From Candidatus Krumholzibacteriota bacterium (GTDB lineage Bacteria; Krumholzibacteriota; Krumholzibacteriia; Krumholzibacteriales; Krumholzibacteriaceae), in assembly GCA_041309605.1 (NCBI GenBank), contig JBFYZH010000061.1, positions 7,122 to 71,121 of the forward strand: DNA of 64,000 nt, given 5' to 3'. The translations under genes and the position numbers were made by a program. Under the pieces are notes generated by a model. The model saw nothing but the letters and a program-made list of their open reading frames with translations. It was not told where the DNA came from and ran no database searches. Each line of letters opens with the position of its first letter. Position 1 is the stretch's first letter. Below, piece by piece: positions 1 to 64,000 of this stretch.

Positions 1-579
1 GTTTTCCGCCACGGTCAGCATCACGTTCATCTCCCGCGAGAAATGGTTGTACATGAGAATCGCCGGCACCGCTATGATTATGCCCGCCGCGGTGGTGAGA
101 AGCGCCTCGGACACTCCGGCGGCCACGACCGATGGCGCCGAGGAACCGGCGACAGCCATGTTGGAGAAGGCGCGCATGATCCCCGTTATCGTGCCCAGCA
201 GCCCGATAAGCGGCGCGATGGCGGCCATCGTTCCGAGCACGCCGAGGTTTTTTTCGAAAAGCATCTTCTGATTGCTCAGGGTTATCAGCATTTTTTCCTC
301 GGTCGCTTCGCTCATCGGATCGTCGCTTTCGAAGATCTGGACGGCCACGGGACCCATGGGATGCCTTGTCGATTCGCAGGCGCGGGTGGCTTCCTTGATG
401 TCCTCGTCGCGGATCTTCTTCATCGACACGGCGAGGGTCTCGTCGGGATTCCCCTTCCTCCTGTAGAAATAGAGCGTTCTCTCTATGGCGATACCGAACG
501 TCACGACGCTGCAGATTATCAGCACGATAAAAACGGGGCTTTCGAACACGGAATCCATCCAGTTGATCGTTTCAATCAT
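1..579 (-). CDS. MotA/TolQ/ExbB proton channel family protein (3' end runs off the window)
   Basis: Not in the ORF track (no stop in window). Manual minus-strand translation from ATG at 579 (GGAG RBS upstream): MIETINWMDSVFESPVFIVLIICSVVTFGIAIER...LGVLGTMAAIAPLIGLLGTITGIMRAF...GVSEALLTTAAGIIIAVPA, the ExbB/TolQ TM2-TM3 signature. Confidence 0.92.
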   Translation of the reverse strand, partial: MIETINWMDSVFESPVFIVLIICSVVTFGIAIERTLYFYRRKGNPDETLAVSMKKIRDEDIKEATRACESTRHPMGPVAVQIFESDDPMSEATEEKMLITLSNQKMLFEKNLGVLGTMAAIAPLIGLLGTITGIMRAFSNMAVAGSSAPSVVAAGVSEALLTTAAGIIIAVPAILMYNHFSREMNVMLTVAEN

Positions 580-614
580 TTTCAATCTCCTTGTTCCTTC
601 CACCGGCGATCCGT

Positions 615-3600
615 TTATTCCAGAGCGCTCTCTATCTGGGACGCCCTCTCCCTGGCCGCGAGGGCCAGTTCGGCGTCCCTGGAATTGGTTATAAGATCCC
701 TGTAGGCCGAAAGGGCCTTCCTGAAATCGCCCGTCCTTTCGTGCAGGGCCGCGGCTCTGGCGACGGCGGACAGGCGGAATGGATCCGATTTCTCCCCGGC
801 TTCCATCGCGGCCCGGTAAGACTCGACCGCTTCCGAAGTCAAACCGAGGGTTTCACGGCAGAAACCCAGGCGGTAGTTCAGTTCCACGAACGCTCCGTCA
901 GGGATCGAATCGTACCTCACCAGCGCCGCGTATTCCTCCGCCGCCTTTTCGAACATTTTCTCCTCCTCGAATATTTCTCCGAGGAGCTTCGTGACGTCGA
1001 ACATCCTTTTGTCATCGTCGATCCCGCCGGCGCGGTATTTCCTGAGCACATCGGCAGCCTCGCCGGGCATCCGCAGTATCCTGTAGCTCATCCCCAGGTT
1101 GTATACCGCGGCGAACCTCGTTTCGCCGTCGGTCCCGGTTTCCAGCACGCGTTTGAAATCCCCGGCGGCAAGCGTGTACTCTCCGTTGTCGAAACGAATC
1201 TTGCCCAGCCTGAAAAGGGCGGCGGATTCCAGTGCGCTTCCGGGGAAACAATCCGGGAACTTCTCCCATGCCTCCCTGGACTCGGCGTCAAGGCCGCCGA
1301 GACCGAACGACTCGGCCATAAGAAACCATGCCCTGTCGGCGGCCGACCACGCGGGGAAAAGGTTCACCAGGCGCCGGAACCCGGCCGCCGCCCGGGCGTA
1401 ATCCTTTTCCTCGTAAAAACGCATCGCTATCTCGAACTGGGCATCGGGGGCCAGCGGGCTCGAGACATGTTCCTCGACCAGCTCGGCCAGCCTGGCCGTG
1501 TTGTTTTCCGAAAGTCCCAGCCTGTAAAGCGACTGGGCCACTCCCGCTTCCGCCTCCGATGCGATTTCAGTGCCGGCGAATCTGAGCGCGGTTTCCCTGA
1601 ACTTTCCGAGCGCGGCCTCGTCAAATCCCTCGTTGTAATCGCATCTTGCCAGCGAAAGAAGGCCCTCCGGCTCCAGAACCGTTCCCGCGCCATGTTCTAC
1701 CAGGGCGCCGTAGCAGCGGCGCGCGTCGTCGAAATGCCCCGTGTGGAAATACAGGTCCGCGGCCCTGCGCCAGGCGAGCAGCGCCAGGGAATCGGCGGGA
1801 TCGATGGCGACTATCCTCTCCCACTCGTCGACGGCGTCCCCCGGCCTGCCGAGCCTCAAATCGCAGAGGCCGGCCTGGTAAAGCGCCGTGCGGTATTCGC
1901 GGTGACCTGGAAATTCACGTATGAACGAGTTATAGCCGGCAAGCGCCTTTTCGTAATCCTTACTGTTGAACGAGGCGTGCGCGATGGTGAGAGCCGCGTC
2001 GCTCATGCCGGCCATGTCCCCAAGCGCCTGATATCTCGCCAGCATCCTCTCCTCGGTCTCTATTGCGAGATCCTGCCGTCCCTGTCTCGCATACGTCCAG
2101 GCAAGAAGCCGGTTCGCCTTTATCCCGGCCGGGTGGTCGGGAAATTCCCTGAAAAGCATTTTCAGCGTTTCCTGGGCTTCCGGATAGCGCGACCGGGCGG
2201 CCAGGGCGTCGGCGTCCATCAGAAGCGCGTAAGCCCTCCACAGCGACCGGCTCGGCGGCATTTTTCGGAGCACCAGATGGGGTGCGCCGGAAAGCTGTCC
2301 CATGTCTCCAGCCTGGTGGTAAGCATATTCAAGGAGACACAGCGCGGCTTCGGCCAATTCCTGGTGCCCCGTCGATTCGAATACGAAAATCCCCCCGTTC
2401 TCGCTGCCGCCGTACCTGTCCAGAACGAGCTGGAAGTACGGGGCCGCCGCTAGGGGCAGTCCCTGTTCCAGCAGTCCTACACCGGCAAGGTATACGGCCG
2501 CCGGGGCTTCCGGCGCATAGGGGTGTCCCGCCGCCACGGCCTGATATGAGCCGTTGGCCTCTACCTGCCTGCCCAGGGCGTCGAAGCACCGGGCGGTCCT
2601 GTAAAGAGCGCTGCCGGCGAGCATGTGATCGAAATATTCCGAAAGCAGCCTGTTGAATTCGACGATCGATTCCTCGTACCGTCCCTGCCGCCACATCATC
2701 TCACCCAGGGCGAACTGCGCCCTGGCCGCCGTGTCTTCCCCCCTGTACCGGGAGGCGATATCCCTCATCGATTCGATGCCGTCCTGCTCGCCGCCTGCGA
2801 GGAAAACGCATGAAGCGCCGAGAAATTCCGACTCGGCGCGTATATCCTTTCTGGAAGATCGACTCGCGGCCAGCGCGAACTCCCCGGCCGCCGAGCGGTA
2901 ATCGTCGGCGCTGCCGAGGAGATTTCCTTTTGCGAGGAAAGCGTACCCTCTCAGGCGCGAATCGGGATGCCTGTCGAGCATCTCCTGATAGACCACGGCG
3001 GCCCTGTACGAATCGCCCATTTTCTGACGGCACAGCGCTTCGAGAAACAGCCCGGCCTCAGAATCGGCGCATCGTGAAACATGCGAAATGGCTCCGTCAT
3101 AGTCCTTCCCGTGAAAAGCGATGACCCCCAGCGCCAGATCGACCCTCGGGTCGCCCGCCATCCATCCATGACACGAAACGAGATCCCGTATGGCCGATGC
3201 CGCCCCGGCATGTTCGCCCCTTCTCAGAGCGTTCCAGACCGACGCCAGGCGGGCTTCGGCGACGAGGGGACTTTCCGGATTATGTTTGAGCCACCGGGAC
3301 CATTCTTCTTTTGCCGTTTCGTCGCGCCCGGCCGCTTCGAGCGATTTAATCCTGTAAAAAAGAGCGTCGTCGCCCAAAGGTCCGTTTTTCGACTTTCCCG
3401 CCGAGCGACGGAATATTTCCGCGGCGGCGTCATAATCGCCCATGGCCGAAAGGATCTCCCCCTCGAGCATAAGCGCCGCTCCGATGGTTTCTTTCGGGAT
3501 GCCGCCCGTCACGATTGCTTCCAGACGGTCCAGCATGCCGTTTGAAGCAGCCCGAAGCCGATCGATTGAACCGCGTCTTGCCCCCTCGAATTCCATTCCT

Positions 3601-3773
3601 AAGAGACCGATACGAGAGACACCGGCCCCCTCTTCGCTCCCGGCGGTTTCTTCACCGGCGAGAGGTTCCGCGCTTCCCGCCGAGGCCGAGAATGCGATCG
3701 ATGCCATCATCATCAGGAATCCGGCCGTGAGCAGGGTGGCCGCCACCATTCTTCCGAGGTTTTTTTCTGACAT
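615..3773 (-). CDS. Large exported tetratricopeptide-repeat protein (BamD/CpoB-like repeats), 1052 aa
   Basis: N-terminal signal peptide; many helix-pair repeats such as YQEMLDRHPDSRLRGYAFLAKG, FNRLLSEYFDHMLAGSALYRTA, FRRLVNLFPAWSAADRAWFLMA. Confidence 0.88.
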   Translation of the reverse strand: MSEKNLGRMVAATLLTAGFLMMMASIAFSASAGSAEPLAGEETAGSEEGAGVSRIGLLGMEFEGARRGSIDRLRAASNGMLDRLEAIVTGGIPKETIGAALMLEGEILSAMGDYDAAAEIFRRSAGKSKNGPLGDDALFYRIKSLEAAGRDETAKEEWSRWLKHNPESPLVAEARLASVWNALRRGEHAGAASAIRDLVSCHGWMAGDPRVDLALGVIAFHGKDYDGAISHVSRCADSEAGLFLEALCRQKMGDSYRAAVVYQEMLDRHPDSRLRGYAFLAKGNLLGSADDYRSAAGEFALAASRSSRKDIRAESEFLGASCVFLAGGEQDGIESMRDIASRYRGEDTAARAQFALGEMMWRQGRYEESIVEFNRLLSEYFDHMLAGSALYRTARCFDALGRQVEANGSYQAVAAGHPYAPEAPAAVYLAGVGLLEQGLPLAAAPYFQLVLDRYGGSENGGIFVFESTGHQELAEAALCLLEYAYHQAGDMGQLSGAPHLVLRKMPPSRSLWRAYALLMDADALAARSRYPEAQETLKMLFREFPDHPAGIKANRLLAWTYARQGRQDLAIETEERMLARYQALGDMAGMSDAALTIAHASFNSKDYEKALAGYNSFIREFPGHREYRTALYQAGLCDLRLGRPGDAVDEWERIVAIDPADSLALLAWRRAADLYFHTGHFDDARRCYGALVEHGAGTVLEPEGLLSLARCDYNEGFDEAALGKFRETALRFAGTEIASEAEAGVAQSLYRLGLSENNTARLAELVEEHVSSPLAPDAQFEIAMRFYEEKDYARAAAGFRRLVNLFPAWSAADRAWFLMAESFGLGGLDAESREAWEKFPDCFPGSALESAALFRLGKIRFDNGEYTLAAGDFKRVLETGTDGETRFAAVYNLGMSYRILRMPGEAADVLRKYRAGGIDDDKRMFDVTKLLGEIFEEEKMFEKAAEEYAALVRYDSIPDGAFVELNYRLGFCRETLGLTSEAVESYRAAMEAGEKSDPFRLSAVARAAALHERTGDFRKALSAYRDLITNSRDAELALAARERASQIESALE

Positions 3774-3785
3774 CGCCCTTTCCTT

Positions 3786-5057
3786 TTATCTCTTGTCGAC
3801 TACGACCGGCACCTTGACCTGGGAGATGCTCGTATCGATCTCCACCGTCCCGGTTTCGCCCGTGACGACCCTGCCGTCCGAATCCGTCACCGTCAGCCTG
3901 TAAACATAGATGCCGTCGGGCAGCGAAACGCCGGTGTCGGCTTTCCCGTCCCACATCACATGCGCCGGCGGCGTACCCTTTCCTCCGAATCTTCTCACTT
4001 CGTGTTCATACTTGTCGGTGAGCGCCAGGCTCCAGTCGCGCACCTCTTTCCTGGTCTTCGAACTGAGATGGAACTTGGTGGCGGACCTGCCTCCAAACGG
4101 GGAAAACACGGATGGATCGGCGCTGGACCTGGCGAAGAACCCGCCGAAGGCGTAACCCAGGCTGAACCTGTGCGTGATTCCGAGTTCGTGATTTTCCATG
4201 CCGTAATCGAGTTTTATTTCGCGCGGCAGCCTGCAACGCAGGCCGCCGGAAGGCGACATGGCGTCGAGCCCGAGCCGAAGCGCCATGTTCTGATTGACCC
4301 AGTATTCGGTTCCGCCGTGGAAACTCGTCTCGACGCCGGAAAGGTGCACGATCTCCGCCGTCACCAGGGCTCTGCCTGAAAGCACCTGCAGCGCGAACCC
4401 TCCCCTGAACTCGACGGGGTAGCTTTCGTCCGTGTCCCTGAGTGAAAGGGAGGGTCCGCCTATATTCAGGAGTGAAGCACCGAGACTCAATCGTGGCGCC
4501 ACCTTGAACAACATCCCGAGATCGAGCCCGAGCCCGGTATCGTTATATTCGTCCAGAGACTGCCTTACGACCTTCACGTTGGCTCCCGCGGATATGAAGG
4601 GATGGAAATCGTGCGAAGCCGACAGGACGAAGGCCATGTCGCTTTCATTGAAACTTCCCGTGACATCGTTGAACTCGTTGGTCCTTTCAAAGGTCCCTGA
4701 GCTCATGGTGAGGATCGAAAGCCCGAGTGAAGGAAACTTCCGTCCGGGGACCGCGAAACTGAAACTGTTAACGCTGGTTCCCTCGAAAAGCCGCGCCGTC
4801 TCAACGTAGACCTCGTTGCTGAAGAGCTGCGTGAGCCCGGCCGGGTTCCATATCATTCCTATGGGTTCGTCGGCGAGAGCCGTGAAGGAGCCTCCGAGTC
4901 CCAGGCTCCTCGCGCTCCTGTAATGAGTCAGCCAGTCCCCGGCGATCCCCCCGTTTTCCTCGCTCCCCAGGGCCGCGTCCCACCCCGCCGGCAGCAGCCA
5001 CGCGGAGAAAAGGGCCGCCAGCAATATTGTTTTCCCGATCTTGTCTAAACGGTCCAT
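3786..5057 (-). CDS. PorV/PorQ-family outer-membrane beta-barrel with C-terminal FlgD-like Ig domain
   Basis: Start reassigned to ATG 5057 (MDRLDK, then signal peptide). SARSLGLGGSFTALADEPIGMIWNPAGL is a PorV/FadL-type N-terminus; alternating beta strands; tail VMWDGKADTGVSLPDGIYVYRLTVTD is FlgD-like. Confidence 0.8.
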   Translation of the reverse strand: MDRLDKIGKTILLAALFSAWLLPAGWDAALGSEENGGIAGDWLTHYRSARSLGLGGSFTALADEPIGMIWNPAGLTQLFSNEVYVETARLFEGTSVNSFSFAVPGRKFPSLGLSILTMSSGTFERTNEFNDVTGSFNESDMAFVLSASHDFHPFISAGANVKVVRQSLDEYNDTGLGLDLGMLFKVAPRLSLGASLLNIGGPSLSLRDTDESYPVEFRGGFALQVLSGRALVTAEIVHLSGVETSFHGGTEYWVNQNMALRLGLDAMSPSGGLRCRLPREIKLDYGMENHELGITHRFSLGYAFGGFFARSSADPSVFSPFGGRSATKFHLSSKTRKEVRDWSLALTDKYEHEVRRFGGKGTPPAHVMWDGKADTGVSLPDGIYVYRLTVTDSDGRVVTGETGTVEIDTSISQVKVPVVVDKR

Positions 5058-5113
5058 CGAAGGGTCCTCCCCGATTTTGGGTTCCGCGCAAGCGCCTCGG
5101 CGCCGGCCATATT

Positions 5114-8100
5114 TCATCTGACAACGCCGATTCTGCGGCGCATCGTATGTATCGTTTCACCCGAACGCACGGCTTCGACAAACAGGACATAACCGCCGCT
5201 CGAGACATGATCTCCGTTTCCATTTCTGCCGTCCCAGAGGACCTCGTTGAGCCCGGAGGCGCCGCCCGGCTCGCCCGCGGCGTACCTTCTGCTGAACACA
5301 AGCCCGCCGCTGAGCGTATAGAGCTTCATCGTCACGGAAGCGTCGTCGGAAAGCACGTAGGCGATGGTCGTGGAGCTTTCCCCCGGGTGGAACGGGTTCG
5401 GATAATTGGTGACGGATCCTCCGGCCGAGTTTGGATCGACGTGGGCGGTCTGAACGGTGAGATCGGCGTCGAGGCCGTTAGAGACGGCCCTTATGATCCC
5501 GATCTCCGGTTCGTAGGGGCTGGTGAAACGCGCCCGCGCGATGCCGTTTTCGCCGGTAAATTCATCCAGCGGGGCGATCGTGCCGGTGCCGTCCGTCAGC
5601 TCGAAGGTGACCGGCTGCCCGGGCACCCCGTTTCCAAACTCGTCAAATACGCCGGCGCTGACTGTCATGCTCCGGTTCCCGCCTATCCATGGGAGTTCGC
5701 TCTCCATTACGAGCTGCGACGGCGCGGCAGGTTCCACTACAATGATGTTGGTCATTCCGGGTTCGTTTCCCTCCTGGTCCCTTATGACGAACAATACGGA
5801 TTGGGACTTCGTATAGGTCTGCCTGATCGTCCGTTTACCCTGGAGCAGCTGGAACTGCGGGGCAAGCAGCTCCCCGTCCCCCGGCTCGCCGTTGTCGGCG
5901 TTAACCGCTTCGACGATGGCGAAGGAGTTGACCTCCTGCATGATCGCTCCGGCGTCGTTCGTCACCCTGACCGTCAGCGTGAACGGCTCGCCGGCCTGCA
6001 CCCTCTCGGGGGTCACTTCCGCCTCGAAATGGAATCCGCTGTTGATCGCCCGCACCTGGGAAGTAGCCGGAGCCATCAACGGATTGGAATTATTTTCCGC
6101 GGTGATCAGCTGATACCCGCCGGTGCAAAGCCTCAGGACCGGTTCGGCCAGACCGTCGTCCATCGCCATCCCGGGAGGAAGTTCGGCCAGCGGATCCGTG
6201 GTTGAAATCTCTATCAGGTCGTAGACCCCTCCGACGTGGTTCCACCATTCGTCGGTCGCGACCACCCCTAGCGTGAACGAATATCTGATTGACTGGTCGG
6301 TGGGTTCGCCCGCCTTGCCCGTTTCCGACCCTGGAACCGGTTCCTCTCCCGGCGCCAGCATTATTATCCGGGCGTACGGCCCGGGGAGAACGTCGAATTC
6401 ACTTGAAGTGCAGCCGGGGATCTCATCGCTGCCGGGATCCGCAAGGCTCAGGAAGTGGGTTCCCGCCCTGAAAAAGGTCATAGGGACGACGGCCACTCCG
6501 CCGGAAAGGATTATTCCGGAAGGCACCTCGGCGTAGGCGTCGGTCGAAAGCAGTTCGACGCCGTCATTTATTTCCGGCACGACGTTCCACCAGCTGTCGA
6601 CGGCCCTCACAAGGGTCTCGAACATCGCGCCGGCCGTCTGGAACCGGGGGGTCCCCTCGATTCCCGGCGCGACCCCTCCAGTCGGCGACTGCCCGGGAAG
6701 AATCACCTGAAGTCCGGCGAAAGCTCCCGGCAGGACTTTCACGGCGTTGCTCGTGCCGATATTGGGCGGCATCGCGTAGTCGATGCAGGAGAAGGACACC
6801 TCTTCGCCGGCGCAAAAGAATGTCATCTCGCCGGACCACGATCCGCCGGCAAACCTGATCGATTCCGGCGTTATCGTGCCGGGACCGGTGACGGCCGCCA
6901 GCATCGCGTGTCCGTTATATCCGGCGATTATTTCTCCGTTATTATCGACGACCTTTATCGAAACCGGCGCCGGTTCGCCCGCCGTGACGGGACCCGTCAC
7001 AGGTTCTATCACGAATGTCGGATCGTCTGAGATCACCGGGATACCATCGCTCGTCATGCCGAGGATATCGCAATTCGAATCGTCCGTGACCGTGAGCGTC
7101 CGCGTCCCGGCGGCGGCGAAAATGACGGGGAAACGAACGTGCCCGCCGGCAAGAATTCCCGTGAATGGCACGGGAAAATCAAGATCGTTCGATACAACGC
7201 GCACGGCGTCCGAAGCCTGAACCATGTTCCAGTACTCGTCGGTCGCGTATATGTCGGCCTGGAAACCGCGGCCCGCAAGCTGCGTGGCGGGGGACCCGTT
7301 CAGGCCGCCGAGTGTCGACGGCGCCCTGGTCTGCCCCGGCACGACGATCTGCAGTCTCGCAAAATCCCCGGGCAGAACGGTAAAACAACCGCTCATGCCG
7401 GCAACTGCCCTGTCGGCCCCGCATACGCCCGATATCTTGACGCTTCCGCCGGTGCACTCCGTTCTGCTCTCGTCGGCGAGGTAAACCGCCACCGGCCCGC
7501 TCCACTCTCCCCCGGAAAGCGATATCGAGGCCGGTTGTATCCTTCCCTCGCCGAGACTGGTTATCTGCCGAAGTTCGACGGGCCCCGAGAAACCTGTGTC
7601 CGTATTTCCGTTGTGATCGACCGCCATGACTTCCAGGTAAAATGGAACACCGGCCTTCTGCCCGGCGTCTATATGCGAAAACTCGAGCCTCTCGGCGCTT
7701 CCCGCCCCTCCCGTGACCTCCACCGCCGAAGATGTCGCGGTATAATGCTCCCCGTCCGTGAGGTCCGTCGCGGTGACGGTGAACGATCCCGTCGAATTCA
7801 GGATCACCGTCATCGTCACCACCCCGCCTATCGTCGTCTGTGCCCCGGGCAGCACCGCGGCCCCGTCGGTCGATGTGAGCCTGATGACATGCCTGACGGA
7901 TGTGACGGTCTGCCAGGCCGGGTCGCACGCCCTGACGACGACCTGGAACGGAACGCCGGCGACCTGTGCAAGAGGATACCCGGCGATACCCGACTCCGTT
8001 CCCGGCGCGGCCGATTCTCCCGGTAGAAGAACCTGCAGTCTGGAATAAGGGCAGCAAAACGCTTCCGGAGCCTCGCCGGCCGCCGAAAAAATTGCCGCAA

Positions 8101-8155
8101 TGGTTATTATCGCGAGATTCCTGATCCTTGCCGGTATCCTTTTCACGATATCCAC
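5114..8155 (-). CDS. Large secreted/surface protein with Ig-like repeats and C-terminal FlgD/T9SS-type sorting domain, 1013 aa
   Basis: Signal peptide; four repeats starting RLQVLLPGE/RLQIVVPGQ/GLQVILPGQ/RIIMLAPGE; Big_1-like segment (VFDEFGNGVPGQPVTF); C-terminal NYPNPFHP...VLWDGRNGNG...SSGGY...RRIGVVR. Confidence 0.85.
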   Translation of the reverse strand: MDIVKRIPARIRNLAIITIAAIFSAAGEAPEAFCCPYSRLQVLLPGESAAPGTESGIAGYPLAQVAGVPFQVVVRACDPAWQTVTSVRHVIRLTSTDGAAVLPGAQTTIGGVVTMTVILNSTGSFTVTATDLTDGEHYTATSSAVEVTGGAGSAERLEFSHIDAGQKAGVPFYLEVMAVDHNGNTDTGFSGPVELRQITSLGEGRIQPASISLSGGEWSGPVAVYLADESRTECTGGSVKISGVCGADRAVAGMSGCFTVLPGDFARLQIVVPGQTRAPSTLGGLNGSPATQLAGRGFQADIYATDEYWNMVQASDAVRVVSNDLDFPVPFTGILAGGHVRFPVIFAAAGTRTLTVTDDSNCDILGMTSDGIPVISDDPTFVIEPVTGPVTAGEPAPVSIKVVDNNGEIIAGYNGHAMLAAVTGPGTITPESIRFAGGSWSGEMTFFCAGEEVSFSCIDYAMPPNIGTSNAVKVLPGAFAGLQVILPGQSPTGGVAPGIEGTPRFQTAGAMFETLVRAVDSWWNVVPEINDGVELLSTDAYAEVPSGIILSGGVAVVPMTFFRAGTHFLSLADPGSDEIPGCTSSEFDVLPGPYARIIMLAPGEEPVPGSETGKAGEPTDQSIRYSFTLGVVATDEWWNHVGGVYDLIEISTTDPLAELPPGMAMDDGLAEPVLRLCTGGYQLITAENNSNPLMAPATSQVRAINSGFHFEAEVTPERVQAGEPFTLTVRVTNDAGAIMQEVNSFAIVEAVNADNGEPGDGELLAPQFQLLQGKRTIRQTYTKSQSVLFVIRDQEGNEPGMTNIIVVEPAAPSQLVMESELPWIGGNRSMTVSAGVFDEFGNGVPGQPVTFELTDGTGTIAPLDEFTGENGIARARFTSPYEPEIGIIRAVSNGLDADLTVQTAHVDPNSAGGSVTNYPNPFHPGESSTTIAYVLSDDASVTMKLYTLSGGLVFSRRYAAGEPGGASGLNEVLWDGRNGNGDHVSSGGYVLFVEAVRSGETIHTMRRRIGVVR

Positions 8156-8251
8156 CTTTTCTTTTCGTTAATTTTAATCGTTCTACTGCCGATAACCGTG
8201 TGCCCGGATCACGTCACGGGCGGCGATAGCCTTAATTCAATCGTTCGGACG

Positions 8252-8266
8252 GCAAGACACATGCCA
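8252..8266 (-). promoter_or_regulatory. Putative sigma-54 (-24/-12) promoter of the surface protein-PorV-TPR-ExbB operon
   Basis: Minus strand TGGCATGTGTCTTGC fits TGGCAYR-N4-TTGC with exact GG/GC spacing, about 100 nt upstream of ATG 8155. Confidence 0.7.
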
Positions 8267-8394
8267 CCGGTGTCCGCCCGCCGGGCAATCCGCGGGAACC
8301 GCATATAACATGAAAATCAATGCGCTTTTGGAATTAAAGGCCGCATCCGGAAAATGGCGGCAGAGGAAGTAAAGACGACCCGACACGGGAACCC

Positions 8395-8415
8395 TTTTCC
8401 CCATGACAGGGAAAA
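8395..8415. promoter_or_regulatory. Inverted repeat, candidate upstream activator site
   Basis: TTTTCCC-catgaca-GGGAAAA perfect 7-7-7 palindrome about 130 bp upstream of the sigma-54 element. Confidence 0.35.
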
Positions 8416-8675
8416 TTTTTCGGTGCCGGAATTTCGGCGTTTAAAAAAAGGCCAGCTTTTCCGTCCCCGGCCTCATCCCGTAGCCCGGTTCGCGGAAAAG
8501 CTGACCAGCCCCGTTTACGTCCCTTGACCCCGCCGATGCGCGGGATCCCAGGAACTCTCTTCGAAATCACAGTCGGAAACGGCGCCTTGACGGTTTCAAC
8601 AAACCGGGCGGCCAGTTTAAATTATTTTCGGGGAAAAAGCGGCCGCCGTGCGCCGCATCGCTCGAACAGGGCCGT

Positions 8676-9338
8676 TCACTTCTCCAGCCAGCCGTCCCTG
8701 AGCCTTATTATCCTGTCGCTATAGGAAGCGTTCTTTTCGGAGTGCGTCGCCTGGATTATTGTCGTGCCCTCCGAATTGAGTTTCTTGAAGAGCTGCATGA
8801 TCTCGTCGCCCTGCTCGGAGTGAAGATTCCCCGTCGGTTCGTCGGCCAGGATGAGTTTCGGTCCGGCGATGATCGCCCTGGCCACACCGACCAGCTGCTG
8901 CTGGCCCCCTGAAAGCTGGTTCGGAAAGAGGTCCTTTTTCCCGACGATCTGGAACCTGTCGAGAATATCGCAGACCATGCCCTTGCGTTCGTCCCCCTTG
9001 ATCTTCTTGTAGAGAAGGGGGGTTTCGAGATTCTCGTATACCGTAAGTTCGTCGATAAGGTGAAAGCTCTGGAAGACGTAGCCGAAGTACTGCTTGTAGA
9101 GCGCCGAGCGTTTCCTGTCGTTGAGCCTGTGCACCTTCTCGTCGAAGAAAAGGTACTCCCCTTCAGTCTGCGAATCGAGCATCCCGATGATGTTCAGGAG
9201 GGTAGTCTTGCCGGCGCCGGACGGCCCCATCACGGTGATGAACTCCCCTTCGGCTATATCGAGATCGATGTTGCGCAGGACGTACGTCTTGACGACTCCC
9301 GTGTCGTAGTACTTCGTTATGTTTCTGAGCTTGATCAT
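8676..9338 (-). CDS. ABC transporter ATP-binding protein (MacB/LolD family)
   Basis: Walker A GPSGAGKT, signature LSGGQQQ, Walker [12 protein letters not shown]-loop ATHS. Confidence 0.95.
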
Positions 9339-9398
9339 CTCACGGCTCCGTTCGATTCGGGTGGACCGGCGATACCCTGATTACACCCGTCACTTATA

Positions 9399-9501
9399 TC
9401 ATTCGTTCCTGATCGCGTCCACCGGATTCGCCCCGGCCACCCTGACGGCCTGAAAACCGCGTGAAATTCCTTAAAGCTATCTTGAAATAGTTCCTTATCA
9501 T
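9399..9501 (-). pseudogene. Internally deleted ABC permease (MacB/FtsX-like) remnant
   Basis: ATG 9501 reads MIRNYFKIALRNFT (typical permease N-terminus); after one extra base the sequence reads GFQAVRVAGANPVDAIRNE* (typical permease C-terminus), TGA ending at 9399; 42+1+60 = 103 nt. Confidence 0.85.
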
Positions 9502-9532
9502 GGCGCCTTCCCTTCTTCCATCCGGCGATGCG

Positions 9533-10219
9533 TCAGATCATCGGCTTGCCCTTGACGTCGGTGACGACGCTTCCATCGAAAAGGTGGATGGTCCGGGAAC
9601 CGTACTCGGCGTATGTCGGCGAATGGGTGACCATCACGATCGTCGTGCCTTCCTCGTTGAGCTGGACCATCGTATTCATCACTTCCTCGCCGTGCGCCGA
9701 ATCGAGATTTCCGGTCGGCTCGTCCGCGAGAATCAGTTTGGGCCTTGTGATGACGGCACGAGCAACGGCAACTCTCTGCTGCTGGCCACCGGAAAGCTGC
9801 TGGGGAAAATGATTCTGCCGGGGCATAAGGTTGAAACGTTCGAGAGCCTCTTCGACCCTTTCCTTTCTCTGGGAGCCGGGAACGTTCTGGTACAGCAGCG
9901 GAAGTTCCACGTTCTCGTGTATCGTAAGCTCGTCTATCAGGTTGAAACTCTGGAAGACGAATCCTATGTTGTTCTTTCTCAGGTTGGATCTCTGTCTCTC
10001 CGAATACTTCGACACCTCCTCGCCAAGCAGGAAGTACTGCCCGCCGGTGGGATTGTCGAGAAGGCCGAGTATATTGAGAAGCGTCGACTTGCCGCATCCC
10101 GAAGGTCCCATGATGGATACGAACTCGCCCTCCTTTATTTCTATATTGACGCTGTTGAGAGCCGTGGTCTCCACCTCTTCGGTCCTGAACATCTTGACCA
10201 GTTCTTTCGTCCGTATCAT
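9533..10219 (-). CDS. ABC transporter ATP-binding protein (MacB/LolD family)
   Basis: Start reassigned to ATG 10219 (AGGAG RBS; MIRTKELVKMFRTEEVETTAL); [27 protein letters not shown] motifs. Confidence 0.95.
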   Translation of the reverse strand: MIRTKELVKMFRTEEVETTALNSVNIEIKEGEFVSIMGPSGCGKSTLLNILGLLDNPTGGQYFLLGEEVSKYSERQRSNLRKNNIGFVFQSFNLIDELTIHENVELPLLYQNVPGSQRKERVEEALERFNLMPRQNHFPQQLSGGQQQRVAVARAVITRPKLILADEPTGNLDSAHGEEVMNTMVQLNEEGTTIVMVTHSPTYAEYGSRTIHLFDGSVVTDVKGKPMI

Positions 10220-10331
10220 CCGCCAGTCTCCTTTTTCATCTGAAAGCCTTGCAGTGCGAGGATTTATTTCTCCGTTCCGCCGCCGTTCCCGTTCCGCGCC
10301 GACGGATCCGGAGCCGCGCATCCGCCGCGCC

Positions 10332-11585
10332 TTACTCCTTGAGTATCAGCCGGTCCACGTCCCCGAAATTGTCGTACGAGGACGTTATGACCATCTCGCC
10401 CGGTTCGAGCCCGCCCAGCAATTCATAGAACATCGTATTTTCGCGTCCCAGCTGGATCTCCCTTTTTCTCGCCGTCTTCCCGGAATCGTCAAGCACATAT
10501 ACCCATCTGCCTCCGGTCTTCTGGTAGAATCCCCCGGTCGGAAGCAGCAGCGCTTCGGAAAGATCGCCGAGTTCCAGGCGGATTCGAAGCGTCTGCCCGC
10601 GGCGTATATCCTCCGGTTCCCTGCCGTCGAAGGTCATGTCGACCTCGAAACGGCCGTTCAGAACCTCGGGAAAAACCTTGTCGATGACGAGCCTGTATGT
10701 CTTCTCGGATAAGGAGAACGACCCCTTCTGTCCCTCGTTGATACGGGCGATGTAGTGTTCGTCGATGGGGACCCTGACCTTGAACCCGTCGAGAATATCG
10801 ATCTGCCCGAGCCTTTCCCCCCGGTTTTTCGACTCGCCTATCTCCGCGTTAAGAGCGGTGAGATGTCCGGATTCCGGGGCCTTTATTATCAGGTCCTCGA
10901 GGTTCTGCTTTACGATCTTCAGGTTGTCCTCCATCCTGCTGAGCGAAATCTCGAGTTGCCCGATCTGATTTTCCCTGAACAACGAATCCTGCTTGTGCAT
11001 TTCAACGGTAAGTTCGAGCGACTTTAAAAGATAATCCAGATGATCCTTGCCCTCTTCGAATTCCCTCGAAGAGATCAACTGCTTGCCCGCCAGTATCACA
11101 TTGCTCTCGTTGATCCGTTTCTGTTTCTTGACCTCGCGTTTTATCTCCAGGAGCTGCCGGCGCATCTCCAGGCTGTTGCGCGCCATGTCGAGCTTCGTGT
11201 TCCTGAGGTTGTTGCTCTGCTGGAAGAGTTCCGCCTCCCTGTACATTATGTCGAGAAGAAGGTTTGTGTTGGTCAGTTTCAATATCGGATCGCCCTTTTT
11301 AACGAAGCTTCCCGCTTCCAGGTATTTTACCTCGACCCTTCCGCCTTCGACCGCATCGAGATAATGGGTCTTTACCGGCACGACGTTTCCGGTCACCGCG
11401 ATGAATTCCTGGAACTGCCCCTTTTTGACTTCCGATATGGTAATGCGTTCCGTTTTTACGTTGAGCTTCGAATCCCTGCTTGCAAAGACGACCATATACA
11501 TCGCTAGGATGGCGAGCGCCGACCCTCCCGCCAGGTACGCAATTCTTACCGGTGTCCATCTCTTTTTTTCTAACTTTCTATCCAA
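10332..11585 (-). CDS. Efflux periplasmic adaptor subunit (HlyD/MacA-type membrane fusion protein)
   Basis: TTG start; N-terminal TM anchor, lipoyl-like halves (GGRVEVKYLEAGSFVKKGDPIL; IKAPESGHL), coiled-coil hairpin, C-terminal GLEPGEMVITS. Confidence 0.92.
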   Translation of the reverse strand: MDRKLEKKRWTPVRIAYLAGGSALAILAMYMVVFASRDSKLNVKTERITISEVKKGQFQEFIAVTGNVVPVKTHYLDAVEGGRVEVKYLEAGSFVKKGDPILKLTNTNLLLDIMYREAELFQQSNNLRNTKLDMARNSLEMRRQLLEIKREVKKQKRINESNVILAGKQLISSREFEEGKDHLDYLLKSLELTVEMHKQDSLFRENQIGQLEISLSRMEDNLKIVKQNLEDLIIKAPESGHLTALNAEIGESKNRGERLGQIDILDGFKVRVPIDEHYIARINEGQKGSFSLSEKTYRLVIDKVFPEVLNGRFEVDMTFDGREPEDIRRGQTLRIRLELGDLSEALLLPTGGFYQKTGGRWVYVLDDSGKTARKREIQLGRENTMFYELLGGLEPGEMVITSSYDNFGDVDRLILKE

Positions 11586-11598
11586 TTATCCTATCCTT

Positions 11599-11686
11599 TG
11601 GACTCGATACGGTTCCCTGATCTCGAAACGGTACCTTGATCTCGAAACGGTAACATGATCTCGAAACGGTACCTTGATCTCGAAAA
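11599..11686. repeat. 19-bp tandem repeat (TGATCTCGAAACGGTACCT), about 4.5 copies
   Basis: Units at 11618-11636, 11637-11655 (ends TAACA), 11656-11674, partial at 11675-11686 and a degenerate unit at 11599-11617; no spacers. Confidence 0.9.
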
Positions 11687-11760
11687 GGGGCCCCCGACCT
11701 CTAACCAGTTCCCCGCCAAGTTTATGCCGGATACCTTACGAGGTACTGGCTTGTACATAT

Positions 11761-11775
11761 ACAAACCGCATGCCA
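11761..11775 (-). promoter_or_regulatory. Possible sigma-54 promoter of the ABC exporter operon
   Basis: Minus strand TGGCATGCGGTTTGT(A): correct -24 box and spacing, TTGT instead of TTGC at -12; an NtrC-family regulator is encoded nearby. Confidence 0.5.
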
Positions 11776-11829
11776 TAATTATAATGCGTTGACTACAAAG
11801 AATATAGTTAATCGGACTCCCTGGCGGCA

Positions 11830-11918
11830 TGTCCGTTTACAATACACTCGCTGTCCGATAACGGACGGCACCTTGAAAATATCCGGGATTTTTTCGCCGA
11901 CATGTCCGCATTCGAACA
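11830..11918. promoter_or_regulatory. Cluster of TGTCCG-N4-CGGAC(A)-like sites, candidate enhancer sites
   Basis: TGTCCGttta (11830), TGTCCGataaCGGAC (11852-11866), TGTCCGcattCGAACA (11903-11918), 55-145 bp upstream of the putative sigma-54 element. Confidence 0.5.
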
Positions 11919-11996
11919 TGGCGGGGCATACAAAAAGAAAAACCCGGCTGAAAACCGGGTTTTTCCCTATTGAACAACCCCGTGAACCAGTTATCG

Positions 11997-12719
11997 CTAT
12001 TCGGAATACATCGACTTGACCGCTCCCCAGCTCGCCTCTTCCGCGGCTGTCACACAACCTACGACAGACAGCGTTATCGTGAAGAAATCCCAGCAAGCCC
12101 CCTCCGTCCTCGTGGGATTGCAGGAAGTGTCGAGAAAATCGGGATAGTCGGCCGGAACAGGATCGCCGAGAGCGGTTGTCGCTATGCGCGAGCCGTTGCC
12201 GATATAGAAGGTCATGCAGGTGGCCGGATAGTCGTCGAAATGCGCCTGCGCCTGTACGTTTGTCACCGCGGCGATCGGCACCCAGTTCGAGTAGGTGATC
12301 GTCTCGAATTCGGTGTAATTGTCGATCGTCCCGCTATATTCGGGAGCGCCGTTAGCCCACGGGCCCGACCCGCTCAACCAGATGTACCCTCCGACGAAGG
12401 TCTTCATGTAGGTCCTGTTGCCGTTGCCGAGACCATTGACAGTATTGATAAGCAGAACGGCGTTGGCCGTTTCCGTGGAGCACCAGTAACGCCACTGCGA
12501 GCCGAGGACCGAACCGCCCGCGTCCCATGACTCGGCGTGAAGAACGGTCCCGGCATTCATCGCGCCGCCGCCGGCGTCCCATCCCTCGCTGTAACGCCCG
12601 ACAAAGACCTGCCCGCCGAGATCCTGCGAATCGTAAGCGCCTTCGAGCGGCTGTGCGGATACAGACGAAGCGAATGAAATTATTATGAACAGAGCGGAAA
12701 CGATACCAATAATCCTCAT
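11997..12719 (-). CDS. Secreted hypothetical protein with C-terminal SWGxxKxxY tail
   Basis: Start reassigned to ATG 12719 (GGAGG RBS; MRIIGIVSALFIIISFASSVSA signal peptide); ends VTAAEEASWGAVKSMYSE. Confidence 0.8.
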   Translation of the reverse strand: MRIIGIVSALFIIISFASSVSAQPLEGAYDSQDLGGQVFVGRYSEGWDAGGGAMNAGTVLHAESWDAGGSVLGSQWRYWCSTETANAVLLINTVNGLGNGNRTYMKTFVGGYIWLSGSGPWANGAPEYSGTIDNYTEFETITYSNWVPIAAVTNVQAQAHFDDYPATCMTFYIGNGSRIATTALGDPVPADYPDFLDTSCNPTRTEGACWDFFTITLSVVGCVTAAEEASWGAVKSMYSE

Positions 12720-12835
12720 ACCGACCCTCCATGGATGAAAAATGCCTTCAATTATTCCGCCAGGTTCCGAGCCGCCGTACAATAATAAAAAGTTGTTAAT
12801 TATTATACGGGTCGGATAACTAACTTAATGTTGGT

Positions 12836-12865
12836 ATGATACCACATTTAAATTAATTTTGTCAA
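12836..12865 (-). promoter_or_regulatory. Putative sigma-70 promoter for the secreted hypothetical gene
   Basis: Minus strand TTGACA-N18-TATCAT with TG extended -10, in an AT-rich intergenic region. Confidence 0.55.
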
Positions 12866-12931
12866 TATTTCTTTATAAAGAAATATTTCAAAAGAAATTT
12901 AATCCAAACCGGGGTATTCATAGATCAAACA

Positions 12932-12948
12932 ATGTCCGCATTCGAACA
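12932..12948. repeat. Second exact copy of 17-mer ATGTCCGCATTCGAACA
   Basis: Identical to 11902-11918; upstream of the response-regulator start. Confidence 0.85.
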
Positions 12949-12993
12949 CTTTTTTCTTGAATTCGGAAACCTTCCGCCTGATAATCCGTACCC

Positions 12994-14379
12994 ATGAATA
13001 CAATGTCCGCAAAATACGGCAAATTACTTATAATCGACGATAACGAAGACCTGCTATTCGCCGCCAGACTCTTTCTCAAACAGCATTTCGCCCTTGTACA
13101 GACCGAAACCTCGCCGGAAAAGATCCCCACCCTTCTGGCAAAGGAAAAATTCGACGTCATCCTTCTCGACATGAACTTCACCGAGGACGTCACGAGCGGA
13201 CATGAGGGATTTTTCTGGCTGAACCGCATCCTGGACATCGACCCGTCATCCGTGGTCATCCTGATCACTGCTTACGCCGATTACGATATGGCCGTTCGCG
13301 CCATCAAGGAAGGCGCCGCCGATTTTATCGTGAAACCCTGGCAGAATGAAAAGCTCCTCGCGACCGTATCGTCGGCGATGGCGCTGAGCCGCACACAGAA
13401 CGAAGTGAGCGATCTGCGGGAAACTCAGAAAAGACTTATAGACGATCTCGATCAGCCTTTCCACGATTTTATCGGAAAATCGGAGTCGATAAGGCACGTG
13501 TTCGTTCTTATAGACAAGGTCGCAGGCACCGATGCGAACATCCTTATAACAGGCGCGAACGGCACGGGGAAGGAACTCGTCGCCAGGGCGATTCACCGGA
13601 AATCGGATCGCTCCGGCAAGCCTTTCGTTAGGGTGGACATGGGCGCTCTCACCGGCACCCTCTTCGAAAGCGAACTCTTCGGACACGTGAAAGGCGCCTT
13701 TACCGACGCGAAGGAGGACCGCCCGGGACGCTTCGAGATAGCTTCGGGGGGAACGCTCTTTCTCGACGAAATCGGCAATCTCCCTCTCGACCTGCAGGCG
13801 AAGATCCTCACCGCGCTTCAGAATCGCCAGGTGATAAGGGTCGGGTCGAACAAGGTCCGCGAGATCGATATACGGCTGATATGCGCCACGAATATCTCCC
13901 TGCCGGATATGGTCCGCGCGGGGACATTCAGGCAGGATCTGCTGTACAGGATAAACACGGTCGAGATCAACATCCCGCCTCTGAAAAACCGGGTCGACGA
14001 CATTGAACCGCTTGCCGGGCATTTCCTCGGAACGTACGGCAAGAAATACCGCAAGGATGCAGTCCGTATCAGCAACGCCGCCCTTGAAAAACTAAAGAGG
14101 TACGACTGGCCTGGAAACGTGCGCGAGCTTCAGCATTCCATCGAAAGGGCGGTGATAATGTCCGGCGGTAAAATCCTTCAACCGGAGGATTTTCTTCTCC
14201 CCCGCGCCGGGGAAGGCGAAAAGGAATTCCCCCTGGACGATCTCAATCTCGAAGAGATGGAGAAGGTCGTCATCCGCAAGGCGCTGGGCAGATTCGGCGG
14301 CAACATCAGCCTCGCAGCGAGACATCTCGGACTGAGCCGCGCGGCTCTATACCGCAGGCTGGAGCGATATGGCCTATAG
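12994..14379 (+). CDS. Sigma-54-dependent response regulator (NtrC/AtoC family)
   Basis: Receiver domain (IIDDN, LLDMNF, IVKPW), AAA+ [23 protein letters not shown] (GAFTGA-like loop), [15 protein letters not shown], Fis-type HTH. Confidence 0.96.
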
Positions 14380-15715
14380 GCGGTTCAGAAGTCTTTGCCT
14401 TGTCAGAATCATATTTCTCGCGGCGACAATATTCCTCTTTCTTTACCTGGCTATCGAAAAAGCGCTTTACGCCACGATTATTGTCGGCGGCACCGCCATA
14501 GTCATACAGATATTCTCCCTGCTGAGATTCGTCGATAAGACGAACAGGGATTTCACCCGTTTTCTCACGTCCATCAAGTACTCTGATTTTTCGCAGAATT
14601 TCGTAAGCGGGATGGCGGGCCGATCGTTCGACGAACTCAACGAATCCTTCGAATCGGTGATGAAACGGTTCAGGGAAATCAGCCTCGAAAAGGAGGAGAG
14701 CCACCGCTACCTGCAGACCCTGGTGCAGCATATAGGGGTGGGAATAATCGCTTTCGGCAGGGACGGCGAGGTCGACCTCATTAACAACGCCGCAAAAAGG
14801 CTTTTAAGCATCACGCATCTTAAGAATATCGGGACCCTCGATTCGATCAGTCCCGCGTTGCTTGAAAAGATCAGGACGATAAAACCCGGGCAGAGAGATC
14901 TTGCCAACGTGATCGTCGCGGAGGAAAAACTCCAGATATCCCTTTATTCGACCGAACTGCGGCAGCGCAACAGAATCATCACGCTGGTGTCGCTTCAGAA
15001 CATCAGCATGGAACTCAACGAGAAGGAGATGGACGCATGGCAGAACCTGATCCGCGTCCTTACACACGAGATCAAGAACTCCCTTGCTCCCATCGGTTCC
15101 CTGGCGTCGAGCGTCGAAGGATTTCTTCTGCCGCCGGACCGCCGGCCGGGCCTGATCGCTCCATGCGACGAAAACGATATACGGGACGCTCTGCAGACAA
15201 TACAGAAGCGAAGCCACGGCCTCCTGCAGTTCGTCGACACCTACCGCGACCTCACGCACATACCGAGACCTCAATACACCACCTTCAGGGTTTCGGAACT
15301 CCTCGGCAGTCTCGAGAAATTCGTCCATTCCCAGGTCGGCGACAGGGAGATCGACTATTCCGTCTCGATCGAGCCGGAAGGTCTCGAACTCAACGCCGAT
15401 CGGCAACTCATCGAGCAGGTCCTGATCAATCTGGTTCTGAACGCCGTTCAGGCGACCGCCGGAACCGAAAAAGCCGCAATCAGGGTGACGGCCATGATAG
15501 ACGAAAAAAGCAGGGCCGTGATAAAGGTCTCCGACAACGGTCCCGGAATAGTGGAGGACGCTCTCGAAAAGGTGTTCATTCCCTTCTACAGCACAAAAAA
15601 GGACGGTTCGGGAATAGGCCTGAGCCTCTCACGCCAGATCATGCGCCTGCATCGCGGTGACCTCACGGCGACCTCCAGGCCCGGTGTCGAAACGGTCTTC
15701 CGGATGAGATTCTAG
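14369..15715 (+). CDS. Sensor histidine kinase (NtrY-like, PAS-containing)
   Basis: Two N-terminal TMs; H-box VLTHEIKNSLAPI; N box LINLVLNA; DNGPGI, FIPFYSTKKDGSGIGLSL; overlaps the regulator by 11 nt. Confidence 0.95.
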   Translation: MAYRRFRSLCLVRIIFLAATIFLFLYLAIEKALYATIIVGGTAIVIQIFSLLRFVDKTNRDFTRFLTSIKYSDFSQNFVSGMAGRSFDELNESFESVMKRFREISLEKEESHRYLQTLVQHIGVGIIAFGRDGEVDLINNAAKRLLSITHLKNIGTLDSISPALLEKIRTIKPGQRDLANVIVAEEKLQISLYSTELRQRNRIITLVSLQNISMELNEKEMDAWQNLIRVLTHEIKNSLAPIGSLASSVEGFLLPPDRRPGLIAPCDENDIRDALQTIQKRSHGLLQFVDTYRDLTHIPRPQYTTFRVSELLGSLEKFVHSQVGDREIDYSVSIEPEGLELNADRQLIEQVLINLVLNAVQATAGTEKAAIRVTAMIDEKSRAVIKVSDNGPGIVEDALEKVFIPFYSTKKDGSGIGLSLSRQIMRLHRGDLTATSRPGVETVFRMRF

Positions 15716-15743
15716 CGTCTTCCTTGCGGCACCCGCGTCTTCC

Positions 15744-18008
15744 CTACAGCACCCACGCGTAACCGAACTTGACGAAGAACGTCCGGTCGGTCTGCGTGAG
15801 CTCCACTCCCTGGAATCCGAAGTAGTTGTCGGAATAACCCAGGTAGAGAACCGTCTGAGGATTGATCTTGTAGGAAAAGAGAAGCTGGCTGAACAGTTTT
15901 TTCGTCCGTGGATCGACCTCGTCAAGATACAGCCCCGCGTCGCGCTCGTAATATACATACTGCATGTTCGCCCTGACGAAGGTTCTCCCGTTGAACTGGT
16001 AGATCAGCCGCATATTGCCGATGTTCGCGGAATAGAGAAGGCCCTCCTCCACCTCCAGACGTTCCCAGGTATGATCGAAGTCCAGCGAAAGATGCCTTCC
16101 CAGCCTGTACTCGATCCCCGGGTTGAACGAAAGCACGGTCGCCTGGCGGGTGTTCGCGTAATCGATCAGATCTCCGAAGGTATGGTTGATGAAAAACTTC
16201 ATAGCTGCGCCCGGACGCGCGCCGGCGGAAAGATGGTAGTGCCGGTAATTGAACCGCTCCTCCCCGTAGTCCACCTTCGCGTAAAAGTGAGTGACGAAAT
16301 TCACCTCCGACTGCATGGGTCCCGAGTAATCGACCCACAGGTTGCCAAGTTCCACCAGTTGCCTGCCTTCCGGATCTTCATCCAGTTCGTAGGCGCCCCC
16401 GACATCGATGTGCGTAAACCATTTTCCCGCTTCGGCGTTCCAATTCCTTTCCAGTCCCGTCTCGTAATGCCTGGCGCCGGTCTTGGGCACGAAACCGAGG
16501 TCGGCGCGGAACTTTTCGCCGTAGTCGTAGAAAAATGCGAACGCCTCCAGCTTTTCGGTCTCGTGCATGTATATCACCTCGCCGGCGGCCCCGTCGAAAC
16601 GCCCTGCCGGCTGTCCGAATCCCGCGACCGAGGAATCGGGATAATCCGTCCGCGATCCGAGCAACTGGAATGTGATCCGGTCCGTTTTAGTCAGCTTAAG
16701 GTCTCCGTCGAATCCCGCGACGCGGTTAAAGTAATCCTTCCCCTCGCGGTCCGTCGCCAGGATCCCGATGTTGGAGGACTCGAATATGTCCCTCCTGTAC
16801 CGCAGCACCGTGCCGGTGCTGCGTTCGCCGATGGAAGTCGACGCGGATCCCTGATTTCCCGGGAAAAGCAGGTTCGTGATCTCGTCTCGGACGGTATAGT
16901 AACCGACGGCATTCGGGCCCTCCTTGCCGGTCAGCTTTATCCCCCATCTGGGATCGGCCAGCGTCCGGGAATAGGCCGCGTTTATATTCGTTCCGAACAG
17001 CTCGGATCCCTCCATGAAGAAGGGGCGCCGTTCGGGGTAATAGATGGCGAATGTGTTGTTGATATCGAGCTCCACCGCGTCCGATTCGACCTGTGAAAAA
17101 TCGGGATTGACCGTTCCCTGCAGGGTAAGGTTCGGCGTGAACCCCCACCTGACGGTCAGCCCCGGGTCGTACCGCCTGTCCCTCTCGCGGAACTTTCCCC
17201 CGGTGAAATTTTCCCGTTCCTCCGAATAGAGGGCCGAGAACGTCGGATCCAGCTCGATATTGCGCCCCGGCGTGGCTCCGGCGAACCCGCTTATCTCCTC
17301 GGCCTGGCAGAGATAGCAGTTGTTGCTGCGATCCCGCGGGAAAAGGCCGATCCGGTGTTCCGCGCTCCTCGGGTAATTGCGCACCGCGTCGAAATTCCAG
17401 ACCTGCTCCCCGTCGGTGCGCTGGAACCTCATCGAACTGAATGGCACGGCGATCTCCACGACGTAACCCCATTCGGTTATCCTTCCCGCGGATTCCCATA
17501 TCGCGTCATAGCTGTCCGTCTCGCATTCCGCGCATTCAATCAGGTCGCCCTGAATCCCCAGCGGATTGACGAAAAACTCGAACATCCGCCGTTCGTCGTT
17601 GAACGAGTCGATCACGAGGGCCACCCAGTCGTCGTTGTACATCGCGTCCCTGTCGCACAGTCTCGCCCTTATCTTCGAAGGATCCGGATCCCAGGCTCTG
17701 AATGCGGCGTAAAAGTGCGTTTCGCTGTACATCACCAGCACCTCGGTTTTGACCGGCGGCGGCGCGTTCTCTCCGGGCTGGACCTCGTATTCCAGGGCCA
17801 TGCCGAGGGCCCGGTCCCAGCAGGGTTCGTCCAGCCGGCCGTCAACCGAAATCGCCTCCGCCACGATGGGAACGGAGTGCGGCGCGCCCGTGCCCTCGGC
17901 CGAAGCGGCGTCGGATGACGCACAGAAAGCTGTGAAAATCAGCGCCGGCTGCAATATCAGGGAAATCGAAAACAGGGTCGGAAGGCGAAAGGCGCGTGTT
18001 TTTCTCAC
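15744..18008 (-). CDS. CBM9-like sugar-binding domain plus DUF5916-type outer-membrane barrel
   Basis: Signal peptide; ISVDGRLDEPCW, FYAAFRAWDPDP..IRA, FFVNPLGIQGD, GYVVEIAVPFSSMRF; TVNPDFSQVESD...YPERRPFFMEG; ends FVKFGYAWVL. Confidence 0.8.
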   Translation of the reverse strand: MRKTRAFRLPTLFSISLILQPALIFTAFCASSDAASAEGTGAPHSVPIVAEAISVDGRLDEPCWDRALGMALEYEVQPGENAPPPVKTEVLVMYSETHFYAAFRAWDPDPSKIRARLCDRDAMYNDDWVALVIDSFNDERRMFEFFVNPLGIQGDLIECAECETDSYDAIWESAGRITEWGYVVEIAVPFSSMRFQRTDGEQVWNFDAVRNYPRSAEHRIGLFPRDRSNNCYLCQAEEISGFAGATPGRNIELDPTFSALYSEERENFTGGKFRERDRRYDPGLTVRWGFTPNLTLQGTVNPDFSQVESDAVELDINNTFAIYYPERRPFFMEGSELFGTNINAAYSRTLADPRWGIKLTGKEGPNAVGYYTVRDEITNLLFPGNQGSASTSIGERSTGTVLRYRRDIFESSNIGILATDREGKDYFNRVAGFDGDLKLTKTDRITFQLLGSRTDYPDSSVAGFGQPAGRFDGAAGEVIYMHETEKLEAFAFFYDYGEKFRADLGFVPKTGARHYETGLERNWNAEAGKWFTHIDVGGAYELDEDPEGRQLVELGNLWVDYSGPMQSEVNFVTHFYAKVDYGEERFNYRHYHLSAGARPGAAMKFFINHTFGDLIDYANTRQATVLSFNPGIEYRLGRHLSLDFDHTWERLEVEEGLLYSANIGNMRLIYQFNGRTFVRANMQYVYYERDAGLYLDEVDPRTKKLFSQLLFSYKINPQTVLYLGYSDNYFGFQGVELTQTDRTFFVKFGYAWVL

Positions 18009-18191
18009 TGGGACTTATCCTTTGTTTGTATTGATCCTAAGATCCGGAAACGCGATCCATCCTGATACGAACCCGCGCTCCTTAAGTTCCGGCGAAAGTT
18101 CATAATATTTTGATAAATACCGGTTCCTGACCGGCCGATACTACAGGAGACCGGCTACCGTCCGAAACATGTAATTTAACCGGAGTGGAAA

Positions 18192-20210
18192 ATGAAGGAA
18201 AGATTAATATTAACCTTCGCCCTGGCCCTGGTGATGCTTTTCCAGGCACGATCTTCCGCCGGGCAGGAAGGGTCGGAGGGCGTAAAAGCTGAATCGGAGG
18301 AGATCGATCTCTACGAGCTTCTCGGTAACATGGAAGTCGAGGCGGTTTCGAAATTCATCCAGCTGCGCCGCGACGCGTCGGCAAACGTCACCGTCATAAC
18401 GCACGAGGAGATCGAGGAGCTCGGGTATCGGACGATCGGCGAGGTCCTGGCCGGAATCACGGGATTTCACATCGACTATGACAGGAATTATCAGTATATC
18501 GGCTCCAGGGGGCTGGCCTTTGTCGGCGATTATAATTCCAGGATCGTTATCCTGATCAACGGCCACAGCATGAAAAAAGCCATCGATCTTTCCACTCCGA
18601 TCGGAACCGATTTCGGGCTGGACCTCGAGAATATCCAGTCCGTCGAGGTGGTCAAGGGGCCGGCGTCCATCATGCACGGCTCGAGCTCCATCTTCGCCGT
18701 TGTCAACATCAAGACCTTCACCGGAGAAAGCTCTTCCACGGACATGGTGCAGGCTGAATACGGAAGCTTCGACCATCTAAAGGGGTCCTTCCGGACGCGG
18801 CATGTTCTTCCTCACGGAATCGGAATGACGTTGAGTCTTTCGGCCATGGACCGCGAAGGGGACGACCTCTATTATCCAGAATACGACGACCCTCTGACGA
18901 ACGACGGAATGGCCGCCGGCATGGACGGCGAAGGATACCGGCGGATCTATTCGACCATTTCACGGAAAAACCTGTTTTTTCATGCCCTCTGGAATTCCAG
19001 GGAGAAATCCATACCCACCGGGTCCTATGAGACGATATTCAACGATCCCGACAACAGCTCGACGGACAGGCAGTCGTTTATCGAACTGAAATACAAGATG
19101 GAAATTCATCCGGGACACGATATAAGGGCCCGGGTATTTCATGACACCAATTATTACACCGGCCGCTACGATTACGATGAAGAGGGCTCCGAGGTCGAAT
19201 CGAGGGATTACTATGACGCCAAAAGCTACGGTGGTGAAGCGTCGTACTTCGCCGGCCTGTTGAAGGGAAACCTGTTCGGCACCGGCCTTGAATTCCAGCG
19301 CAATTACAGGGTCCGCCAGTGGGGATGGTACGGCGGGCCGGAGGATCTTTATGTCGACGAAAATCCGACCTACGACAACTGGGCCGTCTGGCTCAACGAT
19401 AACCACGCGATCAGCAGCGCCATTTCGGTAGAGGCCGGAATCAGGTACGATTCATACAGCACCTTCGGAAGCGCCACGAGCTACAGGGGAGCCCTGATCC
19501 TGAACCCGCTGCCCGCCACTTCGGTCAAGCTCATCACGGGAAGAGGGTTCAGAGCGCCGAGCCCGTACGAGATGTATTATACCGACGAATCGACCATGGC
19601 TCCCAACCGCGAACTCGAAGCCGAACAGATATCGACCTTCGAGGCGATAGTCGAGCAGGGGGTCGGGGAGAGGATTCTCCTGACCCTTGCGGCATACCGG
19701 CACAAAATGGAAGATGCCATAGTCGAGACCTCCATAACAAGTCCATACGACGAGACCGACAATGTGACGCAATTCAACAATCTTGAGGAATTCGCCGCCC
19801 ACGGAATCGAGATCGGCGCCGATTTCGTCCTGCCCGGAAACACGAGGTTGAAAGGCGCATACGCCTGGCAGGACGCCGGCGAACACGTACCCGAATTGAT
19901 GGTGAATTCGCCCGCGAACCTGGCGACGGCGTCCGTCAGAATACCCGTATTCCGCGGCCGCGGCGTCATGGCCGCCGAAACAAGATTTGTGGGCGGGCGC
20001 AGGACATTGGCCGGAACGATGACGGATGAATATTCCGTCACGAACGCAACCTTCACCCTTCGCGACATCGCCGGCCGTCTCGACCTGTTTTTCAGCGTCT
20101 ATAATCTGTTCGACGAGGAGTATTTCTCGGTCGTACACGCGAATCATATACAGGATGTAATAGCACAGGACGGCACGACCCTCAGGTTGAAGGCGGAATT
20201 GAGGTTCTGA
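18192..20210 (+). CDS. TonB-dependent receptor
   Basis: Signal peptide; plug (VTVITHEEIEELGYRTIGEVL; IQSVEVVKGPASIMHGSSSIFAVVNIKT); C-terminal VYNLFDEEY...GTTLRLKAELRF. Confidence 0.93.
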   Translation: MKERLILTFALALVMLFQARSSAGQEGSEGVKAESEEIDLYELLGNMEVEAVSKFIQLRRDASANVTVITHEEIEELGYRTIGEVLAGITGFHIDYDRNYQYIGSRGLAFVGDYNSRIVILINGHSMKKAIDLSTPIGTDFGLDLENIQSVEVVKGPASIMHGSSSIFAVVNIKTFTGESSSTDMVQAEYGSFDHLKGSFRTRHVLPHGIGMTLSLSAMDREGDDLYYPEYDDPLTNDGMAAGMDGEGYRRIYSTISRKNLFFHALWNSREKSIPTGSYETIFNDPDNSSTDRQSFIELKYKMEIHPGHDIRARVFHDTNYYTGRYDYDEEGSEVESRDYYDAKSYGGEASYFAGLLKGNLFGTGLEFQRNYRVRQWGWYGGPEDLYVDENPTYDNWAVWLNDNHAISSAISVEAGIRYDSYSTFGSATSYRGALILNPLPATSVKLITGRGFRAPSPYEMYYTDESTMAPNRELEAEQISTFEAIVEQGVGERILLTLAAYRHKMEDAIVETSITSPYDETDNVTQFNNLEEFAAHGIEIGADFVLPGNTRLKGAYAWQDAGEHVPELMVNSPANLATASVRIPVFRGRGVMAAETRFVGGRRTLAGTMTDEYSVTNATFTLRDIAGRLDLFFSVYNLFDEEYFSVVHANHIQDVIAQDGTTLRLKAELRF

Positions 20211-20213
20211 TCG

Positions 20214-20804
20214 ATGGGCATGACTAGAACAACCAGAAAGCTGTCGATACTTGCCGCCGCGCTTTTCACCATTTCCGTCCCGCTGCAGGCTCAGGATAAT
20301 GCCATGCCGTCCCCCGAATCCCAGTTACTTCTTTTCTTCAAGGTCCTCACTTATGACAGGAATATCCTGGAGACGGCGCGAGGCGACCTGATGAACATCG
20401 GCGTTCTTCTTCCTCCGGAAGGGGACGATTCGGACTGGGCGAAGGCATCCACAAAACTGGATTCTATCGCGGTTAACCACACGTTCAGGGGAAAACATGT
20501 CAGGCTGAACTTCCACAGGTACGACGGCCCCGGGGCTGTTCAATCATGGCTGTCTTCGCATTCGTTCTCGGCGATCGTTTATGCGATCCCCGTCGACAGG
20601 ATCGACGGAAAAATTCTTTCCCGGATAGAATCGATGAAAATCCGTTCATGCGCCTCGCAGCACGAAAAACTGGCAAAAGGGGCGCTGATCACGCTTTACT
20701 TCGAAACCACAAAACCCGAGATCGTCATAAACCTTGGGATCTCTAAAAAGATGCAATGCGATTTCAGTTCCAACCTTCTTAAGATCGCCCGATTGATTGA
20801 ATGA
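20214..20804 (+). CDS. YfiR/HmsC-family (DUF4154-like) periplasmic protein
   Basis: Signal peptide; LLLFFKVLTYD; C-terminal KPEIVINLGISKKMQCDFSSNLLKIARLI resembles the YfiR C-terminus; 3 nt after the TBDR. Confidence 0.7.
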   Translation: MGMTRTTRKLSILAAALFTISVPLQAQDNAMPSPESQLLLFFKVLTYDRNILETARGDLMNIGVLLPPEGDDSDWAKASTKLDSIAVNHTFRGKHVRLNFHRYDGPGAVQSWLSSHSFSAIVYAIPVDRIDGKILSRIESMKIRSCASQHEKLAKGALITLYFETTKPEIVINLGISKKMQCDFSSNLLKIARLIE

Positions 20805-20935
20805 CCGGGCCTTCCCCCCGCGCGAATGCCCGCCACCGGGCCCGGCATGCTCCTCCCCCCTTTTTTGCGCACGCCGCCTTCCCACCCCGCGAATTCCGCC
20901 CCGCATCGAATATCCGACTTTTCGTTTTTCTCGAA

Positions 20936-20964
20936 TTGCGGAAAGCCGGGAAAAGCGGTATCAT
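20936..20964 (+). promoter_or_regulatory. Possible sigma-70 promoter of ettA
   Basis: TTGCGG-N17-TATCAT upstream of ATG 21021. Confidence 0.4.
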
Positions 20965-21020
20965 TCGGCTCGCGTAAAAACCGTGACTGTTTTCCGGCAA
21001 TTATTTAATGGAGTTGAACA

Positions 21021-22706
<1,686 letters not shown>

Positions 22707-22764
22707 TATCGGCGGTCGCCGGCCGCCCTGTCGAAAACAAAGCGGTCAACGATCCTCGATGGCT

Positions 22765-24267
22765 CTACGATTTAGTCTCGTCCAATTCTTTCAGTTCGGC
22801 AAGTTGTTTCGGGTAGCTTCTCGCGGCGATGTCATGCCAGAGTTCCGCGCCCTTTATCCCGCAGCGTTCCGGCACGAAGACCGGATCGAGCCTCATCCTC
22901 TTCTGCGACTCGTAATCCCTCAATGTCGCGATCCCTGGCTTTGTCAGAAGCAGGATGACGATCACGTTGAACCAGGCCATCGCCCCAACCCCGGCGGAAC
23001 CGAAATTCCAGACCACGTCGGCAGACATGATCGTGCTGATGAACACCATGAATACTATTACGACCCTCGATACGGTCAGTGTCGCCTTGTAGCCCCTCCC
23101 GCCGCTGTTGTTCCTGAAGAGGTACCCCACGTTGGAATCGGTGTAGAAGGCGTATGCGAGAACCGTCGTGAAGGTGAAAAAAAACAGGGCGGCCGCGACG
23201 AAGCCCCCGCCGAAGCCCGGGATAAACGAATTCACCGCGGCCTGGGTGAAATTGCCGCTCACCGTGCCCGGCAGATTTTCCACGATGAATCCGCCCGATG
23301 GATCGGCGGTATTGAACGCGTCAGTCGTGAGTATCATTATCGCCGTCGCCGAGCAGACGAACAGCGTGTCGACGTAAACGGAGAAGGCCTGTACCAGGCC
23401 CTGCTTGGCCGGGTGCGACACCTCGGCCGCGCCTGCAGCCTGCGCCCCCGTGCCCTGGCCGGCCTCGTTGGAAAAGATCCCTCTCTTTACGCCCCAGCTT
23501 ACCGCCAGGCCGAATATCGCCCCGTATACCGCGTTCATGTCGAACGCGCAGCTGAATATCAGGCCGAAGACGTACGGTATCCTGCCCGCGTTGACGAACA
23601 GGATGACCAGCGAAAGAAGTATGTACCCGATCGCCATGAACGGCACGATCATCCCGGCAGCCCTCGCGATCCTCCTGCCCCCTCCGAATATGATGAAGGC
23701 GACAAGGCCCGCGTAAAGAACCGCCATGTAAATGGGCATTATCCCGAAAGCGCCTTTCGCGGCGACGGCGAAGGAGTTCGACTGGATGCCGGGAAGAAGG
23801 ATGCCGCAGGATACGAGCGTAAGGACGGCGAAGGCGGCTCCAAGTTTCCGGCTGCCGAGACCCTTCTCGATGTAGTATGCGGGACCTCCGCGATACTCGC
23901 CGTGTATGTCCTCTTTCCAGACCTGCGCGAGAGCCGATTCTATATAGGCCGATCCCGCCCCGAGAAAGGCGATCGCCCACATCCAGAAAACGGCGCCGGG
24001 GCCGCCGAAGAATATCGCGCTCGCGACACCGGTGATGTTTCCCGTGCCGACGCGCCCGCCGAGCGCCATGGCGAACCCCTGGAAGGACGAAACGCCCTGT
24101 TCGGAGCTTTTACCCCTGAAGAGCTGCCCCACCATGTCCCTTATAAGGCGAATCTGCGGGAATCTCATCAGTATGGAAAAATAGATGCCTGCGCTGAGGC
24201 AGAGGTAGACCATGATCTTTCCCCAGAAAAAGCCGTCCACCTTTGCCGACACATTCAACAGGTCCAT
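22765..24267 (-). CDS. alsT: Sodium:alanine/glycine symporter (AGCS family)
   Basis: SSFQGFAMALGGRVGTGNITGVA, GGPGAVFWMW, YRGGPAYYIEKGL, GVKRGIFSNEAGQGT, SHPAKQGLVQ. Confidence 0.95.
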   Translation of the reverse strand: MDLLNVSAKVDGFFWGKIMVYLCLSAGIYFSILMRFPQIRLIRDMVGQLFRGKSSEQGVSSFQGFAMALGGRVGTGNITGVASAIFFGGPGAVFWMWAIAFLGAGSAYIESALAQVWKEDIHGEYRGGPAYYIEKGLGSRKLGAAFAVLTLVSCGILLPGIQSNSFAVAAKGAFGIMPIYMAVLYAGLVAFIIFGGGRRIARAAGMIVPFMAIGYILLSLVILFVNAGRIPYVFGLIFSCAFDMNAVYGAIFGLAVSWGVKRGIFSNEAGQGTGAQAAGAAEVSHPAKQGLVQAFSVYVDTLFVCSATAIMILTTDAFNTADPSGGFIVENLPGTVSGNFTQAAVNSFIPGFGGGFVAAALFFFTFTTVLAYAFYTDSNVGYLFRNNSGGRGYKATLTVSRVVIVFMVFISTIMSADVVWNFGSAGVGAMAWFNVIVILLLTKPGIATLRDYESQKRMRLDPVFVPERCGIKGAELWHDIAARSYPKQLAELKELDETKS

Positions 24268-24288
24268 ACGTTCGCTTCCTTAAAACGA

Positions 24289-24321
24289 CTTGGGAACCCC
24301 CTTCCGCAGGGGGTTCCCAAG
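24289..24321. terminator. Stem-loop, probable terminator after the CsgG-OmpA gene
   Basis: CTTGGGAACCCCCT-tccgc-AGGGGGTTCCCAAG, perfect 14-bp stem. Confidence 0.7.
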
Positions 24322-24346
24322 CACTTCCAAAATCGACGCGGTCGTT

Positions 24347-26122
24347 CTATAATTTCACGAGTTCTACGCGGCGGTTGTTCGCCTTGCCCTCCGGCGTCGC
24401 ATTGGAGTCGATCGGTTTGTCCTCGCCGAAACCCTTCGTCTGCAGGCGCGAGACGTCGATCTGATACTGATCGACAAGGTACGCCTTGACCGACGAAGAC
24501 CTGCGGTCGCTCAATCCCTGGTTGTAGGCCGTTTCGCCGTCACCGTCCGTATGCCCTTCGATCGACAACCTCAGGTTCGGATCGTCCGACATCAGCTTTC
24601 CTATTTCGGCCAGGGTCTTGTACGATTCGGCCTTGATAACGTCCGAGTCGTGGTCGAAAAGTATCCCGTGCGTGACGATCTTTCCCGTTTCGTCGAGCTG
24701 TTCGCGCATCGACTTGCCGCCTTCGGCCACGCGGAAGGTCCCGAGAAGCTGCGGGTTCCCCTGTTCCTCCCACGAGTCGCAGTAGATCTGCAGATTCCTC
24801 GGTTCGAAATACTCGATCTCGGGGATATTGGCGACCCTTTCATGATCGATGAAACACTTCATCGTCGTTTTGGTCGCCATAATCCGCATCGTGTGAAACC
24901 CCTTGCCCAGCCTGTTCTCGAACGATTTCGAGGAAAGCTCCTTGTCGAACACTGAAACGCTCGCGCTGGAAAGGTCCGCCAGGGCGAACTGGCCGATCTT
25001 TTCGTCGTCCTTGCCGAGAATGTATATATAATAGTCGTTTCCGTGTATGTCCGCTCCGTTGCTGTAAATCTCGAGCTCGACCGTGAATTTCGGCGGAAGA
25101 GTGTTTTTCATTTTTGGAGCTATCATACCCTTGCTCGTGCAGAGAATGACGTTCTTTTCGCCCTTCGAAGCCACCTCGAAGACTCCCTCGACCAGGGACC
25201 ATTTCGACGGAAACTCGCCCTGTTCCTCTCCCGACAGGTCGTCATAGAAGATCACCTTGTCTCCCGGGATGAAATCGTACTTCGTGTACAGTTTCATGTC
25301 CTGGGCCCTGACAGCCCCGCCGGACGAGCCGCCGGAAGCCTCCGCGTCACCTCCGCCCCCGCCGGAACCGGATTTGCCCGAAGAGGCGCCGTACTCCTTC
25401 GAATATTCCCCTTTTCCCTTGTAACGGTAGTATTCGTCCGGCATGTCCTTGCTTATCTTTTCGACGGCCTTGGCGAGAACCTCGCGGACCGCCTTCTCCA
25501 TCGGCTGGTTGGAGAACACCCCCAGCGCTCCGCCCATCGCGACGTCCTCGACGAAACCGCCCCCTTCCATATCGGTCGCCCAGCTTGTCGACTGTCCCTC
25601 GAGGGACATCGCCTTGATTATCCGGCGCGTCCGGATATCGATTATCTTGAGATCGATAAGGATCTTCGCCGTCTTTGTCTCGAGGCCGGCCTTTCCGAAA
25701 GCCTTTTTCTTGATGGCTCCGAACGCTCCGCCGCCTCCGGAAGCCTCCGGCTCGAACCCCGTGACCGCGCCGGTGATCAGAACGTCGGCCCCCTCCATCA
25801 CTCCCTTGTCGGCTCCGCGCCCCTCCTCGACGTATTCCGATTCGCCGAGCTCGATTTCATCGACGAGCTCCTCGACCTCCTCCTGGCTGGCGAGGACGAT
25901 GAACTTTTCGCAGTTTGCAAGAGCGGTCGACAGCATTTCGCCTATCGCCGCGGCCATCTCGTAATCGCAGTCGTCCGCCTTAGTCTTGATGGTGCCCACA
26001 GTGATGCGGGCTTTGTTCCCCTGGTAGGTGACCTTGTCGGTCATCCCGTCCGCGACCGCCGCGGCCAGGATGACCAGCGCGATCATAAGAACCGCATTGG
26101 CCTTCGGAAAAGTCAGTTTCAT
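24347..26122 (-). CDS. CsgG/HfaB-like domain - Gly/Ser linker - beta-sandwich - OmpA-like peptidoglycan-binding domain fusion
   Basis: Signal peptide; CsgG-like GEMLSTAL...ADVLITGAVTGFE...IDLKIIDIRTRRII...EG; C-terminal OmpA HGILFDHDSD...IEGHTDGDG...NQGLSDRRS.SV...GFGEDKPI...NRRVEL. Confidence 0.85.
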   Translation of the reverse strand: MKLTFPKANAVLMIALVILAAAVADGMTDKVTYQGNKARITVGTIKTKADDCDYEMAAAIGEMLSTALANCEKFIVLASQEEVEELVDEIELGESEYVEEGRGADKGVMEGADVLITGAVTGFEPEASGGGGAFGAIKKKAFGKAGLETKTAKILIDLKIIDIRTRRIIKAMSLEGQSTSWATDMEGGGFVEDVAMGGALGVFSNQPMEKAVREVLAKAVEKISKDMPDEYYRYKGKGEYSKEYGASSGKSGSGGGGGDAEASGGSSGGAVRAQDMKLYTKYDFIPGDKVIFYDDLSGEEQGEFPSKWSLVEGVFEVASKGEKNVILCTSKGMIAPKMKNTLPPKFTVELEIYSNGADIHGNDYYIYILGKDDEKIGQFALADLSSASVSVFDKELSSKSFENRLGKGFHTMRIMATKTTMKCFIDHERVANIPEIEYFEPRNLQIYCDSWEEQGNPQLLGTFRVAEGGKSMREQLDETGKIVTHGILFDHDSDVIKAESYKTLAEIGKLMSDDPNLRLSIEGHTDGDGETAYNQGLSDRRSSSVKAYLVDQYQIDVSRLQTKGFGEDKPIDSNATPEGKANNRRVELVKL

Positions 26123-26185
26123 CTTTGAACCCTCCTTATTCCCAGTGAAATGAATTGTTTAAATAGAGAGCCGTTGACGGGTGAA

Positions 26186-26215
26186 ACTATAGAAATTGAA
26201 GGGGACGGGTGTCAA
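26186..26215 (-). promoter_or_regulatory. Putative sigma-70 promoter for the CsgG-OmpA gene
   Basis: Minus strand TTGACA-N18-TATAGT. Confidence 0.5.
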
Positions 26216-26240
26216 TACAATTGTGGAGAGCAAGTTCGCA

Positions 26241-27485
26241 TCAGCGCTTTATCGACCTGATCCGTACAAGAAGCTCTGACGCCGACTTGCCCGTCTCCTC
26301 GAATTTTGCCGCCCGCTCGAGGTGCCGCTCGGCATCGCCGATCCGTCCAAGTTCATACGCGCAATATCCCATCATGAGATCCGGACGCCCCCGGGTGCTG
26401 TCCATGTCGGCGCTTTTTTGATAGGCCGAGTATGCGCGTTCGAACGAGCGCTCCATGAGGTGCAGATCGCCGAGCAGGCTCCACAGGCGTGACGTGGGTT
26501 CATTTTCGATGGCCCTTTCCAGCGTCCCCAGCGCCGCGCCGAATTCGTATGAAGCGAGATATGCGGAGGCGAGCCTTTCGTAATCCTCGGTCCGCACGGT
26601 GTCACCGAAAGCCTGCTCGTAACACCGGCTCGCCCGGGCCGGAACTCCGACGGCCGTGAATAGATCCCCCAACGTTCGAGCCTCGTCGCGCGAAAGGGGC
26701 TTCAGATAGTCAGCGATCAGGAGCGCGGAGGCGGCGCCCCGGTAATCCTTCATGCTGGCGAAATACTGATACGCGAGACGCCAGGCGTCGGGATTCGAAT
26801 GATACTCGTCCACGAGACGTTCGACGGCTCTTACTCCTCTTTCCAGATCGTTCGCGTCGCCGCACGCGGCCAGATATGTGCGAAACCATTCCAGCCTCGG
26901 CTGCGATCCGGCGGCGGAAAGGAGCCTGTCGAGAATATCCAGCGCCCTGGCGGAATCCTTCGAAAGATAATACGCGGTCGCCGCGTAGTAGAGAAGATCC
27001 GGCGTCTTGTGTTCGTCGAGTTCGTACCCCCGCAGAAAAGCGCCGCTGGCTATATTGAAACTTCCCAGATTGAAGGCCGTCTCCCCGAGTTTCATCCACG
27101 CGGGAGCAAACAGCGAATCCAATTCGACGCATTTCATAAAATGATCGAGCGATTTTTCCGGCTCCCCCATTTGCGTGTAGCTCAGGGCGAGATAGTATCT
27201 TGCCAGATAATTGTCGTCTTGTTTATTCTTTGACAGGAATTCATAAAGAATATCCGCGGATTCGGCGTATTTTCCCTCGTCGCGTTTTTCCTGCGCCCTG
27301 AAAAGCGCCAGGCGCGCCTTGAGTGGAAGCGCCGAAATACGATCCGTGGATTGGGATGTTTCCCCATGTGCGGTATTCGTCGCGCCCCGGGGGGGGGCAA
27401 GCGCGAGCAGCGATGCAAACGCCGCCCATAGCAACGGCATCGCGCCGCGTGTCCGTTTCTTCCGATCCTGTCCTTTTTCGTCCAT
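26241..27485 (-). CDS. TPR protein, TtpD-like component of a TonB2-type cluster
   Basis: Probable start ATG 27485; hydrophobic signal-like stretch; multiple TPRs (LARYYLALSY, AWMKLGETAF, LWSLLGDLH); follows tonB. Confidence 0.82.
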   Translation of the reverse strand: MDEKGQDRKKRTRGAMPLLWAAFASLLALAPPRGATNTAHGETSQSTDRISALPLKARLALFRAQEKRDEGKYAESADILYEFLSKNKQDDNYLARYYLALSYTQMGEPEKSLDHFMKCVELDSLFAPAWMKLGETAFNLGSFNIASGAFLRGYELDEHKTPDLLYYAATAYYLSKDSARALDILDRLLSAAGSQPRLEWFRTYLAACGDANDLERGVRAVERLVDEYHSNPDAWRLAYQYFASMKDYRGAASALLIADYLKPLSRDEARTLGDLFTAVGVPARASRCYEQAFGDTVRTEDYERLASAYLASYEFGAALGTLERAIENEPTSRLWSLLGDLHLMERSFERAYSAYQKSADMDSTRGRPDLMMGYCAYELGRIGDAERHLERAAKFEETGKSASELLVRIRSIKR

Positions 27486-27578
27486 CTGTTCTTCCTTCCG
27501 GACCCGCGGTCGGTGTCCTGGGAGGCCGGGAAACCCGCCGTCCGGCAATCCGCGGGTTTGCGGATCTGCCGGCGGTTC

Positions 27579-28208
27579 CTAGTCGTCGAGGTTGAACTGT
27601 ATGGTCGTCACGACCCATGCCGCGACGGCTCTTCCTTCGATCTTGCCCGGATTGAACCGCCACTGCGGCACAGTCCGCTTCACGGCCTCCTCGAAAATTC
27701 CCGGAGGGCGCGATTCGAGCACCTGGACCTGCCCCACGCTTCCATCGGGATTTATCAGCATCCGCACCTGCACGGCCCCCTCTATGCTTTTTTCACGGGC
27801 CTGGTACGGATAGAGAGGCGGAACGCGCACTATCGCCCTCGGCGCCTGATCGAGTTCGTACGACTCGAATACGAGATTTTCGGAGACGGCCGTCTCAGCC
27901 ATCCTGCCGATATCGATCGCTATACCTACGCCCAGATCTCCGAATCCGCTCGTGACCTCGGGCTGAAAAAGATCCGGAGCCATGTCGATATTTTCACTCG
28001 GTTCCGGTTTCTCCGCCTCCACGGCCGGTTCCTCGGCGGGAGGCTCGGGCACGGCGAGATCGATCAGATCGATGCCCACCGGATTGGTTATATCCTGCCT
28101 TGCGCTTTTCTGATTGGCGAGTACTGTTGCGATCACGATTATGGAGACGTTTATGACGATCGAAATCGCCAGCGCAGGCAGAGCCCATCCTTTCGCGCGC
28201 CGGCTCAT
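27579..28208 (-). CDS. tonB: Energy transducer TonB
   Basis: N-terminal TM, Pro/Glu spacer, C-terminal PLYPYQAREKSIEGAVQVRMLINPDGSV...FEEAVKRTVPQWRFNPG. Confidence 0.93.
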   Translation of the reverse strand: MSRRAKGWALPALAISIVINVSIIVIATVLANQKSARQDITNPVGIDLIDLAVPEPPAEEPAVEAEKPEPSENIDMAPDLFQPEVTSGFGDLGVGIAIDIGRMAETAVSENLVFESYELDQAPRAIVRVPPLYPYQAREKSIEGAVQVRMLINPDGSVGQVQVLESRPPGIFEEAVKRTVPQWRFNPGKIEGRAVAAWVVTTIQFNLDD

Positions 28209-28627
28209 CAGGAACCTTCCTCCCGATTTGCCGCGAGGCTTACGTTCTCAGCCCCGGCAAGCCTGCACTGATCCATCACCTTTACGACGGCTCCCGTCAT
28301 GCTCCGCTTGTCGGCGACAACCACCACGCCGCTGCCCGGATCTTCCGCGAGCGCCCTCTCGATGAGACCGCGCACGCTCCGAATATCGACCTTCTTCCCG
28401 CCCATGTACACTTCGCCGTCGTTCGATACGCCGATCATAATGCTGCCCCGCTCCTTCACCTCGGCGGTCGCGGCGCTCGCGCGCTGCACGTCTATGCCGG
28501 CTTCCTTTACGAAGCTCGTCGTGACTGCAAAAAAGATGAGAAGCAGAAAAACCATGTCGATCAGGGGGGCCATGTTCAACTCGACCGAGTCCCCCTTCCC
28601 GCGAATCGATTTACGCACATTGATCAT
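28208..28627 (-). CDS. exbD: Biopolymer transport protein ExbD
   Basis: ELNMAPLIDMVFLLLIFFAVTTSF with conserved Asp; VVADKRS.TG.VV.VMD. Confidence 0.95.
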   Translation of the reverse strand: MINVRKSIRGKGDSVELNMAPLIDMVFLLLIFFAVTTSFVKEAGIDVQRASAATAEVKERGSIMIGVSNDGEVYMGGKKVDIRSVRGLIERALAEDPGSGVVVVADKRSMTGAVVKVMDQCRLAGAENVSLAANREEGS

Positions 28628-28631
28628 GCCG

Positions 28632-29246
28632 TCAAACCTCCCGGGTACCGCTGTTTTTTATTGCGCGGTCGAAAATGGCAAGGTCCTGTTCGAGCTGTGT
28701 TTTTAATTGCGACGAGGCCCGCCGGAGCGTGGATGCCAGAAAGAGCCCCGGAATGGCGACAAGAAGACCGGTTTCCGTGGTGATGAGCGCGACTGATATC
28801 CCGTTCGCCATCGCCTTGGCGTTCCCCGTTCCGAATACGGCTATCACGTTAAATGTCTCTATCATCCCGATCACCGTACCGAGAAGCCCCAGAAGCGGCG
28901 CGACGGCGGCCAGCATCGTAATGACCGACAACCTCTTGTCGAGCGCGGACCGTTCAAGCATCGCGCGGTGTTTCAGCACCCTTCTGTCGATGCCGGATAT
29001 GCCGGAACGCTCCTCGATGAACCCGCGCATAATGCGCGTTCGAAATCCTCCTCCGGTTCCCGTAAAAACCCCGCTCCTGATCGCGGCGAGAGCATCCTCG
29101 ATCGAAGTGTCGCCGTGCCTCAATTCGCGCACGGCGTGCATACGTTCGATTATGAACGCCCACATGAAGATCGAGCAGACCGCTATCGGAAACATCACCC
29201 AGCCGCCCTTCAGGAAATACTCGATCGATTTAGCGAGAAGCTCCAT
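28632..29246 (-). CDS. exbB: MotA/TolQ/ExbB proton channel protein
   Basis: Probable start ATG 29246; AAVAPLLGLLGTVIGMIETF, GISVALITTETGLLVAIP. Confidence 0.93.
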   Translation of the reverse strand: MELLAKSIEYFLKGGWVMFPIAVCSIFMWAFIIERMHAVRELRHGDTSIEDALAAIRSGVFTGTGGGFRTRIMRGFIEERSGISGIDRRVLKHRAMLERSALDKRLSVITMLAAVAPLLGLLGTVIGMIETFNVIAVFGTGNAKAMANGISVALITTETGLLVAIPGLFLASTLRRASSQLKTQLEQDLAIFDRAIKNSGTREV

Positions 29247-30642
29247 TGCGTCCCCGTTCCTTCTCAATAATGTTGATCAGAGAAACAGCCTTTTCCTCCA
29301 TGTCGCCGAGAATCGCGTCCACGCGGCGCGCAAGCAATGTATGGATAAGCATGATCGGAATGGCGACTATTAGTCCAATTTCGGTCGTGACCAGCGCCTC
29401 GCTGATGCCGCCCGACATGAGCTTGGGGTCGCCGGTTCCGAACACTGTGATTACGTTGAATGTTTCGATCATTCCGGTAACCGTGCCGAGCAATCCCAGA
29501 AGCGGCGCGACGGCGGCGAAAACCGCCAGAGGCGACAACCCGCGTTCAAGCCGGGGCAGCTCCCGGAGAATCGCCTCCTGCAGAATGCTCTCGAGGGTTT
29601 CGCGGTCTTCGGAGCGCGACGCAAGGCCCGCCTCGATGACGTGATTGACGGGTGAATGTTCGCCCTTGTGCCTTTTTACGATCGCCTCGCATTCGTCCCA
29701 TTTGCCTTCGGAAGCGAGCATGTTGACGCGCGTCATGTACTTTCCGGTATTTCGCCTCACCCTGTCCAGGAATCGCAGCTTCAGAACTATGATGACAATC
29801 GCGACTGCGCCAAGAACTATGATCGGAGCCACTATCGGCCCCCCGGAACGCAGATGCTCCATCACGGTCTGTTTTCGCGAAAGCTGCCTCAGAGCCGATC
29901 CGCCCGACATGTCGAACGGGATGACCGGGGATTTTCCGTCGAAATAACGATTCAGCATCCGCCGGGCGAGGCGCGATGGAACTTCAGAAAGAGCGAAATA
30001 TTTTCTGCTGTCCGGCGAATATGTCAGGAACCCGACCTCATTGCCGTCGCGGTAAAACGCCGTGAACCGTCCGAGAGTCAGGATCGTGCCGGCGCGTTCG
30101 TCCCCACCCCTGCCGACGAACAATCCTTCCGTCATGGCAACCTGTCCCGAACGCGTGATTTCGTCGAAATACAAATCAGCCAGAGCCGAAAGATCGTCGA
30201 CGCTCGGTAAATGTCCCTGGGTCAGAAACGGATCGATTTTCTCCAGGCGGCCCGGTTCGAGTCCCGTCAGCGCCGACTGTTCGAGATATCCCCGAAGATC
30301 GCGCGCGGCCACAAGAACGTTTCCGGACAATTCCTTGAACTCGATCTCGCGCCGTGACCATTGTTCGGCCAGGTCCGCTCGCCTTTTATCCCGTTCCTCG
30401 AAGCGGCGTTCGATATTCTGAAGCTCCATTTCGAGTTCTTTCCAACGCGTCTCGAGGCTGTCGACCGTGCCTCGCAGTTTCCCGCGGTCGTTGAAGATCG
30501 ACTCTTCGACGTCCTGCGCGCGTTTCAGAGACGCCTCCCTGTCTTCGACAGCTTTTCGTGCGGCCTCGCGTGCGTCTTGCGCAACGGCATTCGTGGCGGT
30601 CAGAATGAAAACGGCTGTCAATGCGACTGCAATCCGATTCAT
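29230..30642 (-). CDS. TtpC-like protein: periplasmic coiled-coil domain plus ExbB-type channel domain
   Basis: Signal peptide, coiled coil, RLGRF-like motif (TLGRFTAFY), then AAVAPLLGLLGTVTGMIETF...GGISEALVTTEIGL. Confidence 0.87.
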   Translation of the reverse strand: MNRIAVALTAVFILTATNAVAQDAREAARKAVEDREASLKRAQDVEESIFNDRGKLRGTVDSLETRWKELEMELQNIERRFEERDKRRADLAEQWSRREIEFKELSGNVLVAARDLRGYLEQSALTGLEPGRLEKIDPFLTQGHLPSVDDLSALADLYFDEITRSGQVAMTEGLFVGRGGDERAGTILTLGRFTAFYRDGNEVGFLTYSPDSRKYFALSEVPSRLARRMLNRYFDGKSPVIPFDMSGGSALRQLSRKQTVMEHLRSGGPIVAPIIVLGAVAIVIIVLKLRFLDRVRRNTGKYMTRVNMLASEGKWDECEAIVKRHKGEHSPVNHVIEAGLASRSEDRETLESILQEAILRELPRLERGLSPLAVFAAVAPLLGLLGTVTGMIETFNVITVFGTGDPKLMSGGISEALVTTEIGLIVAIPIMLIHTLLARRVDAILGDMEEKAVSLINIIEKERGRNGASR

Positions 30643-31415
30643 GGACGTATCCTCCCGATGGGCAGGGTGATGATTTCGACCGGCCGCATCCGTGTCGCCA
30701 TATCCATGGCAAGCCCTATATCCCTGCGATAATTATCCGGCAACTCGATCCATCTGTTCGCCGCGCGGTCGTACTCCCCGATTCGTTCTCCGTCGGTCGT
30801 GCGCCAGAAGAGCGATATCCGTCCTATTCGCATGAGATCGACAAACAACGAATCGGAACCCAGAGCGATCCTTTCCTGCGTCACTTCCACGTTGTTTCCA
30901 TATCCAGTCTCGACCTGAAGCGCCTCGAGAAGCCTGCGAAGTTTCTCCGCGCCGCTTAAAGCAGGCTGGTTGAGATCCTCCTTCAGAGCTGCAAGTCGCC
31001 CTGTGCGCTCCGCCGGAAGAAATGGAAGGTCGGACCGCACCCGGCTCTCGAGCCCCCCGTATATCGTGTTGAGGGTGTCCGACAGACTATATTCGAGTCG
31101 TTTCGATTCCGTCAGGTTGCGCTCGAGCCCCGCGATCGCCGATTCGACGCCGGCGAGACGCTCCTCCGCGGCGCTTTTCTTCGGGCTTAAAAACTCTAAG
31201 GAGGCTTTCGCCGTTTTATAACGTGCAACCAGCTCCGCGCGTTCCGATGCCCATTGTTCCTGACGCTTCTGCGTTTCACGGTCGATGGTGATCGTGCTGT
31301 CGACCATTTTTTTCAGATCGGTTCCTTTCGACTGCGCCGCGGCTCCGCCTGTCACGGTCAAAGCCGCACCCGCGAACAAAACGACGGTTCCCGCCATCAA
31401 AATCCGGTATCTCAT
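30639..31415 (-). CDS. DUF3450-family (TtpB-like) protein
   Basis: Start reassigned to ATG 31415; DLPFLPAERTGRL, AEKLRRLLEALQVETGYG, VDLMRIGRISLFW.T.DG, IITLP. Confidence 0.85.
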   Translation of the reverse strand: MRYRILMAGTVVLFAGAALTVTGGAAAQSKGTDLKKMVDSTITIDRETQKRQEQWASERAELVARYKTAKASLEFLSPKKSAAEERLAGVESAIAGLERNLTESKRLEYSLSDTLNTIYGGLESRVRSDLPFLPAERTGRLAALKEDLNQPALSGAEKLRRLLEALQVETGYGNNVEVTQERIALGSDSLFVDLMRIGRISLFWRTTDGERIGEYDRAANRWIELPDNYRRDIGLAMDMATRMRPVEIITLPIGRIRP

Positions 31416-31584
31416 TTTCGGTTCCTTTCGAGTTCGGCTGCCCGGCCCCGGCGTTGCATTCCGCGCCCGGCACCCACCCGTTCCCGCATAAAACGATGCC
31501 CGTACATATCGACGAAAAATATGCCCTGGGATTGTTACCATTTTATGAAGCAAGGGTGAGAATTCTGTGAGGTCGGAAAAGTTT

Positions 31585-31613
31585 AAAAAAAAGCCCCGCC
31601 CGGGGGCGGAGCT
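31585..31613 (-). terminator. Rho-independent terminator
   Basis: Minus strand AGCTCCGCCCCCGGGCGGGGCT followed by a T8 run, 30 nt after the stop of 31643. Confidence 0.8.
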
Positions 31614-31642
31614 CTCCGCGTGACCGCGGTCTCTCTCTGCAA

Positions 31643-33346
31643 CTACCTTAGAAGAATCAACTTCTGCGTAGCTTCGAAACCGTTGCCGGAAAGACGGCAG
31701 AGGTAGACGCCTGAGGCCAGCTGGGGGGCGTTGAACGCGGTCTCATAGCTGCCGGCGGCCATATCCTTGTTAATAAGCGTTGCCACAGCCTTGCCCGCTA
31801 TATCGTACACCTTCAGCATTACGCGCCCGGCCGTCGGGACGTTGAACATTATGCGAGTTGCCGGGTTGAAAGGGTTCGGGTAGCTCTGCAACAGATTATG
31901 CACGACCGGAAGATCGTCGACGCCTGTCTGCACCGGATTGTAATCCGTCATCTGGGGATTGAAATTGGTCCAATCGCCCGTCCACTGCGCGTCGAACGAT
32001 ATCCCCGGCTCGAATGCGCCGCGGTAATCCACACTTGTGAAAAGCTCATTATTTACCCACTCTACAAGGACGGGATCCGTGAAGTCGGCCGAGCCATCCG
32101 GCTCTGAACCGTCTGCCGGAACGGGATCGGGATCGTTGATGTCCGTCATGTCGATGCCGACCGAAGTCAGGTATCTCGTCGTCGACAGCATGTTGCCGTA
32201 TCCCACCGTGTTGAACCACGCCAGCACGCCCGGAGTGATGGCGTCCGTCGAAGGCCAGCGCGTGTTGTCGTGAATGTGGGTCGAGCCGGAAGGAATCATG
32301 TGAGCCGTCATGCTTACATTGCGCCACTGGAGCACGTCGTCGTGTGCGGACTGTTTCGTGTAGTTGTCCCTCAGACTCAGCCCCCAGGGGTATCCGCCGA
32401 TGATCGAGTTGTAGATGCTGGTGCGCGTCGAACGGCGAAGAAGCGCGCCGTACTGATAGCGGTGTCCGACCGGCGGCCCGATGGTACTGTCGAGCTGGGG
32501 CCCTATGAGCGTTATGTTACAGAAAATCGGATGCGTATATGGTTCCGCAGTCGAAGTCGAGGATCCGTCATTGTCCGACTCGAAACCGTTGCTCTCGCCG
32601 GTCGGGTCCCACATGTACGGATCGCGCAGTCCGAACCCGAACTGCACTCCGCCGGCATATCCGAAATCGGTGTCGAACTCGTCGTCCGTGCCGCCGAAAG
32701 CGACAAGATGCGACGCGTTGACCGTTCCGCCGAACCACTCGTAGGAATCGTCGAAGGCATAGCTGACCTGCACATGATGTATCACGGTGCCGTCGCCGAC
32801 GGCGCCCATCGTGAGGCCGTTCACTTCGTTGTTGAGCTGAAAACGGTATCCGGCCCACTCGACTCGGACATAAGCGAGTACGCCGCTGGTGTCGTGCGGG
32901 TCCGAGCCGCCGTAGCTTCCGCCGATGATGCCGCCCTCGATAAGAGGCTCGACCTTGTTAACAGGCGCACGTCCCAGTAGGATGAGGCCGCCCCAATCCC
33001 CAGGATTGCGTTCGCCAGGCGCCTTGAGGCTCGTGAATACGATCGGGGCCTTTGGTATTCCATTGGCATAAATTCTCGCTCCCCTTTCGACGATAAGTGT
33101 GGCCGCGGTGTCTCCCATTACGATCGTTCCCGCGGGAATGGTAAGCGTATTAAGCGAATCCACGTAGTAGAGTCCCGTAAGCGTGTAAACCGTATCGGCC
33201 GAAAGGGTGCGGTCCCACGCCTGCGTGTAGACGGTGCGGCCGGAGTTCAGCCCCGGCCCGAGTATGGCCGTCGGCTTCTCGTACGCCAGAGCCGGTACAG
33301 CCGCGAGCATCGCAGCGGAAAGCAGCAGCACGATGCATTTCTTCAT
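31643..33346 (-). CDS. Secreted beta-helix-like protein with T9SS type-A-like C-terminal sorting domain
   Basis: Start ATG 33346 (MKKCIVLLL signal); PIVFTS...PGDWGGLILLGRAP, SGVLAYVRVEWAG, EVNGLTMGAVG.GT, DDSYEWFGGTV, YRGAF...WTGDWTNF; tail SYPNPFNPATRI...LASGVYLCRL...QKLILLR. Confidence 0.85.
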   Translation of the reverse strand: MKKCIVLLLSAAMLAAVPALAYEKPTAILGPGLNSGRTVYTQAWDRTLSADTVYTLTGLYYVDSLNTLTIPAGTIVMGDTAATLIVERGARIYANGIPKAPIVFTSLKAPGERNPGDWGGLILLGRAPVNKVEPLIEGGIIGGSYGGSDPHDTSGVLAYVRVEWAGYRFQLNNEVNGLTMGAVGDGTVIHHVQVSYAFDDSYEWFGGTVNASHLVAFGGTDDEFDTDFGYAGGVQFGFGLRDPYMWDPTGESNGFESDNDGSSTSTAEPYTHPIFCNITLIGPQLDSTIGPPVGHRYQYGALLRRSTRTSIYNSIIGGYPWGLSLRDNYTKQSAHDDVLQWRNVSMTAHMIPSGSTHIHDNTRWPSTDAITPGVLAWFNTVGYGNMLSTTRYLTSVGIDMTDINDPDPVPADGSEPDGSADFTDPVLVEWVNNELFTSVDYRGAFEPGISFDAQWTGDWTNFNPQMTDYNPVQTGVDDLPVVHNLLQSYPNPFNPATRIMFNVPTAGRVMLKVYDIAGKAVATLINKDMAAGSYETAFNAPQLASGVYLCRLSGNGFEATQKLILLR

Positions 33347-33583
33347 AACAAATTCCTCCTTGGTCAAGCCACACAAATACCCATAACATTCGCGTTTCGG
33401 GTGTAAAGGTCGGAGTACCAGAAACATGTGTCGAGCAAGTCACGGTTCTCCCGGGATATACCCCCTTGCGAATTAAGACCGATCCATGTGTTCCTCAAAT
33501 CACCCCCTTTCACAGGAAGAAATGCATCGTGCTGCCGCCGTATCCGTAGCAGAGATGTTTCTTCGAAGATCAAGACAGTCCCC

Positions 33584-36298
33584 CTAAAACATGTATGAAA
33601 ACGACAGCGAAATAACCGAGCTTCTGGAAAGGGTCGAATAAGTCTCCGCGAACGGACCGCTCGTGAAAGCCACATTTTTCCTCCCCAGATTTTTTACTGT
33701 AAACTTGACGTCGAGCCGGTCGCCGATACTCTGGTTGACGGCCAGATCGACGAGATCCCTGGATTCCTCGTACACGTCCTCGTCCCTCGTATCGCCGACA
33801 GCGTCGAGACGCCTGCCGAGCCTGTTATAAAGAATGTTGACGGAGGTGCCCCAGCGCAGCTCCGTATACATGAAAGACGCGTTCGCAGTCCAGGGAGCCT
33901 GTCCCTGCATCGGTCGCTCGGCGACGGTGACGATCTGCTCGCCCAGCTCGTTCGTTCTCGCGTCCTTGTACTCGATCCAGGAGTTAACGCGCGTATAGTT
34001 GCCCGCGATGGAAAAACGATCGAAAAACCGCCCGAGAAAACCGAGCGTCTTCCTGATTTCCAGCTCCCAACCGGTGTTTTTCCCCGTCGGCGAATTGAAC
34101 CATGTTCGCGTATACCGCTCGGGCGCAGGCATGAGTTTTTCCTCTATCGCGTCCTCGATGTCCTTATAGAACCAGCTGAACGCGATCAACTCCCCATCGC
34201 CGATGAAGGTTTCTATACGCGCGTCGTAATTGCGGATGGCCGCCCGCCTGAGATTGGGATTGCCCAGGACATTCTGAGTTTTGTCGAGATCGTAGTAGAG
34301 AACATTAGCCATCTCGCGAAACTCCGGGCGGTTTACGGAGCGGTTGTACGAAAGGCGGAGATTCAAGGATGGAACGGGGCTGAGCGTGAGGGCCGCGGAT
34401 GGAAGAAGGTCGGTCTTGTCGATTGCCGCCGTGAACGGCTCCGGATCGTCGATGGCCTTCACCGTGTTCACCTGCTGCCGCCAGTGCTCGCTTCGCGCGC
34501 CTCCGACGATTCTGAGCCGGAAGAGCTTCGTCTGAAAGGCGCGGTCGAGCATCGCGTACCAGGCGGCCAGACGCTGTGACGCATCGTATTCGCCTGTGAA
34601 AACGGTAACCGGCAGAAAAGTGAACATTTTTGATCCGTAATGCTCGGGCGAGAATACCGTTTCGATCGGAAGCACGAGAAGATCGTAATTCGGGGCGCGC
34701 ACGGTCGAAGGATCCGTGCTGTAGGCGTCGATGCCGAAGGTTCTTTCCCTGCCCTCGCCGAGCCATCCGGTTTTCGCCGTCGTTCCGCCTATCGGGACGG
34801 TGATGTCGACCCCCGCTCCCCGCGAAACCTCGTTGAGCCTCGACCATGTACGGTAGTTGTCCTTGAAGGTCCGCCAGACGCCCTCCTCGAATTCCACGTG
34901 CCTGCGGTCGGGCTCCGATGCTTTTGAATCGCCGTAATATCCCCGCCAGGCGACACCGATGTTCCGTACCCCGGAAAAAGTGTGATCGCCTGAAACCTGG
35001 AAAAGATAGAGCCTTCGCTGGTCCCACTCGATCGTCTGTCTCTCGGTGAACTCGCCTGACACAGGCAATCCGCTGGAAACGCTGATCTTTTCCTCGCCGG
35101 AACGAATGAAATTGTTGCGCAGGCTGAACTTGTGCGCCGAGGAAAGCCTGTAATTGAGGTTCAGCAGACCGCTCGACAGAACGGAATGCTGGAACCTCGT
35201 TCCTTCGAAACTAAAAAGCGGGAACCCCCGAAAGGTCGGTCGCTCGATAAAATCTACCGCCTGATAATTACTTCTGTACATTAGTGCGGCGATGTAACCG
35301 AGCTCGGACGAGCCGATCAGATGGTTATTGCCCGCTGTAAGGCTGTAGCTGGCGTTAAGGGGCGCTTTCAGTCCCCGAAGCGTCCAATTGTTAGGCAGAA
35401 CCCTTGCCAGATCGTTGCCTGTGACGCCGGCCGGCAGGTCTCTGCTCCCATCGTCATAACCAAGCCAGTCTTTTCCCCCACCCTGGGATGTAAAAAATCC
35501 CCTGGTCGACGCCTCATTATCGCAGGATGTGGACATCGACGCCTTGAGAAGCGGCTCTGACGGAAATTCGAGGGTCCGAATCTGCACGAGACCGCCGCTG
35601 AAATCCCCCGGAAGATCGGGTGTGGCCGCCTTGACGACCGAAGTCGCCGTAATAAGATTTGAAGGGATGATATCGAAGGTGAAACTTTTCCGGTCGCTGT
35701 CCGTGTCGGTGCTCGTGACGGCGACGCCGTCGAGCGACGTGGAATTATACCTGTCGGTCACGCCGCGGATGAAAACGAACTTGTTGTCCACTATGGAAAG
35801 ACCGGTGATGCGTTTGAGAATATCGCTCGACGAGGCGTCGGGGGACTTGGCGATCATCTCCACGCTGATGGCGTCCCCGATCGTCGCGGCGAGCTGCCGT
35901 TCGGCGAGTACCGCCGCTTCCGTCGAAAGAACCCTGTCCGCCGATACTATCATGTCGTCTATGCGATATTCGTTCAGGGAAGAGATCATAAGCCTGATTT
36001 CCACCTCGACAATGCCCCGTTCGCCGACAATGACGCCCTTCTCCATCTTCGTTTCGTAACCGTCGCACGTAATGCGAAGATCGTAGGTTCCGGCCGGCAC
36101 AAAGAGGATCTGGAAATCGCCGTCGAGATTGGTCGTGCCGCCGAGTCCCGTCCCGACGATCGATACCGTCGCGGCGGAGATCTTCTGCCCCGAGACGGCG
36201 TCAATGACTATGCCTCGAAGCGCGGTCGCGGAGGTCGTTCCATACGAAAGCGCGATTCCGAGAGTCAGGATCGTGGCGATTGCGAATGCTTTTTTCAT
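33584..36298 (-). CDS. TonB-dependent receptor with N-terminal carboxypeptidase-regulatory-like domain
   Basis: LRGIVIDAVSGQKISAATV...TTNLDGDF; plug DAISVEMIAKSPDASSSDILKRITGLSIVDNKFVFIRGVTDRYN; ends ISLSFSYMF. Confidence 0.93.
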   Translation of the reverse strand: MKKAFAIATILTLGIALSYGTTSATALRGIVIDAVSGQKISAATVSIVGTGLGGTTNLDGDFQILFVPAGTYDLRITCDGYETKMEKGVIVGERGIVEVEIRLMISSLNEYRIDDMIVSADRVLSTEAAVLAERQLAATIGDAISVEMIAKSPDASSSDILKRITGLSIVDNKFVFIRGVTDRYNSTSLDGVAVTSTDTDSDRKSFTFDIIPSNLITATSVVKAATPDLPGDFSGGLVQIRTLEFPSEPLLKASMSTSCDNEASTRGFFTSQGGGKDWLGYDDGSRDLPAGVTGNDLARVLPNNWTLRGLKAPLNASYSLTAGNNHLIGSSELGYIAALMYRSNYQAVDFIERPTFRGFPLFSFEGTRFQHSVLSSGLLNLNYRLSSAHKFSLRNNFIRSGEEKISVSSGLPVSGEFTERQTIEWDQRRLYLFQVSGDHTFSGVRNIGVAWRGYYGDSKASEPDRRHVEFEEGVWRTFKDNYRTWSRLNEVSRGAGVDITVPIGGTTAKTGWLGEGRERTFGIDAYSTDPSTVRAPNYDLLVLPIETVFSPEHYGSKMFTFLPVTVFTGEYDASQRLAAWYAMLDRAFQTKLFRLRIVGGARSEHWRQQVNTVKAIDDPEPFTAAIDKTDLLPSAALTLSPVPSLNLRLSYNRSVNRPEFREMANVLYYDLDKTQNVLGNPNLRRAAIRNYDARIETFIGDGELIAFSWFYKDIEDAIEEKLMPAPERYTRTWFNSPTGKNTGWELEIRKTLGFLGRFFDRFSIAGNYTRVNSWIEYKDARTNELGEQIVTVAERPMQGQAPWTANASFMYTELRWGTSVNILYNRLGRRLDAVGDTRDEDVYEESRDLVDLAVNQSIGDRLDVKFTVKNLGRKNVAFTSGPFAETYSTLSRSSVISLSFSYMF

Positions 36299-36550
36299 AA
36301 GTTCAGGCGGCCTTTCGAACGGCCCGCGAATCCGGTTTTCCCGGCAGAGAATCCCGCCGGCGTTTCTTTACGCTTGAAAATGTACCCGTGCGGTGTTCAG
36401 GGAATTTGAGGGAATAATTAGAATTTCATGTAGCGCCACGATTCATTGAAAGGCCGGGGTGGCTTTTGAGGTTCCGGCGACCCTGTAACCTTGCAGGTCC
36501 CCGGCAATTAATCAATTAATTCAATAATCCTCCCGGTGGAATCTTTGGGA

Positions 36551-38692
36551 TCATAGGGGCTGAGAAGTTTTTCTTCCAAAGTGAACGGCGACAACGGCGA
36601 TCCCCGCGATCAGAACGATGCCGGCTGCGGCCATGAAAACGGCTTTTGTACGGCGCCGGGCTGCGGCGGTCTCGTTACGCGCCTTAGCCTCCTCATTCAG
36701 CCGCGGAATCAGCGCTAGAGCGAAATCGAGGATCCTGTCTTCGGGCCGGGTGAACTCGTCGAATGACATTTTTACCTCGAAATCGGGGATGACGCCCCGT
36801 CCCCACGGGATGTCGGCCGCGCCTTTTTCCTCGAAGATCTCCTTGACGAGCGGGACGACGAGTTCAAGACCGGTATTGTCGAGGTTCACGCTGGCGAATT
36901 TAGTCGCGTTGAGCTGGTAGTAGGTGGAGCCTGTTTCCCTTCCGACGATCACACCCCGCCCGTGTTTGTGGGCGATCCCGGCGAAGATGGTCGAGGCCGA
37001 GATGGAGAACTCGTTCGTCAAAACGATCAGGCGGCCGCCGAAGTGAATGCTGTCGCAGGGGGCGACCTCCGTAAATTTCTCTGCCGGAAGATAAAATCCC
37101 TCCTTCCCTCCGACAGGCCGATATTCCGTGAACATCCCCCTGCTCTCCGGGCCGTAGTTGTAGCAATGTTTGAAAAAATCGTATGTGTCGTTCTTCATCA
37201 CCATGCTGCCGGTGGCGCCTCGAAACGGTTTATCGGCGAGAAGCGAAAAGATGAACGCCATCGCCTCCGGATCGCCGCCGGGATTGTCGCGAACGTCGAC
37301 AATCAGGTTGCCGACCTTCTCCCTCGATACATTCCTGATGAACGCTGCGATATCGTCGAGATCCTTCTCGTAAAGCTGAAAGGTGTTGATGTCGAGCATC
37401 GCCGTGGCCGAATCGATGCGGCTCGTCTCGAAATGCCCCTCGATGCGCGAGCCCCTGTTCCAGTCCGGCCTGAGCCGATCCTGGGGGATGCGCGCGTATA
37501 CCAGGGACCGTTCTGTCCCGTCGGAGAATCCGAGAACGAGCCCGCTCCCCTCCTTCTTCGCGGTGAGCGCCCCATAGTAGCGCCAGAAGGAGGAAAGCAT
37601 GAGCCTCTCCGACTGTGACTCTATATAGCCGTCCGTGCCATAGATAAGATTCTCCACCTCCGGGATCAATCCGGCCGCGTCGACTCCGTCTATCGTAGTC
37701 ACGGTTTTTCCGAGAAGGTCGGAGTGCTCTTCGGTCGCGCGAAACACCTTCACCTTGCCCCCCTCGAGACCGAAGAGAACCGGAGGCGCCGAATTGTCCG
37801 TGGAGGCGTACCTTCTCGCGAGAAGACCCGTGTGGCTGTCCCTGAGCGCATGCATGACCGGCAGAAGCTTCAGCCAGAAATCGCGCGAGGCGATCGGTTC
37901 GTCGATGCCGGCCAGACAGGCGTCGAAGATGCTGTCCATCCGCGCCTTCGGCGTGTAGTCGTACAGGCCGGGATGCCCCTCCTCAAGCGAGGCCCTGAAT
38001 ACGGCGAAATCCTCTTTCAGATCCTCCACCGGGTGCTTGTGCGTGAGATAATCGATCGTTTTGACGTCGGGCGGCAAATAAGAGCTCTTCAGGCCGAATA
38101 TCGACATCGGATCGGCCGGTTTCGTATTTATGCTTCTGCTGAAGTCGATGCAGGGCTGGTCTATTCCCCGGTAGGCGAACCCGACCTTCCCGAGGACCTC
38201 GCCCCTCCTGATTTCATATCCAGTCCTGAACGTTTTGACGGGCCTGAGACCCGATATAAAGTAGGTCTCGCCCTCGGCGACCTCGATTGCAATCGCAAGG
38301 CCGACGAATTTCGGGTCGACCTTCACTTTCATCCGCTCGCCGATCGACCGGGATATTTCCTCCCTTATCATGGCATCCCTGAAGACAAGGCTGTCGGGAT
38401 CGTCGACATTGAAAGTCATGCAGTATGTATGCGCCAGATAACAGGTGAAGTAGAAACTCGTGACAATGCCGTCGCGCGGAGCGAGGACATCGGTGCCTTC
38501 GCCCGCGTTTATGAAAAGGTCGGCAAAATTCAGTTCGCTCCCGATGTAGTCCTGCGGCTTGCAAACGATTCCCTCCCCCGCGGCCGCGCCTTCGATCGGC
38601 CAGAGGTCCTGTCCCTGCAGGCTTGCGGGTATGGCGAGGGCGATAAGGACCGCATGCAACGCGAAGATCGTTTTCGACATGGGCATGTTCAA
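36551..38692 (-). CDS. S41-family peptidase with N-terminal M23-like domain and C-terminal membrane anchor
   Basis: Signal peptide (starts at 38686 or 38680 also possible); DFAVFRASLEEGHPGLY, LRDSHT, LIVDVRDNPGG, VLTNEFSISASTIF, VGRETG, GRGVIPD; C-terminal TM followed by GRK. Confidence 0.82.
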   Translation of the reverse strand: MNMPMSKTIFALHAVLIALAIPASLQGQDLWPIEGAAAGEGIVCKPQDYIGSELNFADLFINAGEGTDVLAPRDGIVTSFYFTCYLAHTYCMTFNVDDPDSLVFRDAMIREEISRSIGERMKVKVDPKFVGLAIAIEVAEGETYFISGLRPVKTFRTGYEIRRGEVLGKVGFAYRGIDQPCIDFSRSINTKPADPMSIFGLKSSYLPPDVKTIDYLTHKHPVEDLKEDFAVFRASLEEGHPGLYDYTPKARMDSIFDACLAGIDEPIASRDFWLKLLPVMHALRDSHTGLLARRYASTDNSAPPVLFGLEGGKVKVFRATEEHSDLLGKTVTTIDGVDAAGLIPEVENLIYGTDGYIESQSERLMLSSFWRYYGALTAKKEGSGLVLGFSDGTERSLVYARIPQDRLRPDWNRGSRIEGHFETSRIDSATAMLDINTFQLYEKDLDDIAAFIRNVSREKVGNLIVDVRDNPGGDPEAMAFIFSLLADKPFRGATGSMVMKNDTYDFFKHCYNYGPESRGMFTEYRPVGGKEGFYLPAEKFTEVAPCDSIHFGGRLIVLTNEFSISASTIFAGIAHKHGRGVIVGRETGSTYYQLNATKFASVNLDNTGLELVVPLVKEIFEEKGAADIPWGRGVIPDFEVKMSFDEFTRPEDRILDFALALIPRLNEEAKARNETAAARRRTKAVFMAAAGIVLIAGIAVVAVHFGRKTSQPL

Positions 38693-38916
38693 CGATTCCT
38701 TTCCTCTCTCTGTGTTTTCTGAATATGGAATCCACCGGCGCTTCCTGAATTAAAACATGAACGCGGATTTGGTTCCAATTTGCCGGGCTGCAGGCCCGCA
38801 AGCCCCGGCTTGCCGATCCGGAAATACCGATTATATTTTGCTGGTCAACAGGCATGGCACCGCGAAATGATGAATTCAAATTCATCGGCGCGAGGCGCAA
38901 CGGCAGGGGGACGCAA

Positions 38917-39384
38917 TTGAACTATAAAATCTACGGCCTCATCACGATCCTGATGCATTTCGCGGGGCTCGCGATAGGTTTCGCGGCGATACTGCCATTC
39001 TCGACGCTCCACGCGATCGTCTACCTGATCCTGGTCGTAGCCACGACGCTGGGCCTTGTGTACTCCTTCTGCTCAAAATGCCCGTGTCACGAAAGGCAAT
39101 GCAGCCACGTAGTCCTCGGGCCCATCGCAAGAATCCTGCCGCGAAGAAAAGTCTGTAGGTACGAGGCCGCCGATTACTGGGGTCTCGGCGTATCGTTCTT
39201 CGCCCCGGCCGTCTATCAGGGTTACTGGATCTGGAAGCACGCGGTGCTGCCGTACGTTTTCTATTCGCTTTTCGCCGCGACGATCGCGCTGATACTTCTC
39301 AAGGTCTGTCCGCAATGTAAAAACGTCAATTGCCCGTTCAACCGCCATCCGCAAAATCCGAAGTATCGGCGGCCGGAGGGCTGA
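38917..39384 (+). CDS. Small Cys-rich membrane protein (hypothetical)
   Basis: Likely TTG start at 38917 after AGGGGG RBS; four hydrophobic segments; CSKCPC..RQCSH and CPQCKNVNCP motifs. Confidence 0.7.
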   Translation: MNYKIYGLITILMHFAGLAIGFAAILPFSTLHAIVYLILVVATTLGLVYSFCSKCPCHERQCSHVVLGPIARILPRRKVCRYEAADYWGLGVSFFAPAVYQGYWIWKHAVLPYVFYSLFAATIALILLKVCPQCKNVNCPFNRHPQNPKYRRPEG

Positions 39385-39414
39385 CGATACGATAGCGCTC
39401 GGGGCTCCCGCCCT

Positions 39415-40005
39415 TTAACCGTACATGATAAGAAGGGTCATCACCGCCCCCGAGAACAGGGGCACCGTCAGGTTGTCGTCGACGGGCAATGGAAGAAATT
39501 CTATAAGTGCTCCGGCGAACGATCCGACGACGGCGACCCTCATCGAGGATGCGGCGAGATAAATCGCGGGCACACATACGAGAAATCCGGCAAGGCTCCC
39601 CTCGATCGACTTTTTCCTCAGCCTGATTCTGCCGTACCTTTTTCCCACGATCATGGCGACCGGATCTCCGATGGCGATGCAGATTATCGCGCCGAGCACC
39701 GCTTCTTTCGGATACAGCACCGCGCACAGCAGCAGGGAGAGCGCGTAATAGAGCGAGGTGGTCGGGCCCGTTTTCTCCCTATCTCCCGCGAGAAATCCGA
39801 GATGCCGCCAGAACAGCTCGTCACCTTTTTTGGTCGTAAACCTCACGACGTCGATCAGCGCGAGGAGAAACAGGGCGATCGACAGCAGCCAGAGATCGGC
39901 GTGCCAGGGAGCGCCGTGACCGAACAGGACGAAGACGAACACGACTGCGCCGGTGAGGGAATGCCAGAGCGAGCGGTAATAGTTTATCGGTGGTCTGCCA
40001 TCCAT
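39415..40005 (-). CDS. Phytol/dolichol kinase-like (SEC59/DGK1/VTE5, cytidylyltransferase-family) membrane protein
   Basis: RSLWHSLTG, AIGDPVAMIVGKRYG, KKSIEGSLAGF, LIEFLPLPVDDNLTVP. Confidence 0.88.
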   Translation of the reverse strand: MDGRPPINYYRSLWHSLTGAVVFVFVLFGHGAPWHADLWLLSIALFLLALIDVVRFTTKKGDELFWRHLGFLAGDREKTGPTTSLYYALSLLLCAVLYPKEAVLGAIICIAIGDPVAMIVGKRYGRIRLRKKSIEGSLAGFLVCVPAIYLAASSMRVAVVGSFAGALIEFLPLPVDDNLTVPLFSGAVMTLLIMYG

Positions 40006-40193
40006 GACGGCATTGTATATAATGCGATTGCGAAAGCCAAAGGATTGTTTTGCGCCCTGATCATCCCAGTCAAAAACTCAAAGGCTGGTTGACCACTACC
40101 TGTTTCCGGAGTAAACTGCCTGAGAAATGCCTTCGCTGAGTGAACGTATCTCTGGTATATTGGGCGGCAGCGATACAAGCGGGACTGGAAACA

Positions 40194-43100
40194 ATGAACG
40201 CACCCAGGGAAATACTCGATCTCATGGCACGATTCGACCTGCACCGCGAGTCGTACATGTCCGGCCAGTATAACGAGACACAGCTTCGCCGCGAATTCAT
40301 CGATCCGTTCTTCAAGTGCCTGGGTTGGGATGTCGATAATTCCGCCGGCCTAGCCGAAGCGTACAAGGATGTCATACACGAGGACGCCATCAAGATAGGC
40401 GGCTTTCTGAAGGCCCCCGACTACTGTTTCCGCATCGGCGGCACACGCAAGTTTTTCATCGAGGCAAAGAAACCGTCTAAAAATCTCAAAGACGACATCA
40501 GCCCCGCCTTTCAACTGCGCCGCTACGCCTGGTCGGCAAAGCTTCCTCTAAGCATTCTCACCGATTTCGAGGAGTTCGCAGCATACGATTGCCGTATCAA
40601 ACCGGTTAAGACGGACAAGGCGTCGACGGCACGAACCCTATACCTTACTTACGGTGAATATGCGGAACACTGGGATAAGATCGCGTCGATCTTTTCGAAG
40701 GACGCGGTGCTCAAAGGCTCATTCGACAAGTACGCCGAAACGTCCGCGCTCAAGAAAGGCACCGCCGAGGTCGACGGCGTGTTTCTGGGCGAGATAGAAT
40801 CCTGGCGCGACACCCTCGCGCGGAATATCGCCATTCGCAACCCGCAGCTCAGCCAGAGGGAGCTCAATTTTGCCGTACAACGAACGATCGACCGGATAAT
40901 ATTTCTTCGCATATGCGAGGACAGGGGAATCGAGAATTACGGCCAGCTTCAGGCCCTCCAGAACAGCCGCGACATCTATAAACGCCTCTGCGAGATCTAT
41001 CATCGCGCCGACGATCGATACAACTCCGGGCTTTTCCATTTCCGAGAGGAAAAGGACATCGCCGAATCGCCCGACGGATTGACGATGAATCTCGCCATGG
41101 ACGACGCCTCGCTCAAGGCGATCATCAGGAATCTCTACTATCCCGACAGCCCGTACGAATTTTCGGTGCTCCCCGCGAGCATACTCGGACAGGTCTACGA
41201 ACAGTTCCTCGGCAAGGTGATACGGCTCACTGCCGGCCACCGGGCGGTCGTCGAGGAGAAGCCAGAGGTGAAGAAAGCCGGGGGCGTCTACTACACACCT
41301 GACTTCATCGTGAACTACATCGTCTCCAGGACAGTCGGCAGGCTTGTTGAAGGGATGACGCCCGGGATGGTCGCCGGCGCCGCAAACGGCCGTCCGCCGA
41401 TGCGAGTACTCGATCCTGCCTGCGGTTCGGGTTCTTTTCTTATCGGCGCCTATCAGTATCTTCTCGACTGGCACCGTGACTGGTACGTCGCCGACGGGCC
41501 GGAGAAATGGACGAAGGGCAAATCCCCGCGGTTGTACCAGGGACCGTCAGGCGACTGGAGGCTCACGACAGCCGAGCGAAAACGCATCCTGCTCAACAAC
41601 ATTTACGGCGTCGATATCGACCCCCAGGCCGTCGAGGTGACCAAGCTTTCCCTGCTTCTCAAGGTGCTCGAAGGAGAGAACGAGCAGACGCTGAGCAGCC
41701 AGATGTCGCTTTTCCACGAACGCGCACTCCCAAGTCTCGCCGGTAATATAAAGTGCGGCAATTCGATCGTCGGGCCCGACTTCAACGATGGCGCGCAGAT
41801 GGATCTCATGGACGAAAATGAACTGTATCGCATCAACGCGTTCGATTGGGGGAGGGAATTTCAAGAGGTTTTCCGGAGCGGCGCGCCCGGGTTCGACGCG
41901 GTAATCGGAAACCCGCCCTACGTCAGGCAGGAACTCCTCGGAGAGTTCAAGCCCTATTTCCAGAAACATTATGAAACCTATCACGGGGTCGCCGATCTGT
42001 ACGTGTATTTCATCGAGAAGGGCGTATCGCTTCTTCGCGACGGCGGTCTCTTCGGGATCATCGTCGCCAACAAATGGATGAGGGCGAATTACGGAATGCC
42101 GCTTCGCCGGTGGTTCAGGAGGCAGCACATACTCGAGATAACCGATTTCGGAGACCTGCCCGTTTTCCAGAAGGCGACTACATATCCATGCATCCTGCGA
42201 ATCGAGAAGTCGGAGCCGGAGGCTTCTTTCGGGGCCGCGCATGTGGAAACACTCAAAAATCTCGATCTCGAGGATTTCGTCGGGAAACACGCATTCAGGA
42301 TAAGCTGCTCCGGCCTCGACGATAAGGGATGGTCGCTCGCCGGTGATGATGCGCAGGCTCTTCTGGACAAACTCAGGCAAAAGGGGCAGCCGCTTGGGGA
42401 ATACGTTAACGGTAAAATATTCCGGGGCGTTCTGACCGGCCTCAACGAAGCGTTCGTCATCGACACGGCGACAAGCGATCGTTTGATTTCCGAGGACCAT
42501 CGAAGCGCGGAACTGATCAAGCCGTTCCTTGCCGGAAGGGACATCAAGAGGTATGAACCGCCTGAATCCGACAAACACCTCATTCTCATCCCAAAAGGTT
42601 GGACGAACGAGCGCTTGAGCAATAAAACTGAAGCATGGAAATGGTTCAAAGGTTAATACCCCGCAATCGCAACTCACCTGGAGCCCTTCGCCGAAAAAGC
42701 GCAGAAGCGCTGCGACAAAGGCGATTATTGGTGGGAACTCAGGGCGTGCGATTACTATCTTGAATTTGAAAATCCCAAGATCGCGCTTCCAGATATTTCA
42801 AAACACGGAGACTTCACACTCGATTCTGTTGGATGCTACTGCGGCAACACCTGCTATATAATCCGCAGTTCCGACGAATACCTCCTGGCCTTGCTCAATT
42901 CAAACCTGATGACATTCTGTTACAATTGCATGTCCGCCAGCATCAGAGGCGGTTATTTGCGCTTCTTCATTCAATATTTAAATCAGTTGCCCATCCTCTC
43001 TAAAGTGGAAAACAATACGAAAGATGTTGGATTGTGCAATAAAATCGCTGAATTGAGTTCTCAAATGTTACATTTGCATCAACAATTGAAAGGTATCAAG

Positions 43101-43226
43101 GTCGCTGCCGACAAAACCGCCCTCCAGCGACAGATTGACGCCACGGATGAGCAGATCGATCGCCTGGTATTCGAACTGTACGAACTCACTCCGCAGGAAA
43201 TCGACCTGATCGAAAAGCATCGATAG
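40194..43226 (+). pseudogene. Type IIG (Eco57I/TaqI-C-like) restriction-modification enzyme interrupted by an in-frame TAA at 42654-42656
   Basis: Endonuclease motif APDY...FFIEAKKP; MTase motif I VLDPACGSGSFL and motif IV GNPPY; frame continues past the stop (WFKG*YPAIATHLEPF...WWELRACDYY..FENPKI...LLALLNS...IDRLVFELYELTPQEI) to TAG at 43226. Confidence 0.85.
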
Positions 43227-43340
43227 GTGTCCAATCCGACCTGCCGATTATCAGGATAAGAAAACAGAATTACCGCTGCAACAATTGAACAATATCAATT
43301 CTTTTTTGAATTCCAGGGATTTCCCAGCAATCTCGCAACA

Positions 43341-43415
43341 ACCTTTGCGACAAACTTGCGACAAAACTCGTGACAATCACGCTATGACACTACTGTGACA
43401 CGAGCTATGACAACA
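43341..43415. repeat. Six imperfect GACA-centred short repeats at 11-14 bp spacing
   Basis: tttgcGACAaa, cttgcGACAaa, ctcgtGACAat, gctatGACAct, actgtGACAcg, gctatGACAac; GACA starts at 43349, 43360, 43372, 43386, 43397, 43409. Confidence 0.6.
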
Positions 43416-43453
43416 ACAGATTATCGGGGAGCGCAAATTTGTATCGTTTTTAC

Positions 43454-44803
43454 TCACTTCTTTTCATACTTGGACCAAAAACTGCTTTTTCGACCATGTT
43501 TGAGCCTGATACGTTCCGAGTAAGCGTCATGATTCTCCATGCCGCGCCAGTCCGAAATCGATATTGCCAGTTTTTCGATTTTTTTCAGGTAACGAACTCC
43601 GTAAAAATACGTTTTTGTTTGAGCCCTCCGCAGAATGGAGTCCAGCAGGGCACGGTAGATCATCGTCGCGGCAAGAATCCGGCCATTTGATTCCATGGAT
43701 TCCGCCAGTGGTAGAAAGCTCCCATACATATCGCCGTCAAGTCGATCGACGCGGTCGATAAGGTATCTTTCTGCGTCGTCCATTCGTCCCGCATCGATCA
43801 GGAAAGCGGCATCTGTGACTGACAACGTCTTTTCGCCAAGAATCAACGATACTTCACCATCGATCACGGCTGACCGCCCGTCACCGCCTATGACTGCCAG
43901 AAGTTCTTCAAGTGAATCGACGCGGCGGCATCTTCTGAAAATTCTCCAGGCAACCTCGGATTGTTTTACCCTGTCGCCAAGCCTGCCGTAGATGTCGAGC
44001 AATAATTCATCCTGTTCGTTCTCGCGAAAGTGTGCTTCCCCCCGGAGTTTGTCGAGCCATGCCAAAGCGGTCGCGATATCGCCGCTTTCCAGGTAAACCC
44101 TGGCTATATCGATGCATGACGCCACCCCCGGATCTCCCCAGTTGGCTATCCTGGTCTTTTCGAACAGAGGGGCGTCCTTAACCTGCCGGGCGAGGGATTC
44201 GACGAGGAGCATCAGGTGCTTCTTTCTGTATTCGTCTATTTCCACTCCTATTATTTTCTGAAAGCGGGAAATCACGTCCCGGATGACAGGTTCGGGCAGA
44301 AAATCCGAGGCGTGACCGATTAGCACATCCCTCACACCGTAATCGTCCTTCAAGCTTAATTCAAACACCAGTTCCGCCAGCCATTCCTTGTCGTCGCATC
44401 GTGAGGCATACTCAATGAACAGATCCTTTGCGAACAGACGGTACACATCGCCGATCAGCCCGCTGGAATCGTCACAGCGGTTGAATACCGATTCGTCACT
44501 CTTAAAGAAGGATGCAACCAGTTCGGCCCCGGTTCCGGGATCGCTCACACCGGCCTTGAGATCATCGAGCAGGGTTTCCAATTGACGGGATAATTCCGCG
44601 GCCCCGTTCCAGCCGACGAAACGTCTCGAGCGTTTGAGGCCGGCCAGCTTGGCTTTGAACCGTTTATTATTCTCCGTAGGGGTTGCGGTCATGCGTTCCA
44701 CAAGATCGCCGGCTGATTCATCATGATCGGCCAGCTTCAGAAGGGCATCGGCCAGAGCATCCGGACCCAGTTTAACGAGTCGTTCTTTCCTGCATTCATC
44801 CAA
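43454..44803 (-). CDS. Hypothetical alpha-helical protein (DUF6880-like)
   Basis: 449-aa ORF; LVKLGPDALADALL, RCDDSSG.IGDV, C-terminal YRALLDSIL.RA..K.Y..G..YL...HGRKSSFW recalled as DUF6880-type; family assignment unverified. Confidence 0.7.
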   Translation of the reverse strand: MDECRKERLVKLGPDALADALLKLADHDESAGDLVERMTATPTENNKRFKAKLAGLKRSRRFVGWNGAAELSRQLETLLDDLKAGVSDPGTGAELVASFFKSDESVFNRCDDSSGLIGDVYRLFAKDLFIEYASRCDDKEWLAELVFELSLKDDYGVRDVLIGHASDFLPEPVIRDVISRFQKIIGVEIDEYRKKHLMLLVESLARQVKDAPLFEKTRIANWGDPGVASCIDIARVYLESGDIATALAWLDKLRGEAHFRENEQDELLLDIYGRLGDRVKQSEVAWRIFRRCRRVDSLEELLAVIGGDGRSAVIDGEVSLILGEKTLSVTDAAFLIDAGRMDDAERYLIDRVDRLDGDMYGSFLPLAESMESNGRILAATMIYRALLDSILRRAQTKTYFYGVRYLKKIEKLAISISDWRGMENHDAYSERIRLKHGRKSSFWSKYEKK

Positions 44804-44809
44804 TGTCCG

Positions 44810-44902
44810 TTACTCCGGCAGTTCCGTACCCTGGTTCATGATCTCCACGTAACCGGCGTAGTTGAACAGGTAGTTTCGTTTCTGCGCGGCAAGCTTCAGC
44901 AT
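44810..44902 (-). pseudogene. C-terminal fragment of a Fic-family protein
   Basis: MLKLAAQKRNYLFNYAGYVEIMNQGTELPE* resembles Fic-family C-termini (..G..RNR.F.Y..Y..IL..GTE); no upstream Fic domain is present. Confidence 0.45.
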
Positions 44903-44929
44903 CCCAGGAACCTGAAATAAGAATGTCCG

Positions 44930-44961
44930 TTATTTTAGGATATACTGTTATACTAAAATAA
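44930..44961. repeat. AT-rich inverted repeat at the island edge
   Basis: TTATTTTAGGATA-TACTGT-TATACTAAAATAA: near-perfect arms around a 6-bp spacer. Confidence 0.75.
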
Positions 44962-45033
44962 TCACAAGGACGATCGGTCAGCAATAACAGCCTTTCCGCA
45001 TCGCAACCACATACAACCCAATCAATTATACAC

Positions 45034-47103
45034 CTACTTCACATTCCTCAGCGGCGAACGTATAAGCAGGAACCCGATGATGCCTATGCACACGAGGCTC
45101 AGCAGGTACGAAGGGTTCTCGAACATCTGAAACAGCTCGATCTCGGCAAAAGCGAGCCCCGCGAAGAGAAGACCGAGAAGCGCCTCCCCCGCGATCAGGC
45201 CCGACGAGATCAGTACGCCGACGTTTCCCATCCTGTCCTTCGCGTCCTTTTCCATCTTTCGCTTTTCGGCGAACCGTTCCAGCAGCGCCTTCATCAGGCC
45301 GCCGACGAAGATAGCGAACGACGTTTCGATCGGCAGGTACATTCCGACGCTTATCAGCATCGGGCTCTTCACCTGCATCATGATGAATGCGCACCCCATC
45401 AGCATCCCCGCTATTATCAGGATAAATTCAGTCTTCTTTTGGACGATGCTGTTCGCGACCACTGCCATCAGGCTCGCCTGGGGCGCAGGAAGTTCCTCGC
45501 CTCCGAACCCGGCGTTGGTGCCGAGAATATCGTTCTGCCGCTCGGGAGCGGCCCGTCTGATTTGGTCGAGCGTATATGTCGTCCCGGCCAGAGCCGGATC
45601 CTGCCCCTTGTATTCGACCAGGGAGACTCCGCTCTTTTCGAGCCTCTCGATCTCGTTTCCTACAACCTTCTTTACGTCGGCAAGATGAAGAAGGGAAATA
45701 ACGAGAAACATGACGAGCGCCGCCGCGGCCACACCGAAGATATCGCCGACCTGCATCCGCCACGGCGTGCATCCGAGGATGTGGCCGGCTTTGAGGTCCT
45801 GCATCATTTCGCCGGCGACCGAGACGCTCGTGCAGGTGAATGCCGCGACTCCGAGAACCGCCGCCACGGCGGCGGCCCCCTTCATACCCAGCCCGACCAT
45901 CAAAAGGGCAACCACGATCAGCACCGACACGGTGAGCCCGCTCGTCGGGTTGTTGCTCACCCCGATGATGCCGACAAGATACCCGGAGACGGCTGCAAAA
46001 ACGAAACCGAGAAAGAGCATCACGACGGCCGCGACCGCCGCCGGACCGATGCTCTGCGTGAAATAGTTGAATATGAACAGCATGATCACCGCGATGACAC
46101 CGATCGCGAGAAGGGACCAGCGGATGTTGATGTCCTTGTCGGTTCGCGATATCGCTGCGTCGTCCACGGCGGACTTTTTCATATAGGAGAACGAGCGTGT
46201 GATCCCCGTGAAGAGACTGTTGCGCATCTTGTAGAGCGTGTAGAAGGCGCCGACGAGCATCCCTCCGATCGCTATGTATCGGACATAGTTTTTCCATACC
46301 GCGGTGAGCTCGTAGGTCCAGTCGGTCACGGCGCCCGGGTCGCCGCGGTGGATGAAGAAGGCGATCATCGGCGTCAGAAGGCCCCACGCCAGCACGCCGC
46401 CGCTGAAGTTGATCGCGCCCAGTTTCGGGCCGATGATATAGCCGACTCCGAAGTACGCGGGGCTCATCCCGGGAGCGCGCAGCATCATCACGCCTTTCGA
46501 GCCCCTGGCGAGCATCACGATCTTCTGCCATCCTTCGGCGACGAATTTGAACTCCACCAGAGCGCTGAAGAGGGCGCCCACGCCCATGCCCATGAAGAGG
46601 AAACGCGAGCTCTGCGCTCCGCTCTGCCCCGATTTGTGAATCTCCGAAGCGGCGATCGATTCGGGAAAGGGAAGCTCGGCGTCCTCGACAAGAACGCGGC
46701 GAAGGATCGTCACGAACATGATACCGAGTATGCCGGCGACGACCAGCATGATCGTCGAGAGAATGTAATGTTCGAGCGAAAAGAAGGGATTCCAGATTCC
46801 GGCGATGCAGAAGGCCGGCAGCGTGAAGATCGCGCCGGTCGCAACGTTCCCTCCTATCGAGCCCACCGTTCTCGCGGCGTTCTCCTCGAGCAGGGTCCCC
46901 TTCATCGCCTTGATGACGGCCATGCCGACAACGGCGGTCGTGTAGGTGGCGGCAATCGTCATTCCCGCCTTGAGGCCCAGGTACGCGTTGGCGGCGCCCA
47001 TAAATATAGCCATCAGAACGCCGAGGAGCACCGCCCGCGGGGTGAACTCCGCCATCTTCGTTTCAGCGGGAACGAACGGAACGAACTTTTTCTCCTGATT
47101 CAT
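45034..47103 (-). CDS. OPT-family oligopeptide transporter
   Basis: Likely start ATG 47103; EFTPRAVLLG...ANAYLGLKAGMT, LPFPESIA, MQDLKAGHILGCTPWRMQ, LPAPQA, GMYLP, SGLIAGE. Confidence 0.95.
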   Translation of the reverse strand: MNQEKKFVPFVPAETKMAEFTPRAVLLGVLMAIFMGAANAYLGLKAGMTIAATYTTAVVGMAVIKAMKGTLLEENAARTVGSIGGNVATGAIFTLPAFCIAGIWNPFFSLEHYILSTIMLVVAGILGIMFVTILRRVLVEDAELPFPESIAASEIHKSGQSGAQSSRFLFMGMGVGALFSALVEFKFVAEGWQKIVMLARGSKGVMMLRAPGMSPAYFGVGYIIGPKLGAINFSGGVLAWGLLTPMIAFFIHRGDPGAVTDWTYELTAVWKNYVRYIAIGGMLVGAFYTLYKMRNSLFTGITRSFSYMKKSAVDDAAISRTDKDINIRWSLLAIGVIAVIMLFIFNYFTQSIGPAAVAAVVMLFLGFVFAAVSGYLVGIIGVSNNPTSGLTVSVLIVVALLMVGLGMKGAAAVAAVLGVAAFTCTSVSVAGEMMQDLKAGHILGCTPWRMQVGDIFGVAAAALVMFLVISLLHLADVKKVVGNEIERLEKSGVSLVEYKGQDPALAGTTYTLDQIRRAAPERQNDILGTNAGFGGEELPAPQASLMAVVANSIVQKKTEFILIIAGMLMGCAFIMMQVKSPMLISVGMYLPIETSFAIFVGGLMKALLERFAEKRKMEKDAKDRMGNVGVLISSGLIAGEALLGLLFAGLAFAEIELFQMFENPSYLLSLVCIGIIGFLLIRSPLRNVK

Positions 47104-47305
47104 GACGACAAAACCTCGCACTCTAATGTGAATAGAAAGCGATCGAAGAACGCCGATTTCGGGAAATCGTATCCGAGCGATGCGCCGGTGTCAAGCTGTA
47201 TGCACCGGGCGGACAAAGGGCTGCTGCTGTGATTGAATGGGGGATCTTGTGATCTGTCGGCCGCATGGCAAGCGCGGCTCGCGGGTCAGCCCGCAATCCG
47301 CATCG

Positions 47306-48637
47306 TCAGGGACTTGCGCTGCGTTTCACATAGACATAGAAAGGGATGCCGAGAAGCATCAGGATGAACCCGTACATCACCACCTCCGCTCCGGTACCGT
47401 ATATCGCGTAAATGGAGTAGGCGAAGGCCAGAAGCGAAAAAAACGAATCCTTGATGAAGCGCCATACGCAGAAGTCGGGCGACCGCCTGACGAGCAGCTG
47501 CATCTCCGCGGCGGCGGTGAAGGCATAGACCGGCAGGAAGGCGAGCGTGGCCAGAAGCAACATGATCCTGAAGGCGGATGTAAGGTTCTGAGCATAGTTG
47601 AGGATGAGCAGCAGATTGGTCAGAACGGCGCTGACGATCAGGGCGACATGGGGGGTCGCCGTACGGGGATGGACCTTCGCCATGACGGCTGGAAACAGGC
47701 CGCTCTCCCCTGCCGAAAAGGCGCTGCGCGCCGTCGTCAGCACCCAGCCGGAAACGGCTCCGAGGGTCGAGACGATCGCTCCCAGCGCGATGAAGGGGCC
47801 GCCCCACGAAAGGCCGCTGACCTTCGTGATGATGTCGGCAAGAGGCGAAGGCGAGACGGCCAGGTCGGCCTGCTTCATGCCGCCCATCGCCATGAAACTG
47901 ACCGCCAGGTATATCACCGCGGTGAAAAGGATGCCGTAGATGGTGCTGCGCCGGATGTTCCGCGACGGATCGCGTATCTCGCCGGCCGGGACGGTCGCGC
48001 ATTCCAGCCCGACAAAAGCCCACAGTGTGATGGCGATGGCGGCGGGCAGGCCCGTGAAGCCCACAAGCTCCGGTTTCGAGACGGTCGCGAGATTGGCCGG
48101 CTCGAAGAAGAACGCGGCGATGACGACGAAGGCCAGAAGCGGAACGATCTTCAATGTCGTGGTGACGATTCCGAGGTTCCCCGCCTTCCGGACGCCGAGA
48201 ATGTTGATAACGGTGAAGACCCACAGAACGATCGAGGATAGGAGGAAGGCCAGGAGCCTGTTCTCGCCGAACACCGGGAAAAAGTAGGTGGAATAGCTCA
48301 CGAAACCTGTGATGATGGTCGCGTTGCCGACCCAGCTCCCTATCCAGTAGATCCACGCCACCTGGAAGGCGGGAAATTCGCCGAAGGCCTTGCGCGTGAA
48401 AACGATGGGGCCGCCTGTCGCCGGGTATGCCGCCCCCATGTTGGCAAAGCAGATCGCCAGAAGGAACGAGCCGGCGGCGGTGATGATCCACGCGGTCATC
48501 GCGGCGCCCGGGTTCGCGACGGCGGCCAGGGCCTGCGGCGCCATGAAGATCCCCGAGCCGATGGTGTTGCCGACCACTATGGCTGTCGCTGCGGCAAGCC
48601 CCAGATCGCGTTTCAACGATACGGTGTTCGTCTGCAT
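47306..48637 (-). CDS. APC-family amino acid permease
   Basis: VVGNTIGSGIF, YPATGGP, LWAFVGLE, P.RNI.RS, about 12 TM segments. Confidence 0.93.
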   Translation of the reverse strand: MQTNTVSLKRDLGLAAATAIVVGNTIGSGIFMAPQALAAVANPGAAMTAWIITAAGSFLLAICFANMGAAYPATGGPIVFTRKAFGEFPAFQVAWIYWIGSWVGNATIITGFVSYSTYFFPVFGENRLLAFLLSSIVLWVFTVINILGVRKAGNLGIVTTTLKIVPLLAFVVIAAFFFEPANLATVSKPELVGFTGLPAAIAITLWAFVGLECATVPAGEIRDPSRNIRRSTIYGILFTAVIYLAVSFMAMGGMKQADLAVSPSPLADIITKVSGLSWGGPFIALGAIVSTLGAVSGWVLTTARSAFSAGESGLFPAVMAKVHPRTATPHVALIVSAVLTNLLLILNYAQNLTSAFRIMLLLATLAFLPVYAFTAAAEMQLLVRRSPDFCVWRFIKDSFFSLLAFAYSIYAIYGTGAEVVMYGFILMLLGIPFYVYVKRSASP

Positions 48638-48713
48638 CCGACCCTCCGCGGTCCAAAATACCAGAAAGACCGGCTCGTGTCTCTGTTTAGTTTATTCCGG
48701 CTGATCGCTGCGG

Positions 48714-50159
48714 CTAACCGGTAATCCACTCGAGCGCCTTATTCCACGCCGCGCGTAAAATATCCGGCGCCCATAGAATGAATGCGGCGACGCCGCCGAC
48801 AAGAACGATGACCCATGTGATATATCCAATTCCAGCCAGAATTGTAAGTTCCGTGCTCGACCTCGGACGGTATTCCCGATCCTTCAGGTAACCGGCGCCG
48901 TAGGTTCGTCCAAGTATGAAACGCAGAGTAGTACGATCGATCCAATAAGCGACATGCGCATAACCGGGAATAAAACCCGAACCGATGTGAATATTCGAAG
49001 GAGGCTCGTCGCCGCAGATGAATGGATTTTCAAGAGCGCCGGAAACCGGGTCAAAGACATGGTAAAAGTTGATCCACCATTCCGTCTCCTCCGGCTTCCT
49101 GCCGGGATCTTTCCCGTCATTTCCGCCGTCCGCGAGGGTCTCACCGGAGTCGAGCAGCGCCCGGCGCGACGCGCCGGGCCATGGCCGCAGCGAATTTTCC
49201 TTAAAGAGAAAAGCGATTTTATCGAGCGGGCTTCCCAATGTTACGAATCGGCACAACGATCTTCGCAGCAGCGCAACGCCCTCCTTTTGCTCGTCGTCGC
49301 CGGAGCTTTCAAGCTCGGCCGCCTTGTGAAAGAGGGCCGAAAGCACGTTGTAGCTGATGACCGTTCCGAGGCTGTGAGCCACCCACACCACGCGTTCGAA
49401 GGAAAGGCGCTCCCCCCCCGCTTCGAGCAACTCGCCCGAAACAAGATGTCGGAATTCCCGGTCGAGCCCGATCATGCGCAGGAACTGTTCCTCTATGCGC
49501 TCGTCGATGCGCTGCACGATGGCGCGTTCCACCACGCCCTGCGGGTCGATGTACAGGCGCACGTCGTTGAGGTAGCCGGTTATCGCTTCCCGGTGGCGAA
49601 CCCACGCGAACAACAGCGCGACGCACGATACGATCTGGAAGGGCCAATAGAGAAGCCAGGCGAACGGGCTCACCTCGCGCATCACCATGGGATTGAGCAG
49701 GCGCAGTTGCCGGCCCAGCAACCAGCGAATCGTCCTGGCGCCCGAAACGACGCGGTGCTTCCACAGATTGTCGAAAAATTTCCTCTCGCGCTCGTTGAAG
49801 CGTTCCCAGTCCTCCGGAAATGTCGCCCGGATATCGTCGTAGTCGGCCCAATATCCGTCGAAGATGAACGGGGGCGGCATTTCGCGCACTGCCCGAGAAT
49901 TGTCGCCGGCCTGATCGGGATGCTTCTTTTGCCAGGCGGCGATGTCCTCGAGAGCGTCCTCGAAACCGGCTCGAAGCTGCGCCGCGGTTTCCGTGCAGCA
50001 CTGCTTGCCGATGCCGTGAACGACAAAGATGGCGCTGGCAAGGCCCGGATGGCGGGTCATGCCGTCCGGCAGCGTTCCCGGAACACGTTGAATATTCCAG
50101 TAATATTTTGCGTCTTCGAACGCCAGCGGGCGTTGCCTGGAATATCGGGAACTTTTCAT
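48714..50159 (-). CDS. Membrane-associated alpha/beta-hydrolase-like hypothetical protein
   Basis: FVVHGIG, nucleophile-elbow-like VAHSLG, FVTLGSPL, INFYHVFDPVSG, HVAYW; internal and C-terminal hydrophobic segments. Confidence 0.72.
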   Translation of the reverse strand: MKSSRYSRQRPLAFEDAKYYWNIQRVPGTLPDGMTRHPGLASAIFVVHGIGKQCCTETAAQLRAGFEDALEDIAAWQKKHPDQAGDNSRAVREMPPPFIFDGYWADYDDIRATFPEDWERFNERERKFFDNLWKHRVVSGARTIRWLLGRQLRLLNPMVMREVSPFAWLLYWPFQIVSCVALLFAWVRHREAITGYLNDVRLYIDPQGVVERAIVQRIDERIEEQFLRMIGLDREFRHLVSGELLEAGGERLSFERVVWVAHSLGTVISYNVLSALFHKAAELESSGDDEQKEGVALLRRSLCRFVTLGSPLDKIAFLFKENSLRPWPGASRRALLDSGETLADGGNDGKDPGRKPEETEWWINFYHVFDPVSGALENPFICGDEPPSNIHIGSGFIPGYAHVAYWIDRTTLRFILGRTYGAGYLKDREYRPRSSTELTILAGIGYITWVIVLVGGVAAFILWAPDILRAAWNKALEWITG

Positions 50160-50301
50160 GGCGTGTTCTCCCCTCCTGGCGGTTGAACCCTTCGTGAAAT
50201 ATCCGAACCCGGCCGAGCCGGTCCCGGCAAAACCACCTATTTATAATTAATGTCGCCCTAAAAGCGCATGTTGCATTCAAAACGGCAAAGCTCGCACCGC
50301 G

Positions 50302-51588
50302 TCAATCCTCGAAGTTCCCCCCGGCGCCCTTGTCGGCGGACAGCGACTTCGCCCGTTCGACGATCTTCTCCCTGGTCCATTCGGACGGCTCCTCCATCCG
50401 CGAAGCCTTGGGACCCGGATCGTGCGATCCCGCCTCGAGTATCGCCTCAATCGCGAGCTGGGCGGTGTCCCCGGCGTTGAAAACCGTGACCAGCAGGCGA
50501 TGGACGAATTCCTCCACCGCCCCGGCCATCCTCTCCCTGACCTCCAGCGGCTGTCCCATGATCCTGTTCTCGAAGGGAAGGTTGAGTTTCTTGAAGTCGC
50601 CGCCTTTAAGATTCTTTTCCCGGGCGTAAACGGTCATCTCCTCCCACAACCGGTCGGTCACGCCCTGATCCTTAACCTTGATGAAGTTCCCGTCGCCGTC
50701 GAGGATCGCGTTGCCGTAGTCGTTGACCTCAACGCCCCAGGACACCATCTGCAGCGCGGTCGCCACGTTCGCCTTGGTTGTTTTGGTTTTCGCCGCTATC
50801 GCTCGCAGCCGTTCCGAGCTGTTGCCTGAGGTGCCGTGTTGCGCGCCCGACACCCTGTAATCCTTTATCGCTTCGTGGATCGCCGCGGTGAGTTCGATCT
50901 GTATCCCCGAATCGCTCGCCTCGATGCCGTGGGTCGTCCCGTTGTTGAGCGCGATCCAGTCGGGGAAGATGCCGTGCGCGTTAAGTCCCCTCACTAGAAA
51001 CCGGGCCTCCGCCGCCGTCGAGAGCCCTTCCTTCCCCTTGATCTCCCCCACCTCGGTTTCGAGGCCGGCCCACTTCGGCACGTACGGATTGAGCTCGAGG
51101 CTCGCGAGCAGGTTCAGGTCGTCGCTGAGGTGCGACGCGTCGATCGCGATCGAGGTGATCCCCGCCTCGAAGATGGACGGGATCTCCGTTCTCGCCGCTT
51201 CGATGTCCTTGTCCCCCTTGATGCCATAATGGTCCGCGTGAACCGCGACCGGCACCGTGACGCCGAGACGGTTGCAGAGATAGTCAACCTGCATCGCAAT
51301 GTTCCACAAGCTCACCGGGCAATAAGCCTTGGCGCCCCCTTCCGACTTCGCGATCTCGACGATCACGGCGGCGTTCGCCCGTTGTGCGGCGCGCAGAGCA
51401 CCCTCTATCACGAGGTGGCTCCTGCCGTTCGCCGCGATCGTCATGGCCCCGCCTTTTTCGAGCATGGCCCTGTCGATGAATTTCCCGCTGACGAGAAGCG
51501 CCTTCGAATTGGGAAAAAGCCTCGCGACGTTCGGAGGACGGCCGACCTTGACGGCTCTTTCGAAATCCGCCTTTTTTATCCTGGACAT
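50302..51588 (-). CDS. fba: Class II fructose-bisphosphate aldolase
   Basis: VHADH, IAIDASH, LETEVGEIKG, NNGTTHG, AQHGTSG, KANVAT metal- and substrate-binding motifs. Confidence 0.9.
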   Translation of the reverse strand: MSRIKKADFERAVKVGRPPNVARLFPNSKALLVSGKFIDRAMLEKGGAMTIAANGRSHLVIEGALRAAQRANAAVIVEIAKSEGGAKAYCPVSLWNIAMQVDYLCNRLGVTVPVAVHADHYGIKGDKDIEAARTEIPSIFEAGITSIAIDASHLSDDLNLLASLELNPYVPKWAGLETEVGEIKGKEGLSTAAEARFLVRGLNAHGIFPDWIALNNGTTHGIEASDSGIQIELTAAIHEAIKDYRVSGAQHGTSGNSSERLRAIAAKTKTTKANVATALQMVSWGVEVNDYGNAILDGDGNFIKVKDQGVTDRLWEEMTVYAREKNLKGGDFKKLNLPFENRIMGQPLEVRERMAGAVEEFVHRLLVTVFNAGDTAQLAIEAILEAGSHDPGPKASRMEEPSEWTREKIVERAKSLSADKGAGGNFED

Positions 51589-51735
51589 ACGACGCCTTCC
51601 TTGAATGAATGAGGTGAAAGCAACCCGAGCCGGCGCCCGCCGCGCCCTTCCCTATTTTGTATTTGAATTTCCAATCCCCGTCAAATGGTTTCTTCGGCCG
51701 GTTTCTTTCGAAAGGCCGCTCGCGACACATCTGGC

Positions 51736-53202
51736 TCAGAAACGGGTCCTCTGAAGCTTTTCCGTGTTGCCCGGAGGCCTGCTCAGAAGACTCGCCGCCA
51801 CGATCGCCGCGATTGACAGTATGAAACCGGGAACTATTTCATAGAGGTCGAACAGGCCTCCCTCCAGCAGTTTGCCCCAGATAAAAACGGTCACCCCGCC
51901 CGTGATAATTCCGGCGAATGCCCCCGCCCTGGTCATTCTCTTCCAGAACAGGGACATTAGAATCGTAGGGCCGAACGCGGCGCCGAATCCCGCCCAGGCG
52001 AACGCCACGAGATCGAGAACCTTGTTTTCGGGATTCATCGCAAGCGCAAAGGCGACGGCGGATATCAACACCACCGTCAATCTTCCCACCCAGACCAGCT
52101 CTCTCTGGGAAGCCCGTTTTCTTATGAAAGGCTTGTAAAAATCTTCGGTCAATGCCGAGGATGCGACCAGAAGCTGCGAATCCGCCGTGCTCATTATCGC
52201 GGCAAGGATCGCCGCGAGACATATCCCCGCAGGCACGGGATGAAGGAGCGATTGCACCAGCAGGATGAAGACCTTCTCGGTGTCCGCTCCGGCCAGGGGC
52301 GTTTCGAGCGCGCCGACCCCGGCGAAGCCGACAAGGAGCGCCCCCGCCATGCCGAGAAAAACCCACCACATGGCTATCGTCCTCGCGCGCGGGATGCCGT
52401 CGGGCGAATTGATCGCCATGAAGCGGACAAGGATATGCGGCTGGCCGAAGTAGCCGAGCCCCCAGGCCGTCAGCGAGACGATCGACAGCAGCCCTCCGCT
52501 CGCCGCGAACGGATTGAGCATCGAGGGATTCACCGCCCGCATCGCATCGGTCACGTGCCCCCACCCTCCCTGGCTCGCGATGGCGATTACCGGCACCAGC
52601 ACGAGGGCCAGGGACATGAGCAGGCCCTGAACGCAATCGGTCCAGCAAACAGCCATGAACCCTCCCAGGAAGGTGTAGACGATGACCGTCAGCCCACCGA
52701 CAAGCACCGCATGGATATAGGACAGGCCGAATACGCTTTCGAACAGTTTCCCTCCCGCGACAAGCCCGGAGCTCGTATAGAAAAGAAAGAATGTCAGGAT
52801 GAAAAATGCCGTAACGATGCGAAGGACCCGGCTCCGATCTTCGAACCGGTTCTCGAGATATTCGGACAGCGTTATCGAATCGCCCAGCGCTGCGGTGTAT
52901 ACCCGCAGCCTCACGGCGACTAATTTCCAGTTTAAATAGGTCCCGGCGAAAAGCCCCAGCGCTATCCAGCAGGCTTCAAACCCGCCGGCGTATGCGAAGC
53001 CCGGCAACCCGAGGAGCAGCCATCCGCTCATGTCCGAAGCGCCGGCGCTAAGAGCCGCTGTGAAGCTGCCGAGCTTCCTGCCTCCCAGCAGATAGTCCGA
53101 CAGGCTGCCGGTGCGGCGATACGCGTAGATCCCGATGGCAAGCATCACCGCCAGGTAAGCAAAAAAGGTCGCGGCGATTATTTCAGTGTTCTGCATGACC
53201 AC
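51736..53202 (-). CDS. putP: Sodium/proline symporter
   Basis: DYLLGGRKLG, ALSAGASDMSGWLLLGLPG, LGYFGQPHILVRFMA, AAIMSTADSQLL, AWAGFGAAFGP. Confidence 0.96.
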   Translation of the reverse strand: MVMQNTEIIAATFFAYLAVMLAIGIYAYRRTGSLSDYLLGGRKLGSFTAALSAGASDMSGWLLLGLPGFAYAGGFEACWIALGLFAGTYLNWKLVAVRLRVYTAALGDSITLSEYLENRFEDRSRVLRIVTAFFILTFFLFYTSSGLVAGGKLFESVFGLSYIHAVLVGGLTVIVYTFLGGFMAVCWTDCVQGLLMSLALVLVPVIAIASQGGWGHVTDAMRAVNPSMLNPFAASGGLLSIVSLTAWGLGYFGQPHILVRFMAINSPDGIPRARTIAMWWVFLGMAGALLVGFAGVGALETPLAGADTEKVFILLVQSLLHPVPAGICLAAILAAIMSTADSQLLVASSALTEDFYKPFIRKRASQRELVWVGRLTVVLISAVAFALAMNPENKVLDLVAFAWAGFGAAFGPTILMSLFWKRMTRAGAFAGIITGGVTVFIWGKLLEGGLFDLYEIVPGFILSIAAIVAASLLSRPPGNTEKLQRTRF

Positions 53203-53473
53203 CCCCCTGCCCGGCAGTGCACACTATAGTACGCCATGGTCACCGAATAAACAAATAAATGCATGACAATCGACGGCGCCCGGCAGGCGCTGGAGAGCAC
53301 GGCCATGTCACGGATGGGCATACAAATCACAGGTTCCTGTTGATGCAATGGCGCGCACCGGATACAATTCACGATTATCCCGCGCCCCGCAGGCGCCGGA
53401 GAATGAAAAGGTATCCGGCGAATTTCGCTTTGCCGGAGACCGGACGGCTGATATTCACTCTTTGGAGGATTCA

Positions 53474-54010
53474 ATGACGAAACGGTTCGCTCTGATCGCG
53501 GCTCTTGCCTGCGCCGCAGCGGTCCTTTTGACCCTCTGCTCCTGCTCGCGGACTACGAAACGCGTCGATGAGATAACGCATTTTAAACTCGACTCGATGG
53601 ACGGGATTCTCGACCGGTCCGGCGTCGAGGTCGACAGCACCGTTTCGAGCGACGGCGCAGCGTCCATGAAGATCACGGCCACGGAACCGAGGACCGTGCG
53701 ACTGTTCGAGCTCGGCGACATCGACCTCGAGAACGCAAAACTCGTCTATCGCGCGATGCTCCGCACGAAGAAGCTTGCGGGAAAAGCCTACCTTGAAATG
53801 TCCGCAGGTTTGAAGAACGGGGAAGAGTTGTCGTCGCGCGGCGAAGACCGCCCCGCCGCCGGCACGACGGAATGGGTGACCTACGAGATCATGTTCCTGC
53901 TCGGGAAAAAGGAAAATCCCGTCAACGTAAAGCTCAATCTCGTGATCGAGGGGAAGGGAACGGTCTGGATCGACGACATCCTCATCCTCAAGGGACCGCC
54001 GATTATTTAA
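53474..54010 (+). CDS. Hypothetical lipoprotein with carbohydrate-binding-module-like beta-sandwich
   Basis: Start ATG 53474 (GGAGG RBS); lipobox LCSC; GTTEWVTYEI...VKLNLVIEGKGTVWIDDI resembles galactose-binding-like folds. Confidence 0.75.
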   Translation: MTKRFALIAALACAAAVLLTLCSCSRTTKRVDEITHFKLDSMDGILDRSGVEVDSTVSSDGAASMKITATEPRTVRLFELGDIDLENAKLVYRAMLRTKKLAGKAYLEMSAGLKNGEELSSRGEDRPAAGTTEWVTYEIMFLLGKKENPVNVKLNLVIEGKGTVWIDDILILKGPPII

Positions 54011-54024
54011 AATAATACGTCGAA

Positions 54025-55071
54025 CTAATCCCGGACGCACCGAACCGAATACCCGCCCGATTTAGGGTAGTCGTAGCGTGATATGCCGGAGTATTCGTTG
54101 AATAAGTAGCGGTACCATCCGCGTTCGCTATCGCTTTCCACGGACGACCAGAAGTTGGCGAGGTAACCCATGGAGCTGAAATAGCCGTAGGAAGTGCGGT
54201 ATCCGGCGGGCAGCGCCGAGAAACCGCTTTCATTCGTGGCGCCGTTGTTTGGGCTTTGCCAATACGTTGTGCCGGTTTCTTTCAACTGGCCGCCTTCGTC
54301 AGTGCCGCGCCAGCCCGTATCATCGGCCTCTTCCTGGCTCAGGCCCAGACACATCTCCAATTGTTTCCAATCGTCGTCAGTCGGCACGCGCCAGCCTTCA
54401 GGAGCGATGTCACGAGCGTCGGCTACGGCATACCAGTTATATAATCTGCCATAAGCGGCGACATTGCTCTCATTGTTGTCATAACTGCAATATGCCCCTG
54501 AAACAAGATCTTCCCATTCGGCGTTGCCGGTTACATTGGCTATGTCGTCGCCGTTGCGGTAACGGGTCACTTTCAGGTTCTCCGCCATCCACCACTGCCC
54601 GCAGACCTTGACGGTTTGATAGACGTTGCCGTCTATGTCGGTGACCGTGCCGGTCGAATCGCCGCCGCCCGGCGATTCCGTATCGAACGATCTGATCTCT
54701 CCGTAGCCCGTGCCCTCGCTATTGACGGCATAGGCCCTCACATAGTAAGGCGTGCCCGCGGTCAGGCCGGTTATGGAACTGGTAAAACCGCCCGTCCCCG
54801 CGCCGGTGACGGTGGTATCGTCGGCTATCGTGGGAGTCGCGGCGATACTCCAGCACACTCCGCGCGCGGTTACGTCCGCCCCGCCATCCGAGGTGATCGT
54901 TCCGCCGCATTCCGCCGTCGTCTGCGTTATCTCGCTGACAGCGGACGTCGTCAATTCCGGAATCGAGGTGTTATCGGGCTCGGCGGGGTCGTCGCCTCCG
55001 CATCCGACGAAAAAGAGAAAGATAGATGCCGATAAAAACGATGTCGGAATCGCGTGAGATTTTTTAAACAT
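54025..55071 (-). CDS. Lipoprotein with FN3-like domain and Fibrobacter succinogenes major paralogous (FISUMP) domain
   Basis: Start ATG 55071; lipobox FVGC; ARGVCWS..PT...YYVRAYA.NS.GT.YG; VTDIDGNVYQTVK.CGQWWMAENL, YGRLYNWYA, PEGWRVPT, GFSALPAGYR, GYSVRCVRD. Confidence 0.9.
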   Translation of the reverse strand: MFKKSHAIPTSFLSASIFLFFVGCGGDDPAEPDNTSIPELTTSAVSEITQTTAECGGTITSDGGADVTARGVCWSIAATPTIADDTTVTGAGTGGFTSSITGLTAGTPYYVRAYAVNSEGTGYGEIRSFDTESPGGGDSTGTVTDIDGNVYQTVKVCGQWWMAENLKVTRYRNGDDIANVTGNAEWEDLVSGAYCSYDNNESNVAAYGRLYNWYAVADARDIAPEGWRVPTDDDWKQLEMCLGLSQEEADDTGWRGTDEGGQLKETGTTYWQSPNNGATNESGFSALPAGYRTSYGYFSSMGYLANFWSSVESDSERGWYRYLFNEYSGISRYDYPKSGGYSVRCVRD

Positions 55072-55356
55072 AAGGATACTCCCTGCTGTCTTGCTGATTT
55101 CCCGCAACTGCCCCGGTTCGGCGCGAACCGGATTTTCAAGGTTTTGATTTGGCCACAAATCAGTCGTATTGTCCATAACTTTAGTGACCCGCTATAATCC
55201 GCCGTTTTCAAGTTGGATTTCAACGCCGGCTGCCGGAATTTTCGGGAAAATAGTCGCTCCAACCGGTCAAGCCGGGAGCTCGACGCACATAGCCTCATTC
55301 TTAAACCTCCTCCTCAGAATCTTGACAAGGAATCGAATTACCCATAGAATGCCGGC

Positions 55357-55830
55357 ATGAAAATAATAAACATTTTTCATTACCTCAGCCATGCAAGATG
55401 GATCTTTTTTGTCTGGGCAATGTTTTTGATGGTTCAGGCATTTCTTCACCCCGGCCTTTATGCGCTATCCAATACGGGATTGTGTATTTTTCTCGTCGGA
55501 TTGTTCCTGGGTTTCACGGGTTTCAGCAATATCGAAAAACTGTCCAAAAAGGAAATACGGGATTTTGCAAATCCGAAGAGTGTAAAAATCAGCGCCATTT
55601 TTCTTCTGGTCGTGGCTGGATACATTTTTATTCAGGGGATCTATTTCATCAACATCAAGTCGATAAAACCCGCGATGCAAGAAGACGTCGCAGTGGAATT
55701 GAAAAACGTCGGGTTCAATTGTCTCGCCCTGGGGTTTGGATTCCTTTGCTACTTGAAACTGATATTCGATAAATATAAATATTATCAGTCGCTGCATGAA
55801 GGCAAACGAACGAGCTGCGGCGCGAAATAG
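55357..55830 (+). CDS. AT-rich hypothetical membrane protein
   Basis: 157-aa ORF with four hydrophobic segments; visibly lower GC than flanks. Confidence 0.65.
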   Translation: MKIINIFHYLSHARWIFFVWAMFLMVQAFLHPGLYALSNTGLCIFLVGLFLGFTGFSNIEKLSKKEIRDFANPKSVKISAIFLLVVAGYIFIQGIYFINIKSIKPAMQEDVAVELKNVGFNCLALGFGFLCYLKLIFDKYKYYQSLHEGKRTSCGAK

Positions 55831-55900
55831 TTTATAATCGGCATCGCGCCCGTCGGACCGGATCGATGCCCTGTGTGCAATGAAAGAAGGAGAAGCGCTG

Positions 55901-58327
55901 ATGAGCAGATTTCTGAAAACGATGTTCACCCTGGCCGCGTGCATGATAGTCCTGGCCTCGCAGGCGCTCCGCGCCTGGTGGGTGCCGGACGGGATTCCGG
56001 TCTATGCATGGCCCGGCTCCCAGCAAAATCCCGAAATATGTTCGGACGGCATGGGTGGAGCATTCGTCGTGTGGGAGGATAATTCCAGCGGTGACTATAA
56101 CCTCTACGCGTGGCGGATGGACGCATCGGGGAACTTCCCCTGGGGCGGCGGCGGCTCTGTCGACATTAGCTGGGTGCCCGAAGACCAGCGGAATCCCGCG
56201 ATCATTCCCGACGGCGCGGGCGGCGCGTTCATCGCCTGGCAGGACGGACGCGATGGAAACGACGATATCTATATGCAGCGCGTGAACTCGATCGGTGACA
56301 CCCGATGGGCGGCGGCCGGCGCCGCTCTCTGTACGGCGACGGGGAACCAGACGACGCCCCGCATCATCCCCGACGGCGGGGGAGGCATGATCGTAATATG
56401 GCAGGATAATCGCTCCTCCGGCAACGACGTCTACGCGCAGAGGGTGAACGCTTTGGGATCCGCCCTGTGGACGGCCGACGGCGTGCCGATCTGCACGGCG
56501 ATCGGCAGCCAGTATGTCTACACGATGGTTTCCGACGGCACGGGAGGAGCGATCGTAGCGTGGGTGGATAATCGCGCCTCCAGCTACGACGTCTACGCTC
56601 AGCGGGTGGATAGATACGGAACCGCGATGTGGACGGCGAATGGCGTGGCGGTATGCACGGCGGCCGATGATCAGAACAGCCCCGCTATAACAGCGGACGG
56701 CGCGGGGGGGGCAATCATCTCGTGGACCGACGCGCGCGGTACCACAGGAAATGTCTATGCCCAGCGTGTGAACGCTTCGGGAGCGACGCAGTGGACGGCG
56801 AACGGAGTCCGTATTTATGCCAACGACAAGGATATCCAGGGCCTCTCGCAAATCGCTTCGGACGGCGCGGGCGGGGCGGTCGTAGCCTGGGCGGAAACAC
56901 GCGACGGGGGCAACGGCTATTACGCGCAACACCTCAACGCTTCGGGAGCGCGCCTGTGGCCGGAAGGAGGCGTCACCCTTGGCGATGGGGTCAGCGAGTT
57001 GAACATTCTCTACGGCTGTCCCGACGGCGCGGGCGGATTGATCGTCACGTGGATCGTTAACTTAGGGGGTACCTATGACCTCTTCGTCCAGAAGGTGAGC
57101 GTCTCCGGGGCCCTGCCGTGGGGATCGGCGCCGACGACCGTCTCCGCGGCGATCGACGATCAGACCTATCCATCGATCGTTCCGGACGGCACGGGCGGAG
57201 CGATCCTCGCGTGGCGCGATGGGCGAAACGGAGGATACGGATATTACGATATCTACGCCCAGCTCGTGGACGGCGCGGGGCGGGCGGGCGGGCTAGCGCC
57301 CGAGATCGCCTCTGCCCAGGACGTTCCGGGGGACCAGGGGGGACAGGTATTCCTCTCGTGGGACGCCGCGCGGGCCGACCGCTTCATGGATTCCTCGATG
57401 TCCCATTACTCGATCTGGCGCTCTATCAATTCGACTCAGGCGGTGTCGGCGATCGAAGATGGCGCCTCTGAGATCGCATCTCTTTCGGAATTCGATCTTC
57501 CGTCGGGCGCTCCCGTCATCCGCGTCGAGCAGATGGGCGCTCTCACGATTTACTGGCAACTCGTCGACACGCATGACGCTCTCTTCATGGAGGGATACGG
57601 ATTGCCGGTCGCGACGCTCTTCGACTCGACTGCAACTTGCGGCGATCCTCATTACTTCCAGGTCGTGGCGCATACGACCGATCCGCGCGTGTTCTGGACA
57701 TCGGAGGCCGCGAGCGGATGGTCCGTGGACAATCTCGCTCCCTGCCCGCCCGCCGGCTTCGAGGGGGAACAGAGCTTCACGCCGATCGGCCTCTATCTCA
57801 CGTGGGATCCGAACGCGGAGGGCGATTTCTCGTGCTACGCCCTCTACCGCGGACTCTCAGCCGACTTTGTCCCCGGCGCGGGGAACCTCGTCGGGCAGCT
57901 CGACGAGACCTGGTACTTCGACGGAGACTGGAGCTGGGACAGCGGGTACTGCTACAAAATCTCGGCTTTCGATATAAACGGCAACGAGAGCGAATACGCT
58001 TCGTTCCTGCAGGGCAACCTCACGGGGGATGAACTGCCGGCGGCGCCGGCCGCGAGCTTCCTCTCACAGAACTTCCCGAATCCGTTCAACCCGATAACGA
58101 AGATCGTCTTCGGGCTGGCGGAGCCGGCGGCTGTGAGGCTTCGCGTCTACGACGCGGCGGGGCATCTCGTGCGCTCGCTCATCGACGAAACGATGCCGGC
58201 CGGGCGCTATGCGGAAACCTGGGACGGCCGCGACACGCGCGGCTCGACCGTCGCAAGCGGCGTGTACTTCTATCGCCTCGACGCCGGAGCGTTCACGGAG
58301 ACTCGCAAAATGGTGCTCCTGCGGTGA
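55901..58327 (+). CDS. Secreted 8-repeat beta-propeller-like protein with FN3-like region and FlgD/T9SS-type C-terminal domain
   Basis: Start ATG 55901 (AAGGAG RBS); eight ~54-aa repeats (DG.GG....W.D.R....D.YAQR....G...W); tail QNFPNPFNP...YDAAG...WDGRD.RG..VASGVYFYRL...RKMVLLR. Confidence 0.88.
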   Translation: MSRFLKTMFTLAACMIVLASQALRAWWVPDGIPVYAWPGSQQNPEICSDGMGGAFVVWEDNSSGDYNLYAWRMDASGNFPWGGGGSVDISWVPEDQRNPAIIPDGAGGAFIAWQDGRDGNDDIYMQRVNSIGDTRWAAAGAALCTATGNQTTPRIIPDGGGGMIVIWQDNRSSGNDVYAQRVNALGSALWTADGVPICTAIGSQYVYTMVSDGTGGAIVAWVDNRASSYDVYAQRVDRYGTAMWTANGVAVCTAADDQNSPAITADGAGGAIISWTDARGTTGNVYAQRVNASGATQWTANGVRIYANDKDIQGLSQIASDGAGGAVVAWAETRDGGNGYYAQHLNASGARLWPEGGVTLGDGVSELNILYGCPDGAGGLIVTWIVNLGGTYDLFVQKVSVSGALPWGSAPTTVSAAIDDQTYPSIVPDGTGGAILAWRDGRNGGYGYYDIYAQLVDGAGRAGGLAPEIASAQDVPGDQGGQVFLSWDAARADRFMDSSMSHYSIWRSINSTQAVSAIEDGASEIASLSEFDLPSGAPVIRVEQMGALTIYWQLVDTHDALFMEGYGLPVATLFDSTATCGDPHYFQVVAHTTDPRVFWTSEAASGWSVDNLAPCPPAGFEGEQSFTPIGLYLTWDPNAEGDFSCYALYRGLSADFVPGAGNLVGQLDETWYFDGDWSWDSGYCYKISAFDINGNESEYASFLQGNLTGDELPAAPAASFLSQNFPNPFNPITKIVFGLAEPAAVRLRVYDAAGHLVRSLIDETMPAGRYAETWDGRDTRGSTVASGVYFYRLDAGAFTETRKMVLLR

Positions 58328-58362
58328 TATAGATCCAGCTGGTGTCAACCGGCAGTTAAAGC

Positions 58363-58391
58363 GAGAGGAGGGCGGTTACCGCTCTCCTCTC
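58363..58391. terminator. Stem-loop between convergent genes (probable bidirectional terminator)
   Basis: GAGAGGAGGGCGGT / ACCGCTCTCCTCTC inverted repeat flanked by TTAAA and TTTAA. Confidence 0.7.
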
Positions 58392-58420
58392 ACCTTTAAT
58401 CGCTCCTATCAAGTAACATG

Positions 58421-61400
58421 CTACCGGAGAAGAATCAGCTTCCTCGACTTCGAGTATTTATCGGTCTTGATGCGGTAAAAATAGACTCCGCTCGAAACCG
58501 TCTTGTCATGTTCGTTCTTTCCGTCCCACGTCACCGAATAAGAGTTGCTCTTCCTGAATTCGTCCACCAGGGTGCGAACCAGGCGACCGTTGACATCGAA
58601 GATCGAAAGATTCACGTGTGAATCCCCGGCGATGGAGAATCTTATGATCGTCGACGGATTAAATGGATTGGGATAATTATTCGCCAGGAAGTCGCTGAAT
58701 TCGGGGGTCTCCTCTTCGAAATCAATCCCTTGAATCCTCAGGATATTCCCCTCCATATCGAGGACTTCGCCGAAGAGGAGTCGAAGATCGTCATCTTCGA
58801 TTTTCACATCGGCATCCCCTGAACAGGAGAATTCGAGGATTCCGAGCTCCGCATCTCCGTTTTCGGCCGATCCCAGAGCGAAAGAGATCATACAGAGCTT
58901 GTCCGTTTCGTCATTCCCTATCTGAACCACCTCGGTCGTTACAGGAAGACCGGCCGCCGGGGTCCATCCCCTGTACTTCAATGAGGGATGCCGATTGGAA
59001 ATCCCGAGCGCCATCATCGAGATGTCGTTCGCGCCGCTCAATGAAACCTTCACCCGTACTTTGTCCGGATTACCGGTATCCCTGTCCGGGAGAAGGGTGA
59101 ACCTGACATCGACCTTCGACTCGTGCGTGGAACCCGCCAGCATTCTCGAAGATGAAAGAGGTTTATGGTGTTGATAGTGCTGAAATAACAAGTTTAAATC
59201 GGGAGAATTTACCGTCTCATCGTAATTATAATCGAACCAGTCATTGTATCCCGCATCCCCCCTGGTTTTATTGTTTGTATCTCCAAAATAGGCTAAATCC
59301 GACAGGTTCACATATCCGTCCATCGTGTAATCGTAACTCTTTAAACGTAGATTCCCGATCCTGCCTATCTCCACTCCATCGAAAAGAACAGGGATATCAA
59401 AGGCAGGGCAGATATCCGTCACCGGCCCCCCGGCGCTTACATAGGAACGGGTAAGCGTAGTCCGATATCCATTGTCCGCGGTTGCGGAGGAATCGGCCGT
59501 ATTCGACCCCCAGAAGATCAATAGGGAATCGGACCCCAGGGTGATCTGAGATGCATCGATCGGTCCGCTGTCAAAATCGAGATCTACCCTCAGCGCGTGG
59601 TAATCTCCCGCCGGACATCCGTTCAGACTGTCTCCCCCGGTGGGAATTCCTGTGCCGGCATTGACGATCTCCCATGTTATGTCACAACCCGGAAGGGTCG
59701 AATAGTCGCCGGTGATTTTTTGAGCGAATACGTCTTGTGCACCATTTCTCGCATCGGTCCACGAAACATAGACGTTGGCGCCATGATCGTTACCGGTTGA
59801 AATATATAATTTTTCACCGGAACAACTGCAGATGGGTTCTCCATTTTCATACAACTCTGTTTCACCGAAGGAATTTAATCTCTGTAAATATATATCGTTG
59901 GTTCCTTCGCGAAAGTCTTTCCATACAAAGAGCGCCCCGCCCATGCCGTCATACGTTATTTGCAGACCGTCCTGGTCTTCTTTCGCCGTGCAGAGGGGCA
60001 TTCCACCACTGGTCCAAAGTGGATATCCATCAGCGTCGACTCTTTGACAGAAAATATTCGATCTTTCACATGCCCCGAATGGCGCGCGCGGATCGCACTC
60101 GGTATTCTCATCGCACCAGCCGATGATAGCGCCATCGGCCCCATCGGTCGTGAGCACGGGTAAACAATTATTCAGCACTCCTGAATAGACGGCAACTCCG
60201 CTCGATCCCCAGAGTGTCGAACCGTTGGAGGCGATCTTCTGGACGAATATTTCATTTATACCATTTTGATAATCTTCCCATCCGAAGATCGCGCCCCCCC
60301 AATTATCGGCGATCATATTCAGACTTTGCCGACTGCCGTTCTCATCACAGACAGGAATCCCGCCGGCCGTCCACAGCGGATTCCCGTCGCCATCGACCCT
60401 TTGTGCATAGAGAAGGTTATACGCGCCCCTGGAATCTTGCCATACTACAATCGCTCCTCCCGAACCATCCGTTACGATTTTTGGATTTACTTGCTCGTCA
60501 TCGGCATCACAGACAGGAATCCCGCCGGCCGCCCAAAGAAGATTTCCATTCGCACCCACCCTCTGAGCGAAGATGTCAGGCAAGCCGTTACGGGCGTCTT
60601 GCCAGACGATAATCGCTCCCCCCGATCCGTCTGAAACAACCTGCGATTTTGTCTGAGAAGAACTATTAGTGCATACACCAATTCCGTTGGCCACCCACAT
60701 CGGATCACCGTCCGTGTCCATTTTCTGCGCATAGATGTCATAGTTGCCGTTTCGCTTGTCGACCCATGTGATTATCGCACCTCCACCTCCATCGGAAACA
60801 AGCCGAACACCAGACTGTGCCTGGATAGCGGTGCATACTCCTATCCCGTTATTCGTCCATAAAACATTCCCTTCGTCATCGATCTTCTGCGCATAAATGT
60901 CATAGTAGTTGGCGGTAGTGCGGAAATCCATCCAGGCAACGATCGCGTTTCCGTCCTCATCGGATATGATTTGATTTTGATTCTGATTACCGCCGGCTGA
61001 GCAAACCGTTTGTCCCTGGATCTCCCAATCCACTGCCGGCTCAAGAATCGCGAAAGACTCGTCACTCGAATCGGATGTCAATTCAACGTCATATTCGTCG
61101 AGAGCGGTCACCCTGACCTTGCACTCAGTCGAAATGTCGTTCGGGATCGTCCAATCATATTCACGGGCGTTTCCGTCGACATCTTCGTCTATCAGCGTAT
61201 ACTCTTCGCCGATAAAATAGCCGATTTCAAAATGGTCGGCGCTGTCGTAGCTGTGCCACTCAATCATATGCGCCGATCCAATGGCCCATGCCTCCTTGCC
61301 ATCCGGCTTCTTCACATGGAGATTCGATCCGGAATCCTCTACATAAAAAATCTGGCGTGCCGTAGGATTGCCATAATCGTTTTCGTTGAAATCCGGCGTG

Positions 61401-62290
61401 CCGAACTTAACATATCCAAAGCCATTCATCCCCCAGTCTTCCCCAAAGCTGTTCTTTATGATCCATGCCCCCTCCCCGTCACATTGGGTGTCGTCCCATC
61501 CGACGCAAAGAACCGAATGATTGGCTGCATATCCCAGATCATCGGTAGTCCAGCATCCTTCGGTGTAGTACAGAAACCCTGTTGTAGCCCAGAGCGATAC
61601 CGTAACCGGGCCCGTAAGCAGCGCCTCCTTCATCGAATTTATATCCTCGTTACCCACAACAGCCGTTCCCGAAATTCTTCCACGTATGCCGCATCCGTAA
61701 TGATCGCAACTAACGGTGTCCTGGGCTTGATATGGCATGCATGTTTCGGTTACCGCTCCCGGATCGGCGAAGATTTCGTACGCCATCCATGGATTACCGC
61801 CGTCGCAATCCCCTCCGCCGGTGTTACAGGATAATATCTGCTGTTCGGATAGATCCTCTATTCTTCCGTCAAATATCCTTATATGTGATTCGAGTTGGCC
61901 GACTGATGAAAATGACCAGCATGATCCGCAATGCTGCGGTTCATACTGGTTCTTTGCGGGGGTGACCCCATTCATTTCCCTCCAATCCCATACTGCGGGA
62001 TATGTCGCACCTGCAGGAGCCTTAATAACAGGAAGGGTCCGGGTAATTTCCACGGGCTCTACCGGCAACGGCGGAAAGAGCTCTTTCCATTCCTCTTCCG
62101 TGATGTGGGACATCGATGTCTTCCCCGCCTTCCAGTTGTATCCCTTTTCTTCGATCATCCTGTTGATCGCCGCTATCCGCTCCTCTTCCTCCGTCTTTGC
62201 GGCATTCACATCGACAAATTGGATGCTAATAATGGAAATGATGAAAATAATCAGAACAATTTTTGTTCCGAACCCTTTTGTTCGTGACAT
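58421..62290 (-). CDS. Papain-family (C1A) cysteine protease with Ig domain, 8-repeat propeller, dockerin-like and cohesin-like domains and FlgD/T9SS-type CTD, 1289 aa
   Basis: Signal peptide and short prodomain (YNWKAGKTSMS); VWDWR, catalytic Q...CGSCW, NHSV..VGW, WIIKNSFG..WG..G; DYTMDGYVNLSDL / DYNYDETVNSPDL; tail NYPNPFNP...WDGKN...VSSGVYFYRI...KLILLR. Confidence 0.9.
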   Translation of the reverse strand: MSRTKGFGTKIVLIIFIISIISIQFVDVNAAKTEEEERIAAINRMIEEKGYNWKAGKTSMSHITEEEWKELFPPLPVEPVEITRTLPVIKAPAGATYPAVWDWREMNGVTPAKNQYEPQHCGSCWSFSSVGQLESHIRIFDGRIEDLSEQQILSCNTGGGDCDGGNPWMAYEIFADPGAVTETCMPYQAQDTVSCDHYGCGIRGRISGTAVVGNEDINSMKEALLTGPVTVSLWATTGFLYYTEGCWTTDDLGYAANHSVLCVGWDDTQCDGEGAWIIKNSFGEDWGMNGFGYVKFGTPDFNENDYGNPTARQIFYVEDSGSNLHVKKPDGKEAWAIGSAHMIEWHSYDSADHFEIGYFIGEEYTLIDEDVDGNAREYDWTIPNDISTECKVRVTALDEYDVELTSDSSDESFAILEPAVDWEIQGQTVCSAGGNQNQNQIISDEDGNAIVAWMDFRTTANYYDIYAQKIDDEGNVLWTNNGIGVCTAIQAQSGVRLVSDGGGGAIITWVDKRNGNYDIYAQKMDTDGDPMWVANGIGVCTNSSSQTKSQVVSDGSGGAIIVWQDARNGLPDIFAQRVGANGNLLWAAGGIPVCDADDEQVNPKIVTDGSGGAIVVWQDSRGAYNLLYAQRVDGDGNPLWTAGGIPVCDENGSRQSLNMIADNWGGAIFGWEDYQNGINEIFVQKIASNGSTLWGSSGVAVYSGVLNNCLPVLTTDGADGAIIGWCDENTECDPRAPFGACERSNIFCQRVDADGYPLWTSGGMPLCTAKEDQDGLQITYDGMGGALFVWKDFREGTNDIYLQRLNSFGETELYENGEPICSCSGEKLYISTGNDHGANVYVSWTDARNGAQDVFAQKITGDYSTLPGCDITWEIVNAGTGIPTGGDSLNGCPAGDYHALRVDLDFDSGPIDASQITLGSDSLLIFWGSNTADSSATADNGYRTTLTRSYVSAGGPVTDICPAFDIPVLFDGVEIGRIGNLRLKSYDYTMDGYVNLSDLAYFGDTNNKTRGDAGYNDWFDYNYDETVNSPDLNLLFQHYQHHKPLSSSRMLAGSTHESKVDVRFTLLPDRDTGNPDKVRVKVSLSGANDISMMALGISNRHPSLKYRGWTPAAGLPVTTEVVQIGNDETDKLCMISFALGSAENGDAELGILEFSCSGDADVKIEDDDLRLLFGEVLDMEGNILRIQGIDFEEETPEFSDFLANNYPNPFNPSTIIRFSIAGDSHVNLSIFDVNGRLVRTLVDEFRKSNSYSVTWDGKNEHDKTVSSGVYFYRIKTDKYSKSRKLILLR

Positions 62291-62533
62291 TAGTAGCCCC
62301 CCTGGATTGATGAGATGTTATTACCCTGAAAAAACCTTTTATCCTCCTTTCAGGCGTGCCGTATATACTTATCCCAATTTATAGAAGCAATCCGGTCAGT
62401 ATTCGCAGTACTTTCTCCCCCCAGGAAACCATCTTAAATATATAAGACGACCGATTCTTCATTTTTCCCAATTTTTTGGATGTCCCTTCCATAAATTCCA
62501 TCCAGACAGAAATCGATGCTTCGTTTAGTTAAA

Positions 62534-62720
62534 AGTTACGACGTGGCGGGCAAGCTGACCCAACTCGATCGCGGCGTGCGCACCGTGGACCTGGTGCCCA
62601 CGGCAGGTGTCTTCTGGGATCACGACTAACTCCCTGCTGGTATCCCCCATGTACGCCCCCACGCAGGCCTACCACCTGCGGCTCAACGTCTACCCCGGCG
62701 TTGTGCGCGTGGGATCTTGA
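62534..62720 (+). pseudogene. Coding-like fragment with a +1 frameshift, parent gene unidentified
   Basis: GC3-rich codons reading SYDVAGKLTQLDRGVRTVDLVPTAGVFWDHD* then, one base later, SLLVSPMYAPTQAYHLRLNVYPGVVRVGS*; embedded in AT-rich intergenic DNA. Confidence 0.45.
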
Positions 62721-62812
62721 CATGGAATTGAATTGCCCATGGGCGGGTTCCTTTTGAAACTGTCATCATCGTTGTCATCACGTTCATACAACAATGGATG
62801 AACGGCGGAGTA

Positions 62813-62841
62813 TTGACACAGGCTTCGGATACACATAGAAT
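62813..62841 (+). promoter_or_regulatory. Putative sigma-70 promoter for the PAS gene
   Basis: TTGACA-N17-TAGAAT, 40 nt upstream of ATG 62882 with GGAG RBS. Confidence 0.65.
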
Positions 62842-62881
62842 TCCGGCATGCTGTTTCCAATAATCAAACAGGAGATATTCA

Positions 62882-63265
62882 ATGACCTGCGATAACTGGA
62901 CCGATCATACCGCAATCGCGATCACGGTCACGGATGCCGATGGAATAATCACGGTAATGAATCCGGCAGCGGCCGCCGATGGAGGTGCCGGGCTGGTCGG
63001 CAGCGATGTCCTGTCCTGCCATCCCGAGCCTTCGCGGACCAAACTGGCATCGATGTTCGAGACACATCGACCCAATCATTACACGATCCGCAAGGACGGG
63101 CGCAAAAAGATCATCCACCAGATTCCGCTGTCGAAAGAGGGAGCGTTTCGAGGGTACGTGGAGATATCCATCCCGATCCCGGATCATCTTCCACATTTCG
63201 ACCGGGACCGGTCCGGGCCGCCTGCGGGCGAAGGCAGGCGGGATCCGTCGGAGTCCGGGGAATAA
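62882..63265 (+). CDS. Stand-alone PAS-domain protein
   Basis: AITVTDADGII..MN..A, LVGSDVLSCHPEPSR.KL, YTIRKDGRKKIIHQIP...G.FRG.VEIS..IP..LPHF.RD. Confidence 0.8.
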   Translation: MTCDNWTDHTAIAITVTDADGIITVMNPAAAADGGAGLVGSDVLSCHPEPSRTKLASMFETHRPNHYTIRKDGRKKIIHQIPLSKEGAFRGYVEISIPIPDHLPHFDRDRSGPPAGEGRRDPSESGE

Positions 63266-63426
63266 TCCATTTATCCGCAGCGCAGGCTGTCGACCGGATT
63301 GCGGTTTGCCGCCATAAGATCGCCGGATTTTCCGTTGATGCTACCGCCATGATGTTTAATATTTAACATGCGTATTTTTTAATATAGCGCCGGATGTCTC
63401 ATTGACTTCCAGGAAGGGAGGATTCC

Positions 63427-63952
63427 ATGTATCGTTCCATGAAACAAGCGCTGCTTGCAGCCTCGGTGCTGGGTCTGGTCATCGCGCCGGCGGCCTTGCG
63501 GGCACAGGGGTCCGGAGGAAGTCTGCCTCGCCGCGAAGGAAAACGGGATAGACCGGATGAAAGCCGTCGCCCCCGGAAACGAATATGATATGGCCGGAGT
63601 GCGATTCCTCGCGGTTCCGGCGTATTTCACCGATAACATGTCGCATCCGAAGTCAGGCGGTTGGGTCGGATATGTGCTGAAGATCAACGGAGCCGCCTAC
63701 TACGTTACCGGCGATTCAGGGCCGATGCCCGAGACCGCGGAGCTCAAAGCCGACGTCATCTTCCCGCTGCTCTGGGGATGCGGCGGGAACGTCGATCAGG
63801 CGGTCAGAATGGCCGAGCTGAGCAAAGCGAGCCTCGCCGTGCCCGTCCATCACGGCGGCCACGTCGAGGCCATCAAAAAGTTCATCACGCGGCTTCCGGA
63901 GGGAACCCGGGGCCTCTACTTCGCGGGGGGCAAGCCCACCGTCGTTCACTGA
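63427..63952 (+). pseudogene. MBL-fold metallo-hydrolase with internal deletion/frameshift
   Basis: ATG 63427 (GGAGG RBS) gives a signal peptide MYRSMKQALLAASVLGLVIAPAALRAQ, and this frame stops at 63588; the +1 frame from ~63509 gives the MBL C-half (AVPAY...HPK..GWVGYV...YVTGDS...AVPVHH). No HxHxDH motif anywhere. Confidence 0.75.
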
Positions 63953-63971
63953 CCCGTCGACAGTGGAGATA

Positions 63972-63994
63972 AGGGAGCCTTTTTAAGGTTCCCT
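63972..63994 (+). terminator. Stem-loop after the MBL gene
   Basis: AGGGAGCCTT-ttt-AAGGTTCCCT. Confidence 0.5.
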
Positions 63995-64000
63995 GTGTGC

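Follow-up and report, generated by a model that had tools for sequence, protein, structure and literature searches.

An operon that may couple a PorV-like barrel and its surface protein to a TonB-type motor in Krumholzibacteriota and other candidate phyla

The 64 kb of DNA that we analyzed (64,000 nucleotides from a Krumholzibacteriota bacterium; "the window") contains the beginning of an operon of eight genes, A to H: a surface-type Ig-repeat protein (A), a PorV-like barrel (B), a giant TPR protein (C), ExbB (D), two copies of ExbD (E and F), TonB (G), and a protein with a FlgD-type Ig domain (H). We tentatively propose that this locus encodes a dedicated trans-envelope force-transducing complex of the Ton/Tol type, wired to one pair of PorV-type barrel and surface protein and expressed as a single sigma-54 operon. 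We found no description of an A-H envelope machine in the literature that could be searched. The genes that lie beyond the window were read on contig JBFYZG010000009.1 from assembly GCA_041309585.1 (L001). The features are:

8395-8415, minus strand: perfect 7-bp inverted repeat TTTTCCC-N7-GGGAAAA, 149 nt upstream of the -24 element
8252-8266, minus strand: sigma-54 type -24/-12 element TGGCATgtgtcTTGC (TGGCAT-N5-TTGC)
5114-8146, minus strand: gene A, 1010 aa, GTG start
3786-5057, minus strand: gene B, 423 aa
615-3773, minus strand: gene C, 1052 aa
1-579, minus strand: gene D (ExbB), 216 aa in full, with its 3' end left of the window
L001 13900-14307, beyond the window: gene E (ExbD)
L001 14311-14751, beyond the window: gene F (ExbD)
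L001 14733-15653, beyond the window: gene G (TonB)
L001 15650-16702, beyond the window: gene H, a 350-aa FlgD_ig protein

The four genes in the window are all on the minus strand and, given the gene caller's starts, are separated by 56 nt (A/B), 12 nt (B/C), and 35 nt (C/D), exactly as in the preliminary description of this DNA. Its labels for these genes (CTD surface protein, PorV-like barrel, TPR protein, and ExbB) are backed by domain matches, and the ExbD/TonB partner that it anticipated after ExbB was found on L001, as ExbD, ExbD, and TonB. Consecutive genes overlap there by 19 nt (F/G) and by 4 nt (G/H). Terminator-like hairpins at 8639-8656 and 8450-8506 lie between the operon and the upstream ABC-transporter gene, and there is a strong sigma-70-like promoter 3' of H.

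A well-formed -24/-12 element and a palindrome had also been reported ahead of the operon, and both are present. The -24/-12 element is about 95 nt 5' of the start of gene A, and it is the only exact match to TGGCAY-N5-TTGC in the 64 kb (0.16 matches are expected by chance). A GGCAC-N5-TGC element is kept across related loci, at 90-170 nt upstream of gene A. Sigma-54 elements at the level of at least 17/19 were found in 35 of 60 loci, versus 0 of 60 in the reverse-complement control; at a level of at least 16, the counts were 51 and 8 (n=60). The conservation of this promoter implies regulated co-expression of the operon. The closest relative (L007) has the same palindrome at the same distance, and the Eisenbacteria loci have a different palindrome, GGCTCGATCGAGCC, at about -145. 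The palindrome is a candidate upstream activator site, which an enhancer-binding protein would bind.

Conservation of the gene order, on which the preliminary description had staked its reading, holds up well. All 80 related loci are colinear for A-H, and the complete set is present in 46 of the 48 loci that have enough flank. These loci come from uncultured bacteria of the FCB group and span at least five candidate phyla (Krumholzibacteriota, Latescibacterota, Eisenbacteria, Zixibacteria, and UBP1), and the same eight genes are present in a remote relative with only 25-29% identity. In one complete genome (L055, OY970342.1), B-H are present and A does not adjoin them. The module occurs once per locus, and gene C scores 700-1100 bits against every related locus. 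We note that conservation of every part is equally consistent with a housekeeping role in the envelope.

Across loci, A and B are conserved at about 0.9-1.1 bits per residue, which is the level of ExbB and indicates that they are co-evolving, fixed parts. More than 480 homologs of A, around 1000 aa long, are found across phyla. Because these are about 50% identical over that length, A looks from its sequence like a fixed structural component of the module and not like variable cargo.

The A protein has a signal peptide, then about 800 aa of Ig-like modules with four repeats of the motif LPGE..PG..G..G.P..Q.AG..F.V.V.A.D..WN.V, a Big_1 domain (residues 826-887), and a C-terminal FlgD_ig/T9SS type-A-like CTD (residues ~915-1010). 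Residues 1-825 have no sequence match in Pfam, NCBIfam, or the PDB. The CTD has the motifs YPNPF, GGY, and a basic C-terminus (NYPNPFHP ... GGY ... RRRIGVVR). It does not match the curated CTD model TIGR04183 at E ≤ 0.01, and its match to Pfam's FlgD_ig is weak (25.4 bits versus a cutoff of 27). The CTD portions of the M6i, PorZ, and PorU models do match A (E = 1e-5 to 6e-4), and so does a TIGR04183-positive CTD from the same genome (BLAST E = 1e-5).

The B protein has a signal peptide, a hatch region with an invariant WNPA motif, a 14-strand barrel (residues 81-304 of the AF2 model, pLDDT 85.6), and a C-terminal FlgD-type Ig domain (residues 308-407), which is probably periplasmic because it is placed after the last barrel strand. 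B is a member of the PorV/PorQ family by curated HMM, by PDB sequence search, and by fold. It scores above the cutoff for NCBIfam's PorV_fam (NF033709; 106.1 bits, cutoff 90) and below the cutoffs for the equivalogs PorQ (88 bits, cutoff 220) and PorV2 (47 bits, cutoff 325). Its best sequence match in the PDB is PorV (6h3i_F, E = 5e-6), which also gave the best TM-score in Foldseek (TMq 0.53, TMt 0.64, rmsd 4.6 Å), ahead of FadL (TMq 0.48) and BamG (TMq 0.36-0.39). By sequence, then, the barrel groups with PorV/PorQ, in line with the preliminary description, and not with FadL, although the 14-strand fold itself is common to FadL and PorV. In 46 of the 48 loci whose flanks are long enough, the gene next to B encodes a protein with a CTD.

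We read C, whose signal peptide lacks a lipobox and whose TPR repeats run along its whole length, as a periplasmic scaffold. Seven stretches are YbgF/CpoB-like (TIGR02795, 178 bits summed over the seven repeats), which is a resemblance in the type of repeat and not an equivalog assignment. There are BamD-like stretches as well, and a partial match to a PorW/SprE-like model (80 bits, cutoff 250).

The motor has the parts that are expected of a TonB system. D is an ExbB/TolQ-family proton-channel subunit (MotA_ExbB, PF01618, E = 1.6e-30) that is equally close to ExbB (5SV0, 73 bits) and TolQ (70 bits). E and F are ExbD paralogs (PF02472), both with the transmembrane Asp (PLIDV and PVIDV). G has a TonB_C domain and the SxxxH transmembrane motif (SVLIH), with only about 20 residues before the transmembrane segment.

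H is secreted and comprises a conserved segment, a FlgD-type Ig domain, and a small alpha/beta domain. The N-terminal 130 residues are conserved and were modelled with low confidence; the model suggests that this segment may be disordered. The fold of the C-terminal domain weakly matches that of the peptidoglycan-binding domain of SiiA (probability 0.93, TMt 0.43). FlgD_ig is the sole domain match in 14 of 14 homologs of H, and FlgD-type Ig domains are common to B in the first half of the operon and H in the second half.

The preliminary description suggested that these genes could form a T9SS-related export or anchoring module, with A as its substrate and energized without GldLM. The conserved order, the ExbD/TonB partner, and the PorV-like barrel stood. 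A secretion system, the status of A as a substrate, and energization without GldLM were not supported: the conservation of A fits a fixed part, and the operon has no gene like SprA/Sov or GldK/N. Specifically, none of the eight genes encodes the SprA/Sov translocon or GldK/L/M/N (PorK/L/M/N), and these had no NCBIfam match among the 34 ORFs that were scanned (24 ORFs in the window, mostly the larger ones, and 10 on the L001 contig). Three proteins in the window do carry bona fide TIGR04183 CTDs, so the organism probably has an ordinary T9SS, which could export A. The window also contains a second Ton-like cluster, along with two TonB-dependent transporters, so the A-H motor is not the cell's only energizer.

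The attachment or shuttle pairs of the T9SS in Bacteroidota are PorU-PorV, PorZ-PorQ, and SprB-SprF. As in these pairs, the gene for a large CTD surface protein directly precedes the gene for its PorV-family barrel, and the C-terminus of A resembles the CTDs of PorU and PorZ. Unlike PorU and PorZ, A has no peptidase or beta-propeller domain, and unlike PorV, B carries the additional, putatively periplasmic Ig domain. Also, A and B share their operon with a giant TPR protein and a TonB motor, and the genes for SprA, GldK, GldL, GldM, and GldN are absent from the locus. The motor in turn differs from other TonB systems in that the operon has no TonB-dependent transporter (there is no TonB-dependent receptor domain in A, B, C, or H) and no TonB box was recognized on B, C, or H. 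Instead, the motor is hard-wired to the PorV-like barrel, the 1052-aa TPR protein, and the FlgD-Ig proteins.

Several other envelope machines share some of these parts. In Salmonella, SiiAB is an ExbBD/MotAB-like proton channel that serves the giant Ig-repeat adhesin SiiE, and besides the match to SiiA there are weak fold matches to the Ig domains of SiiE. The Agl-Glt machinery likewise combines a TolQ-like subunit with two TolR-like ones and a TonB-like protein, along with large secreted TPR proteins, barrels in the outer membrane, and, ultimately, an adhesin at the surface. However, our barrel is from the PorV family, the surface protein has a T9SS-type CTD, and G lacks the FHA domain of GltG. 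We detected no orthology to Agl-Glt: the gliding_GltE model gave 22 bits (cutoff 225), and there was no other Glt match. The Agl-Glt core complex (aglRQS, gltD, gltE, gltG, and gltC) has been described in bacteria that do not glide, one of the Fibrobacteres among them, as a conserved cluster whose function is unknown (Luciano et al. 2011, PMC3169522). In the BAM complex of Bacteroidota, BamG is a 14-strand barrel of the FadL family that holds the surface-exposed protein BamH; in the FCB group, it is well established that barrels of the FadL/PorV type can hold surface proteins (PMC12611786). B is structurally nearer to PorV than to BamG, and unlike the BAM complex or SiiE, our operon has no gene for BamA, BamD, or a T1SS.

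Alternatively, the locus might encode a Tol-Pal-like system for envelope integrity or cell division, which would tether or constrict the outer membrane; we consider this unlikely. D-G would act as TolQ/TolR/TolA, C as an expanded CpoB/YbgF, and B as the outer-membrane anchor. In place of TolB/Pal there would be H, whose possibly disordered segment could serve as a TolA-box-like element and whose small C-terminal domain might bind peptidoglycan; A would have an accessory role in the envelope. A TolQ/TolR/TolA-like trio does adjoin YbgF-type TPR repeats, D is as near to TolQ as to ExbB, and H follows the TolA/TonB gene, in the tolB/pal position of a tol operon, with an N-terminal segment that was modelled with low confidence. 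The high conservation of all parts, with one module per locus, would also fit, as would a cousin locus that couples a 1053-aa TPR protein and ExbB to a protein with 8x FlgD_ig and OmpA. However, the operon lacks the TolB beta-propeller and the Pal lipoprotein (there is no PD40, TolB, or OmpA match), G matches TonB_C, and the SiiA-like fold match that points to peptidoglycan binding by H is weak. The TPR protein is about four times longer than CpoB and is encoded upstream of the motor, and an outer-membrane barrel and a CTD protein have been added. A Tol-Pal-like role leaves a 1000-aa protein with a secretion-type CTD unexplained, and the sigma-54 promoter and upstream palindrome suggest conditional expression.

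It seems improbable that two functions are merely co-transcribed, with A and B as an ordinary T9SS cargo/anchor pair and C-H as a general TonB energizer. TonB loci in Bacteroidota typically have two ExbD genes and a linked TPR gene, as this locus does, and exbB-exbD-exbD-tonB-TPR is a common arrangement in the FCB group; there are also TonB-dependent transporters in the window that might need energizing. But the second Ton-like cluster could serve those transporters, and neither the B-C junction (12 nt here) nor the gene order as a whole varies across phyla, even in the relative with 25% identity, which would be unexpected for an arbitrary fusion. Furthermore, FlgD-type Ig domains tie B to H, and the CTD of A weakly matches FlgD_ig.

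It seems equally improbable that this is a system for energized uptake, in which A would capture a ligand at the surface, B would be the outer-membrane channel, ExbBD-TonB would power passage, and C and H would be adaptors, analogous to a SusCD-type or TonB-dependent transporter on a different barrel: B has a FadL-family hatch and a barrel of the FadL superfamily, the operon includes a complete TonB system, high conservation of A would be expected if the ligand is conserved, and sigma-54 control is common among nutrient-responsive operons, but known FadL-type transport is passive lateral diffusion and independent of TonB, the sequence of B is PorV/PorQ-like and not FadL-like, neither a plug domain nor a TonB box was recognized, and none of the loci has a linked gene for an inner-membrane transporter or for catabolism.

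If the locus does encode a force-transducing complex, as we tentatively propose, then the module would be a motor-coupled holder of a surface protein and not itself a protein translocon. The general T9SS of the cell would export A, and the cognate barrel B would then hold A on the surface, by analogy to PorU/PorV, PorZ/PorQ, and BamH/BamG. With the Ig domain of B in the periplasm, C, H, and this domain could form a bridge from the outer-membrane complex to TonB. Proton flow through ExbB/ExbD would cause TonB to pull on the bridge, and the resulting mechanical work on the B-A complex at the surface may move, extend, retain, or release A.

The four co-oriented genes at the left edge of the window that were singled out in the preliminary description are real: all are on the minus strand, and we obtained the same intergenic gaps of 56, 12, and 35 nt. 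These genes and the control elements beside them are:

5114-8146, minus strand: A, an Ig-repeat protein with a C-terminal domain (CTD), 1010 amino acids
3786-5057, minus strand: B, a PorV-like barrel, 423 amino acids
615-3773, minus strand: C, a giant TPR protein, 1052 amino acids
1-579, minus strand: D, ExbB (MotA/ExbB family by domain scan), truncated by the window edge
8252-8266, minus strand: sigma-54 element TGGCATgtgtcTTGC, exact TGGCAY-N5-TTGC
8395-8415: palindrome TTTTCCC-N7-GGGAAAA, 149 nt upstream of the sigma-54 element
8450-8506 and 8639-8656: terminator-like hairpins between the operon and the upstream ABC-transporter gene

The sigma-54 element is the single exact match to TGGCAY-N5-TTGC in 64 kb (0.16 expected by chance), and the hairpins set the operon apart from the ABC-transporter gene. 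An NtrC-type sigma-54 activator (a response regulator, 12994-14379) and a histidine kinase form a pair (12994-15715, plus strand) that is divergently oriented and 5 kb upstream of the operon. No link between this regulator and the operon can be claimed, as it is absent beside the operon among the called genes of four relatives (L003, L004, L006, and L086).

An exbD and a tonB gene had been anticipated to the left of the window, and they are there. By exact-protein look-up we found the source contig that continues the operon (L001; JBFYZG010000009.1 from GCA_041309585.1). Downstream of ExbB, it encodes ExbD (E, 135 amino acids), a second ExbD (F, 146 amino acids), TonB (G, 306 amino acids, whose gene overlaps that of the second ExbD by 19 nt), and a protein with a FlgD_ig domain (H, 350 amino acids, whose gene overlaps the TonB gene by 4 nt). 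Both ExbD proteins retain the transmembrane aspartate (PLIDV and PVIDV), and TonB has the SxxxH motif (SVLIH) and a TonB_C domain. H is followed by a near-consensus sigma-70-like promoter (L001 16753-16781; TTTACA-17-TATAAT with a TG extension, 11/12 positions), so the next gene is a separate unit, and the operon is A-B-C-D-E-F-G-H. That next gene (L001 16901-17461) encodes a 186-amino-acid secreted protein with no family match.

B has over 450 homologues of about 420 amino acids and about 50% identity; those that are named at NCBI are "PorV/PorQ family protein" from Krumholzibacteriota, Latescibacterota, and Eisenbacteria. A scan of species-representative genomes gave 78 loci. By record label, these are 26 Eisenbacteria, 17 Krumholzibacteriota, 7 Latescibacterota, 2 Zixibacteria, 2 UBP1, 1 Fibrobacteraceae, 17 unnamed, and 6 whose labels name unrelated phyla, probably through errors in binning or labelling. 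We compared nine proteins from L001 to the six-frame ORFs of all loci. The gene order, on whose conservation the original proposal depended, is colinear in 80/80 loci, and all eight genes are present in 46. Contig ends explain 32 of the 34 incomplete loci. The exceptions are a complete Eisenbacteria chromosome (L055, OY970342.1), which has B through H and lacks A within 9.8 kb upstream (1-9800), and L041 (12300-21164), where similarity ends past the first 300 amino acids of C, which may reflect a rearrangement or a chimeric contig. The 186-amino-acid protein is conserved in none of the related loci in this comparison.

Conservation extends to the promoter: at 90-170 nt upstream of A, there is a GGCAC-N5-TGC element that scores at least 17/19 in 35 of 60 loci (0/60 in the reverse-complement control) and at least 16 in 51 loci (8 in the control). 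In two clades, a palindrome is found about 145-150 nt further upstream of this element, with a sequence that differs by clade. We consider the anatomy and conservation of the operon to be solid.

Between loci, A, B, and D all score about 0.9-1.1 bits per residue, so A is as conserved as the motor protein, and homologues of A maintain about 50% identity over about 1000 amino acids. A had been cast as the substrate of the system; instead, it looks like a constant structural component of the machine. A has a cleavable signal peptide without a lipobox. A region of about 800 amino acids with four repeats of LPGE..PG..G..G.P..Q.AG..F.V.V.A.D..WN.V is recognised by none of the Pfam, NCBIfam, or PDB sequence models, and PDB sequence searches with all of A (single sequence or profile) gave nothing significant. 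Domain scans placed a Big_1 domain after the repeat region and then a C-terminal FlgD_ig/CTD-like domain (NYPNPFHPGE...GGYVLFVEA...MRRRIGVVR). This CTD matches the models of PorU, PorZ, and M6i in their CTD portions (E = 1e-5 to 6e-4) and also a TIGR04183-positive CTD from the same window (E = 1e-5); the TIGR04183 model itself does not reach E ≤ 0.01 on A. With no match to a peptidase domain, we rejected a PorU-like sortase. In the source annotations, A and H are "hypothetical" or spuriously named, and B is only "PorV/PorQ family protein."

The description of B as PorV-like is borne out by the PorV_fam model of NCBIfam (106 bits versus a cutoff of 90) and by PorV being both the best PDB sequence match and the best geometric match. 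With a profile of B, the top PDB sequence hit was PorV from the translocon complex of F. johnsoniae (6H3I chain F, E = 5e-6), and FadL was absent from that hit list. The AlphaFold model of B (pLDDT 85.6) has a hatch region with an invariant WNPA motif, 14 long strands (residues 81-304), and a beta-sandwich (308-407). As the strand number is even, the domain past the last strand, which is the Ig domain, should be periplasmic, judging from the topology of the model. Foldseek returned FadL and PorV with similar E-values; the geometry was best for PorV (TMq 0.53, TMt 0.64, rmsd 4.6 Å, 17% identity) versus FadL (0.48, 0.55, and 8.2 Å), and BamG, a BAM-associated FadL-type barrel, was weaker (TMq 0.36-0.39).

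We also searched the profile of B against 1.84 billion protein representatives. Most of the 25,646 library matches at E ≤ 1e-3 were via the Ig domain, and giant FlgD_ig-repeat proteins (8-30 repeats) dominated the results; for instance, representatives P0300-P0449 have B-Ig-like domains in 8-30 tandem copies in proteins of 1000-4100 amino acids. Remote full-length relatives of B were also recovered. The locus of one of them (P0406) has the same eight genes: its A' has 2252 amino acids and aligns with A at 29% identity (probability 100), and its C' shares 25% identity with C along the entire length. The Ig domain of B and that of H both lack YPNPF at the start and resemble internal domains rather than secretion signals.

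C consists of TPRs throughout; in domain scans, seven stretches are of the YbgF type and others are BamD-like, and there is a partial match of the PorW/SprE kind. H was modeled with a pLDDT of 72.5; residues 1-130 are conserved and have low model confidence, which suggests disorder, and these are followed by a FlgD-type Ig domain (135-237) and a small alpha/beta domain (275-349). PDB sequence searches with H gave nothing significant, and Pfam found FlgD_ig alone in 14 homologues of H. A fold search matched FlgD Ig domains and, weakly, the peptidoglycan-binding domain of SiiA, which is insufficient to propose that H binds peptidoglycan. A role in flagella was also rejected, because FlgD_ig and FlcA match at the domain level only and flagellar genes are absent.

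Elsewhere in the window are large secreted proteins that pass TIGR04183, two of which also have beta-propeller repeats, and a second Ton/Tol-like cluster:

31643-33427, minus strand: TIGR04183 protein
55880-58327, plus strand: TIGR04183 protein
58421-62290, minus strand: TIGR04183 protein
24347-31553, minus strand: 304-amino-acid unknown protein, MotA/ExbB (470 amino acids), MotA/TolQ-like (211), TonB (209), TPR (435), and OmpA-like (591), among the ORFs scanned on either side of a gap at 28208-28632

The three TIGR04183 proteins show that the organism uses T9SS-type CTDs and imply that it probably has a T9SS. Two TonB-dependent transporters are also encoded in the window. Because of the second cluster, the A-H motor is not the sole energiser in the genome, a point in favour of a dedicated role. 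We also note a BREX PglX-like adenine methyltransferase (40140-42656, plus strand) that adjoins the window's lowest-GC stretch (42-44 kb; GC 0.49 versus about 0.57), which may be a defence island; a 754-amino-acid DUF5916/CBM9-like protein (15744-18008, minus strand) that adjoins a TonB-dependent receptor (18192-20210, plus strand), which may be a polysaccharide-uptake pair; and EttA at 21021-22706.

The preliminary description proposed a motor-driven secretion or surface-display system. "Secretion system" is not supported, as the operon has no translocon-like or ring-like part; the left-hand continuation, the gene order in relatives, and the affinities of the barrel were all checked, and none refutes the broader idea. 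The best-supported reading, which we hold tentatively, is a Ton/Tol-type trans-envelope force transducer that is dedicated to one outer-membrane complex. ExbB and the two ExbD proteins would energise TonB; the periplasmic bridge would consist of C, H, and the Ig domain of B; and A would be exported by the T9SS and retained on the surface by B through the CTD of A, just as PorU is held by PorV and PorZ by PorQ, and as BamG holds BamH at the surface (PMC12611786).

The operon combines features of T9SS attachment pairs, the TonB system, Tol-Pal/CpoB, and the Agl-Glt core complex, but each of these systems, taken whole, has a defining feature that the operon lacks. Unlike the T9SS, it has no SprA or GldKLMN. 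It is like the Agl-Glt core in composition: that core, reported as a conserved cluster with no known function (PMC3169522), contains a single TolQ-like subunit, two of the TolR type, a TonB-like protein, and large TPR proteins. However, we detected no Glt orthology and no FHA domain. A more ambitious and unlikely reading is that the operon encodes a self-contained, proton-driven actuator in which ExbBD-TonB, via the giant TPR scaffold, moves or tensions a PorV-held Ig-repeat adhesin. This would add, in several uncultured FCB phyla, a third and independently assembled way to couple a motor to adhesion or gliding, beside Agl-Glt in myxobacteria and GldLM-SprB in Bacteroidota. D is equally close to ExbB and TolQ, but the operon lacks TolB and Pal, and we think that a Tol-Pal-like envelope-integrity system is improbable. 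An energised uptake system is more doubtful still, as the operon has no recognised plug transporter or TonB box. Chance adjacency of the genes is excluded by synteny, and we give little credence to two independent units that are co-transcribed.

Besides the force transducer that we favor, there may be a wider class of modules that combine ExbB and FlgD-Ig proteins with a giant TPR protein, as suggested by an unrelated contig (L089 4840-11758). It encodes a protein of over 2100 amino acids, a 1053-amino-acid YfiO/TPR_6-type TPR protein, a 1048-amino-acid protein with 8 FlgD_ig repeats and an OmpA end, ExbB, a 184-amino-acid protein, and a response regulator. Full-text literature searches (T9SS in Latescibacteria/Eisenbacteria; PorV with ExbB and TPR; Krumholzibacteriota secretion/TonB) gave no description of the operon, and a 2015 genome paper on Latescibacteria mentions TonB/ExbBD only generically. 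We rate the operon as a variant of Ton/Tol-type trans-envelope systems, with a predicted function and uncultured hosts. It defines three uncharacterised protein families: the 800-amino-acid LPGE...WNPV repeat region of A, H, and the barrel-plus-Ig architecture of B.

As far as we know, the outer membrane cannot generate energy, and few solutions for delivering energy to it are known: TonB, Tol-Pal, the GldLM motor of the T9SS, Agl-Glt, and Mot-type stators. This operon, which is strictly conserved in several candidate phyla, pairs a complete TonB motor with a PorV-family barrel and a CTD-bearing surface partner instead of with a plug-type transporter. If these parts work together, then Ton-type motors would have more clients than are now known, the role of PorV-like barrels would reach beyond the canonical T9SS, and there would be a defined and testable cell-surface machine in Latescibacterota, Krumholzibacteriota, and Eisenbacteria.
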